The position numbers and the translations under genes were made by a program. A stretch of DNA of 37,836 nucleotides from Nitrospirota bacterium (GTDB lineage: Bacteria; Nitrospirota; Thermodesulfovibrionia; Thermodesulfovibrionales; Dissulfurispiraceae). Of the stretch, positions 1-37,836 are shown piece after piece. Positions within the stretch are counted from its first letter, which is position 1. Every line of letters begins with the position of its first letter. The stretch covers positions 1-37,836 of the forward strand of contig JBBIIV010000002.1 in the NCBI GenBank assembly GCA_037446295.1, in the 5' to 3' direction. A model generated the notes under the pieces. That model saw only the letters and a program-made list of their open reading frames with translations. It was not told the origin of the DNA and did not search any database.

Positions 1-267
1 CTGTTCGGCCGTTTCATAAATCCGGTCATTCTTTCATAGAACTTTTGACACTATCGTTTATAAAATTTAATATATATTGCGCCTCAGAATCTAGAGGCAA
101 AAACTATTCCATAGACATGAAAGGTGCTATTGCTTGTAATTTAAATACTTGGGTCTACCCTGACTGTCCACATCAGGACAAATGGATTAAAAATGGTGTT
201 CCAAATGGGACAACTGAAAAGACAGGTGACAGGCTATAGGCGATAGGCAAAAGGTTAAGGCAAAATG

Positions 268-1641
268 TTACTCAGGCAGAAGCCCATGATGCTTCATCTT
301 TGTCCTTAACTGTTTTCTCGATATTCCAAGTATTTCAGCAGCCTTTGTCTGATTCCATTGTGTTTTTGTTAAGGCGTTTAAGAGAAGCCTTTTTTCTGTT
401 TCAAAAAGAGAGCCTTCGATTGCTGTTAAGCTTTTTTCAGATGTTAATTCCCTTATTGAACTTGGCAAATATTTAACCGTGATGTAATCGAGCGGACATA
501 ATATAACAACTCTCTCTATAACATTTGCAAGCTCTCTGATATTACCAGGCCAGTCATATTCCATAAATGCACGCATTACCTCACTATCAAGAGACAAGAT
601 AGCTTTTTTATTTGCCTCATTAAATCTATTAAGGAAGAATTTGGCAAGAAGCGGGATATCCTCTTTTCTATCTCGTAAAGGAGGAATATTAATTGTGACT
701 ACATTCAATCTATAAAAGAGGTCTTCTCTAAAATTTCCACTTTTAACTTCTTTGTCAAGTTTTTTATTGGTAGCAGCTATTATCCTCAGATCAACCTTTA
801 TCCTATCTTTGCCACCAATCCTTAGAAACTCCCTTTCCTGTATAAACCTCAGAAGCTTTTTCTGTGTACTTAGCGAAAGTTCACCTATTTCATCCAGAAA
901 TAAAGTTCCGTTGTTTGCAATTTCAACCAGCCCTATCCTGCGCTCATAAGCGCTAGTAAATGAACCTTTTTCGTAACCAAAAAGTTCGCTTTCCAATAGC
1001 TGTTCTGGTAATGCAGCGCAGTCAATAGGAATAAAAGGCTTATTTGCCCTTGGTGATCCAAGGTATATGGCACGTGCTATCAATTCCTTGCCAGTTCCGC
1101 TTTCTCCCATTATCAGCACATTGGCACCGCTTTTTGAAATTGTTTCTACCAGGCTAAGTATATTCTGCATAACATGACTCTTGCCTATTATATTTTTGAA
1201 ACTATATCGTTCTTTTAGTTGCGTTTTAAGTGATATGTTTTCGAGACATAGCCTGCGTTTTTCGATGGCTTCTGTAACAACTGCGAGCAGTTCATCAGTA
1301 TTAATTGGCTTGGTGAGATAGTTAAAAGCTCCATGTTTCATTGCATCCACTGCCTTTTCAATAGTTCCATAGGCTGTAAGCATCACTACTGGAGCCTTAT
1401 ATTCTTTTTCTTTTAAGGCATCGAGGAATTCTATGCCGTTGATACCGGGAAGTTTAAAATCTGTAATGATTAAGTCGAAATCGTGCTTTACTGCCTTATC
1501 CAATCCTTCTTCGGCAGTTCTGGCAGTGCATATATCATAGTTATTATTCTGCTTCAAAACGGCTGACAATACCTTAAGCGAGCTTATTTCATCATCTACA
1601 AGGAGTATTTTGCTTTTGGTATTATTCACCTGTTTCATCAA
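268..1641 (-). CDS. sigma-54-dependent response regulator (REC + AAA+ enhancer-binding domain + Fis-type HTH)
   Basis: Receiver motifs (KILLVDDE, DLIITDFKLPGING). Walker A GESGTGKE. ESELFGYEKG followed by a variant sigma-54 contact loop GSFTSA. C-terminal HTH (WNQTKAAEILGISRKQLRTKMK). The start overlaps the stop of the upstream kinase gene by 4 nt. Confidence 0.9.
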   Translation of the reverse strand: MMKQVNNTKSKILLVDDEISSLKVLSAVLKQNNNYDICTARTAEEGLDKAVKHDFDLIITDFKLPGINGIEFLDALKEKEYKAPVVMLTAYGTIEKAVDAMKHGAFNYLTKPINTDELLAVVTEAIEKRRLCLENISLKTQLKERYSFKNIIGKSHVMQNILSLVETISKSGANVLIMGESGTGKELIARAIYLGSPRANKPFIPIDCAALPEQLLESELFGYEKGSFTSAYERRIGLVEIANNGTLFLDEIGELSLSTQKKLLRFIQEREFLRIGGKDRIKVDLRIIAATNKKLDKEVKSGNFREDLFYRLNVVTINIPPLRDRKEDIPLLAKFFLNRFNEANKKAILSLDSEVMRAFMEYDWPGNIRELANVIERVVILCPLDYITVKYLPSSIRELTSEKSLTAIEGSLFETEKRLLLNALTKTQWNQTKAAEILGISRKQLRTKMKHHGLLPE

Positions 1642-3284
1642 TTTAACTTGTCGTTATTTTTTATTATCGGTAGAATAATTTTGAATTCAGTACCTTTGCC
1701 AGGATTGCTATGTACTGTAATGTTTCCATTATGTGCCCTTATAATTCTTTCGACACATGCGAGTCCAAGTCCGCTGCCTCTGGTCTTTGTAGTAAAGAAA
1801 GGCTTAAATATATCTGAGATTATCTCCTCACTCATGCCTATACCTGTATCCTTAACTTCAATAATTGCATCTGAATTTTTAACTTTTGTACTTATTTTTA
1901 TTGTATCTCCTTGCTTTGTAGCATCAAGGGAATTAACAATAAGATTGAGTATAACCTGTTTTAACTGCATACCATCAAAACTGAATTTAGGCAATTCATT
2001 ACTAAGAGACACTGTAACTTCAATATTATTTTCTGTCGCATCTTGTCTCACAAGTTCTACTGTATCGCGAACAATTTTATTTAAATCATTTATCTCAAAC
2101 TCAATAGGAGGAGGTTTAGAAAATTTAAGGAAACTTGTAACAATATTGTTTAATCTTTGCGACTCTATCTCTATGATATATAAAAACTCCTTTAAAACTG
2201 CCCCTTTAAAATTATTTTGAAGGTAAGATACAGCTCCCAGTATTGCATTCAGAGGGTTTTTAATCTCATGAGCAACTGTCATTGACATCTCTCCTAAAGC
2301 GGATAGTTTTTCAAGTTGAGCCTTTTCTATATTCGTTTCCTCAATCTTTTTAATGCTCTCATTAAGTCTTTTGATCATCTGATTAAAAACCTCTATTAAT
2401 TCGCCTATCTCATCTCCACAAGATTCTTTATAAACTACACACTTCTTGCAATCATGTATCTTTATATACACATCATTCTGAATCTCCCCCTTGCACTTTG
2501 TTGCGGATATGTTCCAGCACTTTTTTTTGCCGTAAGCTGGGCAGGTTTTTTCGTCACAGCCAAGCATATCCCAGCAATTGACAATATAATCATTTGGCAC
2601 CTCTACATCGAGATTTCCAGTTTGAACGAGTTCCATTTTATCTTTTAATTTTTTCATTGGTGTGGTGAGCAAGCGTGCTAGCCCAAAAGAGCCCCATACT
2701 CCGATCAGTATAACAAAAGAAGATATCAATAGAAGTTGATTCTTGAGTCCTTTTAAATTATCTTTGATAACCATATCAATGTTTACCTTTGAAAATCCAG
2801 CGATTGCAAAACCTAAAACCTCATACCCTACATTTATAGCAATTATAGCCTCTTTTATATCAGGATTCGATGTGTCAACCAACTTTGTCTCGCCAGCATT
2901 TGCGATAAGTTGAAAATGATCTTTTTTATTATCATAAAGCATCATACCAAGTAATCTTCTGTCCGTATGTGCAACAACTATCCCTTTACTATCAAGTATA
3001 GCTGCATATATACAACCAGGTGATTGAACGGTTAACCTTACTATTTCGTCAAGTCTAAGAGGGTCTTTAATTATCAAAGGCTCTACAGCATCCTTTGCTA
3101 AACTACTCGTTAATACAAGATGGGTTTTGCTCAATTCTTTACTCAATAAATTCTTTTGACTAGTAACTATAAAGATATTCACAATGAGCATGATCAGAAA
3201 GATCAGAAGGATAACGGCTGCTGAAAACTTTTGTGCAAGGCTCAATTTTCTCAATATAGATTTAATGCCTCTGAACATAATCAA
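1638..3284 (-). CDS. sensor histidine kinase (2 TM + periplasmic domain, HAMP interrupted by a Cys-rich insert, HisKA, HATPase_c)
   Basis: TM segments near residues 21-41 and 184-204. HAMP halves PMKKLKDKMELVQTGNLDVEVP and GDEIGELIEVFNQMIKRL are separated by about 53 aa containing 8 Cys. H-box MTVAHEIKNPLN. N/G boxes (LNLIVNSLDA, DTGIGM, GSGLGL). Confidence 0.85.
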   Translation of the reverse strand: MIMFRGIKSILRKLSLAQKFSAAVILLIFLIMLIVNIFIVTSQKNLLSKELSKTHLVLTSSLAKDAVEPLIIKDPLRLDEIVRLTVQSPGCIYAAILDSKGIVVAHTDRRLLGMMLYDNKKDHFQLIANAGETKLVDTSNPDIKEAIIAINVGYEVLGFAIAGFSKVNIDMVIKDNLKGLKNQLLLISSFVILIGVWGSFGLARLLTTPMKKLKDKMELVQTGNLDVEVPNDYIVNCWDMLGCDEKTCPAYGKKKCWNISATKCKGEIQNDVYIKIHDCKKCVVYKESCGDEIGELIEVFNQMIKRLNESIKKIEETNIEKAQLEKLSALGEMSMTVAHEIKNPLNAILGAVSYLQNNFKGAVLKEFLYIIEIESQRLNNIVTSFLKFSKPPPIEFEINDLNKIVRDTVELVRQDATENNIEVTVSLSNELPKFSFDGMQLKQVILNLIVNSLDATKQGDTIKISTKVKNSDAIIEVKDTGIGMSEEIISDIFKPFFTTKTRGSGLGLACVERIIRAHNGNITVHSNPGKGTEFKIILPIIKNNDKLN

Positions 3285-4987
3285 TACCCTTTGAGAACTT
3301 CGAGTTCAGCCTCATTCACCTGCTTAAACTCTTTTATCTTTGCTGCTCCTAATATTTTATCTTCCCTAAGGTGTATCAATAGGCTCATCACTTTGCTCCC
3401 AAGAGATGGATTCCTATCACTACATTGAGCCACTGGCCAATTGGGAAGTGGATGAGTCCTTGCTAATATCTTTATCTGTTTCATATCTATTGCGTCTCTC
3501 CATACAACTAGAGCTGCTTCTCTTATAAAGCCCGCGTCAGCTTCTCCTCTATAAATACCGATTATTACATTTTCCTGCTTTTTCGCGTCTATAATTTTCA
3601 TATCCTTCTCTGTATCTATACCATTTTCCATCAGGGTTATCCGTTGTGAAAGATAGCCACCTGCAGATTTGGGCGAAGTTATAAGAACTTTTTTATTCCT
3701 TAAATCCTTGATATTCCTTATTGGACTATCATCCCTCGTTATGATAACTCCTCTAAATTTATCGCCTTGTTCAGCATGTTCGTCAGTAAGAGTATCCTCG
3801 CCGACAGTTGTAACAAGGGGTTTTATATCCGTTTCCTTATCTATTAAAGCAAAAATATAAGGATTTTGATAAGAAAAATCAGCCTTTCTGTTTTTTACTA
3901 TTTGCATAAAGTCTTCAAAATCTTTTGGGATCAAAAGTTTAAATTCATAGCCTGTTTTTGTGGTAAGATATCTCATTAAAGGGTCATATCTGTTATATAG
4001 TGTAATAGGCGAGTATAAAGGTAAAATCGCAAATTTGATCGTTTTAGGAGAGTATTCTACATAATCTTTGCCTGTAAGGTTTTTAATCATAAATCTAATA
4101 CCATCAAAATCTCTGTCAAGAGCTGCGACAAAACCAGAGAGATCGCTATCGATAGATGAAAGTATGGCTGTGTCTTTTAACGATACGAGGGCTTTAATTA
4201 TATCATTCTTTACCTCATTAGGTAGTATAGCGCTTGCGCATAGGACGAATGAAGGTATAGCTTCTGATTTTTTGATTATTTTTAATCCATAATTGAGATA
4301 TTTTTTTGCGACTGATTCGCTAATTGCCCCAACATGATGGTAGCCAATAAGCACAGATAGGGCAACTCTATCTTCCCGATAAAGAAAATCGACGCCAGAG
4401 AAGTCTTTTGTTTTGATGCCAACCTCGTTAAGCATTGCTAAGGGTATAAGGTAACTGAAGGACGACTGTCTGTTGCCAATCGCAAGATTTTTGCCTTTTA
4501 GGTCAGTTATCCTTTGAATGTCGCTGCTATTTTTTACGATCAGGACGCTGCGAGAGGTTGCTCCATCCACCCCTATAGGGCTAACGAGGGGGATAATATT
4601 GTTTTTATACTTAGCTCTTGCCTCGCAATATACAGCAGGATCAAGAAAAGCAAGGTGAGAACGCCCTTCTCCTATTTCTTTGACAGCGGTCTCGTAGTCT
4701 TTAGCAATCTTTATAATAATCTGCCTTTTTAGAATGCCCTCAAGATAATACTTGAGCAGTGCAAACTTCTCATACATCAGACCTGGGCTTTCTACAGGAA
4801 GAACAGAGAGGATTATGGGGGTTCCGACAAAATGCGAAGGTTTATATTGAGGTTTATTTTTAGCTTCATCAAGAGTTTTATCTTGTCCTAAACAAGCAAA
4901 GAGAACAAATAAAATAGGCAAAATCCAGAGCCAGCGCAATAGACTAAAATTTTTAATCAATGGCAACATTAAAGATAGCAGTTTCAC
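3281..4987 (-). CDS. lipoprotein with two tandem PhnD-like (phosphonate/phosphite-type) periplasmic solute-binding domains
   Basis: Signal peptide with lipobox LFAC. Two repeats of the PhnD-like pattern: ILSVLPVESPGLMYEKFALLKYYLEG...HLAFLDPAVY, and FAILPLYSPITLYNRYDPLMRYLTTKTG...ADFSYQNPYIF. No ABC permease or ATPase gene is adjacent. It overlaps the kinase gene start by 4 nt. Confidence 0.7.
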   Translation of the reverse strand: MKLLSLMLPLIKNFSLLRWLWILPILFVLFACLGQDKTLDEAKNKPQYKPSHFVGTPIILSVLPVESPGLMYEKFALLKYYLEGILKRQIIIKIAKDYETAVKEIGEGRSHLAFLDPAVYCEARAKYKNNIIPLVSPIGVDGATSRSVLIVKNSSDIQRITDLKGKNLAIGNRQSSFSYLIPLAMLNEVGIKTKDFSGVDFLYREDRVALSVLIGYHHVGAISESVAKKYLNYGLKIIKKSEAIPSFVLCASAILPNEVKNDIIKALVSLKDTAILSSIDSDLSGFVAALDRDFDGIRFMIKNLTGKDYVEYSPKTIKFAILPLYSPITLYNRYDPLMRYLTTKTGYEFKLLIPKDFEDFMQIVKNRKADFSYQNPYIFALIDKETDIKPLVTTVGEDTLTDEHAEQGDKFRGVIITRDDSPIRNIKDLRNKKVLITSPKSAGGYLSQRITLMENGIDTEKDMKIIDAKKQENVIIGIYRGEADAGFIREAALVVWRDAIDMKQIKILARTHPLPNWPVAQCSDRNPSLGSKVMSLLIHLREDKILGAAKIKEFKQVNEAELEVLKGY

Positions 4988-4993
4988 AAAAAA

Positions 4994-6142
4994 TCACTTT
5001 CCAAAGGGGCAGATAGGATACTTGCAATCATTACAGTTAAGACATAATCCACCATGTCCATACTCAGCCAGTTCTTTTCTGCCAATAATCTCTCCCGCAA
5101 GTATCCTAGGAAGAATGATGTCAAATATAGTTGTCTTATGATACATCCCGCAAGCTGGAATGCCTAAAATAGGGATAAGTGAGCTATCTGGAGTCTTATA
5201 GCAATTTTCAGTTTTATACATATTTGCTGTTCCATTTACAGTATAAGCTACTAAAAACATAGCTCCAGGCAAAACAGGAGAACCATATGTAACCTCTCTG
5301 CCAGTTATTCTTTTGATAGCAAACCTGCTTACATCATCAGGATCAACAGACATGCCACCTGTAACAATCAGTAGGTCAGCCCCTGCGCTAAGAAGATCCA
5401 AAAGTCTTTTTTCGATATAATCTGTGTTATCAGGGGCATAAAACAGATCTATTATTTCTCCTTTAAATTTACTCAGTTTGTCTTTAATAACCTCTGCGAA
5501 TGAATCTTTAACTCTACCATAAAATACCTCATTTCCAGTAATCACAACACCTGCTTTAAACTTTTTAAGTTCTCTTACCTCTATCACACCTCTGCCGTTG
5601 CAAAGGTGATTCACCGTTTTCCGAGCTTTCTTTAACAAATCCTTTTTTATAACGAGCGGTATGGCTCTGGCACCAGCTATAATCTGACTTTTTTTAACCA
5701 GTGTGTGATTATGTAAGGTTGCGCACATAATCTCACCTAATAAATTAAACTCCAAAAGGGCTTCAGTATTTATCTTCAAAATGCCATCTCTTGCTGCAAC
5801 AAAATTTATCTTACCTTCCTTAGGATTACCTTGAACTGCTACGCCATCCCCTTTAATTATATTACCAATTTCTATAGCAGCGTCGTCTTCATGCATTTCA
5901 TCATCTGAAATACTTAAAACAAAAAGGTTCTCTTTGCCAAGTCTCCTTAAATGGCTAATATCAGATTCGGTTATTATATGTCCTTTCCTGAAGGCGACCC
6001 CTTTAAACTCGTCTTTTTTTATCTCGGTAAGATCATGCGCCAAAATACATCCTACTGCCTGAGAAATAGAAATTGTCTTAAGCCTTCTATTATCAGTTGG
6101 AGCTGGATTTGTTGAATGCTCACACATTAAAAATCCTTTCAA
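4994..6142 (-). CDS. molybdopterin-binding (MoeA/MoCF-biosynthesis-like) protein with C-terminal Cys cluster
   Basis: MoaB/MogA/MoeA-type motif LLIVTGGMSVDPDD. MoeA-like N-terminal region (ISISQAVGCILAHDL). C-terminal CLNCNDCKYPICPFGK. An alternative start MCEHS lies at 6127. Only 6 nt separate it from the downstream gene. Confidence 0.6.
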   Translation of the reverse strand: MKGFLMCEHSTNPAPTDNRRLKTISISQAVGCILAHDLTEIKKDEFKGVAFRKGHIITESDISHLRRLGKENLFVLSISDDEMHEDDAAIEIGNIIKGDGVAVQGNPKEGKINFVAARDGILKINTEALLEFNLLGEIMCATLHNHTLVKKSQIIAGARAIPLVIKKDLLKKARKTVNHLCNGRGVIEVRELKKFKAGVVITGNEVFYGRVKDSFAEVIKDKLSKFKGEIIDLFYAPDNTDYIEKRLLDLLSAGADLLIVTGGMSVDPDDVSRFAIKRITGREVTYGSPVLPGAMFLVAYTVNGTANMYKTENCYKTPDSSLIPILGIPACGMYHKTTIFDIILPRILAGEIIGRKELAEYGHGGLCLNCNDCKYPICPFGK

Positions 6143-7097
6143 ATTTTTTATTAACTAACTCGTTGATGCCATTTTCGAGGTTTTCATATTTCCTAAGAAA
6201 CTCTCTGGCTTCTTTTGTAAGGACCGTCCCACCTCCATCCTTGCCCCCGGCATACCTTTCTACCAGTTTGATGCCAAGCCTTGACTCCATAGCATTAATA
6301 TAGCTCCATGCCTTTTTATATGATATTTGGATTTCTTTAGCAGCCTGATTAATAGATCCATACCTATCTATAGCTTTGAGAAGCAGTTTTCTCCCTCTGC
6401 CAAAAATAGGCTCGCCTTCGATTTCTATCCAGAGCTTTGACCTGACAACAAGTTCGTTATGACCTTTTTGCATAACGACAGTCGAAAAAAAATCTTTTTC
6501 TTTTGACGCTGAAGCATAGTAAGCTCCTTCTACGCAAGGCTTGCAAAATATTGCCTCCGAAGTGATTATTTCCCTTAAATCCTGAATAAACTCGCCACAA
6601 ATACTACATCTAACATGGCTTAAGGGTTTGCCGGGCAAGTCTTCTGGTTTAATCAAAATCTTTACATTCATGACATCAAAGAGTTCCTCGTCTGGCATTA
6701 TTTTATATGCTTCTATTTGAGCCTTGTATTTATCAGTTATTTCTGGAAAATAATCCTTTGCCTTTTGTTTTGCATCCTCTTTGGCAACAATCCTAACAGC
6801 TTTATTGTCGTTTACATTAAGAAAAGCTGCTGCAACCTTGCCATAATCAAAAAATTTCAGTGTTCTATGTCCAAGACTGCAGCCTGTAACTGACTGAATG
6901 GCGTCTGTAAGACATCTGTCGGTCTCTACAAAGACAATCAAAGATTTCTTATTTTTGCCTTTGGGGTCTACAACATTAATCTTTTCAAGCCCTAAAATTG
7001 ACATCCTAACGCCGAGAACCTGTCCAGGGCAAAGGTGTCCGTGAGTGTTAACAGATTCATTCAGTAAATAATCAAATTTTTCAGTTATTGATGACAT
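6120..7097 (-). CDS. FmdE-domain protein fused to a zinc ribbon and a ModE-N-type winged HTH (putative Mo/W-linked transcription factor)
   Basis: FmdE signature HGHLCPGQVLGVRM. CxxC...CxxC ribbon (CSICGEF...CKPC). C-terminal GRGRKLLLKAIDRYGSINQAAKEIQISYKKAWSYINAMESRLGIKLVER matches the ModE N-terminal HTH. I moved the start to ATG 7097 (MSSITEKF), because the 26 extra codons of the longer ORF look non-coding. Confidence 0.7.
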   Translation of the reverse strand: MSSITEKFDYLLNESVNTHGHLCPGQVLGVRMSILGLEKINVVDPKGKNKKSLIVFVETDRCLTDAIQSVTGCSLGHRTLKFFDYGKVAAAFLNVNDNKAVRIVAKEDAKQKAKDYFPEITDKYKAQIEAYKIMPDEELFDVMNVKILIKPEDLPGKPLSHVRCSICGEFIQDLREIITSEAIFCKPCVEGAYYASASKEKDFFSTVVMQKGHNELVVRSKLWIEIEGEPIFGRGRKLLLKAIDRYGSINQAAKEIQISYKKAWSYINAMESRLGIKLVERYAGGKDGGGTVLTKEAREFLRKYENLENGINELVNKKFERIFNV

Positions 7098-7108
7098 AAT
7101 ACAAATAC

Positions 7109-7136
7109 AATATAACATTAGAAAAATATAATTCAA
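7109..7136 (-). promoter_or_regulatory. candidate sigma-70 promoter (TTGAAT-N16-TATATT) for the fmdE-modE operon
   Basis: Read on the minus strand, TTGAAT (7136-7131), a 16 nt spacer, then TATATT (7114-7109). The -10 element ends only 11 nt before the ATG at 7097 and no Shine-Dalgarno is visible, which suggests a leaderless or near-leaderless mRNA. Confidence 0.3.
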
Positions 7137-7181
7137 GTCTTGAAAATCCCCAAAATCCAAATACACAAAGAACAAAGAAAA

Positions 7182-7328
7182 GGGACGGGAGGCTGTCTCA
7201 TAATCACAAAAAATGTGTATTTTGTTATTTTGAGCGAAGCGAAGAATCTATTAAAATTCAATATGTTACAAATTTGAAATTCTTAAGCTGGGACCTCGGA
7301 ATGACATTTGGTGACAGCCTGCCGTCCC
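7182..7328. repeat. MITE/REP-like intergenic element bounded by 16-bp inverted repeats
   Basis: GGGACGGGAGGCTGTC (7182-7197) pairs with GACAGCCTGCCGTCCC (7313-7328), 15 of 16 complementary. The interior carries GAGCGAAGCGAAGAATC and, on the minus strand, GTCATTCCGAGG. This is the GTCATTCC-type motif that recurs at 33400-33553 and 14285-14313. Confidence 0.55.
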
Positions 7329-7489
7329 GGTTATTAGTCTTCAGGGAAAGCCGTCTGCGGCACCCTGCAAAGCTCATAAAAGCCTATCATCCAATGTTTT
7401 TTTACCATTCTAGGGTCAAATAAAAAGTCTTTATAAGTTATAATATCAGGAAATGTTTTAACCTTTATTGCTCGGGCGTTTAAGAATTT

Positions 7490-10400
7490 ATGACGAAAAA
7501 AATAATTGTAGTATCACTTTTATCTATAATACTTCTATCCGCCTTTTTCTTCCTGCGTAGTTCTTATATATCGGATACCCTCAAGAGCCTTATATTGCCG
7601 GAGATAGAGAAAACCATAAATAAAAAGGTGACCATTGACAAGATATATATCAATTTTTTCCCTCTTTTTCTCGGCGTAAATGATTTAAAGATATATGAAA
7701 ATGTTGATGATAAAGAGATTCTCCACGCTAAAAGGATAAAAGGATATATAGGTTTCTTTGAGCTTTTCGGCAAAAGAATCGCTATAAAGAGGCTGTCTAT
7801 AAAGGAGCCTGTTATTGACTTGGAGAAGAAGAAGCTCGAAGAAATCATCGCCTCCTTTGATGAACAAAAGACCGAAGAAAAAGATAAACCTGTGGTTGTA
7901 ACAATTAAATCTGTACAGATAGACAACGGAAGCATCTCTCTCAGGGATGATAACCGTTTATTATCCCTTTATGGTATGAATACAGATATTTTGGTTTCTG
8001 GCACGCCGGAAGTCAGGGTTTCCGTTGAAAAGGCGCATTTTTCAAAAGATAAGGACTTAAATCTCGACGGAAGGGTTGCATTACGTTTTATTTATAAAAA
8101 CAATAACATAGACTTGAAATCCTTAAAGGTTACTGTAACTAATTCTGAGTTGAACGCAACAGGGACTTTCGATGTCGGCAAGTCATCCGGCGAATTGAAA
8201 ACCGAGGTTAACCTGCTTATCGATTCCTTAAAGAATGCATTCGGGCTCATCAATAAAGGAGACGGTTTTTTATCTGCCAAAGGTAATATCAAAGCGGTCG
8301 ACCTAAAAGCAGGATTCAAGGATATCTTTCTTGATCTAAAGGTAAAGGGAGATCTTTATCTCGAAACATTGATGGAATTGTTGAGGGTGAAGGAACCGCT
8401 CTATGGCAGAATAAGTTTCAACGGTGATGTAAAAGGACAACTGAAAGACATTCATGGCAGCGCAGACGCAGAACTCAAGAATGGAAGCCTATTCAGGGTT
8501 GACATTGACAAGCTGAACTGCAAGGTTGAATATGCGGGAGGCAAGATGAAATTCACAAAAGGGATTGCCTCTCTTTATGATGGAAGCGCAATGGCTGAAG
8601 CAGTTATAAACCTGCCGGTGGTTAATCATTTCACATTTAAGGTCACAGCTAAAGATGTTTCCAGCAAGAGGATTTTTGAGTTGATAAAATGGGATCCTGG
8701 GTTGCCAGACGGCAAAATCAATGGCGATATATTATCTTCGGGCGGCGTATTCAACCCATATGTGAATTTTATTTACATAAACAAGACTGAAGGCAAGGAT
8801 GTCATTGGAAAGATAAGAGAGATTAAGGGTAATTTAAACATGAAGGACAACTTCATTAGCTTCCCGGATATGACGCTCTCAACACCTAAATCAGACCTCC
8901 GTACAACGGGTTCGGTAGATTTGAAGAATAATAAAATAAGTTTTACAGGAAGCGGCAGGACTTCCGACCTAAAGGAGCTTACAAGTCCATATTTTTCGGC
9001 AGTTTCCGGTTCATGCAGGTTTAATATTTCGCTCTCTGGAAAATTAAGCAATCCTGTTATCGACTTGAACCTTGCATCGGATGCTATGACATTTACAACT
9101 GCAAATCTTGCGATGCCGGATATCTTTAATAACAAGGTCTTTGACTTTAATTCCATAAAATCCACTTTAACTTACGATAAAAATCATCTCTTGCTAAAAG
9201 AGTTCCGCGCACGGAGAAATAATGAGAAATTCACAGCAAAGGGAAACATCTATTTCAAAAAAGCGGCAAAGCTGTTTGAGGTGAGAGAGCCCGATTATAA
9301 TCTAAATATAACCACAGATAACGCCGATATCGAAAATATAACTGGAACAGTCAAAGGACTCCCCAAACTCAAGGGCGCATTGAGCGCCGAATTCGGGATG
9401 AAAGGCGCTGCAGATTCTCTGAGATTTTCCGGCGAATTTAATTCAAAGGGATTTGCTTATATGGATAATTATGTTGCAGACGCATTGCGCGGAAAATTTT
9501 CTTATGCAACAAGGGAATTTCTTATCAGCACCGCAACTATGAAGAAAGGTGATTCCGTTTTGAATCTGAACGGCAGGTTATCATTAGATAAAAGGTTCAC
9601 CCTCAATGCAGAAGGAAAAAAAATAATGATAAGCGATATCCTTTCAGAATCTTTATCAGGAAAATATAAGACGGATACCATAAAGGAACTCTATTTGGAT
9701 AATCTGACAATCAAGGGTGAAGGGCATTTTAATAATCCTAATCTTGAGATGAAAGGCAGCATTTCAGGAAAAAAGAATAGGGTAGGGTGGCTCAGCAAAG
9801 GAAATATTAATGCAAGAATCTCCGGGAAACAAGCGGACATTGATTTATCCTTAATGGACGGAAGGCTGAAGATAACCGGGAAGGCGGGGCTTGGCGAGAA
9901 ACTGCCATGGTCTGCAACTGCTGATATAAAACCGGCGAATTACGCCCCACTCGTTTCAGGTTTTTTAAAGGATGCCCCTGATGACCTACTTATAAACCTG
10001 ACAGGCAAGATAACAGCCAATGGTGATAAGGATAATATAAACGCTGATATCTCTCTGAGCAGGGCGTATGTCTTTTTATACGGGATAGGCCTTGCAAACA
10101 GTTCTGATATACTCGTGAATGTCAAAAACAAAAGTATCGCCATAGGAAGTTTCTCGATGCAAGGGGATGATGCGGAATTCAGCATAAGCGGTAGTGTGGT
10201 CACTGGGAATAAATATGATTTGCTCCTTGAAGGGACTTCATCTGTGGCTCCTCTGAAGGTTCTTTCCAAGGAAATCGAGACCTTGAAAGGCAAGGCTTAC
10301 TTTGTCATATCCTTGTCCGGTGGATGGGAAAAACCGGAAATAAACGGCGGGATAGATTTTACAAACGGGACATTTGCGCTTAAAAGCATTCCCAACAGGT

Positions 10401-11485
10401 TCTCTTCCATTTCAGCCTATCTTTATGTGGATGAAGACAGGATAATTATAAAAAATATAGATGGGAAATTTGCAGGGGGTGATTTTTCCGCATCCGGAAC
10501 TGCTTTCCTTCAAGGCATGAATTTAAAGAACTTTTTCTTAGAGGCTAAACTTAACGATTTAACCATGTCGCGGACGAAGGATCTCTGGGCAAATTTTGAC
10601 GGCATCCTGCATTACCGAGGTTCTTTGAAATCACAGGACTTAACCGGCGATATAAATATAAAAAGGGCGAAGTACTCGCAAAGGATTGAATGGAAAAGCT
10701 GGCTCCTTCAGATTCGCAAGAGAGAAACGGCTAAACTTGATGCATCAAGATTGGGTCAGACCGCTCTTAATGTGAGGGTAAAGGGAGAAAACCTTATAAT
10801 CGACAACAATATAGCCGAGACTACGGCGAAAATGGACATGATCGTTCGAGGGACGATAAACAGGCCGGTTTTACTCGGAAAATTGAATGCAGACAAGGGG
10901 ACTGTATATTTCAGAAATAACGAATTCAAGGTTTTGAAAGCGCGGGTGGATTTTATAGATCCCGAAAAGACGACCCCATACTTTGATATTGTTGCAGAAA
11001 CAAAGGTCAAAAACTATCTTATCAAACTCGGTCTTGACGGCAATTTTGAGCATTTTGACCTCTCCCTCACCTCCGATCCCTATCTGAATGAAAGCGATAC
11101 ATTCAGCCTTCTGACCGTCGGACAGATTGGCAAGCAGATGAAAGGGCTCGAAGGCGGCGTCGGCACAAGCGAGGCCACATCTTTTCTCGCAGGAAAGCTT
11201 CAGGATGTGCTTGAAGAAAGGGTCAAGACCATTACAGGAATAGACAGAATCCAGATTGACCCTCATGTGTCAAAATCAGCGGGCACCGTCACTCCAAGGA
11301 TTACCGTTTCTAAGAAGATTCTTGGGGATAAACTGCATGTAACCTATAGCGCTTCAACAGGTGAGGGTGAAGAGCAGATATGGAAACTTGAATACTTTTT
11401 CGATAAAAATATATCCTTTGTCGGGGTCAGAGATGAAAAGGGAGGGCTTGGAGGAGATGTCAAATTCAGATTTGAATTCAAATAA
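7490..11485 (+). CDS. tamB: translocation and assembly module protein TamB (AsmA-like, C-terminal DUF490-type domain)
   Basis: 1331 aa. Single N-terminal TM anchor (IIVVSLLSIILLSAFFF). Long repetitive beta-rich body. The C-terminal region (RITVSKKILGDKLHVTYSASTG...WKLEYFFDKNISFVGVRDEKGGLGGDVKFRFEF) is typical of the TamB C-terminus. It sits immediately upstream of an Omp85 gene. Confidence 0.8.
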   Translation: MTKKIIVVSLLSIILLSAFFFLRSSYISDTLKSLILPEIEKTINKKVTIDKIYINFFPLFLGVNDLKIYENVDDKEILHAKRIKGYIGFFELFGKRIAIKRLSIKEPVIDLEKKKLEEIIASFDEQKTEEKDKPVVVTIKSVQIDNGSISLRDDNRLLSLYGMNTDILVSGTPEVRVSVEKAHFSKDKDLNLDGRVALRFIYKNNNIDLKSLKVTVTNSELNATGTFDVGKSSGELKTEVNLLIDSLKNAFGLINKGDGFLSAKGNIKAVDLKAGFKDIFLDLKVKGDLYLETLMELLRVKEPLYGRISFNGDVKGQLKDIHGSADAELKNGSLFRVDIDKLNCKVEYAGGKMKFTKGIASLYDGSAMAEAVINLPVVNHFTFKVTAKDVSSKRIFELIKWDPGLPDGKINGDILSSGGVFNPYVNFIYINKTEGKDVIGKIREIKGNLNMKDNFISFPDMTLSTPKSDLRTTGSVDLKNNKISFTGSGRTSDLKELTSPYFSAVSGSCRFNISLSGKLSNPVIDLNLASDAMTFTTANLAMPDIFNNKVFDFNSIKSTLTYDKNHLLLKEFRARRNNEKFTAKGNIYFKKAAKLFEVREPDYNLNITTDNADIENITGTVKGLPKLKGALSAEFGMKGAADSLRFSGEFNSKGFAYMDNYVADALRGKFSYATREFLISTATMKKGDSVLNLNGRLSLDKRFTLNAEGKKIMISDILSESLSGKYKTDTIKELYLDNLTIKGEGHFNNPNLEMKGSISGKKNRVGWLSKGNINARISGKQADIDLSLMDGRLKITGKAGLGEKLPWSATADIKPANYAPLVSGFLKDAPDDLLINLTGKITANGDKDNINADISLSRAYVFLYGIGLANSSDILVNVKNKSIAIGSFSMQGDDAEFSISGSVVTGNKYDLLLEGTSSVAPLKVLSKEIETLKGKAYFVISLSGGWEKPEINGGIDFTNGTFALKSIPNRFSSISAYLYVDEDRIIIKNIDGKFAGGDFSASGTAFLQGMNLKNFFLEAKLNDLTMSRTKDLWANFDGILHYRGSLKSQDLTGDINIKRAKYSQRIEWKSWLLQIRKRETAKLDASRLGQTALNVRVKGENLIIDNNIAETTAKMDMIVRGTINRPVLLGKLNADKGTVYFRNNEFKVLKARVDFIDPEKTTPYFDIVAETKVKNYLIKLGLDGNFEHFDLSLTSDPYLNESDTFSLLTVGQIGKQMKGLEGGVGTSEATSFLAGKLQDVLEERVKTITGIDRIQIDPHVSKSAGTVTPRITVSKKILGDKLHVTYSASTGEGEEQIWKLEYFFDKNISFVGVRDEKGGLGGDVKFRFEFK

Positions 11486-14195
11486 AAAACTCCTGAAAGC
11501 CTTTTGCCATAAAAAAGCTTTTTATTTTTCAATACTGCTTATGTTTTTTCTTTTCTTATTTATGCTTACCTGCAAGTCTGAATCCAGTGCTGTCTCACCC
11601 GACAAATCGCCTGTAGCTAAAATTGAACTAGAAGGGCTTTATTCAATTAAAAAAGAAGAACTCCTAAACCTTCTGGATATCCGCAAAGGGGCTATTCTTG
11701 AAAAAGAGGCTTTGCGAATCGGCATAAAGAGGGCTTTTCTGAAAGGAATTTTTGAAGATATCGTGATAGAGGGTAATGAGGAACTTACAAGTATTCTTGT
11801 TAGGGTTGAAGAAAAAAAGGTGATAGACTGGATTGAGATATCGGGAAATGACTATTTTTCAAAGAGATTTATATTGAGAAATCTGAAGGTAAGTAAAGGC
11901 GAAAGGCTTAATCTCCTGAAGATAAAAGAAGGTGTTACCGCGGTAAGGGAGCAGATGAAAAAGAGGGGTTTCGCCGATTCCAGGATTGAATATTCGATCG
12001 TTTCATTAAAAAACAATAGATGCGGCTTAAGGCTTCAGGTCGATGAGGGCGAACCACAGATAATAAAGAAAATAATAATTTCTGAACTCGATGATACCGT
12101 TAAATCATATTTGAATATGTCGGAAGGAGATATATTCGATATGATAAAGCTGGAAAGACTTGAAAGCAAGGTCTTGAATTACTATAAAAAACATAGATAT
12201 GTAGATACATCATTAAAGTATACATTTAAGGACGGAATTCTTTTCTTTACGCTCAGGAGCGGTCACAAACTTGATATTAATTTTATAGGCAATGATTCAG
12301 TTAAAACAAAAAAATTAATGGAAGAAGCCGTTTTTTATGATATAAACGAATTCAGCAACGACCTTGTAGATGAAATGAAATCAAGGCTGATATCCCTTTA
12401 TCACAAGGAAGGGTTTCCCTTCGCCGAGGTTACCCCGATAGTATCCTCAGGAGATGAATCCGTTGTTCTGGATGTTTATATCTTTGAAGGCATTAGGTAT
12501 AAGGTCAAGGATGTAATGTTTACCGGAGCATCAATTCCGGAAGATAAGCTTAAAGATATTCTTGTATCAAGGAAGGGCGAATATTATAATATTGATATAA
12601 TTGAATCCGATGTGGAAACTCTTACCGAGTTCTATCATTCTCTAGGATATCTTGATGCTGTAGTATCTCAACCTGATATTAAGCTTGCAGATGAAACTGC
12701 TGATATCGAGTTTTTCATATACGAAGGTGCGCAAACAACTATTGCAAAAATCTCCTTTAAAAACAATAAGTCTTTTTCAAATGAAGAGCTTCTTAGTAAG
12801 CTCTCCATTAAACTCGGCAACCCATATAATGAGATAGATGTCGCCGATTCGAGAAGAAATATCCTTAATCTATACAACAGGTCAGGCTTTATTAAAACAA
12901 GGGTTTCGGCTGAAAGCTCCTTTGAAAATAACAACGCAGAGATTGTCTTTTATATTGAGGAGGGTGATATAACCTTCTTCGGTAAGAATGTTATCGTAGG
13001 CAATGAGAGGACAAAATCAAAGGTCATCGAAAGGGAATTGCAGGAAAAGGAAGGTCAGCCCTTTAATTACACTCTGGCGCTGAAAGAGAAGCAGCAAATA
13101 CAGAGGCTTGGTTTATTCACAGACGTAGATTTGAAGCTTTCCGAATATGTAATAGACAACAAGAGGGACGTTGTCTTTCATCTGGACGAAGCGAATCATG
13201 GCGCTGTGGAATTCGGCTTGGGATACGGAGAATATGAGAAATACAGGTTATTTATGGATCTGAGCTATAGAAATCTTTGGGGTATGAACAGGATTGGTTC
13301 ATTCAGGGCTGAGTTAAGCAGTCTCGAACAAAGGCTTATACTAACTTATACCGAACCATGGTTTTTGGACCGTAAGATTGCGCTCAAGTCTTTGATGTTA
13401 TATGAAAACAGAAAGGAAAAAAGCTTAGACACCAAGGAAGTGCTCTATAAATTAAGGCGCAATACCGCTTCTGTCGGTCTGGAAAAAACCTTGAATGAAA
13501 ATATTAAGGCTGACATTTATTATGATTTCTCGGTCGTCAAGACATCCGATGTCAAACCCGATATCATCCTAGGCAGGGAGGATGTAGGAACATTGATAAT
13601 AAGCGGGTTTAGGCCGGGGTTGATATATGATACGAGGGATAATCCATTTGAACCCGGCAAGGGTATTCTTGCAGGCTTGTCCTTCAAGATTGCTTCGGCC
13701 TTGTTCTTTTCCGAGACCGATTTTGCAAAACTCATCTTTTATGGGAACAAATATATAAGATTATCCGAAAGAATCGTTCTCGCATTGTCTTTGAGGGGCG
13801 GTCTATCACAGGGATTCGGGAGCACGACCGAACTTCCTATCGTAGAGAGGTTTTTCCTCGGCGGAAGAACAACTGTGAGAGGGTATGCACAAGATACACT
13901 TGGGCCTAAAGGAGCGGATGGCAACCCTACCGGCGGGAACGCCTTCGCCATGGGTAATATGGAGATGAGGGTTTATTCCGGTAAGGGAATCGGGGTTGTC
14001 GGATTCTTAGACGCCGGAAATGTATGGCAGAAAATCAATCAGGCGGATATTTCCGGCTTTAAATATACGACTGGAATCGGACTAAGATATCAAACCCCTG
14101 CCGGCCCGTTAAGAGTAGATTACGGCTATAAGCTAAACAGGGACATTGGAGAAAGCAAGGGTGAGCTGCATTTCAGCATAGGCCATGCATTTTAA
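11457..14195 (+). CDS. bamA: Omp85-family outer membrane protein assembly factor, BamA-like (about five POTRA repeats plus a 16-strand-type barrel)
   Basis: Repeated POTRA-like units (I.I.GN......I......G......L..D...L...Y...G). Barrel motifs (RNLWGMNR, VERFFLGGRTTVRGY, GGNAFAMGNMEMR, terminal HFSIGHAF). Start placed at ATG 11457 (MSNSD, GGAGGAG just upstream). ATG 11433 is an alternative. It overlaps the tamB stop. Confidence 0.85.
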   Translation: MSNSDLNSNKKLLKAFCHKKAFYFSILLMFFLFLFMLTCKSESSAVSPDKSPVAKIELEGLYSIKKEELLNLLDIRKGAILEKEALRIGIKRAFLKGIFEDIVIEGNEELTSILVRVEEKKVIDWIEISGNDYFSKRFILRNLKVSKGERLNLLKIKEGVTAVREQMKKRGFADSRIEYSIVSLKNNRCGLRLQVDEGEPQIIKKIIISELDDTVKSYLNMSEGDIFDMIKLERLESKVLNYYKKHRYVDTSLKYTFKDGILFFTLRSGHKLDINFIGNDSVKTKKLMEEAVFYDINEFSNDLVDEMKSRLISLYHKEGFPFAEVTPIVSSGDESVVLDVYIFEGIRYKVKDVMFTGASIPEDKLKDILVSRKGEYYNIDIIESDVETLTEFYHSLGYLDAVVSQPDIKLADETADIEFFIYEGAQTTIAKISFKNNKSFSNEELLSKLSIKLGNPYNEIDVADSRRNILNLYNRSGFIKTRVSAESSFENNNAEIVFYIEEGDITFFGKNVIVGNERTKSKVIERELQEKEGQPFNYTLALKEKQQIQRLGLFTDVDLKLSEYVIDNKRDVVFHLDEANHGAVEFGLGYGEYEKYRLFMDLSYRNLWGMNRIGSFRAELSSLEQRLILTYTEPWFLDRKIALKSLMLYENRKEKSLDTKEVLYKLRRNTASVGLEKTLNENIKADIYYDFSVVKTSDVKPDIILGREDVGTLIISGFRPGLIYDTRDNPFEPGKGILAGLSFKIASALFFSETDFAKLIFYGNKYIRLSERIVLALSLRGGLSQGFGSTTELPIVERFFLGGRTTVRGYAQDTLGPKGADGNPTGGNAFAMGNMEMRVYSGKGIGVVGFLDAGNVWQKINQADISGFKYTTGIGLRYQTPAGPLRVDYGYKLNRDIGESKGELHFSIGHAF

Positions 14196-14284
14196 CATGG
14201 AGGGTTGAAAATATTAAGAAATGAGTGGAAAGACAAATAAAATTATCAACAAAATTTTAGGACATATTTTTAGCCGTCACTCCA

Positions 14285-14313
14285 TGCTCGACATGGAATC
14301 GAGGGTTATTAAC
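14285..14313. repeat. short REP-like palindromic unit of the GTCAyTCC...GGAATC type
   Basis: GTCACTCCATGCTCGACATGGAATCGAGG. The TCCATG/CATGGA and CTCGA/TCGAG arms can form alternative hairpins. The GTCAyTCC head resembles the elements at 7182-7328 and 33367-33606. It lies between bamA and the likely true start of the next gene. Confidence 0.35.
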
Positions 14314-14361
14314 AATACCTATATCCCTTTTTCAATACGAATAAGAAAAAAACACTCGCAA

Positions 14362-14871
14362 ATGCTCGGAGAAGGCTTCATTTTTAAGGTATTGCTTTAC
14401 TGCCTATTTTTATCTACGCTTGCAGTTAACGCTTCCTTCGCAATTATCATTGACAGGCTTGCAGCTTATGTCGACGATACCGCTATTACCCTTTCAGAGT
14501 TTGATATTGAATTCCAAAAAATGAGTAAGGCAACCCCGGATATATCGAAAAAAGAGGTCATGGACTCTATAATCAACCGGATATTGCTGATAAAAGAGGC
14601 AAAAAAAATAAGGCTCGACGCCAATACCGAGGACGAGCTTGTAAATCTCTATCTTGATATCAAAATCAGGTCCAGATTATTTGTAAAAGATGAAGAAATC
14701 ATGAACTTCTATAAAGAATATATAGGAGAATTTAAGGGTCAAGATTACCTGCTCGTAAAAGATCAGATAGAGAATTATCTTCTTGAGAAAGAGCTTAATG
14801 ATATCTTAAAGAAACACATTGAAGAATTGAGGCGGAACGCTGAGATAAAGGTATTTATTACAGATAAATAA
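14362..14871 (+). CDS. periplasmic SurA-N-terminal-like chaperone (no PPIase domain)
   Basis: Start moved to ATG 14362, which gives a signal peptide MLGEGFIFKVLLYCLFLSTLAVNASFA. IIDRLAAYVDDTAITLSEFD...INRILLIKEAKK resembles the SurA/PpiD N-terminal chaperone domain. The position after bamA fits an envelope-biogenesis role. Confidence 0.5.
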   Translation: MLGEGFIFKVLLYCLFLSTLAVNASFAIIIDRLAAYVDDTAITLSEFDIEFQKMSKATPDISKKEVMDSIINRILLIKEAKKIRLDANTEDELVNLYLDIKIRSRLFVKDEEIMNFYKEYIGEFKGQDYLLVKDQIENYLLEKELNDILKKHIEELRRNAEIKVFITDK

Positions 14872-15313
14872 TGACGGCGTGCTCGTCGCATTCAGGGAAT
14901 TTTGGACATTTCAGGCAATCGCCCCATATCTTTTGGGGAAGCTTGCTTTTGTCAATATCCTTGAAACCGAGTTTTTTGAAAAAACTGGGTTGGTATGTCA
15001 GGGCAAAAACTTTCTTGATCCCGAGGTTTTTAGCGTCTTTAAGGCACTTCTGAACAAGAACCCTGCCTATGCCGCTTTTCTGGAATTCTTCCTTGACAGC
15101 CAAAGATCTTATTTCTGCAAGATCCTCCCATAAAATCCTTATGGCGCAGACGCCTTTTATAGTTCCATCTTCTTCATATATTACGAAATCCCTTATTCCC
15201 TCATAAAGTTCGTTAAGAGAGCGTGCAAGCATGGTTTCCTGTTTTGCAAACTCGTTGATTAACTTATGTATTTGTTTAATATGCAGGATTTTTGCTTTTT
15301 TGATTTTTGCCAT
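14858..15313 (-). CDS. GNAT-family N-acetyltransferase (short amino-acid N-acetyltransferase/ArgA-like)
   Basis: Acetyl-CoA binding motif (LAVKEEFQKSGIGRVLV). ALTYQPSFFKKLGF. C-terminal KIWGDCLKCPKFPECDE tail. Its 3' end overlaps the convergent gene by 14 nt. Confidence 0.75.
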   Translation of the reverse strand: MAKIKKAKILHIKQIHKLINEFAKQETMLARSLNELYEGIRDFVIYEEDGTIKGVCAIRILWEDLAEIRSLAVKEEFQKSGIGRVLVQKCLKDAKNLGIKKVFALTYQPSFFKKLGFKDIDKSKLPQKIWGDCLKCPKFPECDEHAVIIYL

Positions 15314-15445
15314 GAATGTCCCCTTGTTGACCCTGAATATTCAACTGCCCTCACTATTGGCTATTTGTGAGAAACATTATACCCTTTTCTACAGCGTCAT
15401 GCAACAGATGAATTTTATGTTATCATATTCTTATCGGATGCCATT

Positions 15446-16888
15446 ATGAAGAATTTTCTTCTGAGTTTGTCCATCAACACAAAACTCATAGCAATGATGC
15501 TCTTTATGAGCTTCATTTTAATATCCATCCTTTTGTTTTTTTACCAACGCTCTGAGCAAAAAATATTTAATGAAATAGAAAGGCAGACCGCCGAGCTTAC
15601 CAAAGCGATTCAGGTAGGCGTTGAGGAAGTGACCGCTTACGGCGCTACCGATGAAGCCCGACTGACCAATTATCTGAAAGAGTTAAATGCAAGGGGAATT
15701 CAGGAAATCTCCATTATAAGCAATGAAGACCAGATAATAGCGAGCACAAATACCGCAAGGATAGGCGAACCGATAACGCGCAAGAAAAAAGACTTAATAA
15801 TCAAGGCTGAACTCGGCGATCCTGTCTCTGACGAAGGCAAGACTTATAATGTCATTTTCCCTGTTGTTGTTGGAGGGACAGAGTATGCATATATTCATTA
15901 CGGCTATATACATCTGAAGATTAATAAAGATGACTTTTCTGATTTGCTTGAGACTTCAGCTATTGAAAAGATTGTGGTTACCCTGATGGTTTTTGGAATT
16001 GGCATTATTATGACAATATTTTTCTCAAGGCAATATACCCGTCCTATTCATGATGTGGTTAACGCAGCGATGAATGTGGCAGGTGGAGATTTGAATCAGA
16101 ACTTGCCTATAAGAAGCTCTGATGAGATTGGCAAGCTTTCAACCAGCTTTAATTATATGGTCAATAAATTAAGGGAAAGCAAGATGCTTGAAGAAAAGTT
16201 AAGGGAGGTTGAGCATCTCTCGGCTGTAGGACAGCTATCAAGAAGCATGGCTCATGAGATAAGAAATCCTCTTAATTTTATCAATCTTAGCATTGATTAT
16301 ATCGGAGACAAATATCTCCCAGACGACCCAAAAAATAAAGAGAAATTTAGCAGTCTCGTCAGAGGAATAAAGGAAGAAATTCAGAGGCTCAATAAACTTG
16401 TCAATGAATTTCTTGACTACAGCAAGCCTATTAAGTTAGATATCAGTAAAGTTCAAATCGGCAAGGCTATTAATGACCTTCTTTTGCTTGTTCAAGCAAA
16501 GGCTGAAGCCGAAAAGATTAAGATTATCAAAGAGACTACTGATGATTATGAAATTGGCATAGATCAGGAGCTTATTAAATCGTGTATATTGAATCTTATA
16601 ACAAACGCATTTCACGCAATGGAAAACATTGAACGAGAACATTTTTTAAAAATAAAAACTGCAGTGGATGGTTCGAATTTAATCTTAACCGTTTCAGATA
16701 ACGGCACGGGTGTCTCGCCCGAAAATCTTTCGAAGATATTTGACCCTTTCTTCTCAACAAAGAAAAATGGACTTGGACTCGGTTTGCCATTTACCAAGAG
16801 AGTGGTTGAGGAGCATGGCGGCAGGGTAGAATTTCAAAGCAAATTAAATGAAGGTAGTGAAGCCAGAATAATACTACCACTGGGTTAA
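15446..16888 (+). CDS. sensor histidine kinase (2 TM, periplasmic domain, HAMP, HisKA, HATPase_c)
   Basis: Canonical HAMP (RPIHDVVNAAMNVAGGDLNQNLPIRSSDEIGKLSTSFNYMVNKL). H-box RSMAHEIRNPLN. N box LNLITNAFHA. G boxes DNGTGV and GLGLGL. Confidence 0.85.
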   Translation: MKNFLLSLSINTKLIAMMLFMSFILISILLFFYQRSEQKIFNEIERQTAELTKAIQVGVEEVTAYGATDEARLTNYLKELNARGIQEISIISNEDQIIASTNTARIGEPITRKKKDLIIKAELGDPVSDEGKTYNVIFPVVVGGTEYAYIHYGYIHLKINKDDFSDLLETSAIEKIVVTLMVFGIGIIMTIFFSRQYTRPIHDVVNAAMNVAGGDLNQNLPIRSSDEIGKLSTSFNYMVNKLRESKMLEEKLREVEHLSAVGQLSRSMAHEIRNPLNFINLSIDYIGDKYLPDDPKNKEKFSSLVRGIKEEIQRLNKLVNEFLDYSKPIKLDISKVQIGKAINDLLLLVQAKAEAEKIKIIKETTDDYEIGIDQELIKSCILNLITNAFHAMENIEREHFLKIKTAVDGSNLILTVSDNGTGVSPENLSKIFDPFFSTKKNGLGLGLPFTKRVVEEHGGRVEFQSKLNEGSEARIILPLG

Positions 16889-16941
16889 TTAAATAAATTT
16901 TTGATAATTTATACGTTGTTCTTAATTCGAAAGGAGCTTTT

Positions 16942-18336
16942 ATGGCAGTTGTCGTTGTAATTGATGATGAGCTTCCTCAGCTTTCTATTATTAAAACAAT
17001 CTTGGAAGAAAACGGCTACGAAGTTTATGCAGCATCCTCAGGAGAAGAAGGTCTAAAATTAATCAAGACAATCAATCCTGATGTTGTTCTCTCAGACCTT
17101 AAAATGAGCGGCATGAGCGGCGATCAACTTCTTGACGCTTTGAATGAAGAGGCTGTTAAACCTGCGTTTGTTTTGATGACGGCATTTGGAACTATTTCAT
17201 CTGCTGTTGAGGCAATGAAAAAAGGCGCATTTCATTACCTTACCAAACCTATTGATAAGGATGTGATTTTGCATACGGTGAGAAAAGCAGCTGAGATGAT
17301 ATATCTAGGTAGAGAAAATATTAGACTTCAGGATGCACTTTTCGATAAATTTAAGATAGAGGGAATAGTCGGCGGCTCTAAAAAGATGAAAGACGCTGTC
17401 GATGTAGTAAAAAAGGTAACACCTACAACAGTAACAGTGTTGATTTATGGAGAGAGCGGAACGGGCAAGGAGCTTATTGCGAGGGCAATTCATTATAACA
17501 GCCCGAGGCGAACGGGTCCTTTTACCGTCATTAATTGCGCCGCAATTCCTGAAAATCTCATTGAAAGCGAGCTTTTTGGATATGAGCCTGGCGCTTTTAC
17601 AGGCGCTTCTCACCGCAAGATAGGTCTTTTTGAAGCTTCCGACAAAGGAACACTTTTCCTTGACGAGGTAGGCGACCTTCCTCTGCTGACACAGACAAAG
17701 ATATTGAGGGTTTTGCAAGATAAGGAGATAAGAAGACTTGGCGGGAAAAATAATATCAAGGTCGATGTCAGAATCATTGCGGCAACTAATAAAATGCTCG
17801 AAAAGGAGGTCTCAGCCGGAAGATTTAGAGAGGATCTTTTTTATAGGCTTAAGGTTGTAACAGTTGACCTCCCACCCCTTAGAGACAGAAAGGAAGATAT
17901 TCCTACCCTCGCAGATTTTTTTATAAAAAAATACAACAATGAGTTCGGCAAAAGAGTCAAGGGGATAAGTGATGGGTCAAAGAAGGCGCTGGTTGAGTAT
18001 TTATGGCCAGGGAATATTCGCCAGCTTGAATCGGTAATAGAGAGGGCTGTCCTCATGTGCGACAAGGACATGATTAATATAAACGACATCAAGAGTGAAC
18101 TCAAGCTTCCGGACCAAGCTGGCATACTAGAGATTGAAATACCCGACGAAGGGATAGACTTTGAAGAGCTTGAGAGGGAATTAATAAGAAAAGCTATGGT
18201 CAAAACAAATAATGTTGCTGCAAAAGCAGCTCAACTATTAGGCATGAGCTATAAAACATTCTGGTACAGACTCGAGAAATTTGGGCTAAAATCAGTTTCC
18301 TCAAAAGGGGATATATATCCCGAAAAGAGAAACTAA
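16942..18336 (+). CDS. sigma-54-dependent response regulator (REC + AAA+ + HTH)
   Basis: Receiver (VVVIDDE, DVVLSDLKMSGMSG). Walker A GESGTGKE. Canonical GAFTGA loop (GYEPGAFTGA). C-terminal HTH (NNVAAKAAQLLGMSYKTFWYRLEK). Confidence 0.9.
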   Translation: MAVVVVIDDELPQLSIIKTILEENGYEVYAASSGEEGLKLIKTINPDVVLSDLKMSGMSGDQLLDALNEEAVKPAFVLMTAFGTISSAVEAMKKGAFHYLTKPIDKDVILHTVRKAAEMIYLGRENIRLQDALFDKFKIEGIVGGSKKMKDAVDVVKKVTPTTVTVLIYGESGTGKELIARAIHYNSPRRTGPFTVINCAAIPENLIESELFGYEPGAFTGASHRKIGLFEASDKGTLFLDEVGDLPLLTQTKILRVLQDKEIRRLGGKNNIKVDVRIIAATNKMLEKEVSAGRFREDLFYRLKVVTVDLPPLRDRKEDIPTLADFFIKKYNNEFGKRVKGISDGSKKALVEYLWPGNIRQLESVIERAVLMCDKDMININDIKSELKLPDQAGILEIEIPDEGIDFEELERELIRKAMVKTNNVAAKAAQLLGMSYKTFWYRLEKFGLKSVSSKGDIYPEKRN

Positions 18337-18351
18337 CTTTTTATTTTTTAA

Positions 18352-18365
18352 AATGAACATTCATT
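18352..18365. promoter_or_regulatory. candidate enhancer (UAS) palindrome AATGAA-CA-TTCATT
   Basis: Perfect 6+6 inverted repeat located about 50-60 bp upstream of the -24 element at 18413. This is the position where EBP binding sites usually lie. There is only a single copy, so this is speculative. Confidence 0.25.
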
Positions 18366-18412
18366 CCGACATACGAGACAATGATATTTACTGTTTTTTC
18401 TCCCTTTGAATA

Positions 18413-18428
18413 TGGCATTATATTTGCA
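18413..18428 (+). promoter_or_regulatory. sigma-54 (-24/-12) promoter
   Basis: TGGCATT-ATAT-TTGCA matches the consensus TGGCACG-N4-TTGCW with exact GG-to-GC spacing. It lies about 60 nt upstream of the start codon of the small ORF at 18486 and directly downstream of a sigma-54 activator gene. Confidence 0.7.
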
Positions 18429-18485
18429 CATTACAACAAGTTGAGAAGTTTTAACAAAACTTAGATTAAGAAAGGAGGTGACAAA

Positions 18486-18962
18486 TTGATGAAGAGATTA
18501 GTGGCGTTAATAGTAGCAATTTTATTTGTTTTTGCCGTTTCCTCAGTAGCCATTGCTCAGGAGAAGCCTGGTGTAAAGCCGGCGGAGCCAGCGAAACCGG
18601 CAGCAAAACCTGCTGATGCGCCAAAGGCTGAACAGAAAAAGGCTGAAAAGGCAAAGGTAAAACAAGTTACAGGTGAAGTTGCAGCAGTCGATGCAGCAGC
18701 AAATTCCATTACTGTAAAGGGAAAGAAAGCGGAAGTCAAAATGACCGCCGATGCCAAGCTTATTGCTGATGTTAAGGTTGGAGACAAGGTTACCGCAAAG
18801 TACACAGTTCAGGATGGAAAGAATGTAGCGAAGAGCGTAAAGAAGGCAGTCGCAAAGGCTGACAAACCGAAAGCTGATGCGAAACCAAAGGCTGATGCAA
18901 AGCCGGCAGAAAAACCAAAAGCTGATGTAAAACCATCAGCAGAGCCAGCAAAAAAGCCTTAG
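18486..18962 (+). CDS. small secreted Lys/Ala/Pro-rich protein of unknown function
   Basis: Strong RBS AAGGAGGTG (18472-18480). TTG at 18486 and ATG at 18489 are both possible starts. Signal peptide MKRLVALIVAILFVFAVSSVAIA-QE. A central beta-rich core of about 55 aa (VTGEVAAVDAAANSITVKGKK...VKVGDKVTAKYTV) is flanked by low-complexity PAKPA and KPKADAKP repeats. Confidence 0.7.
   Translation: MMKRLVALIVAILFVFAVSSVAIAQEKPGVKPAEPAKPAAKPADAPKAEQKKAEKAKVKQVTGEVAAVDAAANSITVKGKKAEVKMTADAKLIADVKVGDKVTAKYTVQDGKNVAKSVKKAVAKADKPKADAKPKADAKPAEKPKADVKPSAEPAKKP
18856..18933 (+). repeat. imperfect tandem coding repeats (K-A-D-A-K-P units)
   Basis: AAAGCTGATGCGAAACCA, AAGGCTGATGCAAAGCCG and AAAGCTGATGTAAAACCA are reiterated at the 3' end of the small ORF. 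Confidence 0.6.
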
Positions 18963-18980
18963 TTTAATTTTTGTCATGTA

Positions 18981-19009
18981 AGGCGTTCAGAAATGGACGC
19001 CTTTTTTTA
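18981..19009. terminator. intrinsic terminator between convergent genes
   Basis: Stem AGGCGT (18981-18986) pairs with ACGCCT (18997-19002), followed by a T-run (19002-19008). It lies 19 nt after the stop of the small ORF. Its T-tract overlaps the stop codon (19007-19009) of the convergent regulator gene. Confidence 0.55.
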
Positions 19010-20371
19010 TTCCTGCATATTTATCCCATATAATTTAATCTTTTTATGGAGATTGCTTCTCTCTACAGCTATAGCTTCAGAAGTTTTGGAGATATTCCAG
19101 TTGTTTTCTGCAAGTTTTCTTATTATAAAATCCTTCTCTAATGCATCTCTTGCATCCTTAAGGGTGTTAAATGAAAAATAGCTATATTTATTTTGAATTT
19201 CTTTAAATTGTAGCAAACCCAGATTTTCTATATCAGACACCTCTACTATCTGTGAGGGCACCATTATCATAATTCGTTCAACTGCGTTTTTGAGCTCTCT
19301 GATGTTGCCACGCCACTCGTATTTTTTAAACATACTGATGACATCCTTGCTTATCTCCTTTGGCTTTATCGCGCTGTCGGAGCTGAACTGTGATACAAAA
19401 TGACTTACTAACTCAGGTATATCCTCAAGCCTTTCCCTCAAAGAAGGAGACGCGATAGATATAACATTAAGCCTGAAATACAGGTCTTCCCTGAAAGCGC
19501 CTCTTTGAACCTCGTTTAACAAATCCTTATTGGTCGCTGCAATGATTCGGGTATCAACCTTTATATTTTTGCTGCCCCCGACCCTTTGAAAGGTCTGGGC
19601 TTCTATCACCCTCAATACTTTAGATTGGGTCATTAAAGACATATCTCCAATCTCATCAAGAAATAGTGTGCCCGTATCAGCGAGTTCAAATTTACCTATC
19701 TTTTTTTCAAATGCGCCCGTAAAAGAACCTTTTTCATGTCCAAATAATTCGCTCTCAATTAAATCCTGAGGGATTGCTGCACAATTAACTTCTATAAAAG
19801 GATTATCGCATCTCGGGCTTTTTTGATGTAAAAGCCTCGCTATTATCTCTTTACCAGTCCCGCTCTCGCCCGTAATGAGTACCCTGCTACTGCTTAGGGC
19901 AGCCATCTCAATCTGTTGATTTAGGTGAGCAATTTTGTCTGAATTGCCAACAAGCCTCCAGTTTTTATTAAGAGCGGCTCTCAGGGTGCGGTTTTCAGAG
20001 ATCAGCCTTTTTAATTCTAATGCCTTTTTCGTTCTAGAAAAAAGCTCTTTTTCTTCAAGAGGTTTTTCAAGAAAATCATGGGCACCAAGCTTCATAGCCT
20101 TTACAGCAGTTTCTATGTCTCCATGCGCCGATATCATAATTATTGGAACATCAAGGGACTTCTTTATTAAAATAAGCGTTTGTATTCCGTCCATCCCTGG
20201 AAGCCATATATCAAGAAAGATGGCATCCGGGGCAAATTCCCTGAGAAGCTCAATAGCCTCTTCCCCTGAACCTGCTGTTATGACTTCATATCCCTCATCC
20301 TTAAATGTGTCGGAGAGACTTTCTCTTACACCTCTGTCATCATCCACAATCATAAGCAATTCTGTTGGCAT
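19007..20371 (-). CDS. sigma-54-dependent response regulator (NtrX/NtrC-like)
   Basis: Receiver (LLMIVDDD, DAIFLDIWLPGMDG). Walker A GESGTGKE. GSFTGA loop (GHEKGSFTGA). C-terminal HTH (WNISKTSEAIAVERSNLHKKIK). It lies 18 nt downstream of the NtrY-like kinase gene. Confidence 0.9.
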   Translation of the reverse strand: MPTELLMIVDDDRGVRESLSDTFKDEGYEVITAGSGEEAIELLREFAPDAIFLDIWLPGMDGIQTLILIKKSLDVPIIMISAHGDIETAVKAMKLGAHDFLEKPLEEKELFSRTKKALELKRLISENRTLRAALNKNWRLVGNSDKIAHLNQQIEMAALSSSRVLITGESGTGKEIIARLLHQKSPRCDNPFIEVNCAAIPQDLIESELFGHEKGSFTGAFEKKIGKFELADTGTLFLDEIGDMSLMTQSKVLRVIEAQTFQRVGGSKNIKVDTRIIAATNKDLLNEVQRGAFREDLYFRLNVISIASPSLRERLEDIPELVSHFVSQFSSDSAIKPKEISKDVISMFKKYEWRGNIRELKNAVERIMIMVPSQIVEVSDIENLGLLQFKEIQNKYSYFSFNTLKDARDALEKDFIIRKLAENNWNISKTSEAIAVERSNLHKKIKLYGINMQE

Positions 20372-20389
20372 TGCAACTCCTTATGTCCT

Positions 20390-22426
20390 TTATTCTGCGG
20401 GCAACCTTAAAACAAAAACTGCGCCGTGTGGAATATTGTCTCTTATGGAGACTTGCCCTCCATGATCTGTTATCACCTTAGCGGCAATGGCGAGTCCAAG
20501 ACCAGTGCCTCCTTCTCTCTTTGAAAAGTAGGGCTGAAAAAGCCTTTCCTTTTCGTCTGCAGGGATGCCGGAACCTGTATCAGCAATCTCAATAATTAAA
20601 AAATTATCATTATCCTTTTTGACTCTTATATCTATGACGCCTTTACAGTTCATTGCTTCAATGGCGTTGTCTATAATATTGATTAATGCCCTCTTGATCT
20701 GTTCTCTGTCAAGTTGGACAAAAGAAATATCCTGACTGACGGACAGCTGTATCTCAATATCCTTAAACCCACTATAAAGTATAGCAAAATCATTAAGCAA
20801 TTTCCTTATATCCACAGACTTTTTTTTGATTTCCGGCATCCTGCCATATTTGGAAAATATATCCACGAGTCTTCGGAGGCTGTCCACCTCATATATAATT
20901 GCATTTGTTGATTTTTCAAAAACCGAGTCAAAATCATTGCTTTTCTGTTTCCACTTCTTTATGAGTCTTTCTGCAGATAGTCTGATTGGTGTAAGAGGGT
21001 TTTTAATCTCATGAGCCACCTTACGGGCAAATTCCTGCCACGCCATCGCCTTTTGCGCCGCTATTATGTTTGTCAAGTCATTGAAAACAACGAGCAGACC
21101 AAGAGATTTAAAAGATTGAGGGTCCCATATACCTGAGATATAAACCATCAGGATTGCCGTCTTGTCTCCGAGTTCAAGTTTGATCTCCTTTTTTATATCT
21201 CTTATCTTTTGCCCTTGGAGGGTCTGCACGAGATTATTCAAATCTGTGGAATTGATGCTGACGATAAAATCTCTATAATTTTTGCCCGCAAAATCCTCCT
21301 GTTTTATATTCAATATCAAGCAAGCCGCCTTATTAATTGTTAAAATAGTCATATTATTATCGAGAAAAATAACCCCTGAATTGATATTATCGAGAATGTT
21401 CTCGAGAAATAATCTTCTCTTATCAGACTCTGCATAAGCAGTTTCAAGGGATTCTTTATTGTCCTTAAGTTCTTTCACCATCTGATTGAATGAGTTGATC
21501 AAGATGCCTATCTCATCATCAGTCTTAGCGTCAATGGCAACATTCAGATTACCTGAAGCCACCTCTCTTGTTGCCAAAGCAAGATTTTGGATTGGGTCGG
21601 TAATCCCTTGCGATATCTTCAGAGAAACCCACAAACCAGCAAAAACCATAAGAATGGTCATAAAACTGAGTATCAGTATATAATTAAGGCTCAAAGGCGA
21701 CTTGAAAGATTCAAAATCTAAAAAATCTTCATGATAAGCCCTTAATTTTTCAGACTTGACAGAGATTAACTCAGGCAGTCTTAGCTCAACGACTATTACT
21801 GCAGATTTATTATCGCTTCCAACAAGGGGAACGGCAGCCCTGATGATGTCGCCGCTAAAAGAGGAGATTATCTCAGCGGCTTCCCTGCCCTCAAAAGCCT
21901 CTCTGATTATTTCTCCTTCATCATCAGCCAGGTTAGTGAGCCTCTTGACGGTTAATCCTTCTGTTAAAATCTCATTACCTTTTGAAATCTGTTTTGCGAT
22001 ACTTAATGCCCTGTTTTTTTCCAAATCATAAAATGCCCTTGCAAGTTCTACTGAATTGGTAAGACTTTCCTTAACGGGGAGGGAGAAAAACCTGTTTATG
22101 TAGTTGGTGAAGAGTCCTGCCGAAACAACAAAAAGAGATACTGAAGGTATCAGTATCAAAATCATGAACACAGCAACAAGACGGCTTCTGAAGCGATAGC
22201 CCGGCACCTTGTCCCTTCTCTGAACATAAAGCTTAAACAAGTTTTTTACTACAAAAAAGATAAGGGTTAGCAGTGCAATAATGTTGAGGGTTAGAATGCT
22301 CGTAAGTATGAATCTGGCTGTTATGTCGGTATAGGGAAATCTGAAGTAGTAGATTTGAGCTAAAGTTATCGTTATTACGAGAATAATTGCCAGAAAAAGA
22401 AGTTTGATTTGATTCAATCTTTTCAT
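20390..22426 (-). CDS. NtrY-like sensor histidine kinase (multi-TM N-terminus, HAMP, PAS, HisKA, HATPase_c)
   Basis: Several N-terminal TM helices. HAMP (ITDPIQNLALATREVASGNLNVAIDAKTDDEIGILINSFNQMVKEL). PAS-like segment (LENILDNINSGVIFLD). H-box KVAHEIKNPLTPI. G boxes DTGSGI and GTGLGL. Length and architecture match NtrY. Confidence 0.8.
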   Translation of the reverse strand: MKRLNQIKLLFLAIILVITITLAQIYYFRFPYTDITARFILTSILTLNIIALLTLIFFVVKNLFKLYVQRRDKVPGYRFRSRLVAVFMILILIPSVSLFVVSAGLFTNYINRFFSLPVKESLTNSVELARAFYDLEKNRALSIAKQISKGNEILTEGLTVKRLTNLADDEGEIIREAFEGREAAEIISSFSGDIIRAAVPLVGSDNKSAVIVVELRLPELISVKSEKLRAYHEDFLDFESFKSPLSLNYILILSFMTILMVFAGLWVSLKISQGITDPIQNLALATREVASGNLNVAIDAKTDDEIGILINSFNQMVKELKDNKESLETAYAESDKRRLFLENILDNINSGVIFLDNNMTILTINKAACLILNIKQEDFAGKNYRDFIVSINSTDLNNLVQTLQGQKIRDIKKEIKLELGDKTAILMVYISGIWDPQSFKSLGLLVVFNDLTNIIAAQKAMAWQEFARKVAHEIKNPLTPIRLSAERLIKKWKQKSNDFDSVFEKSTNAIIYEVDSLRRLVDIFSKYGRMPEIKKKSVDIRKLLNDFAILYSGFKDIEIQLSVSQDISFVQLDREQIKRALINIIDNAIEAMNCKGVIDIRVKKDNDNFLIIEIADTGSGIPADEKERLFQPYFSKREGGTGLGLAIAAKVITDHGGQVSIRDNIPHGAVFVLRLPAE

Positions 22427-22452
22427 TGATTAATAGGCAGGCAGCTCAGGCA

Positions 22453-23073
22453 TTATTTAGCAGGTTCTCTCGGAAGCTGAAATAGGAGAGAGTCTCTTGA
22501 TGTGCTAAACTCTTTTTCGGAAACAAAAAACAAGAAATATCCAATTATCGGGGGCAATTTCTTTTTGGCTGATTCAACAGTGACCTTTACAAAATATTTG
22601 CCTGCCTCGAAATCCCTGATACTATATATCCTTGCATCTTTAAAGCTAAGCGACCACGACAGCATAGACTCTATATCCTTGAATCTTTTTTCAACAGTTG
22701 TATTACCTTCTATGCTTACAGCAACATATTCCCTTTTGATAGGATCGCTTTTAAGGGTTCTTGTAATTTTTTTTCCTGTAATGAATTCATCGGGCCAAAC
22801 CTTCCAAATTCTGAAAAGGTCGATATAAAAGACAAGTTCTTTGGACATGCCATCGTTCAAGTCTTCTGCAAACTTAGAGTCTACGCCAAGAGAGCCTGCA
22901 ACGGATATTTCATTATTGCTGATTATATTAACAGATACAGGGCTTAGCTGGTATGAACAGGAGGTCTTTGGAAACAATATCTGGGCTGAACAGAATGACA
23001 GCAAGAAAAAGAAGGGGAGCAGTTTGTATTGTATATACCTTGAAGTAAGAGATATCATCATGGAGTCTCCCAT
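22453..23073 (-). CDS. exported DUF4390-like protein (the family usually encoded upstream of ntrY)
   Basis: N-terminal hydrophobic signal (LLPFFFLLSFCSAQ). About 200 aa. The segment VFYIDLFRIWKVWPDEFI resembles the conserved R.RW.W.DE core I recall for DUF4390. The position directly upstream of the NtrY-like gene supports the call. Assignment is from memory only. Confidence 0.45.
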   Translation of the reverse strand: MGDSMMISLTSRYIQYKLLPFFFLLSFCSAQILFPKTSCSYQLSPVSVNIISNNEISVAGSLGVDSKFAEDLNDGMSKELVFYIDLFRIWKVWPDEFITGKKITRTLKSDPIKREYVAVSIEGNTTVEKRFKDIESMLSWSLSFKDARIYSIRDFEAGKYFVKVTVESAKKKLPPIIGYFLFFVSEKEFSTSRDSLLFQLPREPAK

Positions 23074-23187
23074 AGCCCTGGGCTCGTGATTGAAAAAAAC
23101 TGGTTAAAAATATGGAAAAATATTTCATATCATTATAACATAGAAAAAGAAGGTGTTTTATGAGGTTTATCAAAGGAGGAATTTATA

Positions 23188-23670
23188 ATGGAATTCAAAG
23201 CAGTCACGGTTAATATTCCGGATGGATGCAATATTATTGTAGGGCAGTCTCACTTTATCAAAACTGTTGAGGATATCTATGAGATAGTTACTGCAACAGT
23301 CTCTCAGGCAAAGTTTGGGATAGCATTTTCAGAGGCTTCAGGTCCGTGCCTGATTAGGAGTGAGGGAAATGATGAGGAGATGATAAGCAGCTGTATAAAA
23401 ATTCTTCAAGATATAGCATGCGGTCATATATTTTGCATTTTGCTCAAAAATGCATTTCCTATTAATATTCTCAATTCAGTAAAGAGCTGCCCCGAGGTCT
23501 GCAGAATTTTCTGCGCAACTGCCAATCCCCTTGTGATTATAATCACCTCAACAGAACAAGGAAATGGAATCATGGGGGTCATAGATGGTTCACCTCCGAA
23601 AGGGGTCGAGTCTGCTCAAGACAAAAAAGACCGTAAGGAATTTTTACGGAAAATCGGATACAAACTTTAG
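23188..23670 (+). CDS. adenosine-specific kinase family protein (PF04008-like)
   Basis: GQSHFIKTVEDIYE, KFGIAFSEASGPCLIRSEGND, ACGHIF, CATANPL and GIMGVIDG match the family pattern as I recall it. RBS AAAGGAGG lies upstream. Confidence 0.6.
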   Translation: MEFKAVTVNIPDGCNIIVGQSHFIKTVEDIYEIVTATVSQAKFGIAFSEASGPCLIRSEGNDEEMISSCIKILQDIACGHIFCILLKNAFPINILNSVKSCPEVCRIFCATANPLVIIITSTEQGNGIMGVIDGSPPKGVESAQDKKDRKEFLRKIGYKL

Positions 23671-23679
23671 GTCATTATC

Positions 23680-24525
23680 ATGATGAACCTTGGGTTTTCA
23701 CCGTGTCCTAATGACACATATATATTTTACGCCCTTGTCCATAAAAAGATTGATTTAAAAGGGCTGGAGTTTAATTTTATTATAGAAGATGTAGAGACAT
23801 TAAACCAGCTTGCAATCTCCAAAAAACTTGATATCTCTAAGGTTTCATCTCATGCATATTTTTATCTCAAGGAGGATTATGTCTTTTTAAGGTCAGGTGC
23901 AGCATTTGGGCGAGAATGCGGCCCTTTGATTGTTGCAAAGGAGGAATTTTCTTTTAAGAAGCCTGAACATCTTAAAATAGCTGTCCCAGGGAGATTGACT
24001 ACTGCTTTTTTGCTGTTAAAGATCTATCTGTTATCTGAATTTGGCGCCATGTTTATTAATAAAATTAAATATGTTTTTATGCCCTTCAATGAGATTATGA
24101 ATGCTGTCAAGGAAGGGGACTTTCATGCTGGGCTCGTCATACACGAAGGAAGGTTTACTTATATTGATTGGGGGCTTGTTAAGATAGCTGATCTCGGTCA
24201 ATGGTGGGATGAATACACAGGACTACCCATACCACTTGGCGGAATTATTGCAAGAAAAGAGATCGCGCCTCATGTCATCCAAATAATTGAAGACCTTATA
24301 GGCAAAAGTGTAAAATATGCAAGAAATAATTTTGATGAAGCGCTTCCTTTTATTAAAAAGCACTCGCAGGAATTAAACGATAAGGTCATTACACAACATA
24401 TTTCACTTTATGTGAATAGTTATACCTTAGATATAGGAGATGAAGGCATAAAAGCATTAAATGAATTGCTTGCAAGGGCTGAAAGGCTTGGTATCAAAAC
24501 TTTTCTACCTTTAGGTAAAATTTGA
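23680..24525 (+). CDS. mqnD: 1,4-dihydroxy-6-naphthoate synthase (futalosine pathway of menaquinone synthesis)
   Basis: N-terminal LGFSPCPNDTYIFYALVH and downstream HEGRFTY and PLGGIIARK motifs are typical of MqnD. Confidence 0.8.
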   Translation: MMNLGFSPCPNDTYIFYALVHKKIDLKGLEFNFIIEDVETLNQLAISKKLDISKVSSHAYFYLKEDYVFLRSGAAFGRECGPLIVAKEEFSFKKPEHLKIAVPGRLTTAFLLLKIYLLSEFGAMFINKIKYVFMPFNEIMNAVKEGDFHAGLVIHEGRFTYIDWGLVKIADLGQWWDEYTGLPIPLGGIIARKEIAPHVIQIIEDLIGKSVKYARNNFDEALPFIKKHSQELNDKVITQHISLYVNSYTLDIGDEGIKALNELLARAERLGIKTFLPLGKI

Positions 24526-24744
24526 TTGTTCAGGTATCCATGTAAACAAGCGAGCTGGAAGTAATGAAAAACATTTTATTTCTAATCGTTATTTATTATA
24601 TAGTGTCTGTTTATAAAGTCAGTTCATGTTTGCACTTTCTTGTGCAGGCAAGCCAGATTGATAAAAGACATGGTTTATAAATAAACTTTGTCTAAATATT
24701 AATCACTCAAAATAGAAGGTTAAGATTAAGGAGCGTGTTATATT

Positions 24745-26451
24745 ATGAGAGCCATATCCATAGAGCCATTTACAAATGAACAAAAAATAGCCTATTTTTC
24801 TATGGAAATCGGCATCAAAAGCGAGTTGCATACTTATAGCGGCGGACTTGGCGTGCTTGCTGGCGATACTATTAAGTCTGCAGCCGATTTGAGGCTTCCT
24901 TTGGTGGCTGTAACCCTCCTCACTAAAAAAGGCTATTTCAAACAGGATATTGATATATTCGGCAGGCAGATTGAACTACCTGATGTCTGGGATGTTGCAA
25001 AGTTTTTATTTCCAATGCAAGAGAGAGTGACCGTTTCAATTGAAGGTAGAGTTGTTTTAATAGGCTGTTGGCTTTATGTCGTAGAAAGCGCCACTGGAGG
25101 TAAGATTCCCATATTATTTCTTGATTCCGATCAGCCTGAAAATCACCCTGATGACAGAGAAATCACCCATTACCTTTATGGCGGAGATACTTCATACAGG
25201 CTTAAACAGGAAATAGTCCTTGGTATAGGGGGAACGAGAATGCTCGAAGAGATGGGTTTTGAGATCAAGAAATACCATATGAATGAAGGTCATTCAAGTT
25301 TTTTGACATTGGAATTACTTAAAAGGCATAAAAAAGACATAGAACGGGTCTGGGATGAGAGGCTTGTATGGGACGCTGACAAGGTTAGGAGTCTCTGCGT
25401 TTTTACTACACATACACCTGTTGCTGCAGGGCACGATAGATTTGGATATCCCCTGATAGAAAAAATAATGGGTGAAATAATCCCGCTTTCCGTAATAAAG
25501 GAATTTGCAGGCCGTGATAGCCTTAACATGACAATGTTAGGCATTAATCTCAGCAATTATATCAATGGAGTTGCAAAAAAGCATGGTGAGGTCTCGAAAA
25601 GCATGTTTCCCGGCTACGAGATTCATGCTATAACAAATGGCGTTCATTCATTTACTTGGACATGCGAGAGTTTTAGAAAACTTTTTGATAAATATCTTCC
25701 AGGCTGGGCAAATGAACCCGAGATATTTGTAAGAGTTGGGCGCATCCCCGATGATGAGTTATGGGAAGCCCACATGGAAGCCAAGAAAAAACTTATTGAC
25801 TATGTGAACCGCGAGACCCAGGTGGGGATGAATTACGAAACTCTTACAATTGGTTTTGCAAGGCGGGCAACTGCTTATAAAAGGGCTGACTTGCTCTTCG
25901 CAGACCCCGAGAGACTTGCCCAGATCGCTGAAGGAAGAATACAGATTATATATGCCGGCAAGGCTCATCCGAAAGATGATGGTGGAAAGCAGTTGATAAA
26001 GCATATATTTGAGATCAAGGAGAGGCTTAAAAATAAAATAAAGATTGCATATCTAAAAAATTATGATATGGATCTAGCTTTAAAGCTTATTTCAGGCGTT
26101 GATCTTTGGCTGAATACTCCGATGAGGCCTTTCGAGGCTTCAGGGACGAGCGGCATGAAAGCTACTCACAACGGGGTGCCCAATTTTAGCGTTCTTGACG
26201 GCTGGTGGATAGAAGGGCATATAGAAGGTTATACTGGATGGTCAATTGGGCCATCACCTGACATCATAGCAGATCCTAAAAGAGATGCTGATGACCTTTA
26301 TTCAAAGCTTGAAAAGATAATTATACCTACTTTTTATAACGATAAGTTTTACTGGATTAAGACCATGGAAAACGCCATTGGCAAAAACGCATATTATTTC
26401 AACAGCCATAGGATGATGAGGCTTTATGTAACGGAAGCTTATATAAGGTAG
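24745..26451 (+). CDS. glgP: alpha-glucan family phosphorylase (GT35)
   Basis: IAYFSMEIG...YSGGLGVLAGD, HMNEGHS, TTHTPVAAGHD, NGVAKKHG, the PLP-lysine region EASGTSGMKATHNG, and LDGWW. Confidence 0.85.
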   Translation: MRAISIEPFTNEQKIAYFSMEIGIKSELHTYSGGLGVLAGDTIKSAADLRLPLVAVTLLTKKGYFKQDIDIFGRQIELPDVWDVAKFLFPMQERVTVSIEGRVVLIGCWLYVVESATGGKIPILFLDSDQPENHPDDREITHYLYGGDTSYRLKQEIVLGIGGTRMLEEMGFEIKKYHMNEGHSSFLTLELLKRHKKDIERVWDERLVWDADKVRSLCVFTTHTPVAAGHDRFGYPLIEKIMGEIIPLSVIKEFAGRDSLNMTMLGINLSNYINGVAKKHGEVSKSMFPGYEIHAITNGVHSFTWTCESFRKLFDKYLPGWANEPEIFVRVGRIPDDELWEAHMEAKKKLIDYVNRETQVGMNYETLTIGFARRATAYKRADLLFADPERLAQIAEGRIQIIYAGKAHPKDDGGKQLIKHIFEIKERLKNKIKIAYLKNYDMDLALKLISGVDLWLNTPMRPFEASGTSGMKATHNGVPNFSVLDGWWIEGHIEGYTGWSIGPSPDIIADPKRDADDLYSKLEKIIIPTFYNDKFYWIKTMENAIGKNAYYFNSHRMMRLYVTEAYIR

Positions 26452-26661
26452 ATTTAAAGGTATTTATTGATTTAAAACTGGTTATAAATAAACAACCGTT
26501 TAGATTTGTTTGAGAATTCAGGTTAGCGCTTTTTGTTAAATATGGTGAAATCTTTTATCCCGAAATGGGTTTAAAGGTTATTTCTCTCACTGTCATTTAA
26601 CTCCTTTGAATCTCAATTTATAAACTTAAATATAAATTTTAAAATAAAACAGACGACCGAA

Positions 26662-27855
26662 ATGGCAATATTTTCATATCGAGCAACTACTCATCAAGGG
26701 GCGATAATAGAAGGCAATATTGAAGCGCCTGATGAAAAAACAGCTGTTGAAAGACTGAGAAATACAGGGGTTATTCCCCTTAAGGTTTTTACTTCAACTG
26801 ATGTAACAAAAAGAAAATTTTTGTTAGGTTCACCAAAGGGAGACCTGCTCACCTTTACTACAGAGCTTTCAGCGCTTTTATCCGCCGGACTTCCTCTTGA
26901 CAGGAGTCTGAATATACTCGCCCAGATATCTGAAAATAAGCATATGAAAGGAATAATCCAATCCATTCTCAAATCAATCAGAGAGGGCAATTCATTTTCC
27001 GATGCCCTCAAGAAGCATCCAGATGTCTTTTCAAGAATTTATATTAATATGATAAGAGCTGGTGAGGCAGGTGGGGTGCTTGATGTCGTGCTCGATAAAC
27101 TTAACGAATATCTTGAGTCATCAAAGGAATTGAAAGACCATATCTTTTCTGCGATGATCTACCCTTCGATTATTATGCTAGCGGGCAGTATTTCGATTAT
27201 TGTTCTGCTTACTTATGTTTTGCCGAAGTTTTCAGCGATATTTGCAGAATTGGGCACTTCAATGCCTTTGCCGACTCAGATATTGCTTACATTCAGTAGT
27301 TCACTCAAGTCATATTGGTGGCTTATACTGATTTTACATATTGCTGGGCTGGTTATACTAAAAAGTTATATAAAAACATCCGCAGGAAGATACAAATGGG
27401 ACCAAATAAAGTTGCGATTATTTAAAGATATCATCACAAAGCTCGAAACAGCAAGATTTTGTAGGACTCTCGGCACACTGATCAAAAGTGGCGTGCCTCT
27501 GCTGCAAGCGTTGAATAACTCAAAAGAGGTTATAAATAACCATGTTATTTCCTCATCTATTGACGCAATCTCCAAGGGTGCAAAGGAAGGAAAGGGAGTT
27601 TCAGATCCGCTTTATAATGCAAAGGTCTTCCCTGAGCTTGCCCTTTCAATGATAAAAGTAGGGGAAGAGACCGGTAATCTTGATGCAATGCTACTCAAGG
27701 TTGCTGAAACATATGAAAAAAGCCTGCGTCTCTCTATCAAGAGGTTTATCAGCCTCCTTGAGCCTGTCATGATACTTTTTATGGGTATCATAATCGGATT
27801 TATTGTGCTTTCGATGCTGATGGCTATATTCAGCATTACAGAAATACCGTTTTAG
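26662..27855 (+). CDS. gspF: type II secretion / type IV pilus platform protein GspF/PilC family
   Basis: Two T2SSF repeats (LSALLSAGLPLDRSL...FSDAL, and LGTLIKSGVPLLQAL...GEETGNLD) and three TM segments. Confidence 0.85.
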   Translation: MAIFSYRATTHQGAIIEGNIEAPDEKTAVERLRNTGVIPLKVFTSTDVTKRKFLLGSPKGDLLTFTTELSALLSAGLPLDRSLNILAQISENKHMKGIIQSILKSIREGNSFSDALKKHPDVFSRIYINMIRAGEAGGVLDVVLDKLNEYLESSKELKDHIFSAMIYPSIIMLAGSISIIVLLTYVLPKFSAIFAELGTSMPLPTQILLTFSSSLKSYWWLILILHIAGLVILKSYIKTSAGRYKWDQIKLRLFKDIITKLETARFCRTLGTLIKSGVPLLQALNNSKEVINNHVISSSIDAISKGAKEGKGVSDPLYNAKVFPELALSMIKVGEETGNLDAMLLKVAETYEKSLRLSIKRFISLLEPVMILFMGIIIGFIVLSMLMAIFSITEIPF

Positions 27856-27856
27856 C

Positions 27857-28318
27857 ATGTTATCAGTTAGTGTCTCCCTAAAGGGAAAAGAAAAATCCGG
27901 CTTTATGCTAATAGAGCTCATAATTGTAGTGTTTTTAATGATACTTATATTGGGGCTCTCTACTGTTTTTTTCGCAAATTCTTTGCCTTCAGCTAGATTT
28001 AACTCAACTGTCAGGGAGATGGCATCTAATATTAAATATGCCAAAACCTTTGCGAAAATCAAGGGAGAAAACCAGCTTTTCTTTATAGATTTCGATTCAA
28101 GGCAATACGGCGTAAACGGCGTAAATGCTAAAGATATGCCCATAGGCATTAATGCCAAGGCGATTAGCCCCCTATACGGTGAGATTTATAAAGGCAGGTA
28201 TCAGGTTGTTATGTTTGCTTCAGGTGGACTTGAAGGAGGGGCTGTAATACTTACAGATGGGAAGAGAGCGGCAACCATTTATCTTGACCCTGTTGTCGGT
28301 TCGATTGTGGTGAAGTGA
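27857..28318 (+). CDS. gspH: minor pseudopilin, GspH/FimT-like
   Basis: Prepilin leader and cleavage/methylation motif KSG-FMLIELIIVV with Glu at +5. GspH-like body (ARFNSTVREMASNIKYAKTFA). It starts 1 nt after the gspF stop. Confidence 0.6.
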   Translation: MLSVSVSLKGKEKSGFMLIELIIVVFLMILILGLSTVFFANSLPSARFNSTVREMASNIKYAKTFAKIKGENQLFFIDFDSRQYGVNGVNAKDMPIGINAKAISPLYGEIYKGRYQVVMFASGGLEGGAVILTDGKRAATIYLDPVVGSIVVK

Positions 28319-28701
28319 TGCGTTTAAACAAGGGATTTACTTTGATTGAGGTAATTGTTGCTCTTTCAATACTTGGCATTGCGGTCACGATAATATTGCA
28401 ACTGTTTTCAGCCAACTTGAAGGCTGTATCTAAGTCCGAGGATTATGTTCATGCATTGGTGCAAGCAGACTTGAAAATGCGTGAATTGTCGCAAACAGAT
28501 GACTTGCCCGAAAAGTCATGGTCTGAAATTACCGAGCAGGGATACAGATTTGATATATCCGTGTCAGATGTATTGAAAGAAAGAACGGAGACCCTTCAGA
28601 CAAGATTGATGGAGGTCCAATTGACAGTGAGTTGGCAGAGGGGCCATCAGAAAAAGTCCCATACGATCAAAACATTAAAGGCAGTGGAGAAGAAGATTTA
28701 A
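28315..28701 (+). CDS. gspI: minor pseudopilin, GspI-like
   Basis: NKG-FTLIEVIVALSILGIA prepilin motif. Small size (128 aa). 4-nt overlap with gspH. Confidence 0.6.
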   Translation: MMRLNKGFTLIEVIVALSILGIAVTIILQLFSANLKAVSKSEDYVHALVQADLKMRELSQTDDLPEKSWSEITEQGYRFDISVSDVLKERTETLQTRLMEVQLTVSWQRGHQKKSHTIKTLKAVEKKI

Positions 28702-29381
28702 TGATATTTAAAAAAACACAAGGGGGGGTTACTTTACTTGAGTTGATGATCTCGATTACATTGCTTGGGATAGTAATGCTCATTATCTTTGGGACCATGA
28801 GGCTCGGATATCGCTCAATAGAAAAAGCTGAAAGAACGATGGAGTTCCTTGAAAGATTAAGGGCGTCTCTTGGAATTATTGAGTCACAACTTCAGTCCCA
28901 AACCCCACTTTTTTATGAAAGAGATGACGAGAAAAAAGTATATTTTGCTGGAACTAACGAATTTATTCAGTTTTCTACAAATTATTCCATTTGGAGCGGA
29001 CAGTTAGGGTATGTAAAGGTTGCTTATAATGTAGAACGAAATACTCAAGGGAAACTAACCTTATACGCCACGGAAAATACAATATCAGTCGAAGATGCTC
29101 GAAAAACTATACTTCTTGATAACATTGATGACATATCATTCAAATATTTTTACAAGGACCCAACAGCAGAACATGGAGAGTGGAGGGATGAGTGGGTGGA
29201 GACATTTTTCCTGCCCGAGATGGTATCTGTCAACATCTTTGACTCATCGAAAAAACTTACATTGACTATGCTGTTTAAGATAAAAAATACACAATTACAT
29301 GCTACACCTGTTCAGCCGGCAAGAGAACCCGGAAGACAAGCGCCAAAAAGGGGCGGAGAACTTCCAAGGAAAAGTAGTTGA
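28701..29381 (+). CDS. gspJ: minor pseudopilin, GspJ-like
   Basis: Start moved to ATG 28701 (a TAATG overlap with the gspI stop), giving MIFKKTQGG-VTLLELMISITLLGIV with Glu at +5. Size and position fit GspJ. The basic, Pro-rich C-terminal tail is atypical. Confidence 0.55.
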   Translation: MIFKKTQGGVTLLELMISITLLGIVMLIIFGTMRLGYRSIEKAERTMEFLERLRASLGIIESQLQSQTPLFYERDDEKKVYFAGTNEFIQFSTNYSIWSGQLGYVKVAYNVERNTQGKLTLYATENTISVEDARKTILLDNIDDISFKYFYKDPTAEHGEWRDEWVETFFLPEMVSVNIFDSSKKLTLTMLFKIKNTQLHATPVQPAREPGRQAPKRGGELPRKSS

Positions 29382-29388
29382 TATTTAC

Positions 29389-30336
29389 ATGGTAAAAAAG
29401 CAGGAAGGTATTATACTCATAATTGTGCTTTGGGTGTTGACCATTTTAATGGTCATTGTCTTGTCTTTTTCGGTAATGACTCGATCTGAGACATTTGCCT
29501 CTCTTGCCTTCAGGGAAGGGGTTGATAAAAAATTTATTGCGGAAGCCGGTATAGAGCGCGCTATTATTGAACTTTTTTACAGAAACAAATATCGTGGATA
29601 CTCCATGCTCGAAGATGAAAAGAAGGTATGGCGGACAGACGCCACTCCCTATACAATCTCTTTTTCAGATGGATGGTTTATTGTAAGAATCTCCGATGAA
29701 TTAGGCAAAATAGATATAAACAACTTGAATGATTTATCTGGTATAATACTTAAAAATCTTTTGATGAACTCGGGGGTTAAAGAACAAGAAGCGACGGTAA
29801 TAGTTGACTCTATTTTAGACTGGAAGGATGCTGATGATTTTAAGAGGCTTCACGGGGCCGAAAGCGATTATTATATGTCGCTTCCAAAGCCATACCAGGC
29901 AAAAAATGCCAGACTTGACACACTTGAAGAGCTTTTGCTCGTAAAAGGCATGGGTCCTGATATCCTTTATGGTGGTAATGGCAAAAAGGGTATAGTAGAT
30001 TTTATTACGATTTATTCTAACAGCAATGCAATTAATATAGTTTCAGCATCCAGAGAAGTTCTTCTCGCAATACCTGGCTTAACCCATGAACTGGTGGATG
30101 AAATAATCACTAAAAGAGAGGCATTGACGTCTGAGGCTTCATTGAACGCAACGATACCCCCTGAAAGTTCTCAATTTATTTCTCAAGGGGGGATTTCCTA
30201 TTTTTATACAATTGAGTCGGCAGGATATAAGACAGGGCAAAAAACACCCTTTGCAATTAAGGCTGGGATAGCAATTGAAGGGAATGCTAAATATAGATAT
30301 TTTTATTACAAAAGTCCGGTGCAATTAAAGCAATGA
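29389..30336 (+). CDS. gspK: minor pseudopilin GspK-like
   Basis: Start at ATG 29389 (MVKKQEGIILIIVLWVLTIL). It lacks Glu+5, as GspK does. T2SSK motifs SILDWKDADD, GAESDYYMSLPKPYQAKNARLDTLEELLLVKGM. Confidence 0.7.
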   Translation: MVKKQEGIILIIVLWVLTILMVIVLSFSVMTRSETFASLAFREGVDKKFIAEAGIERAIIELFYRNKYRGYSMLEDEKKVWRTDATPYTISFSDGWFIVRISDELGKIDINNLNDLSGIILKNLLMNSGVKEQEATVIVDSILDWKDADDFKRLHGAESDYYMSLPKPYQAKNARLDTLEELLLVKGMGPDILYGGNGKKGIVDFITIYSNSNAINIVSASREVLLAIPGLTHELVDEIITKREALTSEASLNATIPPESSQFISQGGISYFYTIESAGYKTGQKTPFAIKAGIAIEGNAKYRYFYYKSPVQLKQ

Positions 30337-31835
30337 CAGGTTTCACATCAATTCAAAAAATATCATCTGTCGCGTCAGGATTTTATTCAGCAGCAGCTCA
30401 TACGATAGCTCCAATCTTTAAAGTTCTCACTTATGATTTTTCAGAGATAATACTGCCTAATAAATCCGTTAGCATCTCGATTGAAGGTTTAGGGGGGTCA
30501 GTTGCTATTGTTAAAAAATCATTTATGAAATTTAAAGTTAGCGGCATAAAGAAATACCAGATTGATTCACCTTATCCTGAACCAGCACAATTCGCCTCTT
30601 CTGTTTTGCTCGCCATGAGCGAATTAAAGACCGAGAAGTCTCCAGTTACCTTGAGCATCCCTAAATCATGGGCAATAGTGAAGACAATCGAGCTTCCTTT
30701 ATCTGTAAAAGAAAACATAGCAAATGTCCTTTTGTATGAAATGGACAGGATTACGCCTTTTAGCGCTGAAGAAGCCCTATACGATTTCAAGATAGTAAGT
30801 GAAATAGACGGTAAGATTAGAGTCTTGCTTGCTGTAGCAAGAAGCCAGCTTATCCAGCCTTATCTTGATGCTTTAAGTGAGAAGGGAATCACCGTAAGCA
30901 AACTGACACTTAATATTTCTGCAATCCAAACCCTTATTAATTATATCGACAACGAGCGCCCCATTATATATTTAGAGATCGATGAAAATAGATACGAGGG
31001 TGCTTTTTTTACTGATTTTGCAAGTTTTAGTTCCTTTGCAGGAGAATTTAAGACATCAGACGATAAAGAACAGATAACCCAGATTGCCGAAAATATCAGT
31101 CTGGTCATTAATGGCGAGGGTAGGACTGGAGTATCCCCAAGGATTTATACCCTTTTTAAAAATAAAACCCCTGCATTCAAAGAGATGTTCAAAGCTGGAC
31201 TGAACAAGCCCATTAAGGCATTGGACGAAATTGATACGAAAATAAGCTTCAGCGGGGCTAAAGATATAGTCTCATATTATTCAGTAGGCGGCGGTTTAGA
31301 AACCATCATGCAAAAATCAACAGGTTTCAACCTCCTCACCAGGGGGCTTAAATCCAGAGAGCGTAAGCCTTTTGCCTTGACTGTAATATTTTTGGTAGTG
31401 CTTGCAGCCATTGGGATTTTTTATGCCCTTGCCCCTCTTTATATTGAAAACAGAAAGATTGAAGAAATTGACCGACAGATTCAAGCCAGAAAAGACGAGG
31501 TTAAAAAAGTCGAAGCCTTAAAAAAAGATATTGAATTACTCAATAAGGATATAGATACAATCAATAGTTTTAAGAAAGATAGGCATATGACTTTAAACAT
31601 ATTGAAGGAATTTACAACTGTCGTTCCGAAAGGGGCTTGGCTTACCCGTATAAGGATTACGGATAAAGTCGTGGAGATTGAAGGGTATGCAGCCTCGGCA
31701 ACCGATCTGCTTCCAAAGTTAGAGGCATCAGGACTGCTCCAGAAGGTTGAGTTTGCATCCCCCACTTTTAGAGATGCAAGGATGAATATGGATAGATTCA
31801 ATATAAAGATGGAGATTGAAGAGCTTAAGAAATGA
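30333..31835 (+). CDS. gspL: GspL-like assembly protein (PilM-like cytoplasmic domain, TM, PilN-like periplasmic domain)
   Basis: 500 aa. A single TM helix (LTVIFLVVLAAIGIFYALAPL) lies about two-thirds of the way along, followed by a coiled coil and a PilN-like C-terminus (VVEIEGYAASATDLLPKLEAS). 4-nt overlaps with both neighbours. Confidence 0.5.
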   Translation: MTGFTSIQKISSVASGFYSAAAHTIAPIFKVLTYDFSEIILPNKSVSISIEGLGGSVAIVKKSFMKFKVSGIKKYQIDSPYPEPAQFASSVLLAMSELKTEKSPVTLSIPKSWAIVKTIELPLSVKENIANVLLYEMDRITPFSAEEALYDFKIVSEIDGKIRVLLAVARSQLIQPYLDALSEKGITVSKLTLNISAIQTLINYIDNERPIIYLEIDENRYEGAFFTDFASFSSFAGEFKTSDDKEQITQIAENISLVINGEGRTGVSPRIYTLFKNKTPAFKEMFKAGLNKPIKALDEIDTKISFSGAKDIVSYYSVGGGLETIMQKSTGFNLLTRGLKSRERKPFALTVIFLVVLAAIGIFYALAPLYIENRKIEEIDRQIQARKDEVKKVEALKKDIELLNKDIDTINSFKKDRHMTLNILKEFTTVVPKGAWLTRIRITDKVVEIEGYAASATDLLPKLEASGLLQKVEFASPTFRDARMNMDRFNIKMEIEELKK

Positions 31836-32383
31836 CAAAGCATAAACTTTTGATATTATTTATACCTTTGTTTATTATTCTGTTTAGCCTTGTAATTTAT
31901 GAATATGGGTATCGATCAGTTCAGGAAGAACTGGCGATCGCTAACGAATCATCAGCTGTAAAAACAAAAACCCTTGAGAGATATATCCAGCTCATAGCTG
32001 AAAAACCTGAACTTGAGAAATCTTTGGCATCTCTAAGGGAACTAAGAAAGACTGACGAAGCAAAGCTTGTCGAAGGACAGACCCTCTCACTTGCTGCCGC
32101 GACCTTGCAGGAAACTGTTAAGGGAATCATAACGAGCAGGGGAGGCACCATATCGAGCGAGAGGGTTGGGAAGCCCGATAATCTGGGGAGTTTTAAGGTT
32201 ATAAGTGTCAGTATAGATGTCGTCGTCCCTGATACGAGAGTGCTTAGCGACATTATTTATTCCATAGAGACGCGGACACCTTATCTTGCTGTAAAAGAGA
32301 TTGATACAAGGGTTAGGAATCACAGGGAACCAAGGGAGCTTATTGTAAAGCTCGATGTTTTAGCCCTTTCAGCCGTTAAGTAA
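31832..32383 (+). CDS. gspM: GspM/PilO-like inner-membrane assembly protein
   Basis: N-terminal TM (LLILFIPLFIILFSLVIY), a coiled coil, then a small alpha/beta C-terminal domain. Called mainly from operon position after the gspL-like gene. Confidence 0.4.
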   Translation: MTKHKLLILFIPLFIILFSLVIYEYGYRSVQEELAIANESSAVKTKTLERYIQLIAEKPELEKSLASLRELRKTDEAKLVEGQTLSLAAATLQETVKGIITSRGGTISSERVGKPDNLGSFKVISVSIDVVVPDTRVLSDIIYSIETRTPYLAVKEIDTRVRNHREPRELIVKLDVLALSAVK

Positions 32384-32396
32384 AGGAGAAAAATTT

Positions 32397-33146
32397 ATGC
32401 TGCTTGGCGTGAATGTTGATCATATTGCTACAGTGAGAGAGGCTCGAAAAACCTTTGAACCAGATCCTGTAATAGGGGCTACTTTTGCAATCTTAGGCGG
32501 GGCTGATGGAATAACAGTTCACTTAAGGGAAGACAGGCGGCATATAAATGATAGGGACTTAAGGCTTTTGCGCCAAGTAGTGGCTTGCGAGCTTAACCTC
32601 GAAATGGCTGCTACAGAGGAAATGATTCAGATAGCATTCGAGGTAAAACCAGACCTTGTCACTATCGTTCCAGAAAATCGGCATGAATTGACCACGGAAG
32701 GCGGTCTGGATGTTGCGGGGCAGCGAGAGCATCTCACGGAGGCTATAGGAAGGCTTAAGAGAGCTGGCATACGTGTAAGTCTGTTTATTAATCCATATGT
32801 TTCAGATGTGGAGCTTTCGGCAGAGATCGGAGCTGATATGGTTGAGATCCATACAGGATTGTATGCTAATGCCAAAGGCAAAAAACAGCAGGAAGAACTA
32901 CACAATGTTATTGAGGCAGCAAAAACAGGTAACGGGGTTGGATTATTGGTCAATGCAGGACATGGACTGACATACCATAATGTCAACAATATTGCCTCCG
33001 TAAGCAATATCAGAGGGCTTTATATTGGACACAGCATCATATCGAGAGCGGTATTAATCGGGATTAAGAGCGCAGTGATGCAGATGAAGGATCTAATAAA
33101 TCTGCATAGTATCGTGAGGCATTGTAATGAAATGCAAAAACTGTGA
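32397..33146 (+). CDS. pdxJ: pyridoxine 5'-phosphate synthase
   Basis: LLGVNVDHIATVREAR, ITVHLREDRRHI, LNLEMA, IVPE, VSLFI, VEIHTG and NAGHGL are hallmark PdxJ motifs. Confidence 0.92.
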   Translation: MLLGVNVDHIATVREARKTFEPDPVIGATFAILGGADGITVHLREDRRHINDRDLRLLRQVVACELNLEMAATEEMIQIAFEVKPDLVTIVPENRHELTTEGGLDVAGQREHLTEAIGRLKRAGIRVSLFINPYVSDVELSAEIGADMVEIHTGLYANAKGKKQQEELHNVIEAAKTGNGVGLLVNAGHGLTYHNVNNIASVSNIRGLYIGHSIISRAVLIGIKSAVMQMKDLINLHSIVRHCNEMQKL

Positions 33147-33294
33147 TGGCGAAATAAGGCTTATTATCAATTGAGCATCGGTATATTTATGCTGCAAGGT
33201 TTGCAGCAAGATCTATCAACTTTCAGAATATATTGATGAGATTGATGATGCCATGTGGAGTATGATTAGCCTAAGACCGAGCAATAGGGCATAA
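33127..33294 (+). CDS. candidate small dual-CxxC protein that needs read-through of an in-frame TGA (possible selenocysteine at codon 16); alternatively a pseudogene
   Basis: ATG at 33127 with GTGAGG 7 nt upstream. The translation is MKCKNCDGEIRLIIN, then TGA (33172-33174), then ASVYLCCKVCSKIYQLSEYIDEIDDAMWSMISLRPSNRA, then TAA (33292-33294), all in one frame. It is too short to appear in the supplied ORF track. Confidence 0.35.
33190..33208 (+). promoter_or_regulatory. hairpin with GGU apical loop downstream of the in-frame TGA (candidate bacterial SECIS)
   Basis: TGCTGCAA (33190-33197), GGT loop, TTGCAGCA (33201-33208). This is a perfect 8-bp stem. The loop begins 26 nt after the U of the UGA. 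Confidence 0.3.
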
Positions 33295-33366
33295 CTTTTT
33301 CTTTTTTTATAACCTCTTGTATTCATCATTATTAAGTCGGATCCCAATAAACCCTGGGCTATAAAT

Positions 33367-33606
33367 AGAGTCTGTTCATAAATTGCTGTTTTTTATTTTT
33401 GTCATGCCCGAAGCCTGCCCTCGAAGTTTGTAGTCGGGGGTCCTTAGTCGGGCATCCAGAGATAAGGAATTGGATTCCCACTTTCGCGGGAACCACTGGA
33501 TTCCTGCTCCCTGCTTACTGCCTGCAGGGACAAGCTTCGCAGGAATGACAGCCTTTTATACCAATGAGATTTTATAAACAGACTCTAAATAAAGTCTGTT
33601 TATAAA
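33367..33606. mobile_element. MITE-like non-autonomous element with terminal inverted repeats and internal GTCATTCC-type palindromes
   Basis: AGAGTCTGTTCATAAA (33367-33382) pairs with TTTATAAACAGACTCT (33571-33586), 15 of 16 complementary. A third copy (33593-33606) forms a hairpin with the right end. The GC-rich interior contains nested palindromes (ATGCCCGA/TCGGGCAT, and on the minus strand GTCATTCCTGC...GCAGGAATCC). There is no ORF. Confidence 0.5.
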
Positions 33607-33704
33607 ATCAGCTTTTTCATCATTCTCGCTAGCAAATGGAGACGAAATCCTTCTCTCTAGCTAAGGGAATGATTTTGACGATTCTGTTTTAATTAGGTGA
33701 GTTT

Positions 33705-34193
33705 TTGCGGATAATCATTGATGGTTATAATGTTATTGGCGTCTTGCATAATGACATGGAAAAGATAAGAAACAGCTTTATTGAGCTTTTGATTAAATAT
33801 AAGAACCTCAAGCATCATGATATCACAGTAGTTTTTGATGCCTATAAAAGCGGAGATAAATATGAGCAAACAGCTTTCAGCGGTGGGGTAAAAATTATAT
33901 ATACAAAGCTTGGCGAAACTGCTGACGACATGATTAAAAGAATCATTTCGCATGAACAAAGAGAATGGGTAGTTATCTCCACTGACAGAGATTTAACAAA
34001 ATATACATGGTCTGTAAATTCTGTCCCTGTGCCGTCAAGTTTTTTTTTAGATATCCTTGAGATAGGTATCCAGCCTAAAAGGTTAAACGGTGAAGATGAA
34101 GACGATACCGTTGAGATTAAACCATTGAAAGGAAGCCCATTCAGGCTATCCCGCAAAGACAAGGCGTTAAAAAGGGTTATTGGCAAGTTGTAG
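33705..34193 (+). CDS. NYN-domain (YacP/Rae1-like) predicted RNase
   Basis: TTG start preceded by AGGTGA. IIIDGYNVIG, VVFDA, IYTKLGETADDMIKRI and VVISTDRDL match the YacP-like NYN pattern. Confidence 0.7.
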   Translation: MRIIIDGYNVIGVLHNDMEKIRNSFIELLIKYKNLKHHDITVVFDAYKSGDKYEQTAFSGGVKIIYTKLGETADDMIKRIISHEQREWVVISTDRDLTKYTWSVNSVPVPSSFFLDILEIGIQPKRLNGEDEDDTVEIKPLKGSPFRLSRKDKALKRVIGKL

Positions 34194-34225
34194 TATCATA
34201 TAAATTAACTTAGGAGGCATAGAAA

Positions 34226-35419
34226 ATGGTTTCTCAAAGGGCTATGAATGTTAAACCTTCGCCAACTCTCGCAATGGATGCAAAAGCTAAGGCAATGAAG
34301 GCAAAAGGCATTGATATTGTGAATTTTGGCGTTGGCGAACCCGATTATGATACGCCAGAACACATTAAGGATGCGGCAATAAAGGCTATCAAGGAAGGGT
34401 TTACTAAATACACCCCTGTTGGCGGTATCGATGAGCTAAAAGATGCAATCATACAGAAACTGAAAAAAGATAATAATCTCCAATTTACAAGGGAAGAGAT
34501 ATTAGTCTCTTGCGGCGCTAAACACAGTCTTTATAATGTCGCACAAGCCCTTTACAACCCTAAGGATGAGGTCATTATCCCTTCTCCTTTCTGGGTTTCA
34601 TATCCTGATCAGACATTATTGAATGACGCTGTCCCTGTTTTTGTAGAGACATATGAAAAAGACAACTTCATGTTAAAACCAGAGGCTCTTGAAGCTAAAA
34701 TTACTAATAAAACACGAGCTCTTATACTTAATTCACCATCTAACCCAACAGGCTTTACATATAATGAAGAAACGCTTAAAGCTATATCCAAAATTGCGCT
34801 GAAATATAACTTATTTATCATCTCTGATGAGATATATGAAAAGTTTGTCTATGATAATACCAAACACATAAGTATAGCCTCATTCGGAGATGATATTAAG
34901 GAGAAAGTTATCGTAATTAATGGACTTTCCAAATCTCATGCAATGACCGGATGGCGTATAGGTTATGCCGCAGGACCCAAGGACATTATAAAGGCAATGA
35001 CCAACATACAAAGCCAGTCAACATCCAATCCAACATCAATTGCACAAAAAGCAGCTCTAGCGGGGTTAACTGAAAGCCAGGATTTTATGGTTGAAATGAT
35101 CCATGAGTTTGACAGAAGGAGAAGCTTTCTTGTCAAGGGGCTAAACTCGATTCAAGGCATCACTTGTCTAAAACCAGACGGAGCCTTCTATGTATTTCCT
35201 AATGTTTCTATGCTATATGGGCGCAAGACGGCACAAGGGCAACCAATCAATTCATCAATTGATTTTGCTTTATATCTTCTAGAAACTGCAAATGTGGCAT
35301 TGGTTCACGGAGGAGCATTTGGGAGCGATGCCCATATAAGGCTTTCCTACGCCACATCGATGGAAAACATCCAAAAGGGGTTAGAAAGAATAAGAGATGC
35401 GGTGTCAAGACTGAAATAA
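34226..35419 (+). CDS. aspartate/aromatic aminotransferase, PLP-dependent class I
   Basis: NFGVGEPDYDTPEHI, NSPSNPTG, and the PLP-lysine motif NGLSKSHAMTGWRIGY. RBS TAGGAGG lies upstream. Confidence 0.9.
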   Translation: MVSQRAMNVKPSPTLAMDAKAKAMKAKGIDIVNFGVGEPDYDTPEHIKDAAIKAIKEGFTKYTPVGGIDELKDAIIQKLKKDNNLQFTREEILVSCGAKHSLYNVAQALYNPKDEVIIPSPFWVSYPDQTLLNDAVPVFVETYEKDNFMLKPEALEAKITNKTRALILNSPSNPTGFTYNEETLKAISKIALKYNLFIISDEIYEKFVYDNTKHISIASFGDDIKEKVIVINGLSKSHAMTGWRIGYAAGPKDIIKAMTNIQSQSTSNPTSIAQKAALAGLTESQDFMVEMIHEFDRRRSFLVKGLNSIQGITCLKPDGAFYVFPNVSMLYGRKTAQGQPINSSIDFALYLLETANVALVHGGAFGSDAHIRLSYATSMENIQKGLERIRDAVSRLK

Positions 35420-35475
35420 TGATATATAAGCAAGAATTGTTATTAATGGACCTAAACAGATAGAATATAAATCCC

Positions 35476-36366
35476 ATGACATTAGAGAAACTTCGCAGCG
35501 GGTATGTTTCCATTACAGGTCGGCCCAATGTCGGCAAGTCAACATTGTTGAATACCATATTGGGAGAAAAGATAGCGATTGTAACACCTAAACCTCAGAC
35601 GACAAGAAACAGGATTATAGGGATAAAAAACATGCCTGACTGCCAGATAATATTTATAGATACACCTGGCATTCATAAACCAAAACATATGCTAGGCAAG
35701 ATAATGGTGCGAGAGTCGAGGGAAATTGTTAAAGAGGTTGATGTTATTTTGTTCGTTGTCGAATCCAAAACGCCTGGCAAAGGGGATATTTTCATCCTCA
35801 AAACCCTAGTGGACTTGCAAAAGCCAGTGTTTCTTATAATTAACAAGGTTGATACCATCAGAAAACCTGAACTGCTTCCCATAATTCAAGAATATAACTC
35901 CTTATTTAAATTTAACGAGATTATTCCCATATCTGCTCTCAAAGGCGATGGAGTTGATATTCTTTTAAAGACGATAATAAATTATATCCCTGAGGGTCCT
36001 AAATATTTTCCTGATAACCTTGTGACGGATCAGGTCGAGAGATTTATGGTCTCGGAGATAATCAGAGAGAATATTATAAATATGACAATGGAAGAGGTTC
36101 CGCATTCAGTAGCTGTTGAGATAACCGATTGGCATGAAAGGCAAGACGGTGTGATTTTTATAAAAGCTAATATTTATGTTGAAAGAGAAGGGCAAAAAGG
36201 TATTATAATAGGGAAGGGCGGAGAGAAGTTAAAGGCTGTTGGCAGCCAAACAAGGCTTGAAATAGAGAAATTGCTGTGCGCTAAGGTTTTTCTTGAATTG
36301 TGGGTCAAGGTAAAAAAGGATTGGCGGAGCAATGCACAAGCTCTAAAGGAATTGGGGTTTAGATAA
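35476..36366 (+). CDS. era: GTPase Era
   Basis: G1 GRPNVGKST, G2 TTRN, G3 DTPG, G4 NKVD, and a C-terminal KH domain (IIGKGGEKLK). Confidence 0.93.
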   Translation: MTLEKLRSGYVSITGRPNVGKSTLLNTILGEKIAIVTPKPQTTRNRIIGIKNMPDCQIIFIDTPGIHKPKHMLGKIMVRESREIVKEVDVILFVVESKTPGKGDIFILKTLVDLQKPVFLIINKVDTIRKPELLPIIQEYNSLFKFNEIIPISALKGDGVDILLKTIINYIPEGPKYFPDNLVTDQVERFMVSEIIRENIINMTMEEVPHSVAVEITDWHERQDGVIFIKANIYVEREGQKGIIIGKGGEKLKAVGSQTRLEIEKLLCAKVFLELWVKVKKDWRSNAQALKELGFR

Positions 36367-36368
36367 TT

Positions 36369-36821
36369 ATGTTTATTCAGATGAAGGTTGAGGGTCTGTT
36401 ATTTGACCCCAGAAGTGGAATGTATATACTCCTTTTGCATCAGGTTGATGGCAATGCAACATTGCCTATATGGATAGGCAAACCAGAGGCGGATTCGATA
36501 GCGTTGGCGTTAGGCAAGGTAATAACTCCTCGCCCGCTAACCCATGACCTCATCAAAAATATATTTGACAATCTTAATGTTCATGTAAACAAGGTAATAA
36601 TCACTCAGATAATTGATAATACCTATTATGCTGTAATATGCGCTCAGGATTATCGTGGAGATATAAACATTGACTCAAGGCCATCAGATGCTGTTGCAGT
36701 TGCTGTAAGGGTGCAAGTGCCTATTTTCGTTGATGAGAATGTTCTTGATGCGAGAAAGGCAGACGAGCTTGAAGAATGGCTTAAAAATCTCAAGCCGGAG
36801 GACTTTGGTAATGTCATGTAA
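36369..36821 (+). CDS. bifunctional nuclease family protein (DUF151/BFN)
   Basis: LPIWIGKPEADSIALAL......RPLTHDL and RPSDAVAVAVR motifs. It starts 2 nt after era. Confidence 0.75.
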   Translation: MFIQMKVEGLLFDPRSGMYILLLHQVDGNATLPIWIGKPEADSIALALGKVITPRPLTHDLIKNIFDNLNVHVNKVIITQIIDNTYYAVICAQDYRGDINIDSRPSDAVAVAVRVQVPIFVDENVLDARKADELEEWLKNLKPEDFGNVM

Positions 36822-36855
36822 GTGTTTATCATAGATTCTAAGAAGTCGTTTTAAA

Positions 36856-37599
36856 ATGTTAAAAAAAACCGATGCTATTGTTTTAAGAAATTCATCCTTC
36901 GCTGATGCTGATTTAATCGTCACATATCTAACGCTTAAATTTGGCGTAATAAAAGTATTCGCAAAGAGCCCCAAAAAAATAAAATCAAGGTTTGGCAGTA
37001 GTCTTGAACCCCTGACATATTCCAATATATCCTTTTTCGGAAAGGAGCACTCCGCCCTTCCAAGACTCACTCAGTCTGATATATTAAAACCCTTTCAATC
37101 CCTCAGAGAAGATTTTAAATCCTTGATGCAAATATATGAAATGCTTGATCTCTGCATAACTTTTTTACCTGAAAAAGAGCCAAATGATAAAATTTTTAAA
37201 CTGCTACTCAATACATTGCTAAAGATGGAATCCAGCGGCAACCACAAAATTTGCAGACTTTACTATAAACTTAAATTTCTTGAGATTGTTGGACTCCTTC
37301 CATGTCTTGATGTATGTGCAAAATGCGGGCAGTTATCTGTCAATAAGATGTATCATACATTTTATATCTCGGACGGCTCGCTAATCTGTTGCAGTTGTTC
37401 TAAAAATCAAAAAGACCCCATTATCCTTTCAGATAGTGCAGTCAAATTCTACAGAAGCATCCTTAAGTGGAATCCAGCATTGATTGATAGGATAAAAGCG
37501 CCCGAGAGCCTTTTATCAGAGTTGTTAATTCTTATAAATGCGCATATTAATTATGCAATAGGCTCAAGATCGAGTATGATTAAGACTGTTTTTCATTAG
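36856..37599 (+). CDS. recO: DNA repair protein RecO
   Basis: N-terminal OB-fold pattern (DAIVLRNSSFADADLIVTYLTLKFGVIKVFAKS). Zinc motif C..CG...(n)...C..C (CAKCGQ...CCSC). The era-recO neighbourhood is typical. Confidence 0.85.
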   Translation: MLKKTDAIVLRNSSFADADLIVTYLTLKFGVIKVFAKSPKKIKSRFGSSLEPLTYSNISFFGKEHSALPRLTQSDILKPFQSLREDFKSLMQIYEMLDLCITFLPEKEPNDKIFKLLLNTLLKMESSGNHKICRLYYKLKFLEIVGLLPCLDVCAKCGQLSVNKMYHTFYISDGSLICCSCSKNQKDPIILSDSAVKFYRSILKWNPALIDRIKAPESLLSELLILINAHINYAIGSRSSMIKTVFH

Positions 37600-37836
37600 T
37601 GAAGGGGGGAATTGTCTAATTCCCTATGGCAGTAGAAAGATAAGTTCTGTTTTACGCTTTTTATATAGCGGCTATTGTCAAGGTTTTGAATGCTTATTTT
37701 TGATGGATATGAGTTTGTCTGAATGGTTTTTCGGAGCAACCTTATTTTGATTGTATGTAACCTGATTCGTAAGGGGCAAATTGAAATATAAAAATATATT
37801 TATGGATTGTCTCATTTAAAAATATTTTAAATGGAG

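Follow-up and report, generated by a model that had tools for sequence, protein, structure and literature searches.

In an uncultured Thermodesulfovibrio-like bacterium, the sensor histidine kinase encoded on the minus strand at 1638-3284 almost certainly holds, within its HAMP domain, a nested domain homologous to those of the two-CW family, located at the junction between the connector and the second helix, AS2. Coordinates refer to the window, that is to the whole stretch of 37,836 nucleotides analysed. With moderate confidence, the module is read as an autonomous, probably metal-binding domain, placed at the connector-AS2 (DExG) junction, where it would serve as a second, cytoplasmic input to the kinase. 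HAMP domains are among the commonest signal converters in bacterial receptors, and the way in which they switch is still debated: a naturally occurring HAMP whose connector-AS2 junction houses a folded domain, probably with a cofactor, would be a ready-made probe of the switch. The features of the kinase are the following.

1638-3284, minus strand: sensor histidine kinase gene (open reading frame, 548 aa from TTG; Pfam domains)
2760-3146, minus strand: periplasmic sCache_3_2 sensor domain, residues 47-175 (Pfam PF17203, E 2.9e-8, 34.3 bits)
2592-2681, minus strand: first half of HAMP, AS1 helix and start of the connector, residues 202-231, with Pro208 and Gly224
2577-2591, minus strand: remaining connector, DYIVN, residues 232-236, running into the insert (sequence and alignment to the HAMPs of the window)
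2418-2576, minus strand: two-CW-like module, 53 residues, 237-289 (translation and NF045718 match)
2574-2576, 2556-2558, 2541-2543, 2517-2519, minus strand: first four Cys codons of the two-CW-like module
2493-2495, 2448-2450, 2439-2441, 2418-2420, minus strand: last four Cys codons of the two-CW-like module
2358-2417, minus strand: second half of HAMP, DExG (D291-E292-I293-G294) and AS2 helix, residues 290-309
2115-2297, minus strand: HisKA dimerisation/phospho-acceptor domain, residues 330-390 (Pfam PF00512, E 2.3e-13)
1665-1976, minus strand: HATPase_c catalytic domain, residues 437-540 (Pfam PF02518, E 6.1e-28)

According to Pfam, the kinase is composed, in order, of TM1, sCache_3_2, TM2, HAMP with the nested two-CW module, HisKA and HATPase_c; hydrophobic segments flank sCache_3_2 at residues 20-42 and 183-205 (Kyte-Doolittle scan and reading of the sequence). 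Besides the TTG start, giving 548 aa, an ATG is available two codons in (546 aa, as in the public protein entry). The presumed phospho-acceptor, by its family, is His339 (2268-2270), in a HEIKNP motif. 135 of 160 candidate kinase homologues score at E<=0.001, and the full-length ones feature the same architecture. The kinase core (residues ~305-545) is closest to AtoS (NF008468, 235.7 bits) and ZraS (NF007688, 219.3 bits), which have sigma-54 activators as partners, the partner here being an NtrC-type activator; the equivalog cut-offs (646 and 479) are, however, far above these scores, and the sensor and HAMP parts are unlike. The LIC_12097 kinase family (NF047497), considered as a home for this architecture, was rejected: the kinase scores 103.3 bits, vs an equivalog cut-off of 500, and three short soluble two-CW kinases are not matched at E<=1e-25. 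A literature search for this family returned no paper.

The original prediction was based on the recognition of AS1 and AS2 on the two sides of an eight-cysteine stretch. This assignment agrees with the Pfam HAMP profile (PF00672), of which positions 2-31 match residues 202-231 and positions 34-53 (of 53) match residues 290-309. Over the whole kinase, the two stretches reach 35.6 bits (E 1.2e-8), above the gathering cut-off of 25; taken alone, the first half scores E 4.7e-4 and the second E 1.7e-5 (25.5 bits). An unbroken HAMP of about 50 residues is not present, the domain being split by the 53-residue module. Canonical membrane-associated HAMPs, such as those of Af1503, Tsr, EnvZ, CpxA and NarQ, are among the closest known counterparts of the split domain. 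The marks of membrane-associated HAMPs, Pro208 and DExG, are both found, and align with the two ordinary HAMPs of the window. These belong to the other two kinases, whose HAMP domains, as originally claimed, are unbroken when analyzed with the Pfam profile:

15446-16888, plus strand: second kinase of the window, with unbroken HAMP (residues 193-244 match profile 2-53)
20390-22426, minus strand: third kinase of the window, with unbroken HAMP (residues 273-321 match profile 4-52)

When the kinase is aligned with these two, its AS1 pairs with theirs and the 53 residues sit after the connector, one residue ahead of the DEIG motif, at a place where the ordinary HAMPs have 5 residues. The long gap first noticed between AS1 and AS2 does contain an insert of 53 residues, but this does not replace the ordinary connector, as G224-N236 is still there. 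An insert-less paralog (L017, a binding-protein-linked kinase) aligns on both sides of the insert (27% identity, E 5e-49) and is 53 residues shorter across query residues 194-313; Pfam does not call a HAMP in it at E<=0.001. According to Airola et al. 2013 (PMC3570549), membrane-associated HAMPs are marked by a Pro ahead of AS1 and by DExG where the connector meets AS2, the addition of a DExG motif restored transmembrane signalling of a divergent HAMP, and in Af1503 the Glu of DExG bonds to the AS1 N terminus.

Structure prediction points to the same arrangement. The AlphaFold model of residues 196-325 has a mean pLDDT of 75.3, with AS1 as helix 2-26 of the model, while the module alone reaches 81.4; both are monomer models of middling confidence. 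The best structural match of the 196-325 model is the Af1503 HAMP (4cq4_A, 4gn0_A; Z 8.5, rmsd 1.8 A), where 68 residues are aligned across model residues 1-124 and the insert is skipped. The insert is also skipped in the match to 2l7h, where 57 residues are aligned to the 58-residue chain. HAMP-containing chains make up 10 of the top 15 matches, and the model helices superpose on the HAMPs of Af1503, Aer2, CpxA and NarQ at Z 5.8-8.5, values at which a chance matching of helical arrangements is possible. Foldseek, run with the HAMP-plus-insert model, gave no match at E<=0.001.

For the module alone, no neighbour emerged from the PDB: Foldseek returned 0 rows at E<=10, VIA-align none of 48,161 chains at Z>=2, and phmmer, against PDB sequences, a best E of 0.64. 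A profile search with a sequence alignment was uninformative on the module, its matches being swamped by kinase cores. Pfam calls no domain within the insert. The closest ESM Atlas clusters, at 0.88-0.89, consist of hypothetical proteins without names, and a search limited to named proteins gave no usable match. Since the module alone is without structural neighbours, its fold gives no hint.

The 53 residues quoted in the original prediction, which gave no strand, are the exact translation of 2418-2576 on the minus strand, and contain, as stated there, eight Cys (residues 237, 243, 248, 256, 264, 279, 282 and 289) and two CW dipeptides (C237-W238, C256-W257). Only 2 of the 10 Cys of the kinase are found in its other 495 residues. 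The Cys frequency of the window is 0.75% (85 of 11,326 residues, in 28 proteins); no other protein of the window reaches 8 Cys in any 53-residue stretch. Taken as a set, the eight cysteines would suit a pair of Cys4 zinc sites no less than any other arrangement. A classical Fe-S motif, such as CxxCxxC, is absent from the insert.

The expected conservation of the cysteines among orthologues was confirmed by a survey of homologues: in 74 aligned rows C237, C243, C248, C256, W257, C279, C282 and C289 are invariant, and C264 is conserved in at least 90%. D291, E295, F300 and N301, on the AS2 side, are also invariant in these rows. The Trp of the second CW is invariant; 23 of the 122 sequences examined have another residue in place of the first Trp. 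Across 82 diverse rows no variation is seen at C248, C256, C279 and C282, conservation is at least 90% for C237, C243 and C264, and 150 rows give the same pattern. C289 is invariant in the kinase clade, yet it is Cys in only 13 of 148 wider relatives, and therefore cannot be a family-wide ligand.

The name 'two-CW', put forward with reserve in the original prediction, proved correct as to homology, but not as to formal membership: the insert matches NCBIfam NF045718 at E 1.1e-7, with 32.1 bits, under the 35-bit naming cut-off. The HMM search suggested for the surrounding region gives the same family (residues 231-295, E 1.8e-7, 31.4 bits), and in a six-frame scan of the genome NF045718 is found at the kinase insert with E 7.5e-6 (27.5 bits). 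As all scores are below 35 bits, the insert is left unnamed by the NCBI rule, and is called here a sub-threshold homologue. On the ground of sequence homology, it is a new member of a catalogued family, of which no literature study was found: literature searches returned no paper on the two-CW domain or on its intra-HAMP position, and sequence and structure searches of the PDB no solved structure for NF045718.

Common to the insert and the family are the seven Cys, in the same order, both CW, a Pro directly following the third Cys (CP), and the positions G-T-x-C, Q and K. The insert differs by being compact, 80 model positions being covered by 51 residues, by the short loops that separate Cys3 from Cys2 and from Cys4, and by the eighth Cys, C289; the best-scoring members of the family are, moreover, not inserts, but small stand-alone proteins of ~100-170 residues. 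Searching with the insert retrieved short relatives, of which all 16 tested match NF045718; 13 score at least 35 bits, and three fall under the cut-off (25.9, 29.3 and 33.4 bits). For the window alone, the yield is smaller: one more family member, in a compact, sub-threshold form unnamed by the NCBI model.

Relatives of the module are numerous. From a library of 1.84 billion proteins, the insert alone retrieves 190 cluster representatives at E<=0.001. Within the phylum, residues 196-325 are matched at E<=1e-10 in 59 of 201 genomes, and the two-CW family is found in 82 of 201; none was found in six families of the phylum, each sampled with 7 to 28 genomes. In one family (f5), all ten genomes carry the kinase-type insert, yet none of the ten reaches E 1e-5 with NF045718. 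Two-CW relatives comprise kinases, chemoreceptors, cyclases, CheW and stand-alone proteins: among 75 sampled, HisKA is found in 34, MCPsignal in 10, GGDEF in 7, and an insertion in CheW, as in P0141, in 2. In the same genome as the kinase, one two-CW domain is fused to an HTH (L001) and another forms the N-terminal part of a PAS-GAF-GGDEF protein (L002). The domain also precedes a sigma-54 activator core in one relative and a STAS domain in another, and soluble kinases of ~340 residues carry, ahead of the kinase core, only an AS1-like helix, two-CW and AS2. A search for shorter proteins holding residues 225-300 found no candidate.

The intra-HAMP position is not special to the kinase at 1638-3284, and recurs in kinases and chemoreceptors of many lineages. 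In the columns after the module, in 150 relatives, F300 is F in 103, N301 is N in 82 and M303 is M in 82. Flank HMMs, built from the AS1 of orthologues, match 14 of 133 relatives at E<=0.01, vs 0 of 788 control stretches; those built from AS2 match 22 of 147, vs 2 of 788. As these HMMs proved too narrow, Pfam on a systematic sample and alignment columns were used for the flanks. Of 25 relatives sampled, only 5 have a Pfam HAMP half next to the module; strict AS1 and AS2 regular expressions, together, matched only 15 of 150. When 148 two-CW domains are placed on a tree built from 51 columns, the context labels switch 34 times, vs 65.5 (sd 3.4) after shuffling: contexts cluster on the tree, yet no single origin is claimed, because related proteins share labels and so few columns give a weak tree.

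The proposed working of the receptor is the following. The module would fold on its own around a cysteine-held cofactor, either an iron-sulfur cluster or zinc; as its two ends should lie close, the HAMP four-helix bundle may still form, with the module hanging off its side. The connector-AS2 junction would be part of what couples, within HAMP, the input to AS2, so that HAMP should be tipped towards its kinase-on or its kinase-off conformer according to whether the module is loaded with cofactor and reduced, or has lost it and is oxidised. Two signals would then be combined in the kinase, that of a periplasmic ligand, from binding protein and Cache, and a cytoplasmic one from metal or redox state, and the result would be passed to the sigma-54 activator. 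The binding of a metal cofactor by the module is quite probable; its action as a sensor, and not as a fixed structural part, is favoured with less assurance. Should the module sense redox, oxygen, NO or metal supply, one receptor could merge outside and inside signals at the converter, and hundreds of two-CW proteins of anaerobes, known by name only, would gain a function.

A more specific scheme can be put forward tentatively. A cofactor labile to oxygen or redox, most likely Fe-S, held by seven Cys at the DExG junction, would decide whether the transmembrane signal passes; the receptor would then compute 'ligand outside AND reducing conditions inside', and kinases and chemoreceptors would have exchanged the cassette as a whole. 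More boldly, selenocysteine may stand in for a conserved Cys in some stand-alone members, which would mark such positions as chemically active and not just structural.

The alternative which survives best, while unlikely, is that of a fixed structural zinc domain on the side of HAMP, which would stiffen the connector-AS2 junction, or dock another protein, and sense nothing. Conservation cannot separate sensor from scaffold, since a constant, always-folded module would be conserved too. Two Cys4 sites would account for all eight cysteines, with C279-x2-C282 forming a knuckle-like pair where a predicted helix begins, and one register to AS2 is kept across kinases and chemoreceptors, as in a built-in part; paralogous kinases, however, work without the module. 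The CheW insertions and the many small stand-alone proteins may be read as interaction modules, but the domain also occupies the places of sensors, being N-terminal in GGDEF, STAS and sigma-54 activator proteins, and is the sole candidate input in the ~340-residue soluble kinases. The patchy spread within the phylum is unusual for a structural part, though as evidence it is weak.

A metal-free thiol-disulfide switch, where oxidation would cross-link the module and alter the geometry of the junction, is improbable. The density of cysteines is high, but seven invariant Cys at fixed spacing, with a Pro after the third, would resemble ligand sets more than one or two redox pairs, and Pfam reveals no thioredoxin-like CxxC context. 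In four small two-CW ORFs found elsewhere, an in-frame TGA lies at or beside conserved Cys columns: selenocysteine, if the codon is so read, would point to redox-active positions. Several results speak against this tentative reading. Rfam, run on these ORFs, gave no match, each TGA context is present in 1 of 64 genomes, and the hairpins following the codon are equally strong in 23 Cys-coding paralogs (mean -27.9 kcal/mol, vs -22.0 and -32.8). The nearest orthologue of one of the ORFs has Cys at that place. TGT and TGC are one change away from TGA.

It is very improbable that the helices are mis-assigned, a complete HAMP ending before the cysteines and the Cys region being a separate domain ahead of the kinase core. 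Such proteins do exist, as relatives P0135 and P0261 have a complete Pfam HAMP well upstream of the two-CW module. In the kinase, the stretch before the insert matches only the first part of the profile and the one after it only the remainder, no second AS2-like helix is seen ahead of residue 237 in the model or the alignment, and the two helices, as modelled, superpose on whole HAMP domains. Profile split, AlphaFold model and alignment thus speak against a separate domain; with the module inside HAMP and the cysteines conserved in orthologues, neither of the objections foreseen in the original prediction applies. A chance or low-complexity cysteine run, devoid of function, can be practically dismissed, given the binomial P of 6.6e-9 for at least 8 Cys in 53 residues at the window's own Cys frequency, the invariant cysteines in 74 rows and the homologues found throughout the library.

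The reading of the module as a second cytoplasmic input has partial parallels among known systems. In Aer an FAD-PAS domain signals sideways to HAMP. Aer, the E. coli aerotaxis receptor (see PMC13232288), would be similar, by analogy only, in that a cytoplasmic cofactor module feeds a redox signal straight into HAMP, not through the membrane. Its PAS, in contrast, is a separate N-terminal domain touching HAMP sideways, while the present module is nested in the HAMP chain, is two-CW-like, lacks the PAS fold and has a cofactor which is only putative. Other small cysteine-based sensors of signalling proteins are the zinc-binding domain of chemoreceptors (CZB), the kinase NreB with its Fe-S cluster, Fe-S regulators of the WhiB-like and FNR types, and zinc-thiolate switches such as RsrA and Hsp33. 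The expected working would be alike, loss or oxidation of a Cys-held zinc or Fe-S changing the attached output; no relation to the insert in sequence or fold is detectable, however, by Pfam on the insert or by structure searches. To our knowledge, none has been described inside a HAMP.

The kinase is the middle gene of a three-gene unit, together with:

3281-4987, minus strand: tandem PhnD-type periplasmic binding protein, 568 aa (Pfam Phosphonate-bd, E 1e-97, two stretches)
268-1641, minus strand: NtrC-type response regulator, with REC, sigma-54 activator AAA+ and Fis-type HTH (Pfam)

The binding protein gene is located upstream, its stop overlapping the kinase start; the regulator gene is located downstream, its start overlapping the kinase stop. 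All 12 related loci preserve the trio; the contig scan with the whole kinase protein gave 10 loci, and in the scan with a sequence alignment none of 608 stretches was confirmed as a related locus. Promoter and terminator scans of 1-7600 gave results not above shuffles. A link to the upstream molybdenum-cofactor genes (4994-7175) was dropped, because these adjoin the trio in only 1 of the 12 loci. A TauE-like permease, considered as a regulated target, follows the regulator in 5 of the 12 loci. The contig of the window ends 267 bases past the regulator; the only TauE-like permease match of the genome is located inside another contig, with 57% identity.

The 53 residues originally put forward as an eight-cysteine insert are indeed the translation of window positions 2418-2576, minus strand, and correspond to residues 237-289 of the 548-residue product of the ORF at 1638-3284 (-). 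Eight of the ten cysteines of this kinase lie within them. With the 28 proteins of the window as background (0.75% cysteine, 85 of 11,326 residues), the binomial probability of at least eight cysteines in 53 residues is 6.6e-9; no other protein of the window contains a 53-residue stretch with eight. The insert is a real feature of the kinase, and it is conserved. Of 160 candidates from a word-indexed search with residues 200-312, 135 reach E<=0.001; architecture and taxonomy are described for the 120 matches listed. Most homologues among these are about 540 residues long, with the same Pfam domains as the kinase under study, and the named ones are assigned to Nitrospirota, Thermodesulfovibrionales, Dissulfurispiraceae and, in one case, Chloroflexota. 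Both CW motifs, by the first pattern used, are found in 99 of 122 homologue sequences; the other 23 retain the cysteines and differ in the residue after the first one. The fifth cysteine is missing in one of the 122 and displaced in another. Conservation of the cysteines, on which the original prediction was made to depend, is borne out: C237, C243, C248, C256, C279, C282 and C289 are invariant in 74 aligned rows, together with W257, D291, E295, F300 and N301, and C264 is kept in at least 90%.

Pfam domains of the kinase are as follows.

Residues 47-175: sCache_3_2
Two stretches of the kinase: HAMP
Residues 330-390: HisKA
Residues 437-540: HATPase_c

The placement of the module within the HAMP domain is borne out by piecewise Pfam scans, in which the profile is matched in two pieces flanking residues 237-289: positions 2-31 at residues 202-231, when piece 189-236 is scanned alone, and positions 34-53 of 53 at residues 290-309, when piece 290-315 is scanned alone. 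In the other two kinases of the window the HAMP domain is unbroken, as had been stated, with profile positions 2-53 and 4-52 matched in one stretch each. Alignment of the three kinases was used to place the insert. The Thr-x-Pro start of AS1, the first HAMP helix, and a G-[DN]-L-[ND]-x-x-[VIL] motif are common to all of them; after this motif, the two ordinary kinases have five residues and then DEIG, while the kinase under study has PNDYIVN, the 53-residue module, a Gly and DEIG. The ordinary connector is therefore kept, and the module is added at its junction with the second helix, AS2, one residue before the DExG motif.

Residues 196-325 were modelled with AlphaFold2 from the 74 aligned rows (mean pLDDT 75.3); the model contains one long helix at positions 2-26 and another at 97-129. 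Among 48,161 solved chains, those that match it best are HAMP domains: Af1503 (4cq4_A and 4gn0_A; Z 8.5, rmsd 1.8 A), VicK (4i5s_B; Z 8.4), the Aer2 poly-HAMP (3lnr_A; Z 7.4) and 3zrv_A (Z 7.1). 4cti, 3zx6, CpxA 4biu and NarQ 5iji are also present, and HAMP-containing chains make up 10 of the 15 top rows. In the Af1503 alignment 68 residues are spread over model positions 1-124, so that the insert is skipped; with the Af1503 NMR structure 2l7h, 57 residues are aligned in a chain of 58. For helical folds, according to the tool's own caution, Z below about 13 may reflect a common arrangement, and the superposition thus counts as support, not proof. Foldseek gave no match for this model at E<=0.001.

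The name "two-CW", brought up with the original prediction, is right as to the family, and the module stays below its formal threshold. No Pfam match is present inside the module; its match to NCBIfam NF045718, "two_CW_domain", has E 1.1e-7 and, at 32.1 bits, falls short of the curated cut-off of 35. Adding short flanks gives 31.4 bits, and a six-frame genome scan 27.5. The 53 residues alone retrieve 190 proteins at E<=0.001, six of them at E<=1e-10, from 1.84 billion cluster representatives. NF045718 matched all 16 short relatives scanned with NCBIfam, 13 of them reaching the 35-bit cut-off and three falling under it (25.9, 29.3 and 33.4 bits). From its own match and those of its relatives, the insert is a compact, sub-threshold homologue of the two-CW family, a new member of a domain family that is catalogued but has not been studied. 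In 82 diverse rows C248, C256, W257, C279 and C282 are invariant, and C237, W238, C243, P249, T262, C264 and K275 are kept in at least 90%. Seven of the cysteines are thus family-wide. C289, the eighth, never varies within the clade of the kinase itself, but is a Cys in only 13 of 148 relatives. Searches of full-text literature, largely without subscription journals, found no published study of a two-CW domain and none of a HAMP connector with a cysteine module; as far as could be found, the two-CW-in-HAMP arrangement is widespread yet undescribed in print.

The context of the module was sampled systematically in every sixth of the 150 best representatives.

Setting of the module in 25 representatives
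5 of 25: a Pfam HAMP half abuts the module (kinases P0129, P0255; chemoreceptors P0147, P0177, P0219)
6 of 25: about 40 residues before HisKA, no adjoining Pfam HAMP call (P0135, P0159, P0195, P0207, P0213, P0231); the short kinase P0123 is an additional case of this spacing
About 7 of 25: at or near the N terminus (including the sigma-54 activator core P0171, the STAS protein P0225 and the kinase P0267)
1 of 25: inside a CheW domain (P0141)

In the five proteins with an abutting HAMP half, the contact is always at profile positions of about 27-31 before the module or 33-34 after it. Behind the last CxxC, the 150-row alignment has the majority consensus D-x6-E-x-F-N-x-M; F is found in 103 rows at the column of F300, N in 82 at that of N301 and M in 82 at that of M303. 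An AS2 motif of our own definition is found, in register, in 64 of 119 internal domains, against 1 of 30 domains starting within the first 30 residues. The commonest home of the module is the junction before an AS2-type helix. Among 75 relatives (every second of the 150), Pfam reports HisKA 34 times, HATPase_c 32, HAMP 18, REC 14, PAS about 13, MCPsignal 10, GGDEF 7 and CheW 2. Such contexts mark the module as mobile among signalling proteins. In soluble kinases of about 340 residues (P0105, P0108, P0111, P0115, P0117, P0119, P0123), an AS1-like helix is followed by two-CW, AS2 and the kinase core, with no other candidate input. CheW-like relatives with the module inserted in a CheW domain are P0141, P0148, P0156 and P0169, Pfam CheW being split into two stretches in P0141; chemoreceptors P0133 and P0144 carry two tandem copies at the C-terminal end. 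The source genome (1.8 Mb, 82% complete) has two further two-CW matches: a 146-residue protein at L001:181-621(-), contig C98, in which a weak HTH_3 match precedes a two-CW domain scoring above the cut-off (51.6 bits), and L002:1-1674(-), contig C30, with an N-terminal two-CW without the fifth Cys, then PAS, GAF and GGDEF.

Modelled alone from 82 rows, as 65 residues without metal, the module (mean pLDDT 81.4) is predicted to form a short helix after the first Cys and a hairpin around the fifth, with the sixth, seventh and eighth carried on two helices. No resemblance of this model to solved structures was found, which may weakly hint at a novel fold. The putative cofactor would be iron-sulfur or zinc, eight cysteines being compatible with two Cys4 sites. 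Named public relatives are metagenome-assembled Thermodesulfovibrionales and Nitrospirota genomes. The anaerobic lineages of the named relatives would fit a putative oxygen-labile cluster. According to Airola et al. 2013 (PMC3570549), a connector-AS2 junction with DExG distinguishes membrane-associated HAMPs, addition of DExG to a divergent HAMP restored transmembrane signalling, the DExG Glu of Af1503 bonds to the AS1 N terminus, and connector packing differs between the two HAMP signalling conformers. A folded, cysteine-held module at this junction would be well placed to bias the HAMP switch. A sensor is favoured over a scaffold as the more probable role, because the domain takes sensor-domain positions in other proteins and because the short soluble kinases have nothing else that could serve as their input.

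Within the phylum, residues 196-325 are matched at E<=1e-10 in 59 of 201 sampled genomes (46 of the 147 of good quality), with a patchy spread over its families: 8 of 13 genomes in f1, 10 of 10 in f5, 23 of 44 in f17 and 0 of 28 in both f21 and f22. The proposed survey of presence and absence of the insert found a kinase without it at L017, in a sister genome lacking the kinase under study (G114), where a tandem binding protein and a kinase form a paralogous pair. The two kinases align over 509 columns (27% identity, E 5e-49); that of L017 has 67 residues against 120 (query 194-313), i.e. 53 fewer, and its connector runs directly into D-E-T-V-Q-L. Since Pfam makes no HAMP call in it at E<=0.001, L017 serves as an example without the module rather than as a textbook HAMP.

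NF045718 is matched at E<=1e-5 in 82 of the 201 genomes, in 78 over the cut-off, and in 0 of 14 well-known control genomes; the largest number in any genome is 13 matches. In f5 it is matched in 0 of 10 genomes, although the kinase-type insert is present in 10 of 10: the curated model therefore misses the compact form. Small ORFs of about 100-170 residues, many of them side by side in pairs, give the best matches (100-115 bits). Small stand-alone two-CW genes (about 100-170 codons) are numerous in f17, where a genome can have up to 13 matches and where neighbouring pairs and scores of 100-115 bits are frequent, e.g. G103:C79:7905-8526, G091:C14:1119-1741 and G173:C3:685931-686582. Four small two-CW ORFs that stand alone in other genomes and metagenomes, at L047:112-435(-), L048:307-777(+), L049:383-697(+) and L067:301-338(+) plus flanks, contain one in-frame TGA each, the conserved domain continuing in frame; that of L049 is identical with L065 and with the metagenome locus L068. 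The TGA lies in the Cys2 column (two different genes), at Cys4 (U-W replacing C-W) or two residues before Cys4. Genomes G000 and G158 have selB (371 and 299 bits). Against reading the TGA as selenocysteine speak the lack of an Rfam match, a Cys at this place in the nearest orthologue of one of the four, and hairpins of similar strength behind the codon in 23 Cys-coding paralogs.

The kinase gene is flanked, with four-base overlaps on both sides, by the following genes.

3281-4987 (-): tandem PhnD-type periplasmic binding protein, upstream
268-1641 (-): NtrC-type sigma-54 activator, downstream

The three genes are adjacent in all 12 related loci fetched with long flanks. Of 11 short loci, 10 show this adjacency and one is cut by a contig end. 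In two sister genomes without the kinase, only a piece of the binding-protein gene is left, at L016 (G013:C1:2129101-2129718) and L023 (G114:C64:15198-15539): identity is 62% over residues 21-225 in one, which lies in a 244-codon frame, and 61% over residues 60-173 in the other, which has an internal TGA. This looks like decay of the operon. Directly upstream, on the same strand, lie genes for a MoCF_biosynth protein at 4994-6142 (-) and for an FmdE domain fused to a LysR/ModE-type HTH at 6120-7175 (-); a link of these molybdenum-cofactor-type genes (4994-7175) to the operon was discarded, as they adjoin it in only 1 of 12 related loci. Beyond the regulator gene only 267 bases of the window remain, so that the target of the system cannot be seen in it. 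A TauE/SafE-type permease of about 400 residues, found 3' of the sigma-54 regulator in 5 of the 12 loci (L025:10652-11875(+), L030:11030-12229(+) and three more), is a candidate target; in two loci a universal stress protein gene lies between regulator and permease.

Sigma-54 promoter-like matches in the window are not above shuffles (26 vs 24.3). One, TGGAATAGTTTTTGC at 97-111 (-), near the contig end and downstream of the operon's regulator gene, has the GG and GC at the right spacing and two mismatches, its target gene being outside the window. Another, TGGCATTATATTTGC at 18413-18427 (+), has one mismatch to the consensus; it follows the NtrC-type regulator gene 16942-18336 at a distance of 77 bases and precedes by 59 bases the ORF 18486-18962, in which no Pfam match is found. 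Finally, the listed start of a BamA-like ORF, a GTG at 11361, falls within the last 125 bases of the TamB-like ORF 7490-11485, so that the two overlap at 11361-11485; the true start of the BamA-like ORF is probably further in.

Follow-up and report, generated by a model that had tools for sequence, protein, structure and literature searches.

A 55-residue dual-CXXC protein with a predicted selenocysteine, encoded across an in-frame TGA codon in a Nitrospirota genome

Introduction

A small open reading frame on the plus strand of a Nitrospirota contig (positions 33127-33294, TAA stop included) is, with a probability that we put at about 0.88, an intact gene whose 55-residue product is a selenoprotein of the NF041197/OS_HP3 family, the UGA at codon 16 being predicted to be recoded. 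Positions refer to the window, by which we mean the whole stretch of DNA analysed (37,836 nucleotides). The family is already known, having been predicted in 2007 and curated by NCBI, and what is new is a member from a Nitrospirota clade; among Nitrospirota/Thermodesulfovibrionales the family almost always takes the selenocysteine (Sec) form. The original prediction, which read this locus as a candidate selenoprotein with a SECIS-like hairpin, is supported, the hairpin being conserved with covariation in the TGA forms only. It is the comparative evidence that is decisive, namely the TGA of the orthologues, the pairing and covariation of the hairpin, the selection acting on the frame and the contrast with the cysteine (Cys) forms. 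None of these results would surprise a selenoprotein specialist; their value for annotation is that ordinary gene callers would miss or shorten this gene.

The small gene and its family

From the ATG at 33127 the frame encodes MKCKNCDGEIRLIIN up to a TGA at 33172-33174 (plus strand), which is codon 16 and the predicted selenocysteine codon, and then continues for 39 sense codons, ASVYLCCKVCSKIYQLSEYIDEIDDAMWSMISLRPSNRA, to the TAA at 33292-33294. The coding sequence of the predicted small dual-CXXC selenoprotein (MKCKNCDGEIRLIIN-U-ASVYLCCKVCSKIYQLSEYIDEIDDAMWSMISLRPSNRA) is delimited by its match to NF041197, by a gapless alignment with orthologues and by pN/pS. The sequence bears out the earlier description of this locus in each of its elements: the frame stays open for 39 codons past the TGA; a Shine-Dalgarno-like GTGAGG, read directly from the sequence, lies 7 nt 5' of the ATG (33114-33119, plus strand); and a scan for in-frame ATG, GTG and TTG finds no start codon between the TGA and an ATG at 33253. 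The reported overlap with a pdxJ stop is also real, the first 20 nt of the small ORF being shared with the 3' end of an upstream pdxJ-like gene (32397-33146, plus strand, taken from the ORF list), whose TGA stop falls inside the start of the small gene. This arrangement suggests translational coupling of the two.

Against the NCBIfam model NF041197 (curated cutoff 40), the 55-aa product reaches 55.9 bits when U16 is written as C, residues 3-54 aligning to profile positions 1-52 of 53, and with X in place of U16 the score is 47.5 bits, still above the cutoff. The model (NF041197.2) is an equivalog named 'dual CXXC motif small (seleno)protein' with a cutoff of 40 bits, and it is matched by 31/31 members of our clade alignment. 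A family of small dual-CXXC (seleno)proteins had been mentioned when the ORF was first described, and the 55.9-bit match over the full model bears this out. Pfam holds no model that matches the 55-aa protein, and a word-indexed protein search with the conceptual 55-mer as query returned zero matches.

OS_HP3 was predicted in 2007 as a selenoprotein with a SECIS-like hairpin, from the metagenome of Olavius symbionts (Zhang and Gladyshev, PMC1976440), and is entered under NF041197 in a 2026 review (PMC13188914); in both papers the family is a computational prediction. The window protein resembles the family in its length (about 55-56 residues), in the layout CxxC-x9-(U/C)-x6-CxxC with Sec or Cys at column 16, in an acidic E...D helix after the ribbon, in a full-model HMM score above the cutoff, and in a SECIS-like hairpin 3' of the UGA, as reported for OS_HP3. 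It departs from the named and most abundant members, which are Cys forms of the Desulfobulbales type with R-x-C-R near column 16 and a tail ending in ...YTxIIYD, whereas the window clade belongs to Nitrospirota/Thermodesulfovibrionales and carries (G/N)-U and the tail EYIDEID...ISxRP(C/S)NR(A/V). The review table gives RxU as the Sec motif of the family (PMC13188914). At this place the window protein reads I-N-U and its clade mostly x-G-U (overall (I/V/F)-(G/N)-U), while R-x-C is present in NF041197 members of the Desulfobulbales type. Because the Sec/Cys column is identical, we regard the mismatch as a difference between subfamilies and not as a failure of homology.

Selenocysteine and cysteine at codon 16

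An exhaustive phmmer search with exactly the 39 residues after the TGA gave four matches, among them two full-length proteins with Cys at column 16 (P0003, of 55 aa, and P0004, which an N-terminal extension of 15 residues brings to 70 aa) and a 32-aa fragment (P0002) that is a typical mis-call of the part 3' of a TGA. Further Cys forms were then recovered, giving a gapless alignment in which C16 is invariant, and a profile search brought the number of Cys-form proteins to 341. For several of these, from Desulfotalea psychrophila, Candidatus Electrothrix and other Thermodesulfobacteriota, NCBI uses the name 'dual CXXC motif small (seleno)protein'. The protein collections searched lack the Nitrospirota Sec forms or contain them only as fragments such as P0002, and their full-length entries are Cys forms only.

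Codon 16 and the reading frame were read at the level of DNA in 29 loci from a scan of one genome per species. TGA occupies codon 16 in 20/22 loci of the Nitrospirota/Thermodesulfovibrionales type (L001, L002, L004-L020 and L022), and in all 20 the frame remains open through the tail EYIDEID...IS.RP(C/S)(N/D)R(A/V); the other two carry TGT (L003) and TGC (L028). Six loci of the Thermodesulfobacteriota type (L021, L023-L027), which come from Desulfobulbaceae and their relatives, carry TGC and have a tail of another kind, ...IIYD, and TGT or TGC also stands at codon 16 in L031, L033 and L035. The nearest locus to the window in this species-representative set, L001, shares 67% protein identity with it. 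One further candidate, L029 from Clostridia, lacks both a Cys at column 16 and the conserved tail and was not accepted into the family.

Two checks proposed with the original prediction thus came out in its favour: homologues align either TGA (20 Nitrospirota orthologues) or Cys (51 Cys-form homologues) with codon 16, and instead of terminating at codon 15 the orthologous frames continue. Degraded relatives had been named as a sign against it, and here the relatives proved intact with a single exception, the Cys form L028, which is split by an insertion. Across the 51 Cys-form sequences C3, C6, C16, C23, C26 and D40 are invariant, and in a gapless alignment of 31 sequences so are C3, C6, C16 (U in the window), C23 and C26.

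The SECIS-like hairpin

The hairpin lies at 33190-33208 on the plus strand, where it covers codons 22-28 and hence the second CxxC, and consists of a perfect 8-bp stem (33190-33197 paired with 33201-33208) closed by a GGU loop (33198-33200). The gap between the UGA and the loop is 23 nt, or 26 nt if counted from the U. A possible extension of the lower stem (33180-33217, plus strand; 33180-33183 with 33214-33217 and 33185-33188 with 33209-33212) is weak, appearing only in the minimum free energy (MFE) fold of the single sequence and not recovered as conserved by RNAalifold. The stem-loop has an energy of -9.7 kcal/mol and the 64-nt fold one of -15 kcal/mol, the latter being modestly unusual for a single sequence (z = -1.94).

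The published bSECIS model specifies an upper stem of 4-16 bp, a UGA-to-loop distance of 16-37 nt and an MFE of at most -7.5 kcal/mol (PMC13188914). The window hairpin agrees with the consensus in all four respects, with a 3-nt apical loop that starts with GG (GGU), an upper stem of 8 bp, a spacing of 23 nt and an energy of -9.7 kcal/mol. The stem, the loop and the SECIS-range spacing first described for it stand with their coordinates exact. It is unlike the SECIS elements of E. coli fdhF and fdnG, and its stem is built from zinc-knuckle codons. No Rfam family matched the hairpin at gathering score when the whole window was searched, and no SECIS model matched at E <= 10 between 33100 and 33700, a negative that says no more than that every Rfam family stayed below the threshold. 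A gap-free hairpin of equal stability that obeys the bSECIS rules of spacing and loop follows about 0.3% (4-5) of the 1569 TGAs on both strands of the window.

Conservation of the hairpin was assessed in a gapless alignment of 21 TGA forms. The stem pairs in 86.9% of its cells, versus 23-53% when the partners are slid against each other, and its covariation score of 0.264 (shuffled mean 0.138) was reached by 0/500 shuffles. Columns 20 and 36 pair as GC14/AU4/CG1/UG1, column 36 being the four-fold degenerate third position of Gly27, and columns 26 and 30 as UA7/CG4/UG3/AU1. All 21 sequences have C at column 21 (codon 22, third position), although that codon stands for seven different amino acids among them, and the GG of the loop (columns 27-28) is at least 90% conserved.

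A caveat attached to the hairpin from the outset was that TGC and GCA codons partly dictate its stem. This holds for four core pairs, which are fixed by the Cys and Gly codons (UGC, UGC and GG), and the covariation accordingly rests on three outer pairs. It does not extend to the hairpin as a whole, which the Cys forms fail to make from the same residues. The TGA forms (n=21) keep 6.95/8 pairs with a mean MFE of -8.7 kcal/mol and use TGC for Cys23 in 20/21 cases, whereas the Cys forms (n=11) keep 4.64/8 pairs with a mean MFE of -2.6 kcal/mol, use TGT for Cys23 in 6/10 intact sequences and have lost the GG loop. Because Cys forms with the same C-x-x-C-G motif lack both hairpin and GG loop, the hairpin is under selection along with the TGA. 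Its formation by the second zinc-knuckle codons makes this predicted SECIS a clear example of an RNA structure that constrains synonymous sites and the choice of residue, at codons 22, 24, 25 and 27.

Decoding of the UGA codon

From these features we propose the following course of translation. A ribosome arriving at the UGA of codon 16 would have, 23 nt 3' of it, a hairpin with an 8-bp stem and a GGU loop that would act as a bacterial SECIS. The second CxxC knuckle provides the codons for this hairpin: pairing takes place among its two UGC codons and the Gly/Ser codon after them, and the final G of codon 24 and the initial G of codon 25 supply the GG of the loop. By SelB dependence, which we infer, the hairpin would recruit SelB-GTP-Sec-tRNASec; selenocysteine would then be inserted in place of termination mediated by RF2, and translation would run on to the TAA.

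The Sec machinery itself is not encoded nearby: selA, selB, selD and tRNA-Sec are all absent from within the 37.8-kb window, which contains no tRNA of any kind, and neither the window nor 21 loci yielded a tRNA-Sec when scanned. Indirect support for the machinery comes from a published report that all genomes bearing selC* carry a complete set of selA, selB, selC and selD, Thermodesulfovibrio among them.

This last point bears on the alternative that survives best, in which the UGA is recoded, but not to Sec or not only to Sec, being read either as Cys by a tRNASec-like selC* tRNA-Cys(UCA) or by near-cognate read-through. The idea has some footing, for selC* tRNA-Cys genes have been reported in Thermodesulfovibrio and in contigs probably from Nitrospirae, a deltaproteobacterial tRNA species with a UCA anticodon inserted Cys at a Sec UGA in E. 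coli, and Cys is tolerated at column 16 in many homologues. We nevertheless give it only a small chance. The selC*-bearing genomes have all been reported with a complete Sec apparatus, the combination of a UCA-anticodon selC* with a dedicated CysRS* has been described for Desulfobacterales and not for Nitrospirota, and the hairpin fits the SelB/SECIS model. A TGY codon would moreover be the cheaper choice if Cys were intended, yet TGA has been kept in 20/22 lineages. Insertion of selenocysteine thus remains our preferred reading of codon 16.

Selection across the UGA codon

Selection was measured on 20 full-length TGA forms. Mean pN/pS comes to 0.36 over codons 17-55, past the TGA, and to 0.40 over codons 2-15, ahead of it; codon-position entropy 3' of the TGA runs 0.75, 0.67, 1.36 from the first position to the third, and 20/20 forms have no in-frame stop past the TGA, the other two frames carrying several. 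By these measures purifying selection acts equally on the two sides of the TGA, and the proposed check on conservation of the downstream half is answered in the affirmative. In four orthologues the codon that closes the frame is a TGA as well, and TGA is therefore sense and stop within one gene. Taken together, the pN/pS, the entropy, the open frame and the terminal TGA in effect exclude a pseudogene, a product of 15 residues only and a reassigned code, and the probabilities that we leave to these three readings are correspondingly slight.

The first of them has the UGA terminate translation normally, giving a 15-residue leader peptide, with the UGA and hairpin holding up ribosomes as a control on neighbouring genes and no functional protein made from the downstream frame. 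It could draw on the inefficiency of UGA-SECIS recoding in E. coli, put at about 30-40% (PMC4513850), and on the Rae1/YacP-type nuclease gene that lies downstream in 11/21 loci, from a family that cuts mRNA upstream of stalled ribosomes (PMC12407103). A non-functional frame is nonetheless hard to reconcile with 39 post-UGA codons that show position-specific entropy (0.75, 0.67, 1.36) and a pN/pS of 0.36, that align without gaps to Cys-form proteins translated as one chain, and that provide the zinc ribbon, itself confidently modelled, with its second knuckle. As a complete account we find a leader peptide very improbable; a regulatory role may still be added to the protein-coding one, with which it is compatible.

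Still less credible is a pseudogene, in which a TGY-to-TGA mutation killed a dual-CxxC gene of the Cys form and left the downstream frame as a decaying remnant. A one-base change would give the same picture in a single sequence, and Cys forms do exist within the same phylum (L003, P0003-P0007, P0030). The same TGA, though, recurs in 20 species representatives that have diverged to 45-67% protein identity, zero downstream stops or frameshifts occur in the 20 TGA forms, whose post-TGA pN/pS of 0.36 equals that of the upstream part, and a covarying hairpin goes with the TGA.

Reassignment of TGA to a sense codon throughout the genome, for example to Gly or Trp, has nothing specific in its favour and is negligible, since TGA terminates 10/31 long ORFs in the window and four orthologues use it both at codon 16 and as their terminal stop. 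The earlier statement that TGA is a normal stop in this window, and the code not recoded, accordingly stands: the stop codons of the 31 long ORFs are TAA (15), TGA (10) and TAG (6), and the extensions obtained by reading through them are short or unrelated. A scan of the window found no other TGA-split genes. One long read-through on the minus strand, from 4994-6142 into 3281-4987, was considered as such a gene and rejected; it joins two adjacent genes that share a frame.

Predicted fold of the product

An AF2 model of the Cys homologue P0006, built from the 51-sequence alignment, has a mean pLDDT of 79 and comprises strands at residues 9-14, 19-23 and 29-31 and helices at 32-35, 41-48 and 51-54. 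A beta-hairpin with residue 16 at its turn lies between the two CxxC knuckles. From the model we accordingly predict that the product of the window gene folds into a four-Cys zinc ribbon (C3, C6, C23 and C26) followed by acidic helices, with metal binding inferred.

A Foldseek search against the PDB gave zero significant matches and returned generic zinc ribbons only. The best of the weak structural and sequence matches were ZifS (8yoz; Foldseek E 0.077, probability 0.98) and the HypA zinc domain (3a43; E 4.7e-4). ZifS (TTHA0897), the ribbons of the Rpb9/RPC10/TFIIS type and the HypA zinc domain share with the model two CxxC knuckles around a beta-hairpin, and they differ from it in that none is listed with Sec or with a conserved fifth Cys in the turn of the hairpin. 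The likeness says 'zinc ribbon' and nothing on function, and the matches are not significant at the family level.

Judging from strand lengths and topology in the model, the turn that carries Sec16 probably lies away from the metal site and is exposed. This suggests a single reactive selenol that would serve redox, metal or metalloid chemistry or partner binding and would not be a zinc ligand. A C-terminal Cys52 is common in the clade and could be imagined as its partner, but a U16-C52 redox pair cannot be general because the window protein has Ser at 52.

Gene neighbourhood

The most conserved neighbour of the small gene is a YacP-like NYN-domain gene of the Rae1 family (33705-34193, plus strand; PF05991, E 9e-22). 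It follows on the same strand in 11/21 Sec loci (the window, L001, L002, L004-L010 and L020), among which both outer flanks differ. As a recurrent neighbour, this YacP-type NYN nuclease provides a first handle on the function of a family predicted in 2007. Rae1 of B. subtilis, a member of the YacP family, cleaves mRNA upstream of stalled ribosomes (PMC12407103). One may see the small selenoprotein and the YacP/Rae1-type NYN endoribonuclease encoded after it as a functional pair, a speculation that we consider rather unlikely as it stands. Were it true, the zinc-ribbon selenoprotein might be a partner or regulator of a ribosome-associated nuclease; in another version, the nuclease might sense slow decoding of UGA as Sec and so tie selenium status or ribosome pausing to the fate of the mRNA.

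The pdxJ-like gene upstream occurs only in the window and in L001, where the overlap is ATGA, and the overlap was for this reason rejected as a conserved feature. BLAST of the intergenic repeat element against the window and the loci turned up no second copy. The small gene is also found in a second context, between DUF3786 plus a radical-SAM gene on one side and, on the other, a putative multihaem cytochrome gene with faint Pfam matches only, and in Desulfotalea it stands in yet another.

Genomic neighbourhood of the predicted small selenoprotein gene

Downstream of the Sec-form small gene, the dual-CXXC ORF with TGA at codon 16, the conserved neighbour is a YacP-like NYN-domain (Rae1-family) gene, which is found at 11 of the 21 Sec loci: the window (33705-34193) and, from the scan of one genome per species, L001, L002, L004-L010 and L020, with both outer flanks being variable. 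The window spacer between the two genes (33295-33704) is 410 nt long, compared with lengths down to 34-200 nt in the orthologous loci, and holds a MITE/REP-like insert in which inverted repeats (33359-33382 and 33571-33594) lie on either side of a GC-richer core carrying the motifs GGATTCCCACTTTCGCGGGAA and CTTCGCAGGAATGACAG. At 33568-33609, a near-perfect hairpin of 20 nt carries a T-tail and is terminator-like by score. BLAST found no further copy of the insert in the window or the loci, and its sole Rfam match, RT-19, was sub-threshold.

The orthologue at L028 (2587-2864), a Cys form from a Nitrospirota MAG, breaks off after codon 21 at an insertion of ~150 nt or more that contains TCATTCCTGCGGAAGCAGGAATCC and GGATTCCCACTTTCGTGGGAATGAC, motifs of the same type as those in the window's spacer insert. 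Close to the contig end the coding sequence apparently picks up again (..LNCIDC..), and we consider this orthologue to be probably a copy disrupted by a repeat element.

Other TGA trinucleotides in the window

Two other sites in the window have a TGA followed by a stable hairpin within the bSECIS spacing (16-37 nt between UGA and loop), one on the plus strand at 12083-12160 (11-bp stem, loop GGAAGGA) and one on the minus strand at 36480-36555 (8-bp stem, loop AGUUAUUA). Each of these TGAs lies inside an uninterrupted long ORF and is therefore out of frame.

On the minus strand, the product of the gene at 4994-6142 has a molybdenum-cofactor-synthesis domain and is rich in Cys at its C-terminus (...CLNCNDCKYPICPFGK). 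This gene terminates at a TGA, and the gene after it (3281-4987), for a PhnD-like substrate-binding protein, lies in the same frame, giving a nominal "read-through" of 570 codons. Because the sequence after the TGA opens with a stretch resembling a signal peptide or lipobox, 3281-6142 is apparently a pair of neighbouring genes rather than one selenoprotein gene.

Other genes in the window

Upstream of pdxJ are a DUF4390 gene and a type II secretion/pilus-like cluster (PilM/N, GspK and GspM-type). On the plus strand, 7490-14195 contains a TamB-like ORF of 1331 aa and an Omp85/BamA-like ORF listed at 944 aa from a GTG start. The two share 125 nt in different frames, and the second probably begins further downstream than the listed GTG. 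Three separate pairs of histidine-kinase and sigma-54-dependent response-regulator genes (268-3284, 15446-18336 and 19007-22426) all fall within 22 kb.
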